Source: a virus. From it: a DNA stretch of 17,539 nt. Positions 1-17,539 of the stretch are shown here, one piece after another (positions within the stretch are counted from its first letter, which is position 1; each line of letters begins with the position of its first letter). The stretch lies in IMG/VR virus record IMGVR_UViG_3300045988_168756; one strand, 5' to 3'. A program made the translations under genes and the position numbers. Under the pieces are notes generated by a model. It was not told the origin of the DNA, made no database searches, and saw nothing but the letters and a program-made list of their open reading frames with translations.

Positions 1-73
1 CCCTGGGGGTTGCGGCCCCAAAACATGCACTTTGGAAAACCAAAATCCCTGTCCTCCCTTACGAAAATAAAGC

Positions 74-102
74 TTGCATTTTCCAGCACACTATGCTATA
101 AT
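74..102 (+). promoter_or_regulatory. Early promoter in ITR-L (sigma-A type)
   Basis: TTGCAT (74-79), 17-nt spacer, TATAAT (97-102), preceded by TGc (extended -10). It lies about 45 nt upstream of the first ITR gene and faces inward. Confidence 0.7.
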
Positions 103-146
103 GATTATAGAAACAAGATATAGGGATTCAGAAAGAGAGGTACATT

Positions 147-314
147 ATGGTAAGTAAATATGGAGAATTTAAAGGTTATGATTGGAACACTGGTTTGTAC
201 ATTTCTCGTTATTGGGCAAAGCACTATTATCCTGAACGAGTAGCAGTTAAGGTAGAAGGTGGATATAAAACAATGACTCATGACGAATATAGAATATGGA
301 GGAATCAGAAATGA
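147..314 (+). CDS. Hypothetical early protein, 55 aa, aromatic-rich (ITR copy L)
   Basis: Not in the ORF track because it is under 60 aa. ATG at 147 is preceded by AGAAAGAGAGG with 6-nt spacing. Translation is MVSKYGEFKGYDWNTGLYISRYWAKHYYPERVAVKVEGGYKTMTHDEYRIWRNQK. The stop TGA at 312-314 overlaps the next ATG (ATGA coupling). It is the first gene after the promoter. Confidence 0.6.
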   Translation: MVSKYGEFKGYDWNTGLYISRYWAKHYYPERVAVKVEGGYKTMTHDEYRIWRNQK

Positions 315-511
315 CAAAAGTTTCTACTTTAAAATTCGGAGATTTATATATGTGCAATTCAGCATGGAATGAAGATACCTACATCGAATTATTAGATGAC
401 TCAGAGAACACAGTAACTTGTAAAGCTAGACACGCTTATTATTTCTTTCCAGATGCAGAAGTAAGTTGTTTCAAAGAAAATCAAGTAATATTCAGAGGGA
501 AGGTGTTATAA
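311..511 (+). CDS. Hypothetical early protein, 66 aa (ITR copy L)
   Basis: This is track ORF 296-511. I prefer the start at ATG 311 (MTKVSTLKF...), because GGAGG at 298-302 lies 8 nt upstream and ATG 296 has no RBS. The stop TAA at 509-511 overlaps the next start (TAATG). Confidence 0.65.
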   Translation: MTKVSTLKFGDLYMCNSAWNEDTYIELLDDSENTVTCKARHAYYFFPDAEVSCFKENQVIFRGKVL

Positions 512-762
512 TGAATCACGAACAACTAGTATTAAAAGCGGTTCTCACCGCAAGAAAATACAACAAACAACTGAATAAGGAAGTTCTTATCTATAAGTAC
601 TCTCTCATATCTGACTCTCTTCTGAAAGCTTACATTGACGAACTCAATCTAATCCACGCAGAAGAGCAAGAATTCATTCCCGACGAGCCAGCAGACGAAT
701 ACGACTGCGAACCAGAGTACTACGAATACGAACACTATAACGACTATCTTTGGAACATGTAA
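511..762 (+). CDS. Hypothetical early protein, 83 aa, with a strongly acidic Tyr-rich C-terminus (ITR copy L)
   Basis: This is track ORF 466-762. I prefer the start at ATG 511 (MNHEQLVLK...), preceded by GAGGGAAGGTG. The C-terminal tail reads EEQEFIPDEPADEYDCEPEYYEYEHYNDYLWNM. Confidence 0.7.
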   Translation: MNHEQLVLKAVLTARKYNKQLNKEVLIYKYSLISDSLLKAYIDELNLIHAEEQEFIPDEPADEYDCEPEYYEYEHYNDYLWNM

Positions 763-775
763 AGGAGGATACAAA

Positions 776-1096
776 ATGAACTTAGATGCAATTCAATCCA
801 TCATGGAACAGTTAGTAGAGCAAACTTGCTCAGATAATCTCAGACTCTATCGCAATGATAGAGTCTGTTGTATAGAAACAAGTGAGGGCGAATCATTTTC
901 CGCTTATGTAAATGAGTTCGGATGTATAACTCTTAATTCGCATTTCACCGGTTCAAATGTTATTAATGGAATAACATCCACATCTAAATTATACATTTCA
1001 TTGTCAACCTTTGAAACAGCCCTAGAATATAATATGATGCATTATTTTCCAGACTATATAGAACGTCTTAAGAACGCCGCATTATGGGAGGATTAA
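776..1096 (+). CDS. Hypothetical early protein, 106 aa (ITR copy L)
   Basis: ORF with AAAGGAGGA 7 nt upstream of the ATG. I recognise no motif. Confidence 0.7.
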   Translation: MNLDAIQSIMEQLVEQTCSDNLRLYRNDRVCCIETSEGESFSAYVNEFGCITLNSHFTGSNVINGITSTSKLYISLSTFETALEYNMMHYFPDYIERLKNAALWED

Positions 1097-1098
1097 AT

Positions 1099-1185
1099 AT
1101 GACAAATATAAATTTTCAGATTCAAGAATTTTTTTGAGCGAAATATTTACACATTTCTTGATGTTATACCAGCTAGGTATTATGA
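1099..1185 (+). pseudogene. Decayed left-arm remnant of the right-arm gene 16136-16441
   Basis: ATG 1099 with the same RBS as the right copy. The first 8 codons (MTNINFQI) lie inside the perfect ITR. Beyond 1123 the sequence diverges and reaches TGA at 1135-1137 after 12 codons. Roughly two-thirds nucleotide identity to the right copy, with a 1-nt indel, remains visible by eye to about 1185 (for example the shared CCAGCTAG and TATGAAGTTTC blocks). Confidence 0.7.
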
Positions 1186-1288
1186 AGTTTCGGTATTTTA
1201 ATCACCTGAGTCAAGAACTACCTTTATCTATTTTCCTTGTAGGTGGGGTGGTCAAACCTTCAATCCAACCCAAAGGAGGTGAATCCAC

Positions 1289-1441
1289 ATGATAGTACTA
1301 AACTATGTTCTAATCGTACTCTCCCTAGTACTCTTCATTTACTCCGGAGACACGAACATACTAATCGCAGTAGGTCTGTTCTCAATCGCGCAATCGATAA
1401 CAAACCTCAAAGTAAACATCCATAAGAAATCTCGCTATTAG
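1289..1441 (+). CDS. Small hydrophobic (predicted membrane) protein, 50 aa
   Basis: Not in the track. AAAGGAGGTG lies 7 nt upstream of ATG 1289. Translation is MIVLNYVLIVLSLVLFIYSGDTNILIAVGLFSIAQSITNLKVNIHKKSRY, giving one or two hydrophobic segments and a basic tail. A hairpin terminator follows. Confidence 0.6.
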   Translation: MIVLNYVLIVLSLVLFIYSGDTNILIAVGLFSIAQSITNLKVNIHKKSRY

Positions 1442-1449
1442 TAACAAGG

Positions 1450-1474
1450 CGGTGGAGTCAAAACGGCTCCACCG
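1450..1474. terminator. Hairpin between convergent transcription units (likely bidirectional terminator)
   Basis: CGGTGGAG (1450-1457) pairs with CTCCACCG (1467-1474), extendable by T-G and C-G pairs around an AAAAC loop. It lies between the end of the plus-strand left early operon and the stop of the minus-strand endolysin gene. The flanking T-tracts are weak. Confidence 0.5.
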
Positions 1475-1485
1475 TTCTTATGTTA

Positions 1486-2337
1486 TTAAGGCTTAATCAA
1501 AATTCCAGCTTTAAGCAAATTCAGCATAAGTACATTCTGTTCAGCTGTTCCTTTATAATCAAGGATTCCATTCACAGCCGCAATCTTTTTCCTGTACTCA
1601 TAACTTCCATCGAAACCGATACTTTCTAAAGCTTTGCTGATACTCTCTCCGTTAAACACGTCATTCAGAAACAGTTCGTACAGTTCTTTTGGATGCAGAC
1701 TTAAAATGCTTTCGTCAAACGCGTTAAGGTCAACTTTCTGTTTGATTCCATCCACAAAACCTTTGCTCGTATACTGCCAACCTATCTGATTCGGTAAATT
1801 CGGGTTCAAACTTCCCACAGGAATATCTTCCTCAATAGGGTAAGAATTTATTTTATTATCGTGTGGGTATCTAGCCGCCCACACAATAGGCTGTAATTTT
1901 AGCACTTCATCATGGTTGAAATTATGTTCATTCCAAAATGATAATCCTGTGTACAGTCCAAATTTAAAACCGGCTTCTTTAATCATATTTGCTTCATAAC
2001 AAATAAGATTAGTAAGTTTTTCTGAACCTAATTTGCGCAAACTGTCGTCTTCTACATCCAGATAGATAACAGAAACATTGTCTTTAAAAACATCTAATAA
2101 AAGATTTAGTACACCTTTTATTTCCTCATACGCATCGGCCTGATTGGTGGCATACATATATTTGTAAACATCATATGGAATCCCATATAATTTGCATGAA
2201 GCCGCACGGTCATAAAATAGTGCATCCGGTTTATTATTTTTTGTAGTAGCTCTTAAAATCGCATACTCAATTTTTTTGTGCGCCTTGTCCCAATCAATAT
2301 CTGTTTGAAACGCACTTAAATCCACACCTTTAATCAT
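1486..2337 (-). CDS. Endolysin: N-terminal GH25 muramidase plus a short C-terminal putative wall-binding module
   Basis: The N-terminus KGVDLSAFQTDIDWDKAHKKIEYAILRAT matches the GH25 signature (GIDVSxxQGxIDWxxV...FAIIRA). The C-terminal ~50 aa (YRKKIAAVNGILDYKGTAEQNVLMLNLLKAG) resembles a short helical module seen at the ends of Firmicute phage lysins; this is from memory and tentative. It is the last gene of the lysis cassette and overlaps the holin stop by 8 nt. Confidence 0.8.
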   Translation of the reverse strand: MIKGVDLSAFQTDIDWDKAHKKIEYAILRATTKNNKPDALFYDRAASCKLYGIPYDVYKYMYATNQADAYEEIKGVLNLLLDVFKDNVSVIYLDVEDDSLRKLGSEKLTNLICYEANMIKEAGFKFGLYTGLSFWNEHNFNHDEVLKLQPIVWAARYPHDNKINSYPIEEDIPVGSLNPNLPNQIGWQYTSKGFVDGIKQKVDLNAFDESILSLHPKELYELFLNDVFNGESISKALESIGFDGSYEYRKKIAAVNGILDYKGTAEQNVLMLNLLKAGILIKP

Positions 2338-2788
2338 GCAAGTTTTCCTCCCCTTTTTTATTAATCTTTCCTCTTACGTCTTTAACATAGCGAGTTAAAA
2401 AGTCAGGTATCGGCACTCCCAAACCAGCAACGTTTTCCAGAATACTGAGCAACTCATTTAAGATAAACCATACAGTTACCAGTAAACCGAAGAACATTGT
2501 AATCTCATATTTCAGCCCCATAATAGACATCGCATACATGATAATGTAATCAAAGAACATAGCTACAATTATCACGCATAAATATCCTACCTTTTTAACA
2601 ATTCCCTTAACACTCGCTTTAGAGCTTAAACCTTCTTTTTCCGCGTTGTTTGCACAGCCACTAATAAAATCCACAACCATGCAGCACAGCAGTATAACCA
2701 TGACTGGAAACATAGCTTGCGTTTCTGCCGTTATCCATGTAAGTAAAAGTGTAAGTCCGCTGTGTATTGCTATCTCCACATTTTTCAT
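2330..2788 (-). CDS. Holin (Phage_holin_4_1 / TcdE-like family)
   Basis: 152 aa with several hydrophobic helices and the family-typical stretch DFISG....EGLSSKASVKGIVKKVGYL. It sits immediately upstream of the endolysin. Confidence 0.8.
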   Translation of the reverse strand: MKNVEIAIHSGLTLLLTWITAETQAMFPVMVILLCCMVVDFISGCANNAEKEGLSSKASVKGIVKKVGYLCVIIVAMFFDYIIMYAMSIMGLKYEITMFFGLLVTVWFILNELLSILENVAGLGVPIPDFLTRYVKDVRGKINKKGEENLHD

Positions 2789-2793
2789 GATTT

Positions 2794-3549
2794 CTATCCT
2801 TTCGGTTTGTAGTACCCGTTTCCAATAAAATAAAACAAGGTATCTCTATATTTTACAATATCTGTACTAATACGTCTAACTTGCCACGGTAAAAAATACA
2901 ATGGATTATGTGTCATTTTAAGATAAAAATTACCATTCCATTCCCACAAGTATAAATATTCATTTTCCGGTTCCGGCTCAGGTGGCGGATCAGGTGGGGG
3001 AGTAGGAGGTTCAGGCGGCGGTTCTGGTTCTCCTTGAGCAAGTACCTGATACCAGTACCATGCTTGACTTCCGCGCTTTGGCTGATTCTGATTGCTAGGA
3101 CGTTCATAATTTTTCAACCATACGTCGGCAAGGTATTTGACGCACTGTTCGTCTGTCATTCCAATGCTGGTGTCAGGCGTATATTTTATGAACTCAGCAA
3201 ACGATAATGGATATTTACTTGTAGGGGAATACTGTTCTCGATTTTCAAGTTCCCATTGTATACGTGCAAGTTGGTGTTCATAATTGCTGTAGTCTGTCCA
3301 GCCATTTTCTCTACACCAATTAAAGTACTTTGTTGCTGGTGTCCACTGAACCAGACCGTAACCTCCACTGGTATTTCCCGCATTTAACCCTTCCCAGATT
3401 CCCGGATTAAAAGTACTTTCTGTCTGCAAGTTACCGAACATTCCAGCAATCGCATATTCTGTCCATCCCATAGCTTTGAATAATGGCCATAGTTCTGTAG
3501 CGTTTTCTGTCATGTCCGGTAACTGTAAGTACGCGTTACTGGTTATCAT
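2794..3549 (-). CDS. Tail-associated peptidoglycan hydrolase (phage tail lysozyme type), with a Pro-rich linker and an unknown aromatic C-terminal domain
   Basis: The N-terminal domain carries GNLQTESTFNP....GGYGLVQWT, the pattern of the phage tail lysozyme family. The linker EPEPPPEPPTPPPDPPPEPEPE follows, then about 55 aa rich in Tyr, Trp and Phe. It occupies the position of phi29 gp13. Confidence 0.7.
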   Translation of the reverse strand: MITSNAYLQLPDMTENATELWPLFKAMGWTEYAIAGMFGNLQTESTFNPGIWEGLNAGNTSGGYGLVQWTPATKYFNWCRENGWTDYSNYEHQLARIQWELENREQYSPTSKYPLSFAEFIKYTPDTSIGMTDEQCVKYLADVWLKNYERPSNQNQPKRGSQAWYWYQVLAQGEPEPPPEPPTPPPDPPPEPEPENEYLYLWEWNGNFYLKMTHNPLYFLPWQVRRISTDIVKYRDTLFYFIGNGYYKPKG

Positions 3550-4340
3550 TTTTTAGCAAGTGTTATTTCTATACTAAAATTAAGTCTTCCAGCGCTTTGC
3601 GCGTCTTGACCGTAAACTAAACTTAATCTTGTTACTTCATTTGATAATTCTTTTTCAGCGGTAGTTGGAAAATTTGAATTGAAGTAGTGAAATATTACTT
3701 CTCCTGACACGTCATTTTCTCTAACTACAAGAGATGAGCCAGTGCCTGAAGAACTTCCATTTATTAAATTAACCTTTGAAATTTTAGTTCCGTCAGGCGC
3801 GTCTACGCTAAAGTTATTTGTTTTGTTTCCACTTGCAAGGTTTGGAGCCCATGAGCCAATGGAATAATTTGTTTTTATTATTGTAACTTTAGGTGTTGAT
3901 TCAAGTGCTGTAACCCTCGCGTCCAGTCCATTAATCTGACTCACATTTCCCTGAGCCTGCTGTAACGCCGCATTGGCATCTGTGCTAGCCTGATTCGCCG
4001 CATTCACAGCCGCTGTAGAATTGGTATTAGCCTGACCAGATTTTGTAGCCGCATCATTTGCTTGAGTCAACGCAGTCTGAACTTTAGTTTCTATGGTATC
4101 TGCTAACCCGCTAATACTATCCACCTGATTCTGAGTCTCAGTCAACGTTTCCTCAGCGTCCCCAATTCTCGCGTTGGCTTCATCCATTTTGTTGGAACCT
4201 TCACCAGCAGAATTTTTGTTGTCATTCATCCCCTTGTCGATAATTCCCATTGCATCATTAAAGTCTCCAAGGAAAGTGGGTTTATCGGTGTCGATGTACT
4301 GCGGAAGGCCATAGTTGGGTGTTTTGTTTGTACTACTCAT
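3546..4340 (-). CDS. Tail fibre / receptor-binding protein candidate
   Basis: The N-terminus PNYGLPQYIDTDKPTFLGDFNDAMGIIDKGMN matches a motif common at tail-fibre N-termini. It is followed by an A/N/T/Q-rich helical stalk, the motif INGLDARVTALE, and a ~110-aa beta-looking C-terminal domain. Its stop and the next gene's start form an ATGA overlap. Confidence 0.6.
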   Translation of the reverse strand: MSSTNKTPNYGLPQYIDTDKPTFLGDFNDAMGIIDKGMNDNKNSAGEGSNKMDEANARIGDAEETLTETQNQVDSISGLADTIETKVQTALTQANDAATKSGQANTNSTAAVNAANQASTDANAALQQAQGNVSQINGLDARVTALESTPKVTIIKTNYSIGSWAPNLASGNKTNNFSVDAPDGTKISKVNLINGSSSGTGSSLVVRENDVSGEVIFHYFNSNFPTTAEKELSNEVTRLSLVYGQDAQSAGRLNFSIEITLAKK

Positions 4341-4379
4341 TTTGAATTCCTCCTTATAGATGTTTCACGTGAAACATTA

Positions 4380-4826
4380 TTAACCATTTTCCAGAGCGGC
4401 TATTCTCTGGTCTAAACCAGAAATGGAAATAGCAACATTATTGTTTGCTTGCTGGGCTTGTGTAACCAGAGCGACCGATTTACTCACGCTGTCTGTCGCA
4501 TTGTTTGCATTTGTCAAAGAAGTGTTAGCAAGTTTAGCGGCATTTGTCGCAACTGTCACAGCCGTAGTGGCGTTGCCGTCCTGTTCATGAAATTTTGCTT
4601 CTGCCAATGTTAACTGTTCCCTCATGTTAACATTAATTGAAATTATCTGTGCTACTCTAGCAATGATTTCATTTGCCCGCTGTAAAATCCGGTTTGCAAG
4701 TGTTCCATTGCTGTTCATATCCGTATCAATTTCTGCGAAATTTGCTGTCCAATCTTCATTGGGATACGGCGCATCCATTTTGTTGTAAATTCCGAGCTTG
4801 TAGTATGGAGTCTGTCTTGTAAACAT
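4380..4826 (-). CDS. Tail fibre-like protein, a short paralogue of 3546-4340 without the C-terminal domain
   Basis: It shares the N-terminal pattern (PYYKLGIYNKMD...NFAEIDTDMNSN), the A/N/T stalk and a terminal ISGLDQRIAALENG motif with the neighbouring gene. Its start overlaps the upstream stop (TAATG). Confidence 0.55.
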   Translation of the reverse strand: MFTRQTPYYKLGIYNKMDAPYPNEDWTANFAEIDTDMNSNGTLANRILQRANEIIARVAQIISINVNMREQLTLAEAKFHEQDGNATTAVTVATNAAKLANTSLTNANNATDSVSKSVALVTQAQQANNNVAISISGLDQRIAALENG

Positions 4827-6142
4827 TAAGCTATCCCTCCCTTAAGAGCAACATTTTCGATGTACATAATTACGGGGGCTTTTATGATGTGTAAATCGTT
4901 TTCTGTTGTAACGTTTAACACATTTACGTTAAAGTCAACTTCCAATAAATTATGTTCCACGCTTTCCAGATAATTTCTGGAAACTGTTTGATAAGTTCCG
5001 CTGTTGCTTAATTCTGGTGCCACAATAGCGTTGATTAAATCTATGCGCTTCGCAGTAACAGGAAGGTCTGCTTTGATAAGATATGGAACAGTGCCTTCTG
5101 TAACTTCTGGCGCGTCATACGTTCCAGCAATTTTAAACTTTCTTTTGAAACCATTTGCTGAACGCTCTATCGTTTGTATATTATTTGTATCAAAAATCTG
5201 TATAGAACTTCTGTCCCAGAAATAAGCGGTTACGTTATACTTTTTGTAGTCAGCATCGTTAAACTGTAAAATGTTATCTCGTTCACTTGCAGTAAGGCAC
5301 ATTTCATTATCCATGCTGGCAACATCTTCGACCGCTGTCTGAATTCTTCCCCATTCGCCTGTCATGGGATTGTAAATAAGATGCTTGTATTTTTTGTACA
5401 TGATTCGATAAGCCTGAACATCAAAATCAATCGCGGTCATGTACAATTGCTGGAAGTTAGTACCAACGTTTCCAAAAGCTTCAAACCATTCATCAAACTG
5501 CGCCGCTGTGATTGCGTGTACTCTCAAAGCATTCCACACATCTGTAACGGTATTTCCCACATGGTCACGCAATCCCGTTGTCGGATTATCAATTCGAAAT
5601 CCGTCTTCATTTATTTCGTCCACTTCCAGCCGAAGTTTGTCTAATTCTTCTTGCACCCATGCGCGTGTGCGTTCTATGCTGGAATCAACATAAGCAGTTA
5701 AATTCTGCTTCATAATATCCATATCCGCATAGATTTTTACAACATCGCTTGCGTGTTTGTCGCGAATATCCTTGAAATTAGTATCTACGTAAGTACGTAA
5801 ATCGGTTATCATTCCCTCGATTCGCACAACGTCTTTAAGATGTTCATTCCAGTAAAACGTATCTTGCTGGTCTACATACGTACGTAATTCTGCAAGTGTT
5901 CTGTCGTGATAATCTCTTAACTGGTCAATCACAGCTGTGAGTTCTACACGTAAAGCATCAATCGCCTTGTCTGTGTATTCCTCATAATTCGTCTGTAAAT
6001 CTTCCAGATACTGCACAATCACGTTTACGTTGTACAGGATTTTTCCGAGATTTTCCTCAAAAGAAATTGACCAGTCCCACGCCGATGGAAGAGAAAGCCA
6101 CGATGGAGGATTGCACACTTTTTTAGGTTTTTCGATATCCAT
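4826..6142 (-). CDS. Structural protein, putative appendage or fibre-anchoring protein (phi29 gp12 position)
   Basis: 438 aa with AAGGGAGG 7 nt upstream of the ATG. The N-terminal half is helical and carries repeated LRTYVD / LTAYVD motifs. The call rests on synteny only, since it lies between the lower collar candidate and the fibres. Confidence 0.4.
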   Translation of the reverse strand: MDIEKPKKVCNPPSWLSLPSAWDWSISFEENLGKILYNVNVIVQYLEDLQTNYEEYTDKAIDALRVELTAVIDQLRDYHDRTLAELRTYVDQQDTFYWNEHLKDVVRIEGMITDLRTYVDTNFKDIRDKHASDVVKIYADMDIMKQNLTAYVDSSIERTRAWVQEELDKLRLEVDEINEDGFRIDNPTTGLRDHVGNTVTDVWNALRVHAITAAQFDEWFEAFGNVGTNFQQLYMTAIDFDVQAYRIMYKKYKHLIYNPMTGEWGRIQTAVEDVASMDNEMCLTASERDNILQFNDADYKKYNVTAYFWDRSSIQIFDTNNIQTIERSANGFKRKFKIAGTYDAPEVTEGTVPYLIKADLPVTAKRIDLINAIVAPELSNSGTYQTVSRNYLESVEHNLLEVDFNVNVLNVTTENDLHIIKAPVIMYIENVALKGGIA

Positions 6143-6157
6143 ATTATTACCTCCCTT

Positions 6158-6889
6158 CTAAAATGTAAAAATTTTGAGAAACAGTCCACGGCTTACCTCT
6201 CTCACCATTTCCCCAATCACATCAGGTAACGTGTCTCGGTTTCGCTTGAGTACTTCTCCTTGTGGAATAGTGAAGCCTTTATGAGTGACCGTTTCTGTCA
6301 AGTCCCGTTTACGTTCTCCCTTATCAGAGGAATTGGAATCACTACTTCCGCTACCATTGTCTGTTGTTATGTTAGTAGCGTAGTCCTCATTCCCTAAAGC
6401 ACTTTCCGGTGTGTCCTCATACACATTCTTGTTGGTGTTTGTTGCGCTGGTGTGCATGTTTCCAGAGTTTTCGGTATTTTCTCCCTCATTAACCGAGCGG
6501 CTAGTTTCGTCTGAAAATGAATTTAGCAAGTCAAAATCTTTCTGCATGATTTCGTAAAGTTTATTGTATCTCCATATTACGCGTCTTATGTTACCATTAA
6601 ATCGTAATAAAAACATCGTTACACTTTCGTACTCAATTTCTCGCATCAAATTGTCAGTACAAAAAAGCTGGAAGAAATCATCTTTCATTTGTTCAGAGAA
6701 GAACCGAATATTTTTGTCAATCATGCTCTTTTCGGCTGTTGCTATTCGTTCCCAAACAGGCACATCATATTCTGGTTTAAAGAAAGGGTATCTCCCTTCA
6801 CCAGCGTTTTGTTTAGCAAGAGCTTCGGGGTTTTTGTCCTGTGAATAATGATAAATTATGTCACGTAATGTTGTTGTATAATATGACAT
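6158..6889 (-). CDS. Lower collar protein candidate (phi29 gp11 position)
   Basis: 243 aa, immediately downstream of the connector gene and translationally coupled to it (TAATG overlap at 6889). The assignment is by synteny, not by a recognised motif. Confidence 0.5.
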   Translation of the reverse strand: MSYYTTTLRDIIYHYSQDKNPEALAKQNAGEGRYPFFKPEYDVPVWERIATAEKSMIDKNIRFFSEQMKDDFFQLFCTDNLMREIEYESVTMFLLRFNGNIRRVIWRYNKLYEIMQKDFDLLNSFSDETSRSVNEGENTENSGNMHTSATNTNKNVYEDTPESALGNEDYATNITTDNGSGSSDSNSSDKGERKRDLTETVTHKGFTIPQGEVLKRNRDTLPDVIGEMVREVSRGLFLKIFTF

Positions 6890-7848
6890 TATTCGTCACC
6901 CTCTTTCTCTTCTGTCTCGCCTGTCCCGTACCCCTCTCTATCAGAGGTATCGCTAGGCTGTAAAGTTCCATCAACTTTAGCAAGTGCATTTGCATCAAAT
7001 TCTACACTTATGTTAGTTCCAAACATTCGGTTGACTTGTTCTGCACCAATTTCTCGGCTTCTCAAAGCATTATTTCTGAATCCCATAATGTGCTCATTGT
7101 TTGCGTTACCCTCGTCTACAGTAAGATGTTCCGCCTTATACACGGAAATGTTGTTGTAACCTAGCAATGAAAGATATTCCCCAAGAATCGCCATTTTTGT
7201 TTTGTCAAGCGGCTCCGTAATAATTGGTGTACTTAAATCCAGAACTTCCGGTTTGTCAGTTTCAGAAATGAATTCGTCTGAATCATCGTAAAAAATATAC
7301 GGTAAACCGAGTTGCGTGTTATTAATCATTTGACGCATCGAATTCTCGTTGTCCTTGTTCGCACGAATAATTTTAGGTCTCATCTGCAAGGTAATATTTA
7401 CATCCTTTGCGAGTTCCACACGCGCCAACTTTTGCGCATAATATTCGATGATTGGTACAAACGGAGAATAGGTCGCATCATTAAATACCAAAACACTGTT
7501 ATCTTCATACCGTACAGTATGGTATCCGTTTGCCGTATTAACATGACGGATTCTGGGAATGTTGTAAATGTTAAATTTACCAGTGTTTGCGGAAGGAAGG
7601 GCTACCATGCCTATAACCGGGTTCTCAAAAAACAGACAATTTCCTTTCATAATTAGCGTCTGTTCTATCACTCGTTCTGAAACGGTATCAGGCAAATTAT
7701 TCCACTTAAAACGGCTAATCGCTAAAACGTATAGATATCTAAGATAATTCCAGTACGTCCAATCTCGATTTACACCGCTCATAATTTTCTGGTCATACCC
7801 TACGCCACACAGACCGAGCGGATCACGGCTTATACTGCGTCTTCCCAT
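6889..7848 (-). CDS. Connector / upper collar (portal) protein, phi29 gp10-like
   Basis: FKWNNLPDTVSERVIEQTL resembles phi29 gp10 FEWENLPPTINPSFLEKSI, and RPKIIRANKDNENSMRQMINN resembles [21 protein letters not shown] (from memory). Size (319 aa) and the acidic C-terminus also fit. Confidence 0.8.
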   Translation of the reverse strand: MGRRSISRDPLGLCGVGYDQKIMSGVNRDWTYWNYLRYLYVLAISRFKWNNLPDTVSERVIEQTLIMKGNCLFFENPVIGMVALPSANTGKFNIYNIPRIRHVNTANGYHTVRYEDNSVLVFNDATYSPFVPIIEYYAQKLARVELAKDVNITLQMRPKIIRANKDNENSMRQMINNTQLGLPYIFYDDSDEFISETDKPEVLDLSTPIITEPLDKTKMAILGEYLSLLGYNNISVYKAEHLTVDEGNANNEHIMGFRNNALRSREIGAEQVNRMFGTNISVEFDANALAKVDGTLQPSDTSDREGYGTGETEEKEGDE

Positions 7849-7863
7849 TTTTATCCCTCCTTT

Positions 7864-9549
7864 CTATTCATTGTTTCCATAAGTTCCTACGTTTTCATAA
7901 TCATGCCAAAACGTTACGCCATTTAAAAACATACTTCTTATGGTATCTAAATGCTCGTTTGGTATATTACCATAAATATTAACGGTATTACACCTAACAT
8001 AATTGAATCTAGGTCGATTGTTTAAGTACGGTATTCCGATTCGGTTAGACTTATATCCATATGCATCAAAATAGCTTTGCAGTTTTGAACGGAATTCCGG
8101 TTTAACAGTGTACGCTCTTATAATAACATCCAAAGAACCGTTAACTGCCATCAATACCGCTTCACTCCCACCGGAAGAATTGCCAGCAAGACCTATCGCA
8201 CTTTGCATCATGTCGATTTTTTGTCTGTCTCGCTCGGAAGCTTGGTGTTCCCTAACTGCGCTCTGGACCGCATTCGCAATTGCGTTAACAATTCCGCTTG
8301 CGTCACCCTGGTTTGAAACCGCCTGACCAATTCCACTTGCTAAACCGAAAATTGTACCGATAATATTATTGGTTCGATTTTGGCTGTGAACTAAATTATT
8401 TGTACTAACAGCTTGAGATTTAGACAAAATGAATTGGTTATTCTGCACAGGAAATGAGGGAAAACCTGAAAAGCTTGTTCCAGCGTTTAGTAAATCGCTG
8501 TTGTTTATGTTTCCGTCATAGTCATTTGCCGACGCTAATAGTGTACCATCTGGTATGGGACTTCCGGTGATGGTAATAGATAACGTTGCACCGTTTATTA
8601 ATTCCGGCTTTAAAACAACCTTGTTTCCAGACGGCATCACTATCTCAAAAAAGCTGTACGGGTAACAATATAATTTTTTCTGTGTGTACGCTGGTAACAT
8701 GGACTGCCAGTTGATATCAATTACACGTTTTCTAGGACTTGTATTTCCGTAGCACACACCGATTCTAAATCCCATGGCACTAGAAAATATCCCTTGTTTT
8801 GGAACGAAATCCGCTGGAAAAGGGAACACCGAAATGATAGATTGTGCAACCCATGCATAGTCAGATAAACTTGCAAAAATATCACGCAATGTTGACGTGT
8901 TTTCGTCTACAAAATAAATTCCAGCGGCAGATGGCAATCCGTTTATTTCGCATCCCGGCGCGCCTTTTATGATTATTTCGTCTTCTGTTCCACCAGAATG
9001 TACAAGGTCTGCGGTGGAAATTATTAAATAGGTGTTCACCTCTGACAACGAATCGAGAGTGTAAACGCTTTCTTGATTGATAACATAATCTCCATAATCC
9101 ACTGGTTCCACAACGGTATTATAATTGTAAGCATAACCTCGCGGTGCATGTTCACGGGCAATATCGCAATCACGTATTACTACATTATTAAAATACGTCT
9201 GCCACGCGTCTAAATGAAAGCGTATTAATGAGGTCTTAGGATTAACATACTCAATTGCGTCTACGTAACAGTACATCCAAATACCATTATACTGCGTGTT
9301 TCTAAACCGCATGTAGTTAGATGCAAGTAACGTTTCCGCATTGTAGTTAACCTGTAATGCCCTATGTTCGCGTATGTATTTAAACGTAAAATTTCCTGCA
9401 ATCACTTTACCGTCAAAATAGCTATCTCTAGCCGCTTCTGACGCAAAATAAAGCTGACGATTTTCCGCTACAGGAATATATCCTAAAAGCTGGAATACGT
9501 TTGATTGCATTGCTCTTGTTTCTACATCTGTCATAAATTCCATGTTCAT
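7864..9549 (-). CDS. Tail knob protein, phi29 gp9-like
   Basis: SNYMRFRNTQYNGIWMYCYVDAIEYVNPKTSLIRFHLDAWQTY resembles phi29 gp9 [43 protein letters not shown] (from memory). Its length is 561 aa versus about 600 aa in phi29. Confidence 0.8.
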   Translation of the reverse strand: MNMEFMTDVETRAMQSNVFQLLGYIPVAENRQLYFASEAARDSYFDGKVIAGNFTFKYIREHRALQVNYNAETLLASNYMRFRNTQYNGIWMYCYVDAIEYVNPKTSLIRFHLDAWQTYFNNVVIRDCDIAREHAPRGYAYNYNTVVEPVDYGDYVINQESVYTLDSLSEVNTYLIISTADLVHSGGTEDEIIIKGAPGCEINGLPSAAGIYFVDENTSTLRDIFASLSDYAWVAQSIISVFPFPADFVPKQGIFSSAMGFRIGVCYGNTSPRKRVIDINWQSMLPAYTQKKLYCYPYSFFEIVMPSGNKVVLKPELINGATLSITITGSPIPDGTLLASANDYDGNINNSDLLNAGTSFSGFPSFPVQNNQFILSKSQAVSTNNLVHSQNRTNNIIGTIFGLASGIGQAVSNQGDASGIVNAIANAVQSAVREHQASERDRQKIDMMQSAIGLAGNSSGGSEAVLMAVNGSLDVIIRAYTVKPEFRSKLQSYFDAYGYKSNRIGIPYLNNRPRFNYVRCNTVNIYGNIPNEHLDTIRSMFLNGVTFWHDYENVGTYGNNE

Positions 9550-9564
9550 GCACCGCCTTTATTT

Positions 9565-10848
9565 TCAGCCACCTGCCGCAGTCACTTTTTTCTCCCCATG
9601 TACGGAGTTATCGAGATACGGCGTAGCGTAAATAGTAAGAGCTCCTTTTTCTTCTGCGCCTACACTCAGCACGCCCTGATCATTCATACGTGTACTGGAA
9701 GATGTATTTCCGAGAACAGACCACATTACAGCCTGAGATGGGTTATTTGTTCCGGTTACTGTTGCCGTGTAAACAGAACTTCCACCAGGGGTGTAGGTGT
9801 CCGCACCAGCAATCGTTACACTGGTGACTGTCGGAAGAGCCGCAGTTGTAATCGCAATTGCATTGTGGAACGGAGAAAGGAAGTAAGTCTGCCATACATG
9901 CAACCAGTAATTCCAAGAGAGTTTTTCCCGGTCATAGAAATCGTTTGCTTCGAAAAGATTATCATAAATGTTCAAGAATTCTTCATCCGCAATGATAGCG
10001 ATAATTTCCGGGTGATTCGGAATCTCCGGAATCAGTGTTATTCTTCCAAGAAAACGTGCTTCATCCATATGGAACGCGTATGCTAAAGCCTGTACGCTGG
10101 TAACAGCATCTGCCTTTGGAGTAATAAAAAGACGCTGGTCTTCCAGAGACGTTGTATTCATAACTCCTGCCGCATTCATGGAACGAGTAGGAAAACGTAA
10201 TGTGTTAGACGCAATTCTAAGAGCGGTAAGAAAGCTCTTTGCACTTGCTTCATCGGTCGGTTCGTCGGCATGAACCAATTTAAACTTTCCGCTGTCAACA
10301 TAATCAACAAACAGAGCAAGTGTGTACGCGAATTCAGCAACATCATTACTGGTGTACATACCATTTATAACTCTGTCTACCAGAGACGCAACACCTTCTT
10401 CGGAATAAAAAGCGGCCTGTAAATCTCGTCTCCAAATGGTCTGTTTAAAATAGTCCTCCCGGTTACGGTTGTGGTAGGCAACTTTCAGGTCAGGCTTTTC
10501 AGTCTTTAACATTGCCCATGGATCGGTGTCCTCGCCATAAGCATGCGCTGTTGCAATGTCAACCCAGATATCCTCAATCGTATATCCATACGGTATCATA
10601 CCACGCTTTGCAAAACCGAAGGGATTCGTAAAGTACATTTTGTTGACTTTAGTGAAGGAAACCTTGTTCACCAGAAAGTCGAAGAACCGGTTCATTACAG
10701 GTTCATAATTCATCAACGTACCGCCGAACTCACGAATGTTCGTACTTACGGGTTCCGGCAAAAGTCCTTCATATTCTGTGCCAGCTAAACTTGCTCTAAA
10801 GTCCGCAAGCAATGCGGGAACATTTGATACTGCATTTTTTACTGCCAT
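9565..10848 (-). CDS. Major capsid protein with a C-terminal bacterial Ig-like (BIG2-type) domain, phi29 gp8-like
   Basis: 427 aa with AGGAGG upstream. It lies between the scaffold candidate and the tail knob. The C-terminal ~85 aa (VTSVTIAGADTYTPGGSSVYTATVTGTNNPSQAVMWSV...GVLSV) has the BIG2 pattern, the same architecture as phi29 gp8. Confidence 0.75.
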   Translation of the reverse strand: MAVKNAVSNVPALLADFRASLAGTEYEGLLPEPVSTNIREFGGTLMNYEPVMNRFFDFLVNKVSFTKVNKMYFTNPFGFAKRGMIPYGYTIEDIWVDIATAHAYGEDTDPWAMLKTEKPDLKVAYHNRNREDYFKQTIWRRDLQAAFYSEEGVASLVDRVINGMYTSNDVAEFAYTLALFVDYVDSGKFKLVHADEPTDEASAKSFLTALRIASNTLRFPTRSMNAAGVMNTTSLEDQRLFITPKADAVTSVQALAYAFHMDEARFLGRITLIPEIPNHPEIIAIIADEEFLNIYDNLFEANDFYDREKLSWNYWLHVWQTYFLSPFHNAIAITTAALPTVTSVTIAGADTYTPGGSSVYTATVTGTNNPSQAVMWSVLGNTSSSTRMNDQGVLSVGAEEKGALTIYATPYLDNSVHGEKKVTAAGG

Positions 10849-10862
10849 TTCTTAATCCTCCT

Positions 10863-11138
10863 TTAAAGGTTTAGATAGTCCTCAATCTTAATGGTTGGGA
10901 CTTCTTTCTTTTCTTCATTCTGCACAATATCGCTTATGACTTCTTCCTCAGCAACGCTGGGTTTTGTGAAGTCATTAATGTACTGTGCACGGATTCTGTC
11001 GCGGTCACGTTCCACTTCACTGTAATACGCCGCCGCTTCATTGATTGCGGAACCGATAAAAGTTTCGTCGTAGACTTCGCCTTCTTCCAGTTCTGTACCA
11101 GCTATCCGTCTTAGCATCCTCAAAAGCTTCTCATTCAT
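10863..11138 (-). CDS. Scaffolding protein candidate (phi29 gp7 position)
   Basis: I prefer ATG 11138 (MNEKLLRMLRR...), preceded by GGGAAGGAGAAAG, over the TTG-initiated 118-aa track ORF. The 91-aa product is helical and acidic and sits directly upstream of the capsid gene. Confidence 0.55.
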   Translation of the reverse strand: MNEKLLRMLRRIAGTELEEGEVYDETFIGSAINEAAAYYSEVERDRDRIRAQYINDFTKPSVAEEEVISDIVQNEEKKEVPTIKIEDYLNL

Positions 11139-11164
11139 GCGTCTTTCTCCTTCCCTTATTTCGT

Positions 11165-11270
11165 CAATCCCACATTTAAAGAAATAGGAGCGTCTAAAAA
11201 TCGAAATGCGGGATTGCAAGCCGGTATGGGACTGCCAGCGTATTACCGCTTTCCCTCAGCAGTCTACCAA
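11165..11270 (-). ncRNA. Candidate structured RNA (two adjacent large hairpins) in the ATPase-scaffold gap
   Basis: In the minus-strand transcript, hairpin I is UUGGUA-GACUGC (11270-11259) pairing with GCAGUC-cca-UACCGG (11235-11221), with an inner AGCG/CGCU stem around a GUAAUA loop. Hairpin II is CAAUCCCGCAUUU (11216-11204) pairing with AAAUGUGGGAUUG (11177-11165), 13 bp including one G-U. The G-U pairs exist only in the minus-sense RNA. No convincing ORF lies in the 163-nt gap. Confidence 0.4.
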
Positions 11271-11301
11271 AATTTAAACACTCCTACTCAATATAAGTGT
11301 A

Positions 11302-12357
11302 TCATAAATATGACAATATGTCAAGCATTTCTTTTTTGATATCCACATTTTCAAACCACGCTTTTCCGGCATTGTAATAACGCTTGAATGACATAGCCGT
11401 TTCGGAAAGCTGGGAGAGTAAATAGGTATCCTCAAAATGGGAGTTCGCATCAAACGCAAATTTAAGTTTGAATTTTTCGTTTGCTTTGCTGGAAAAATAA
11501 AGACAGTCCTTGTTTATCCAAACACCGATGTTTTCTGCGGTTCCTAAAACACCGTCGTTTATGGTTATCGTACAGTAGTAATATTTATCTTTGGTTTCCA
11601 ATTTCCGAACAAACGAATAGGTGTCAAGCATGTATTTATTTGACGATGCAAATTGTACGTAATTTGATTCACTAAAAGCGCGGTTGAAACCACTGGAAAG
11701 TAGGGCTTCTTTTGCGGCCTGATTCTCCGTTACTTCTAATACCCAACCATCGCCACGCAGAAATTTAGTGTCAGATTCCAAACGTTTCTGAATTCCCAAA
11801 GCCTTGTAATAAGGATTCAGAATGGAGACATTGTTTCCGCATAAAATGTTACGCACATATCTAGTCTGTTTTCCAAATCCTCTGGCAATGGAATTCTGGA
11901 TACTTATAAATTTAGAAATCTCATTTTCACAATAATGCTCAGTCTCAGACTGGAACTCGTCCATGAACCGATTTTCCACTTCTATAAAACGTGAGGAAAC
12001 CTTCTTTATTGTGTCGGCGTTATTAAGGAAGGTGGCAAAACCACATTCCGTGTCATTCAGATACAAAACTTTATAAGCACCTCTCATTTCAGACTTTGCG
12101 TGCATTTCAAAATCAGGAGGGTAAAGCTGCGCAATGTCACTAAAAAATGAATTCTCACAGTCAGACAACTCGTAGTTGTATCTGTATTGTAGCATAAATT
12201 TACGCTTATTATCGTTCAAAAAATCCTCAAAAATTGTGCGTTTTGCTGAGAACGTTTTTCCGGCTGTACGATTACCTGTTACAATAAATAATTCTGGTGT
12301 TTTACCATTCAGGTCTTTCTTGCTTAGCAATCTGGATATGTCATAGTACTTACCCAT
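11302..12357 (-). CDS. DNA encapsidation (packaging) ATPase, phi29 gp16-like
   Basis: 351 aa with Walker A GNRTAGKT near the N-terminus, a Walker B-like RFMDEF, and AAGGAGG upstream. Size matches gp16-type ATPases of small protein-primed podophages. Confidence 0.8.
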   Translation of the reverse strand: MGKYYDISRLLSKKDLNGKTPELFIVTGNRTAGKTFSAKRTIFEDFLNDNKRKFMLQYRYNYELSDCENSFFSDIAQLYPPDFEMHAKSEMRGAYKVLYLNDTECGFATFLNNADTIKKVSSRFIEVENRFMDEFQSETEHYCENEISKFISIQNSIARGFGKQTRYVRNILCGNNVSILNPYYKALGIQKRLESDTKFLRGDGWVLEVTENQAAKEALLSSGFNRAFSESNYVQFASSNKYMLDTYSFVRKLETKDKYYYCTITINDGVLGTAENIGVWINKDCLYFSSKANEKFKLKFAFDANSHFEDTYLLSQLSETAMSFKRYYNAGKAWFENVDIKKEMLDILSYL

Positions 12358-12379
12358 GTGTTCCTCCTTATATTAAAAT

Positions 12380-12399
12380 AGGGACGTTTTCACGCCCCT
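12380..12399 (-). terminator. Rho-independent terminator candidate after the early/replication genes
   Basis: In the minus-strand RNA, AGGGGCG-ugaaaa-CGUCCCU forms 7 bp including one G-U, which would be an A-C mismatch in plus-sense RNA. AUUUUAAUAU follows. It lies between the p5-like gene stop (12429) and the ATPase RBS. Confidence 0.5.
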
Positions 12400-12428
12400 A
12401 ATAATTGCAGATATATAAAAATGTGTTT

Positions 12429-12776
12429 TTAGATAGCTTTAAGCTGTAAAAATTCTCTGTCTGATTTAGATGTGCCCGACGCAATCTGTACCCTGATAGG
12501 GTGTTCTGCGCTAGGTTCTCCAAAAATGTCTACAAGATTCTGAACACAATCGTTTACCGTAGGGGACATAGTTGTGTACATTTCTCCTTCTGCCGTAAAC
12601 AGTACGGTGCATACTCCCAGTTCCGGTTCCTTTGTGTTCTTTCTCTCGGTTTCGTACTGCACGATATCAGTTACGGAAAACTCATCGCCCACAAAGTCTT
12701 GCATCTGTTTACCGTTTACAGTACGCGCATTGTAAAGCATCATTTTGTCGGTAGTGGTGTTAATTAAATCTCTCAT
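12429..12776 (-). CDS. Single-stranded DNA-binding protein, phi29 p5-like
   Basis: 115 aa. LYNARTVNGKQMQD resembles p5 IFNAQTGGGQSFKN. VLFTAEGEMYTTMSPTVNDCVQNLVDIF resembles TIFAADGSLYSAISKTVAEAASDLIDLV. IRVQIASGTSKSDREFLQL resembles FKVKVVQGTSSKGNVFFSLQL. All phi29 sequences are recalled from memory. Confidence 0.65.
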   Translation of the reverse strand: MRDLINTTTDKMMLYNARTVNGKQMQDFVGDEFSVTDIVQYETERKNTKEPELGVCTVLFTAEGEMYTTMSPTVNDCVQNLVDIFGEPSAEHPIRVQIASGTSKSDREFLQLKAI

Positions 12777-12823
12777 TTTATTTTCTCTCCTTATTTGTCA
12801 TATTCATTAACATTGATAACTGA

Positions 12824-13126
12824 TTATTCCGTTACGCCGAAAGCTTCCTTAATTTCTGCGTCTCCATCTGGTACAACAAAAGAATTCTTAATAAAATCTT
12901 CTTCGCTCATGGCTCTTGTCTCTTCTACTGTTGCTGTTCCAAGACAGATAAGCTTGCCCTCATGTTCAGGCCACTTTGCTGTTGCTTCTTTAAGGATTTT
13001 CTTTGTGTCCCCCAGCTTCTTTCCGGTAATCTTTTCAGGAAGGGTTACAACCTGACCTGACTGCGTATCAAAATACGCGATTGTAGCTTCTGTGATTTTG
13101 AATGTTCTGGTGATATGACCTCTCAT
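12824..13126 (-). CDS. Histone-like double-stranded DNA-binding protein candidate, phi29 p6-like
   Basis: 100 aa versus about 104 aa for p6. ITRTFKITEATIAYFDTQSGQVVTLPEKITGK resembles p6 ITKTTVNVAKMVMVDGEVQVEQLPSETFVGN. It also has a similar acidic C-terminus and lies adjacent to the p5-like gene. The similarity is weak and recalled from memory. Confidence 0.45.
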   Translation of the reverse strand: MRGHITRTFKITEATIAYFDTQSGQVVTLPEKITGKKLGDTKKILKEATAKWPEHEGKLICLGTATVEETRAMSEEDFIKNSFVVPDGDAEIKEAFGVTE

Positions 13127-13188
13127 ATTCTCACCTCTCCTTTCATGTACCTATTGTTTCGTTTTGGTCTATTAACTTGTTACAATTC

Positions 13189-13218
13189 ATTATACCATGT
13201 TTTACTGTATTTTGTCAA
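13189..13218 (-). promoter_or_regulatory. Internal consensus promoter for the p6-like / p5-like genes
   Basis: On the minus strand: TTGACA (13218-13213, inside the last codons of the polymerase gene), 18-nt spacer, TATAAT (13194-13189) preceded by TGg. It lies about 60 nt upstream of ATG 13126. Confidence 0.65.
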
Positions 13219-15079
13219 GCACTTTACCAAAAGATTTCGGCGGCTTGTACGCTTTTTGCTTGTAAAGTGTGAAATCTGCATCCACCAAAAGTAACCCTCC
13301 CTTTACTTGCTTTTGTTTTAATTGACTATTTAACGTTAATCCATAATCAAAACATGAGATAGGCCTTGTGGCAAGCAAATACTGTTTGGTGCGGTCTTGC
13401 ATACCCGCGCATTTAATTTCCCAGTGCGGTGTTACTTTTTTATGGTTTTCCTTACGGATAAATTCACAGTAAGTTTTCTGACGAATGAACTTTGCACGAC
13501 TCCATTCCGATTCTAGTTTCCAACATAATAATTTTGTAGAATGTTCTTCGATTTTGTTAGGTGTACATTTAAACATGTGTAAGCTGTCTGTATCTGCGTA
13601 TATAAAGTTTTCATAATTTGCCTGTGCGTGCGTGATAGTAAAATATCTTGCATAAGATGTTACAAAACTGCCTTGAGCAATGGAAAGCGTTTTCTTGTTG
13701 TGCTCTTCATGCAAAATAAATCTGAGAATACCATCTTCATCTAAATAGGGTTCCTGATAACTGCTATCATCATTGGTAGCAAGTTTGCCATAACAGTTAT
13801 TCAAAAACAACTTTGCTTCTTCTCTTGCCCCACCTTCCGAATTCATTTTCATAGCCATATACTTGTCTATGTATTCGTCAAATAGTCCCGCAACTGCATT
13901 AAAATAACATCCACTTAAAATCTCAATTTCGTGTATATCATAGTGCTCTAAAAATAGTTTATAATCGAGACTTGTTAACGTAAATTCCGCGTATGCTAAT
14001 TGCAGTATTCCGTCTGCATCGTAATAATATGCATATTTTTTACCGCCAAACTGCACGTCAGATGATGTAAGCCATTCCGTGGACTTATACATAAGACTGT
14101 CTTTAATCTGCATTGTAGGTAAATGATTCGGCTTTATAGTAAACCGTGCTTTTAGTCTTACAAAAAATACTCTATTTTCTTGCAAGGCTTCTTCAGGTAT
14201 TTTATTGCCTGTCCAAAATGTAGGCTTACCTACTGGATAAATGTTTCCACTTTTGGAATGCATAACGGAGGGATAAAGGCTGTTTACATCATATGTCATG
14301 CCATCTGTGTCTATCCACTTATTCATATATTTTGGATTGCAATAACACCAACCCCCACGATAAGAGCGGCGTATATATGCATCTGCGTTTGGATACTTAT
14401 AAACACTTTCGTCCAGCACAAACGCTTTAAGGTCTGGATACATCGCATTCCATTGCTCTTTATCAAAACACTTCTTATATTCAGCTATGCAATTACTTCC
14501 TATCGTTAAACGAGTGTTGCCAGAATCTAGCATAAATTCAAGAGCTTCTTTAAGTACCATAACATCATTTATTATGTACTGCATTTCTTCGGGTTTTATT
14601 AAACCGCCAGCATGACGTTCTCCTTTATACTCCATTTCAAGTTTACGATGTTTAGTATTAAACGCTTTTCCCATTCGTGCTAGCGTCATTGGCATAAGTT
14701 TTGCACTATCTCGTATTTCTATTAATGTCCGTCCTGTGCAGACAGTAATGGAATACCAGCGATTCTGTCCTGAAATGATTGCGTCGAATTCCCCCTTATA
14801 AAGCTTTTCGTATGGCTTCTTGCGATGATGGAATTTATACCCATTTTCCATGAGAGTATTGAGCAGAAAATTACCGTCGAATTTTACATTATGAAAATAT
14901 GCAATCACTTTCTCTTCACAAAGATTCTGAAAGAACTTAATAAAATCATGAATATTATTATACACTGTAACAAAATCTGAATACAGTTCTGCAATAGCCG
15001 CACTCCATACTTCCGTACTAGTTTGTTGTTTTGTATCATCATCTACAGTTGTCTCAAAGTCGCACGAAAATATTCGCAT
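13202..15079 (-). CDS. Protein-primed family-B DNA polymerase, phi29 gp2-like
   Basis: Exo I CDFETT, Exo II YFHNVKFDGNFLL, Exo III YIINDVMVL, motif A YDVNSLYPSVM, motif B KLFLNNCYGKLA, motif C YADTDSLH and KxY RQKTY. Each is nearly identical to the corresponding phi29 polymerase motif. Confidence 0.95.
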   Translation of the reverse strand: MRIFSCDFETTVDDDTKQQTSTEVWSAAIAELYSDFVTVYNNIHDFIKFFQNLCEEKVIAYFHNVKFDGNFLLNTLMENGYKFHHRKKPYEKLYKGEFDAIISGQNRWYSITVCTGRTLIEIRDSAKLMPMTLARMGKAFNTKHRKLEMEYKGERHAGGLIKPEEMQYIINDVMVLKEALEFMLDSGNTRLTIGSNCIAEYKKCFDKEQWNAMYPDLKAFVLDESVYKYPNADAYIRRSYRGGWCYCNPKYMNKWIDTDGMTYDVNSLYPSVMHSKSGNIYPVGKPTFWTGNKIPEEALQENRVFFVRLKARFTIKPNHLPTMQIKDSLMYKSTEWLTSSDVQFGGKKYAYYYDADGILQLAYAEFTLTSLDYKLFLEHYDIHEIEILSGCYFNAVAGLFDEYIDKYMAMKMNSEGGAREEAKLFLNNCYGKLATNDDSSYQEPYLDEDGILRFILHEEHNKKTLSIAQGSFVTSYARYFTITHAQANYENFIYADTDSLHMFKCTPNKIEEHSTKLLCWKLESEWSRAKFIRQKTYCEFIRKENHKKVTPHWEIKCAGMQDRTKQYLLATRPISCFDYGLTLNSQLKQKQVKGGLLLVDADFTLYKQKAYKPPKSFGKVLDKIQ

Positions 15080-15091
15080 GATTATACCGTC

Positions 15092-15736
15092 CTATTCCTC
15101 GTCATAAAATTCGTTTTCCATGAATGACCTTTTTTCGTTTTCTGGTACTTTCAAATATGTTAGCATTTCGTTAAGTGATGCTTGTAGTCTAATTGCATCA
15201 TATGCTTCTTTGGCGGATAGCCAATTACCTTTACGCTTTCCTTCTTCTAGCATCTGTGCCGCCACATCTGCACCGTAAGTATTTACGATTCTGTCTATCC
15301 AACTTTTCGCCATATCACGTCTGTCTGTAACACGCCTGTCCCAACGTCCAAAAACATAGGACGAAATGAGGTCATAAAAATTTTCTAGTATAACACTTGA
15401 AATGTCTGGTGCTGTAGCAAACACGTCCATATTTCCTGTTTCCTGATACAGCTTACGGTCTTGTCTGTATCGTTTGCGTCCTTCTTTTGGCGTAAATATT
15501 TCACCTGTGTTAAAATCAACATATGCAGTTGCGTAAGAGCGACGTTTTTCTGGTGTCAGTTTTTTAAGACGGTTTATGGAACCACGAGTAATTTTTTTCG
15601 GAATCTTTGGAATAAGCTTTTCTGTGTCATAGATAAAACCACGACGGTTTTCTGCACGTACCCAAGACTGCAAATTTTTACGTATTCTACGGTATTCTTT
15701 TTCTACTGCTGTTAATCGTTTTCTTCTTTTTGGCAT
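15092..15736 (-). CDS. Terminal protein candidate (phi29 gp3 position)
   Basis: 214 aa, immediately upstream of the polymerase in the same operon, as in phi29. It has a very basic N-terminus (MPKRRKRLTAVEKEYRRIRKNL...) and an acidic C-terminus. The RBS AAGGAGAG lies 6 nt upstream of ATG 15736. I recognised no sequence similarity, so the call rests on position and composition. Confidence 0.55.
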   Translation of the reverse strand: MPKRRKRLTAVEKEYRRIRKNLQSWVRAENRRGFIYDTEKLIPKIPKKITRGSINRLKKLTPEKRRSYATAYVDFNTGEIFTPKEGRKRYRQDRKLYQETGNMDVFATAPDISSVILENFYDLISSYVFGRWDRRVTDRRDMAKSWIDRIVNTYGADVAAQMLEEGKRKGNWLSAKEAYDAIRLQASLNEMLTYLKVPENEKRSFMENEFYDEE

Positions 15737-15924
15737 GGCTTACTCTCCTTATAAAATTCTTCGGCATCTACAAAACAATCGATTTTAGAATACATCCGGT
15801 CTATTAAAGATAGTGCTACATCTTGCTGGTCACTGTTTACACGTGTTAACACATTTCTTAATGCCAACATAATTATTGCGTATTCCTGTCGCGTAAATCC
15901 TAGTATCACAATCTTCTTTTTCAT
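15712..15924 (-). CDS. Hypothetical protein, 70 aa, first gene of the replication operon
   Basis: AAAGGAGGTG upstream of ATG 15924, directly downstream of a consensus promoter. Its 3' end overlaps the terminal protein candidate start by 25 nt. Confidence 0.6.
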   Translation of the reverse strand: MKKKIVILGFTRQEYAIIMLALRNVLTRVNSDQQDVALSLIDRMYSKIDCFVDAEEFYKESKPCQKEEND

Positions 15925-15952
15925 TTGTTCACCTCCTTTGTCGCTATACTCT

Positions 15953-15981
15953 ATTATATCATATTTCAGGACGTTTGTAAA
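15953..15981 (-). promoter_or_regulatory. Promoter of the replication operon
   Basis: On the minus strand: TTTACA (15981-15976), 17-nt spacer, TATAAT (15958-15953) preceded by TGa (extended -10). It lies about 30 nt upstream of ATG 15924. Confidence 0.7.
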
Positions 15982-15986
15982 TAAAA

Positions 15987-16019
15987 TACACCTGTTCTAT
16001 AATGTATAGAACAGGTGTA
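15987..16019 (-). terminator. Terminator of the right early operon (perfect 15-bp stem)
   Basis: TACACCTGTTCTATA (15987-16001) and TATAGAACAGGTGTA (16005-16019) are perfect complements around a 3-nt loop. On the minus strand the hairpin is followed by TTTTATTT. It starts 10 nt after the stop of the small ORF 16029-16139. Confidence 0.7.
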
Positions 16020-16028
16020 ACAATGGGC

Positions 16029-16139
16029 TTAAAAATTGTCTTTAATGTGTTTGATAACTTGTGCAGTTATGGAACATCCGATTAGATATACTGTAAGGGA
16101 TATTATTGCGGTTAGAACGATTATGATGATTTCAATCAT
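16029..16139 (-). CDS. Small hydrophobic (predicted membrane) peptide, 36 aa
   Basis: Not in the track. ATG 16139 overlaps the upstream stop (ATGA), and AGGAGGAG lies 7 nt upstream. Translation is MIEIIIIVLTAIISLTVYLIGCSITAQVIKHIKDNF. Confidence 0.5.
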   Translation of the reverse strand: MIEIIIIVLTAIISLTVYLIGCSITAQVIKHIKDNF

Positions 16140-16441
16140 TTTGGGCTCCTCCTGTATTCTTTTGCCATGGTTAAAAAAGTATCAAGTAGATATTGTAGAT
16201 ACATTATGTCTAAGTGTCCATCAGGTTTTAAAACTCCCTGAATATCAGAATATGTTACTCTAAGTCTGTAAGCTTCTTCATATGTTAATTCACCTCCATA
16301 AAACAGTAATGAAATGCTTGTTTCTCCTGTTACTGGAATTGGCATAACGGAAACTTCATAGTTGCTAGCTGGTATTATCTCTAGGAATTTGTGGATATCT
16401 CTTTTAAAGAATTCCTCAATCTGAAAATTTATATTTGTCAT
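16136..16441 (-). CDS. Hypothetical early protein, 101 aa, spanning the inner ITR-R boundary
   Basis: This is track ORF 16136-16456. I prefer ATG 16441 (MTNINFQIEEFF...), with GGAGG 7 nt upstream. Only its first 8 codons lie inside the perfect ITR. The left-arm counterpart is truncated. Confidence 0.65.
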   Translation of the reverse strand: MTNINFQIEEFFKRDIHKFLEIIPASNYEVSVMPIPVTGETSISLLFYGGELTYEEAYRLRVTYSDIQGVLKPDGHLDIMYLQYLLDTFLTMAKEYRRSPK

Positions 16442-16443
16442 AT

Positions 16444-16764
16444 TTAATCCTCCCATAATGCGGCGTTCTTAAGACGTTCTATATAGTCTGGAAAATAATG
16501 CATCATATTATATTCTAGGGCTGTTTCAAAGGTTGACAATGAAATGTATAATTTAGATGTGGATGTTATTCCATTAATAACATTTGAACCGGTGAAATGC
16601 GAATTAAGAGTTATACATCCGAACTCATTTACATAAGCGGAAAATGATTCGCCCTCACTTGTTTCTATACAACAGACTCTATCATTGCGATAGAGTCTGA
16701 GATTATCTGAGCAAGTTTGCTCTACTAACTGTTCCATGATGGATTGAATTGCATCTAAGTTCAT
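16444..16764 (-). CDS. Hypothetical early protein, 106 aa (ITR copy R)
   Basis: Identical translation to 776-1096. Confidence 0.7.
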   Translation of the reverse strand: MNLDAIQSIMEQLVEQTCSDNLRLYRNDRVCCIETSEGESFSAYVNEFGCITLNSHFTGSNVINGITSTSKLYISLSTFETALEYNMMHYFPDYIERLKNAALWED

Positions 16765-16777
16765 TTTGTATCCTCCT

Positions 16778-17029
16778 TTACATGTTCCAAAGATAGTCGT
16801 TATAGTGTTCGTATTCGTAGTACTCTGGTTCGCAGTCGTATTCGTCTGCTGGCTCGTCGGGAATGAATTCTTGCTCTTCTGCGTGGATTAGATTGAGTTC
16901 GTCAATGTAAGCTTTCAGAAGAGAGTCAGATATGAGAGAGTACTTATAGATAAGAACTTCCTTATTCAGTTGTTTGTTGTATTTTCTTGCGGTGAGAACC
17001 GCTTTTAATACTAGTTGTTCGTGATTCAT
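16778..17029 (-). CDS. Hypothetical acidic Tyr-rich early protein, 83 aa (ITR copy R)
   Basis: Identical translation to 511-762. Confidence 0.7.
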   Translation of the reverse strand: MNHEQLVLKAVLTARKYNKQLNKEVLIYKYSLISDSLLKAYIDELNLIHAEEQEFIPDEPADEYDCEPEYYEYEHYNDYLWNM

Positions 17030-17229
17030 TATAACACCTTCCCTCTGAATATTACTTGATTTTCTTTGAAACAACTTACTTCTGCATCTGGAAAGAAATA
17101 ATAAGCGTGTCTAGCTTTACAAGTTACTGTGTTCTCTGAGTCATCTAATAATTCGATGTAGGTATCTTCATTCCATGCTGAATTGCACATATATAAATCT
17201 CCGAATTTTAAAGTAGAAACTTTTGTCAT
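17029..17229 (-). CDS. Hypothetical early protein, 66 aa (ITR copy R)
   Basis: Identical translation to 311-511. Confidence 0.65.
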   Translation of the reverse strand: MTKVSTLKFGDLYMCNSAWNEDTYIELLDDSENTVTCKARHAYYFFPDAEVSCFKENQVIFRGKVL

Positions 17230-17393
17230 TTCTGATTCCTCCATATTCTATATTCGTCATGAGTCATTGTTTTATATCCACCTTCTACCTTAACTGCTAC
17301 TCGTTCAGGATAATAGTGCTTTGCCCAATAACGAGAAATGTACAAACCAGTGTTCCAATCATAACCTTTAAATTCTCCATATTTACTTACCAT
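17226..17393 (-). CDS. Hypothetical early protein, 55 aa (ITR copy R)
   Basis: Mirror of 147-314. Confidence 0.6.
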   Translation of the reverse strand: MVSKYGEFKGYDWNTGLYISRYWAKHYYPERVAVKVEGGYKTMTHDEYRIWRNQK

Positions 17394-17437
17394 AATGTAC
17401 CTCTCTTTCTGAATCCCTATATCTTGTTTCTATAATC

Positions 17438-17466
17438 ATTATAGCATAGTGTGCTGGAAAATGCAA
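17438..17466 (-). promoter_or_regulatory. Early promoter in ITR-R
   Basis: Mirror of 74-102: TTGCAT, 17 nt, TGcTATAAT on the minus strand, facing inward. Confidence 0.7.
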
Positions 17467-17539
17467 GCTTTATTTTCGTAAGGGAGGACAGGGATTTTGG
17501 TTTTCCAAAGTGCATGTTTTGGGGCCGCAACCCCCAGGG

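Follow-up and report, generated by a model that had tools for sequence, protein, structure and literature searches.

The window, by which we mean the whole stretch of 17,539 nucleotides that was analysed (IMG/VR record IMGVR_UViG_3300045988_168756), carries the same block of small genes at both of its ends, in opposite orientation (Table 1). Comparison of the window with its own reverse complement placed the first mismatch between the two arms at position 1123, and positions 1-1122 were the reverse complement of 16418-17539 at 100% identity, as an earlier note on this DNA had claimed. A perfect inverted repeat of 1.1 kb cannot arise by chance. From the terminus inwards, each arm contains an origin motif, a predicted early promoter, a conserved leader with a ribosome-binding site and four open reading frames (ORF1-4).

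Table 1. Positions of the features of the window, from the terminal repeat to the replication genes
Feature	Position	Strand	Details
Left arm of the inverted terminal repeat (ITR)	1..1122	+	Exact mirror of 16418-17539; perfect in the window
Terminal origin motif CCCTGGGGGTTGCGGCCCC	1..19	+	Mirror 17521-17539; contigs of several independent assemblies start there or 1-8 nt off
Predicted early promoter	74..102	+	TTGCAT 74-79, 17-nt spacer, TGcTATAAT 94-102 (extended -10); mirror 17438-17466(-); consensus match read by hand
Conserved 5'UTR and ribosome-binding site AGAAAGAGAGG	downstream of promoter, to ~142	+	
ORF1	147..314	+	55 aa; mirror 17226-17393(-); dN/dS 0.15/1.16 against a divergent relative
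ORF2	311..511	+	66 aa (71 aa with start at 296); mirror 17029-17229(-); dN/dS ~0.07
ORF3	511..762	+	83 aa, very acidic C-terminal tail; mirror 16778-17029(-); dN/dS 0.05-0.27
Stretch differing between arms in sister assemblies	687..1063	.	25 sites at 687-972, plus 1060 and 1063
ORF4	776..1096	+	106 aa; mirror 16444-16764(-); dN/dS ~0.05
Decayed 5' fragment of gene 5	1099..1233	+	T7 run leading to frameshift, stop at 1135-1137; inner diverged part of the left-arm copy
Original duplication junction	1229..1236	+	Right-arm-derived sequence joins conserved left-end sequence TTCCTTGTAGGTGGG...; 1-2 nt microhomology
Conserved left-end ORF	1289..1441	+	50 aa, hydrophobic; closes the left-arm transcription unit; also a gene call in relatives
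Terminator-like hairpin	1448..1476	+	Separates the left-arm unit from the converging late operon
Protein-primed family B DNA polymerase	13202..15079	-	PF03175, E 1.8e-54; end-to-end with phi29 polymerase 1XHX (residues 7-574), E 2.3e-88
Candidate terminal protein	15092..15736	-	214 aa, basic N-terminus, directly upstream of the polymerase; assigned by position only
Terminator-like palindrome (16019-15987), then strong promoter-like site (15981-15953)	15953..16019	-	Would serve the operon of the 70-aa gene, terminal-protein candidate and polymerase
Gene 5	16136..16441	-	101 aa (106 aa with start at 16456); first right-arm gene beyond the perfect repeat; first 24 nt within the repeat
Right arm of the ITR	16418..17539	-	Mirror of the left arm

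By analogy with known phi29-type replication, the terminal motif would function as a replication origin, and its reiterated 5'-CCC would suit initiation by sliding back. The termini of a sister clade likewise read CCC, and in one contig of that clade the Illumina adapter was fused directly to the terminus. No significant terminal hairpin was found when the first 60 nt were folded as DNA (z = -0.7). The predicted early promoter was invariant or nearly so across 10 aligned ends and is kept in all relatives; a sigma-70 consensus scan made no call for it, because its -35 hexamer matches only three of six bases. The claim that each arm holds a complete promoter thus stands as a conserved manual match to the consensus, but not as a call of the scan. 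The claim of four intact genes per arm stands without such reservation, since ORF1-4 are uninterrupted in both copies. Their dN/dS against relatives was about 0.05-0.27, which indicates purifying selection, and we therefore regard them as real genes. None of the four matched a family in Pfam (E <= 1) or PHROGs. Gene 5, the 50-aa left-end ORF, the 70-aa gene and a 67-aa gene also lacked Pfam (E <= 1) and PHROG matches, and exact protein look-up returned no record of the 50-aa ORF or of the 106-aa form of gene 5.

In addition to the family B polymerase, a phi29-type capsid protein, connector, lower collar and tail knob were all identified. The structural module matched PF25622 (5.7e-88), PF05352 (4e-41) and PF20934 (2.8e-29), and the lower collar matched phrog_3225/5472. 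A small gp16-like encapsidation ATPase matched the entire 341-position profile of phrog_2150 (E 1.3e-53) and had no Pfam match at E 0.01. The polymerase, capsid, connector, tail knob and ATPase together bear out the earlier reading of the window as the genome of a protein-primed phage of the phi29 group, the podophages of Salasmaviridae/Guelinviridae type that were formerly classed as Picovirinae. The terminal-protein candidate is homologous to the syntenic protein of isolate CS229P2 (E 1.5e-21) and has no other homologue; it matched nothing in Pfam, in PHROG or, by BLASTP, among annotated terminal proteins, and its AlphaFold model (pLDDT 66) gave no PDB fold match by Foldseek. No pRNA was matched in Rfam at E <= 1. 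The 163 nt of the gap at 11139-11301(-) form a branched structure when folded (z = -2.1), and this gap is a pRNA candidate only. The genome is linear, with an ITR and a reiterated terminal base, and the 5'-CCC is kept at contig ends in many assemblies. As judged from its sequence, the window is a complete linear genome, and protein priming at its two ends is the most probable mode of replication. The phage is a human-gut phi29-like podophage with a small genome. For its host, the bacterial genome collection gave only a contig of a rabbit-gut MAG, with a polymerase 50% identical to that of the window; Lachnospiraceae and gut anaerobes resembling Clostridium symbiosum are candidate hosts.

The homology between the arms does not stop where their identity does. 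BLAST extended it to 1194 on the left and 16347 on the right, and alignment with relatives placed the end of the left-arm copy at about 1233, from where all relatives are collinear with the window. The gene-5 fragment in this inner part is of the allele type of other relatives, unlike the window's own right-arm allele. Read from these alignments, position 1122 marks a boundary, of recombination or of haplotype, within a gene, and the duplication junction lies instead at about 1233. The right arm is the probable source copy, because it is co-directional with the early replication operon, into which it runs. In all relatives, ORF1-4 are found at the right end and precede the genes of the terminal-protein candidate and of the polymerase.

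All evidence on the repeat comes from short-read metagenome assemblies, which collapse repeats and may thread co-occurring strains, and phi29-type polymerases produce inverted chimeras in MDA, which would favour an artefact. Dead-end contigs from four independent assemblies shared the terminal start bases CCCTGGGGG.... In four assemblies, the strain of the window yielded stand-alone contigs of 686, 1059, 1067 and 1122 bp, all of which start at CCCTGGGGGTTGCGGCCCC and stop at the arm fork; the three longer ones have the sequence of the window's arm, and the 686-bp contig carries two SNPs. Contigs of relatives end 0-8 nt from the terminal base of the window, and these shared starts support the view that the contigs stop where the genome itself physically ends. 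Three assemblies gave main contigs that agree with the window in the inner part of the left arm, and one of these contigs, fully rebuilt, crosses both junctions. The MEGAHIT contig k127_5875 corresponds to 560-16980 of the window, includes both inner junctions and is 100% identical to the window in the unique region; the gene-5 remnant is also identical in this independent contig. A simple fold-back would not explain the left copy, which reads on for 111 bp past 1122 in the form of a frameshifted piece of another gene-5 allele. On the evidence of these contigs, the repeat is real and not a fold-back artefact.

Whether it is perfect is a separate matter. In three other assemblies of the same strain, the unique regions were 100% identical wherever they were fetched, and the arms differed at two sites (1060, 1063) or at 27 sites (687-1063). 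In all three, the left arm had T,G and the right arm A,A at 1060/1063, with 25 further differences in one. In both arms of the window, 687-972 has the alleles of the left arm and 1060/1063 those of the right, so that the repeat is a mosaic of two arm haplotypes, which suggests either a collapsed assembly bubble or one further crossover. In ERR912035, identity between the arms was 100% at 1-686, 93.8% at 687-1122 and about 74% at 1123-1194; this assembly differed from the window at 29 positions, all in the arms, and at none in 15.3 kb of unique sequence. A right arm with left-arm alleles at 687-972 also occurs for the same genome in ERZ27256435 and JGI 3300029731, where the haplotype linkage was deduced from unitig end positions. 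The right arms of other relatives match the right-arm haplotype at 99.4% identity. The earlier note had taken perfect identity to suggest active homogenisation, and in that form the argument fails: arm identity cannot be read from an assembly, because the assembler outputs one collapsed copy twice, and assemblies of the same strain show arms that differ. Homogenisation between the arms nevertheless seems to occur, since identity falls from tip to centre and variant right arms exist in otherwise identical genomes. Crossovers between arms fit this gradient at least as well as a panhandle of the displaced strand, which the gradient neither requires nor speaks against.

The length of the repeat varied widely among close relatives. 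The basic ITR of the clade is about 142 bp and comprises the origin, the early promoter and the ribosome-binding site. The repeats in the clade measured about 142-180, 542, 572, 649, 654, 657, 1233, 1252 and 1627 bp; the longest, in relative 111198, was deduced from a one-sided contig, and the repeat of about 1252 bp has a 31-nt templated filler. At least nine left-arm architectures, at least eight of them besides that of the window, were present in genomes at least 88% identical, and several extended types were found in more than one sample. The junctions of the expanded repeats, read base by base, were distinct, with 0-5 nt of microhomology. One relative showed copying in the opposite direction. 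These sequences suggest that the expansions were recurrent and independent among relatives, and that the ITR of the clade has repeatedly grown and been re-homogenised.

We consider it probable that the repeat arose by inverted duplication of the right end, followed by crossovers between arms, in a protein-primed phage. The repeat with its genes, the physical ends, the junction, the polymorphism among relatives and the differing arms of sister assemblies are seen directly in the sequences; protein priming, the way in which recombination took place and any gain from the duplication are inferred. In the basic arrangement of the clade, the shared cassette of about 142 bp would drive one first gene at the left end and another at the right. 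In the lineage of the window, the usual left-end gene of 64-67 aa would have given way to about 1.23 kb copied in inverted orientation from the right end, with ORF1-4 and the ~45 initial codons of gene 5. Illegitimate recombination would account for this event, whether by template switching in the course of strand displacement or by an end-joining-like reaction, with the 1-2 nt of microhomology at about 1233. Later, each homologous crossover in which a left arm paired with the right arm of a second genome copy would equalise everything distal to it, and by repetition of such crossovers the tips would stay identical while the inner part drifts or takes the alleles of other phages. What is seen is a gene-bearing repeat that is near-perfect over 686-1122 bp, depending on strain or assembly, then imperfect to about 1194, and that ends at about 1233. 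Each arm would have its own origin and predicted early promoter, and the four small early genes would be present in two putatively expressed copies. We are further inclined to believe, with some reserve, that the ends of these genomes are hyper-dynamic, with early genes repeatedly copied from end to end by illegitimate recombination or template switching (repeats of 142 bp to 1.6 kb) and crossovers homogenising the tips inwards.

A long left arm could also have been imported whole, by homologous recombination from a phage that already had an extended repeat. The left-arm gene-5 remnant groups with the alleles of other relatives and not with the window's own right arm, and the arms are mosaics of haplotypes that circulate in the clade, both of which favour import. 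However, import merely shifts the duplication to an ancestor, and the same data are equally explained if a 099388-like allele replaced the inner part of the right arm once the duplication was in place. In addition, an exact probe over the ~1233 junction had no match in IMG viral or JGI metagenome contigs, and outside the window the junction was found only in the same strain's own assemblies, which were reached by exact-protein look-ups. We therefore regard import as unlikely, if worth keeping in mind.

It is also rather improbable that the repeat is truly perfect over 1122 bp and is kept so by an intramolecular panhandle of the displaced strand together with mismatch repair. A stand-alone contig of 1122 bp from another assembly (two samples) is identical to the repeat of the window, as this would predict. 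Against it, apart from the allele differences in the sister assemblies, the haplotype switch of the mosaic falls in the sole inter-SNP gap longer than 55 nt (972 to 1060), and with 59 identical bases after 1063, an assembler at k <= 59 could pop the two-SNP bubble and carry the collapsed edge to exactly 1122. Homology restoration through a panhandle has been proposed for adenovirus and PRD1, but direct evidence for the panhandle is lacking (PMC11886824). It is, finally, highly improbable that the assembly has an artefactual arm, be it through fold-back, a chimera of MDA or of strains or a reused repeat edge, and that the true genome has a short ITR and a different left end: artefacts do occur among gut contigs flagged for an ITR (PMC9610469), and identical arms are guaranteed if the assembler walked one collapsed edge twice, but an independent MEGAHIT contig crosses both inner junctions with distinguishable arms, two more assemblies have the same left-arm inner part in their main contigs, the 111 bp of diverged and frameshifted sequence is beyond what a fold-back of this genome could make, the alternative left gene of 64-67 aa is absent from every contig of the strain, and several extended types recur across samples.

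Phi29-type phages are the textbook model of protein-primed replication and gave biotechnology one of its major polymerases; the usual description of the ITR in such phages is of a tiny origin that codes for nothing. Our results suggest that phi29-type ends can be kilobase-scale, can carry genes in two copies and often change length in nature. If the ends are indeed hyper-dynamic, the ITR would be an engine for duplicating, swapping and testing early genes (for host takeover or anti-defence) in a protein-primed phage, and the process would be visible between genomes that are identical over the remaining 15.3 kb. Virome pipelines take a perfect ITR as a mark of completeness, and both arm identity and ITR length depend on the k of the assembler and on bubble popping. 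The variation in length may also provide design information for synthetic linear replicons based on phi29-type origins.

An unusually long, coding ITR for the phi29 group, as the earlier note had it, is confirmed by comparison with cultured relatives, in which measured ITRs range from 6 to 577 bp (phi29, 6 bp; Cp-1, 236; Cp-7, about 350-380; asccphi28, 577; PMC4974454), so that the repeat of the window is about twice the longest. Like the window, asccphi28, Cp-1 and Cp-7 are protein-primed podophages whose ITRs hold promoters besides the origin. Imperfect homology also continues past the perfect part in Cp-1 (perfect over 236 bp, then 97.7% to 352), and in asccphi28, with an ITR of 577 bp in the GenBank annotation, homology of 98.7% reaches 609. 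Unlike these phages, the window has four complete genes in its repeat, and its close relatives differ widely in repeat length; the Cp-1 and asccphi28 records, in which the ITR is annotated, list no CDS inside it, and the first and last annotated CDS of Cp-7 are outside the repeat. Phi29 and the phi29-like phages of Bacillus (ITRs of 6-16 bp) share with the window the polymerase family, capsid, connector, tail knob and encapsidation ATPase. The window differs from them in an ITR about 100-200 times longer, in having no pRNA detected by Rfam and in a terminal protein that is unrecognisable by sequence or fold. The terminal reiteration for sliding back is AAA in phi29-like Bacillus phages (PMC6266182) and CCC in the window. 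Bacillus phage Goe4 was considered as a precedent for an ITR of about 2 kb and was dropped, as its published core ITRs are 7 bp.

Nearer relatives share the genome size, gene order and CCC termini of the window. The sister clade, made up of phi29-like gut contigs with a polymerase 53% identical to that of the window, has ITRs of 150 to about 590 bp, which are shorter than that of the window and already enclose one small ORF. Among the Clostridium symbiosum phages CS229P1-3 (polymerase 48.5% identical), isolate CS229P1 has a repeat of only about 117 bp.

Adenovirus and PRD1 also have linear protein-primed genomes whose two ends are kept alike. Their ITRs are about 100-370 bp long and non-coding, whereas in the window crossovers between arms and an illegitimate duplication are indicated. 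In the passage of PMC11886824 that cites Savilahti & Bamford (1993) and Wang et al. (1991), damaged or unequal ends of these genomes are described as restorable from the other end. The phages studied here may offer a natural system for how protein-primed ends stay alike, by panhandle or by recombination, a question common to adenovirus and PRD1. Kilobase-scale ITRs that bear genes are found in poxviruses and in the linear plasmids of Streptomyces and fungi, where the genes inside are diploid, the boundary varies by strain, and an end that has been deleted, as in the terminal transpositions of poxviruses, is rebuilt as an inverted copy of the opposite end. The window resembles poxviruses and these linear replicons in having complete genes in two copies and a boundary that varies among close relatives, and also in that arm identity drops from the tip to the inner boundary and alleles appear to be exchanged between the arms, as far as linkage can be read from unitig ends. 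Poxviruses and linear plasmids differ from it in replication chemistry (hairpin telomeres in poxviruses), in genomes 10-100 times larger and in their hosts, and share no homology with it; the likeness is one of process and not of family membership. By this analogy, the repeat of the window, unusual as it is for the phi29 group, would yet follow rules known from adenoviruses, poxviruses and linear plasmids.

As the earlier note had claimed, positions 1-1122 are the exact inverse of 16418-17539; in a comparison of the window with its own reverse complement, the first mismatch fell at position 1123. The two arms, i.e. the copies of the inverted terminal repeat (ITR), account for 12.8% of the window's 17,539 bases. 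Four genes per arm had also been claimed, and ORF listing and translation indeed placed four small ORFs (ORF1-4) in each arm, at mirrored positions. All genes outside the arm ORFs lie on the minus strand. The right arm therefore reads in one direction with the early and late genes, and the left arm, facing inward, opposes them. Each arm would supply one origin and one early promoter, with ORF1-4 present in two copies. No family match was found for ORF1-4, ORF3 included, in profile searches. The C-terminal third of the 83-aa ORF3 protein is extremely acidic and aromatic-rich (DEPADEYDCEPEYYEYEHYNDY), and in this it is similar to small phage proteins that mimic DNA or act against the host.

Features of the window (window coordinates), and inner ends of the repeat in related contigs
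Feature	Position	Strand	Basis or remark
ORF1, left arm	147-314		ORF listing and translation
ORF2, left arm	311-511		ORF listing and translation
ORF3, left arm	511-762		ORF listing and translation; mirror copy 16778-17029
ORF4, left arm	776-1096		ORF listing and translation
Tail lysozyme	2794-3549	minus	PF18013
Non-coding gap, 163 nt	11139-11301	minus	between encapsidation ATPase gene and next late gene
Small encapsidation ATPase	11302-12357	minus	PHROGs, E 1.3e-53
Protein-primed family B polymerase	13202-15079	minus	PF03175, E 1.8e-54 (Pfam)
Candidate terminal protein, 214 aa, basic	15092-15736	minus	position, directly upstream of polymerase
Promoter-like site	15981-15953		strong, 11/12 matches, with TG
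Near-perfect palindrome, 33 nt	15987-16019		followed by T-run; terminator-like
Repeat end, contig 3300000277_000022	~542		
Repeat end, contig ERR11771645	~572		
Repeat end, contig 133725	~649		single contig with both arms, 99.8% over 647 bp
Repeat end, contig ERR13261606	~654		joined within 50-aa ORF
Repeat end, ERZ27273649 and HMP scaffold	~657		joined at RBS of 50-aa ORF
Repeat end, window's group	~1233		
Repeat end, ERZ27299245	~1252		31-nt templated filler
Repeat end, contig 111198	~1627		one-sided contig, other end stops exactly at boundary

Pfam also identified a phi29-type capsid protein, connector, tail-knob gp9, tail lysozyme and GH25 endolysin, and PHROGs a lower collar, holin, and SSB-like and DBP-like proteins. 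The alignment of the window polymerase with 1XHX, a structure of the phi29 polymerase, covers the full length (E 2e-88). The terminal protein was assigned by position only, because its sole match was the syntenic protein of Clostridium symbiosum phage CS229P2 and its moderate AlphaFold model (pLDDT 66) matched no fold in the PDB. The nearest record, at 90.6% nucleotide identity, was the human-faecal MT835904, and the nearest isolates were CS229P1-3 (polymerase 48.5% identical). The sole match in the bacterial genome collection, CANRII010000145.1, is a 3.9-kb contig in a rabbit-gut 'Ruminiclostridium' MAG whose polymerase is 50% identical, a weak indication of host. In the tail lysozyme, a Pro/Glu-rich linker (EPEPPPEPPTPPPDPPPEPEPE) precedes a C-terminal domain without Pfam match. 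The 163-nt gap is predicted to form a branched fold (MFE -45 kcal/mol, z = -2.1) and is a possible packaging-RNA candidate; Rfam gave no pRNA match anywhere in the window. Together with the promoter-like site, which it directly precedes, the palindrome divides the early genes near the ITR from the operon for replication.

Fourteen IMG/VR relatives were rebuilt, each from two overlapping fetches. Many of their contig ends fall 0-8 nt from the window's first base, CCCTGGGGGT(C/T)(G/A)CGGCCCC. Exact-protein look-ups revealed four stand-alone contigs (686, 1059, 1067 and 1122 bp) from four assemblies, all beginning exactly at CCCTGGGGGTTGCGGCCCC; these behave as dead-end repeat nodes, with the tip at the genome terminus and the inner end at a fork. 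In a sister clade (polymerase 53% identical) the terminus is CCCACGTCGAC..., and an Illumina adapter is fused straight onto the terminal CCC at both ends of one contig. Sliding-back initiation in the phi29 family needs terminal reiteration (PMC6266182), and the 5'-CCC would be, by analogy, a repeat of this kind. Untrimmed Illumina TruSeq/Nextera adapters also occur at the ends of IMG/VR contigs 111198, 142605 and 115612, on or near the phage terminus; such leftovers are useful as physical-end evidence and are also contamination of public records.

In most relatives the ends share just ~142-180 bp, comprising the terminus, a conserved TTGCAT-17-TGcTATAAT promoter-like site, the 5'UTR and the RBS AGAAAGAGAGG, beyond which a 64-67-aa protein is encoded at the left end and ORF1 at the right end. 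All relatives are collinear from window position 1233 inward, and the left end is highly variable between this basic repeat and 1233. The 64-67-aa gene is dispensable, since it is lost in every extended repeat type. Sister-clade repeats span 150 to ~590 bp, with one small ORF already inside. Base-by-base reading of the junctions gave 0-5 nt of microhomology, the pattern that marks template switching or illegitimate recombination. The first duplication fits a switch of template near 1233, in which the strand-displacing polymerase passed from the nascent right-end strand onto a displaced strand; it could equally well have arisen by breakage and joining. The ERZ27299245 filler (left end of k141_48654) is copied from repeat coordinates 512-542, which suggests serial template switches. 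A 13-nt RBS-containing sequence, CAAAGGAGGTGAA, is identical at 1271-1283 (+) and 15928-15940 (-), ahead of the 50-aa ORF and a 70-aa right-end gene, and the repeat boundary of relative 111198 lies exactly at it. At the right end of MT835904, the 5' part of the left-end gene (67 aa) is joined to the 3' part of ORF4, which appears to reflect copying in the opposite direction, left to right. The 124-bp perfect 'ITR' of MT835904.1, with its boundary inside the 67-aa gene, is probably no more than the k-mer overlap at the entry to a collapsed repeat of greater length.

Assemblies of the window's strain allowed the arms to be compared. ERR912035 has a collapsed repeat contig of 686 bp, and its main contig shows 27 differences between the arms (25 within 687-972 and one each at 1060 and 1063), giving identities of 100% (1-686), 93.8% (687-1122) and ~74% (1123-1194); the differences are mostly synonymous, and both copies of ORF3 and ORF4 are intact. 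In ERZ27256435 and JGI 3300029731, positions 1060/1063 read T,G in the left arm and A,A in the right. Their stand-alone repeat contigs, up to 1059 and 1067 bp, have the alleles of the left arm at 687-972, and the right ends of the main contigs reveal the presence of the other haplotype as well; from these unitig ends, we infer that two kinds of right arm co-exist. Both window arms combine left-arm alleles at 687-972 with right-arm alleles at 1060/1063, the switch lying inside the sole gap of >55 nt between variable sites. The stretch following 1063 is identical for 59 bases, and an assembler with k<=59 could pop such a two-SNP bubble; the collapsed edge would then end at exactly 1122. The phage may thus have either 1122 truly identical bases, requiring one more crossover, or 1059 identical bases and two SNPs, and under either alternative identity across the 1122 bp is no lower than 99.8% in the window's type. 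The earlier note had taken perfect identity to suggest active homogenisation; since both alternatives fit and the arms of other assemblies differ, the perfection is itself no evidence. The note's interpretation as a whole is partly supported.

The arms have identical tips and divergence growing inward, and ERR912035 differs from the window at 29 arm positions versus 0 in the unique region. Right arms of other relatives match one right-arm haplotype at 99.4% identity. If the left arm of one genome copy crossed over once with the right arm of a second copy, all distal sequence would become identical, and repeated arm crossovers would yield both the tip-to-centre gradient and the variant right arms. 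The panhandle on the displaced strand, invoked in the earlier note, could produce similar patterns; PMC11886824 describes it as a proposal for adenovirus and PRD1 for which direct evidence is lacking. Crossovers between arms are the route we favour.

The left copy of the repeat runs past 1122, where 1099 to ~1233 is a 5' fragment of gene 5, the first right-arm gene beyond the perfect repeat. This fragment belongs to a different allele group from the window's own right arm, one found in relatives such as 128768, and a T7 run disrupts its frame, with a stop at 1135-1137. A purely artefactual long repeat is very unlikely, because fold-back of the window genome could not make this frameshifted, differing allele; moreover, the independent contig k127_5875 (MEGAHIT, run ERR912035; 16,421 bp, window 560-16980) spans both inner junctions and has zero differences from the window across 15,295 bp of unique region, and the main contigs of ERZ27256435 and JGI 3300029731 likewise contain this inner part of the left arm. 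The unique region (1123-16417) is 100% identical to k127_5875 and to the fetched parts of k119_97964 and Ga0245178_101786, from different projects, all strain differences among the four lying in the repeat arms wherever fetched. This indicates either one very widespread clone or linked samples; ERR912035 and SAMEA3449230 are possibly one sample.

The earlier note had proposed comparing ITR lengths across relatives. Among 19 records (18 different phages) sampled from 212 with a matching polymerase, measured or annotated ITRs ranged from 6 to 577 bp, as against 1122 bp in the window (phi29, 6 bp; Mendel, ~16 bp; LE1-1, 28 bp; Rhizobium N3_8, 46 bp; CH17P1, 58 bp; susfortuna, 76 bp; CS229P1, ~117 bp; Av-1, ~210 bp; Cp-1, 236 bp; Cp-7, ~380 bp; asccphi28, 577 bp; PMC4974454, PMC3362512). 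Unlike the window repeat with its four ORFs, the annotated ITRs of Cp-1 and asccphi28 contain no CDS, and all annotated CDS of Cp-7 lie outside its repeat. Poxviruses and the linear replicons of Streptomyces and fungi are well-known cases of kilobase-scale, gene-bearing, variable ITRs that recombination maintains, so the process proposed for the window's lineage, being of the same type, is familiar; the novelty is that it occurs in a phi29-like phage, and its extent and frequency there.

Follow-up and report, generated by a model that had tools for sequence, protein, structure and literature searches.

In this work, we describe a phage genome in which one end was probably, and recently, copied over the other. 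The stretch of DNA analysed (hereafter the window; 17,539 nucleotides, IMG/VR record IMGVR_UViG_3300045988_168756) is a complete 17.5-kb phi29-like genome, both ends of which are inverted repeats that carry the same four small genes, g1 to g4. In the reading that we favor, the terminal repeat expanded when the right end was copied onto the left, and the double cassette is a by-product of unstable ends. The duplication as such most likely has no designed role and at most doubles the number of templates of the operon.

Phages of the phi29 type serve as textbook models; in the usual picture, their terminal repeats have a length of a few bases and contain no genes. Here, ends are rewritten again and again within a natural clade of gut phages, with the terminal promoter driving whichever gene lands behind it, a concrete route for the turnover of accessory genes in minimal phage genomes. 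The case is also a warning that completeness calls based on inverted repeats, as well as gene-dosage inferences drawn from single contigs of metagenomes, can mislead. All comparisons were made with metagenome assemblies, the arms and junctions being known from assembled contigs alone; the sample comprised 14 IMG/VR relatives, and end replacements were counted over about 18 genomes. Several related contigs contain adapter remnants or chimeric ends.

The features referred to below are the following (window coordinates, with strand where one applies).

1-1122: left inverted terminal repeat, a perfect match to 16418-17539 read as reverse complement
1-146, plus strand: ancestral repeat core, made up of the terminus CCCTGGGGGTTGCGGCCCC, the promoter and a ribosome-binding site; the entire repeat in most relatives
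74-102, plus strand: promoter TTGCAT (74-79), 17-nt spacer, TGcTATAAT (94-102) with extended -10
147-314, plus strand: g1, 55 aa, basic (pI 9.4); mirror copy g1' at 17226-17393, minus strand
311-511, plus strand: g2, 66 aa, ATGA overlap; mirror copy g2' at 17029-17229, minus strand
511-762, plus strand: g3, 83 aa, TAATG overlap; mirror copy g3' at 16778-17029, minus strand
776-1096, plus strand: g4, 106 aa, acidic; mirror copy g4' at 16444-16764, minus strand
1099-1246, plus strand: frameshifted, decayed relic of g5
1289-1441, plus strand: 50-aa membrane ORF, part of the left-end transcription unit and found in all relatives
1448-1476, plus strand: terminator-like hairpin at the point of convergence between the left-end unit and the late genes
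15953-15981, minus strand: separate promoter TTTACA, 17-nt spacer, TGaTATAAT (11/12), for g70, the putative terminal protein and the DNA polymerase
15987-16019, minus strand: intrinsic terminator, a 15-bp stem then a T run, ending the right terminal operon
16029-16139, minus strand: 36-aa membrane ORF, last gene of the right terminal operon
16136-16441, minus strand: g5, 101 aa, intact at the right end only, its start inside the repeat
16418-17539: right inverted terminal repeat, with the source copy of the cassette
17438-17466, minus strand: mirror copy of the promoter

By its sequence, the source clade appears to be one of human-gut, phi29-like, protein-primed podophages. Its nearest cultured relatives infect Clostridium_Q symbiosum, which makes Lachnospiraceae candidate hosts. 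Pfam and PHROGs profile scans placed a phi29-type DNA polymerase at 13202-15079 (PF03175, E=1.8e-54; phrog_1907, E=5e-144) and found the phi29-type capsid, connector, tail knob, SSB and encapsidation ATPase (PF25622, PF05352, PF20934, PF17427, phrog_2150). The putative terminal protein is a 214-aa ORF directly upstream of the polymerase, which has the expected position and a basic N-terminus and gave no significant Pfam or PHROGs match. The genome terminus reads CCC..., with the same end base in independent assemblies; the inverted repeat and the reiterated terminal base fit ends of the sliding-back type, sliding-back itself being a candidate mechanism. No Rfam family matched a prohead RNA (pRNA) at E<=1, a divergent pRNA still being possible, and a pRNA or other RNA element within the terminal repeat was discarded after an empty Rfam scan.

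The initial annotation described four coupled small ORFs behind a near-consensus promoter at each genome end. The ORFs, with their ATGA and TAATG overlaps, were confirmed in coordinates and in mirror copies. All four are present, but they are only the first four of six operon genes, followed at the right end by g5, the 36-aa membrane ORF and the terminator. The segment 147-1096 appears to cover the first two-thirds of a terminal early operon that is self-contained and has its native place at the right end; the operon is presumably expressed early. As for the promoter, its extended -10 is perfect and is kept on all arms, but the -35 matches at only three of six positions and was therefore not listed by a consensus scanner. 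Promoter and ribosome-binding site are retained on every arm of every relative, and the arm sequences part exactly at the start codon. Each of the four ORFs has a Shine-Dalgarno sequence 7-8 nt upstream, and their reading frames are kept across at least 14 relatives. Median dN/dS is 0.20 for g1, 0.15 for g3 and 0.13 for g4 (0.03-0.07 for the terminal protein and g70). The four ORFs are real genes under purifying selection, as dN/dS indicates for g1, g3 and g4.

Ten of the 14 IMG/VR relatives have a repeat of only about 145 nt and a single copy of the cassette, located at the right end. Their left end carries another gene, gL, behind the same promoter, followed by the 50-aa ORF; gL is absent from the window genome. 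In two contigs with both ends assembled, the short repeats are imperfect (145 nt at 93% and 180 nt at 96.7%) and are therefore not duplicates made by the assembler.

The left arm of the window keeps traces of how it was formed. Repeat identity breaks after nt 1122, with mismatches at 1123, 1125 and 1131, then a 1-nt indel and then a diverged extension that reaches about nt 1246. The g5 relic found there shows 85% identity to a "type-2" g5 of relatives versus 73% to the intact g5 of its own right arm, and it meets left-unique DNA at the microhomology junction TTG(A/T)AGG(A/T)GGG (TTGNAGGNGGG in the window). This anatomy is consistent with a terminal arm replacement, or repeat expansion, in which the left end was overwritten with a copy of the right end. 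Recombination or a template switch at about 12 nt of microhomology would have linked g5 with the sequence immediately upstream of the left 50-aa ORF; the repeat would thereby have grown from about 145 nt to about 1.25 kb, with loss of the ancestral left gene gL. The outer 1122 nt would later have been homogenised with the right arm, while the inner ~120 nt may have been left as a decayed g5 fragment from a different allele. The copying ran from right to left; the molecular mechanism of the replacement would be of the kind just outlined.

The window is not an isolated case. At least six independent end-to-end replacements took place among the ~18 genomes, with six different boundaries and 6-16 nt of microhomology at the junctions. 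Four of them went from right to left (542, 647, ~1246 and ~1620 nt) and two from left to right, each of the latter deleting g1-g3. Junctions read AAAAGC in IMG/VR 3300000277_000022, GAACT(C/T)AAT in IMG/VR 133725 (repeat of 647 nt at 99.8%) and CAAAGGAGGTGAAC in IMG/VR 111198 (repeat of ~1.62 kb). MT835904 encodes an in-frame gL(1-30)::g4(66-106) fusion and has no g1-g3, which are also missing from ENA k141_113091, with its 9-nt left-to-right junction. The right-to-left boundaries cut through genes, in the middle of g3 in two relatives and in g5 in the window. As replacements occurred in both directions and with varied boundaries, the duplication is lineage-specific and the cassette dispensable. 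We also looked for long gene-bearing repeats in cultured phi29-like phages (Mendel, Reje, CH17P1, CS229P1, MT835814), and no repeat longer than about 120 nt was found in the deposited records.

In support of the initial annotation, the cassette is variable and dispensable in the manner of an accessory module, and g1 is common to unrelated gut phages. Among the relatives, g1 occurs in three sequence types, with one tandem g1 pair, and g5 in two types; g2 is found in some relatives only, being otherwise missing or exchanged for an unrelated 64-aa ORF, which BLASTP did not support as a divergent g2 homologue (no similarity). The most conserved cassette protein is g4 (83-97% identity). The g3 protein combines a weakly basic N-terminal half, predicted to be helical in a low-confidence model, with a conserved C-terminal tail of 33 residues, which is aromatic and strongly acidic (charge -13) and ends in an invariant YNDYLWNM. 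Except for one 36%-identical g4 homologue, g2-g4 are restricted to the clade. The g1 family comprises 336 protein clusters of ~50-aa gut-phage proteins, including those of gokushoviruses (Microviridae), and gut phages of 45-60 kb also have g1, within accessory clusters of small genes. The four proteins appear to be fast-evolving, exchangeable and dispensable accessory early proteins, assuming that the variants without g1-g3 are viable.

Tentatively, a broader reading may be put forward, in which the ends work as a recombination accordion: frequent two-way copying at microhomologies would duplicate, truncate, fuse and delete promoter-proximal accessory genes, and in g1 these phages would share with Microviridae an effector that is widely exchanged. 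Since the repeat includes the promoter and the ribosome-binding site, each new arrangement would be expressed at once. Such arrangements include the chimera in which gL and g4 are fused in frame, as well as the g1 tandem. If true, the smallest tailed phages would have a built-in means to turn over their host-interaction genes quickly and to change the dosage of these genes, analogous to terminal gene amplification in poxviruses.

The duplication had been interpreted as a host-takeover or anti-defence cassette placed in both arms, ensuring immediate double-dose expression whichever end enters the cell first. We consider such an adaptive origin unlikely. It would fit with a promoter inside the repeat, which places at each end a transcription unit that reads from the outside inward, with cassette-carrying right-to-left expansions that arose at least four times, and with genes that are accessory, variable and partly shared horizontally. 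A conserved double-dosage, polarity-independent design is contradicted, however, by the 10 of 14 relatives with a single copy and gL at the left end, by the different repeat boundaries of other relatives and by the two variants that went the opposite way, exchanging g1-g3 for left-end sequence. Boundaries that cut g3 and g5 are unlike those expected from selection for an intact module. Moreover, phi29 ejection is polar, right end first (push-pull model), and the profile, PDB and Foldseek searches revealed no similarity to known anti-defence or defence-related families. Extra cassette copies could nonetheless have been selected at times, given four right-to-left expansions in a small sample.

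Nothing significant was obtained for the cassette when g1-g5 and their neighbours were compared with Pfam, PHROGs and PADLOC, and a PDB search by sequence with g1-g4 gave 0 matches at E<=10. Sixteen g1-family members had only scattered single matches in Pfam and PHROGs (E>=0.006), the g1 alignment, used as a profile against PDB, reached E=2 at best, and an exhaustive HMMER search recovered unannotated relatives only. The AF2 model of g1 is confident (pLDDT 86.6); Foldseek gave a best E=2 against PDB and only uncharacterised family members in BFVD. An AbrB-like fold, considered for g1 from its beta-beta-alpha-beta-beta order, received no Foldseek support. The predicted fold of g4 is an alpha-beta5-alpha-alpha sandwich (pLDDT about 62-87), for which SycT and frataxin/CyaY-like sandwiches were dropped as leads, the Foldseek matches being weak and generic (E>=0.1); g2 and g3, modelled concatenated with g4, stayed below pLDDT 50.

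The cassette had been said to resemble no replication or structural protein of phi29, which holds true, as Pfam, PHROGs, PADLOC, the PDB sequence search and Foldseek were all empty. The profile and structure searches gave nothing informative on function and speak neither for nor against the hypothetical host-takeover or anti-defence role. Sequence homology of g1-g4 to known anti-defence families (Ocr, ArdA, anti-CRISPRs, p56/Ugi-type) was not detected in Pfam, PHROGs, PADLOC or PDB, and Foldseek found no solved inhibitor matching the fold of the g1 or g4 models (those of g2 and g3 having pLDDT <50). The inhibitors p56 of phi29, Ugi of PBS2 and Ocr of T7 are small acidic DNA mimics. Both g3 and g4 are also small and acidic, and the g3 tail is aromatic-rich, a likeness in composition only; Pfam, PHROGs and PDB sequence searches showed no homology between them and these inhibitors, and the g3 model has low confidence. 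Being confidently folded, ~50 aa long, basic, represented by 336 clusters and common to ssDNA and dsDNA gut phages, g1 is a good candidate for functional screens.

It is also improbable that the cassette encodes replication- or DNA-entry-accessory proteins, not directed at the host, analogous to those of the phi29 right early operon (p17, p16.7 and neighbours). That operon (C2 promoter; genes 17 and 16.9-16.5) is likewise transcribed from a terminal promoter inward through small early genes including a membrane protein, with the polymerase and terminal-protein genes in a separate unit (PMC11476376). The cassette shares this position and orientation, a small membrane peptide closes its operon, and the putative terminal protein, with its very basic N-terminus, could be bound there by the acidic tail of g3. 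Between the two operons, however, neither sequence nor fold similarity was found, and PHROGs and Pfam, which hold phi29 early proteins, gave no match in the cassette to p17 or p16.9-p16.5. Additionally, two natural variants have no g1-g3, several lack g2, and g1 is shared with ssDNA Microviridae and with 45-60-kb phages that have unrelated replication systems. The cassette proteins presumably act on the host and not in core replication.

Lastly, it is very improbable that the long repeat is an assembly artefact, an arm miscopied or a strain chimera that hides a real genome with a short repeat and gL at the left: metagenome assemblers are poor with inverted repeats, adapter remnants or chimeric ends do occur in related contigs, and the perfect identity over 1122 nt is as expected from a collapsed consensus (and could in part be an assembler consensus of both arms), but the left arm runs on into a g5 relic of another allele with its own frameshift, this relic meets left-unique DNA at a microhomology shorter than a k-mer join would need, a different sample gave an independent 886-nt contig that stops at window position 1130, the expected branch point of a repeat node, and other relatives have analogous but different junctions.

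The copying of one end onto the other has well-described counterparts. In poxviruses, ITR expansion or terminal transposition, as in the 2022 mpox genomes (PMC10230479), also duplicates one end onto the other, deletes the recipient genes and shifts the repeat boundary, so that accessory host-interaction genes become diploid and boundaries differ among very close relatives. Unlike the phage, poxviruses end in hairpins and lack a terminal protein, and their expansions span kilobases to tens of kilobases; immune or host-range roles are known for the genes concerned, whereas profile and fold searches assigned no function to the phage cassette. The linear chromosomes and plasmids of Streptomyces, which undergo arm replacement and turnover of terminal repeats (PMC5869714, PMC7205883, PMC2920896), are capped by a terminal protein, which is putative here, and their inverted repeats also shift in length by inter-arm recombination, often illegitimate or through double-strand-break repair, and differ within natural populations. 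They differ in being cellular replicons, in the size of their repeats (kilobases to hundreds of kilobases) and in their end-patching replication, versus the strand displacement of the phi29 type.

Repeats of 6 bp in phi29 and of 6-16 bp in its Bacillus relatives (PMC9965433, PMC6266182) therefore have no genes inside. Judged from the assembled sequence, the window appears as an end replacement of the ITR-expansion kind: its left arm copies the right to nt 1122 and continues into the g5 relic, its own gL is lost, and boundaries vary among relatives.

The window corresponds to the complete linear genome (17,539 nt) of a phi29-like podophage. Profile searches identified phi29-type genes for a major capsid protein, connector, tail knob, lower collar, encapsidation ATPase, p5-type SSB and p6-like protein, followed by a holin and then a GH25-type lysin, all on the minus strand. 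The sole near relative among GenBank phages is MT835904.1, an unannotated human-faecal scaffold (~91% identity), and, judged by the polymerase, the closest phages in culture are CS229P1-3 of Clostridium_Q symbiosum (48.5% amino-acid identity). Packaging of the phi29 type normally requires a prohead RNA (pRNA), and none was found by an Rfam scan of the whole window (E<=1); candidate non-coding gaps exist, for example at ~11220-11301. Nucleotide alignments to the window break between 3551 and 3896 in nearly all relatives. The hypervariable segment (3552-3895), perhaps a domain for receptor binding or of a tail appendage, lies within the C-terminal part of a 264-aa ORF (3546-4340, minus strand).

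The initial annotation had described four small ORFs, g1-g4 (the cassette), coupled by ATGA and TAATG overlaps and duplicated at both genome ends, and we found them exactly so, with good Shine-Dalgarno sequences and with mirror copies on the minus strand of the right end, within the inverted terminal repeat. The terminal features are as follows:

74-102, plus strand: repeat promoter (TTGCAT, 17 nt, TGcTATAAT)
147-314, plus strand: g1
311-511, plus strand: g2
511-762, plus strand: g3
776-1096, plus strand: g4
16136-16441, right end: g5 (101 aa), starting inside the repeat
16029-16139, right end: 36-aa membrane ORF, after g5
16019-15987, minus strand: strong intrinsic terminator (15-bp stem), after the 36-aa ORF
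15981-15953, minus strand: extended -10 promoter (11/12 consensus) directly after the terminator, driving g70, the putative terminal protein and the polymerase

The repeat promoter had been called near-consensus, which holds for its perfect extended -10 but not for its weak -35, and a consensus scanner did not pick it up. Promoter and ribosome-binding site AGAAAGAGAGG are identical on all arms of all relatives. A 12-mer just downstream of the -10 box, TATAGAAACAAG (106-117), recurs inside g4 (871-882), the whole 25-nt repeat being 76% identical, probably by chance. Since g5, the 36-aa ORF and the terminator follow g1-g4, the cassette makes up two-thirds of a terminal operon that has six genes and is self-contained, and the terminator and separate promoter before g70 place the replication genes in another transcription unit.

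The four ORFs g1-g4 are genuine genes. The operon is present, with intact reading frames, in 14 IMG/VR contigs of 16.2-17.0 kb as well as in ENA, Logan and GenBank contigs. Median dN/dS (Nei-Gojobori) was 0.20 for g1, 0.15 for g3, 0.13 for g4, 0.32 for g5, 0.07 for g70 and 0.03 for the putative terminal protein; the g2 value (0.51) is unreliable, as unrelated forms are mixed.

Relatives were reconstructed end to end so that both termini could be compared. In 10 of the 14 IMG/VR relatives the left end carries only a ~145-nt repeat (terminus, promoter and ribosome-binding site), followed by gL, a left-end gene of 64 aa, and by the 50-aa membrane ORF found in the window at 1289-1441, while g1-g4 are single-copy at the right end. 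In assemblies that reach both termini, the two copies of this short repeat are not identical (93% over 145 nt, 96.7% over 180 nt) and are therefore genuine rather than assembler copies. The remaining configurations, with direction of copying, are:

IMG/VR 3300000277_000022, right to left: join between g3 codon ~10 and the middle of gL, junction AAAAGC
IMG/VR 133725, right to left: repeat of 647 nt (99.8%) meeting the 3' end of gL, junction GAACT(C/T)AAT
Window, right to left: ~1246 nt, junction TTG(A/T)AGG(A/T)GGG
IMG/VR 111198, right to left: ~1.62 kb, junction at the shared ribosome-binding site CAAAGGAGGTGAAC
MT835904, left to right: in-frame fusion of gL(1-30) and g4(66-106) at the right end, junction ~6 nt
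ENA k141_113091, left to right: codons 1-23 of the 50-aa ORF running into the 3' end of g3, 9-nt overlap

End-to-end replacements thus occurred at least six times independently, in both directions, in ~18 genomes, with junction homologies far below assembler k-mer length. Both left-to-right genomes have neither g1, nor a window-type g2, nor an intact g3; if these assemblies represent viable phages, natural variants can do without the cassette. Chimeric metagenome gene calls (P0007, P0009, P0010 and P0011), joining g3 or g4(1-39) to the g5 C-terminus or g3 to out-of-frame 50-aa-ORF sequence, suggest that further deletions and arm junctions exist in the wild. Illumina TruSeq or Nextera adapter remnants lie directly at the phage terminus on the left ends of IMG/VR 111198, 142605 and 154235, the last also bearing a 122-nt chimeric piece matching window 10487-10608, and these public contigs require end trimming.

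In the window, the copying ran from right to left, gL was lost and the boundary is lineage-specific. The inverted repeat is perfect only to nt 1122, with mismatches at 1123, 1125 and 1131, then a 1-nt indel and weaker similarity onward. Past nt 1122 the left arm holds a frameshifted g5 remnant (translation ...ERNIYTFLDVIPARYYEVSVF*), 85% identical (66/78) to the type-2 g5 allele of relatives but only 73% (51/70) to the window's own right-arm g5, which indicates that the copy was made in, or from, a genome with type-2 g5. The similarity to type-2 g5 extends to ~nt 1246, and there the microhomology forms the border with left-unique DNA. The different-allele remnant and an independent 886-nt ENA contig ending at window position 1130 both speak against a simple assembly artefact. 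The duplication is best read as a single case of terminal arm replacement, a recurring event, rather than as a conserved design. Recombination at microhomology, or template switching by the polymerase, between the oppositely oriented ends would have copied the right end onto the left, with loss of gL; the outer 1122 nt would later have been homogenised with the present right arm while the inner piece decayed. Such end recombination and arm homogenisation are expected for protein-primed linear replicons.

Profile and structure searches on the cassette, as proposed initially, recovered relatives but nothing that assigns a function: Pfam, PHROGs, PADLOC and PDB-sequence searches gave no function-assigning match for g1-g4, and when all four proteins were run exhaustively with HMMER against 1.84 billion representatives, only 30 hits came back. 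The g1 family comprises 336 protein clusters of ~50-aa basic proteins with the motif TGLYxSRYYAKK...VKVxGGY...YxxWRNQK. Gut gokushoviruses carry members beside a peptidase M15 gene, as in KT264791.1, where an ORF of 54 aa (4349-4513) immediately precedes a peptidase M15-like gene; in another, MG945233.1 (1586-1984), the homologue is the N-terminal domain of a 132-aa protein. Gut Caudoviricetes of 45-60 kb also have members, in clusters of small accessory genes near antirepressor, LPD11, Lar and HTH genes. In 50-60-kb gut phages (L120-L122), the homologue is followed, next to RepA_N and DnaB genes, by a stretch of 1-2 kb without a called gene (L120, ~6160-8060) that may be an origin or RNA region. 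Tandem g1 paralogues (56 and 58 aa) fill the g1 and g2 positions in the right arm of one relative (IMG/VR 3300029619_000040, nt 62-390 inward from the terminus). The AF2 model of g1 is confident (pLDDT 86.6; beta-beta-alpha-beta-beta-alpha), with no match in PDB; in BFVD it matches only family members that are themselves uncharacterised.

The other three proteins are restricted to the window's clade, apart from one distant g4 homologue (36% identity) on a 1-kb JGI contig. Across relatives g2 is present, absent or swapped for an unrelated 64-aa ORF. The N-terminal half of g3 is predicted to be helical (low-confidence model), and its conserved 33-residue tail is acidic and aromatic (charge -13), with an invariant YNDYLWNM end. 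The acidic g4 is predicted to form an alpha-beta5-alpha-alpha sandwich (pLDDT about 62-87), without significant PDB match (best, SycT and CyaY-like folds, E>=0.1).

We infer that g1-g4 are accessory early factors that act on the host, in keeping with their position, small size, variability and dispensability and with the occurrence of g1 across phage families; nothing tells host shut-off, defence inhibition or another role apart. For g4, g5 and the membrane peptide, a function in replication or entry, as phi29 p17 or p16.7 have (PMC11476376), is a serious alternative; for g1-g3 it is unlikely. The accessory early module proposed by the initial annotation is plausible, but its adaptive double dose is not supported, the cassette being single-copy in most relatives. 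Both the population-level plasticity of these genome ends and the g1 family deserve follow-up.

Bacillus phi29-like phages have terminal repeats of 6-16 bp (PMC6266182, PMC9965433) and the cultured relatives checked have at most ~120 nt, so that a 1.1-kb gene-carrying repeat is unusual for the phi29-like group. Close parallels to the process seen in the window are found in poxviruses, where repeat expansion duplicates genes with loss at the opposite end (PMC10230479), and in the arm replacement of terminal-protein-capped linear replicons of Streptomyces (PMC5869714, PMC7205883, PMC2920896).
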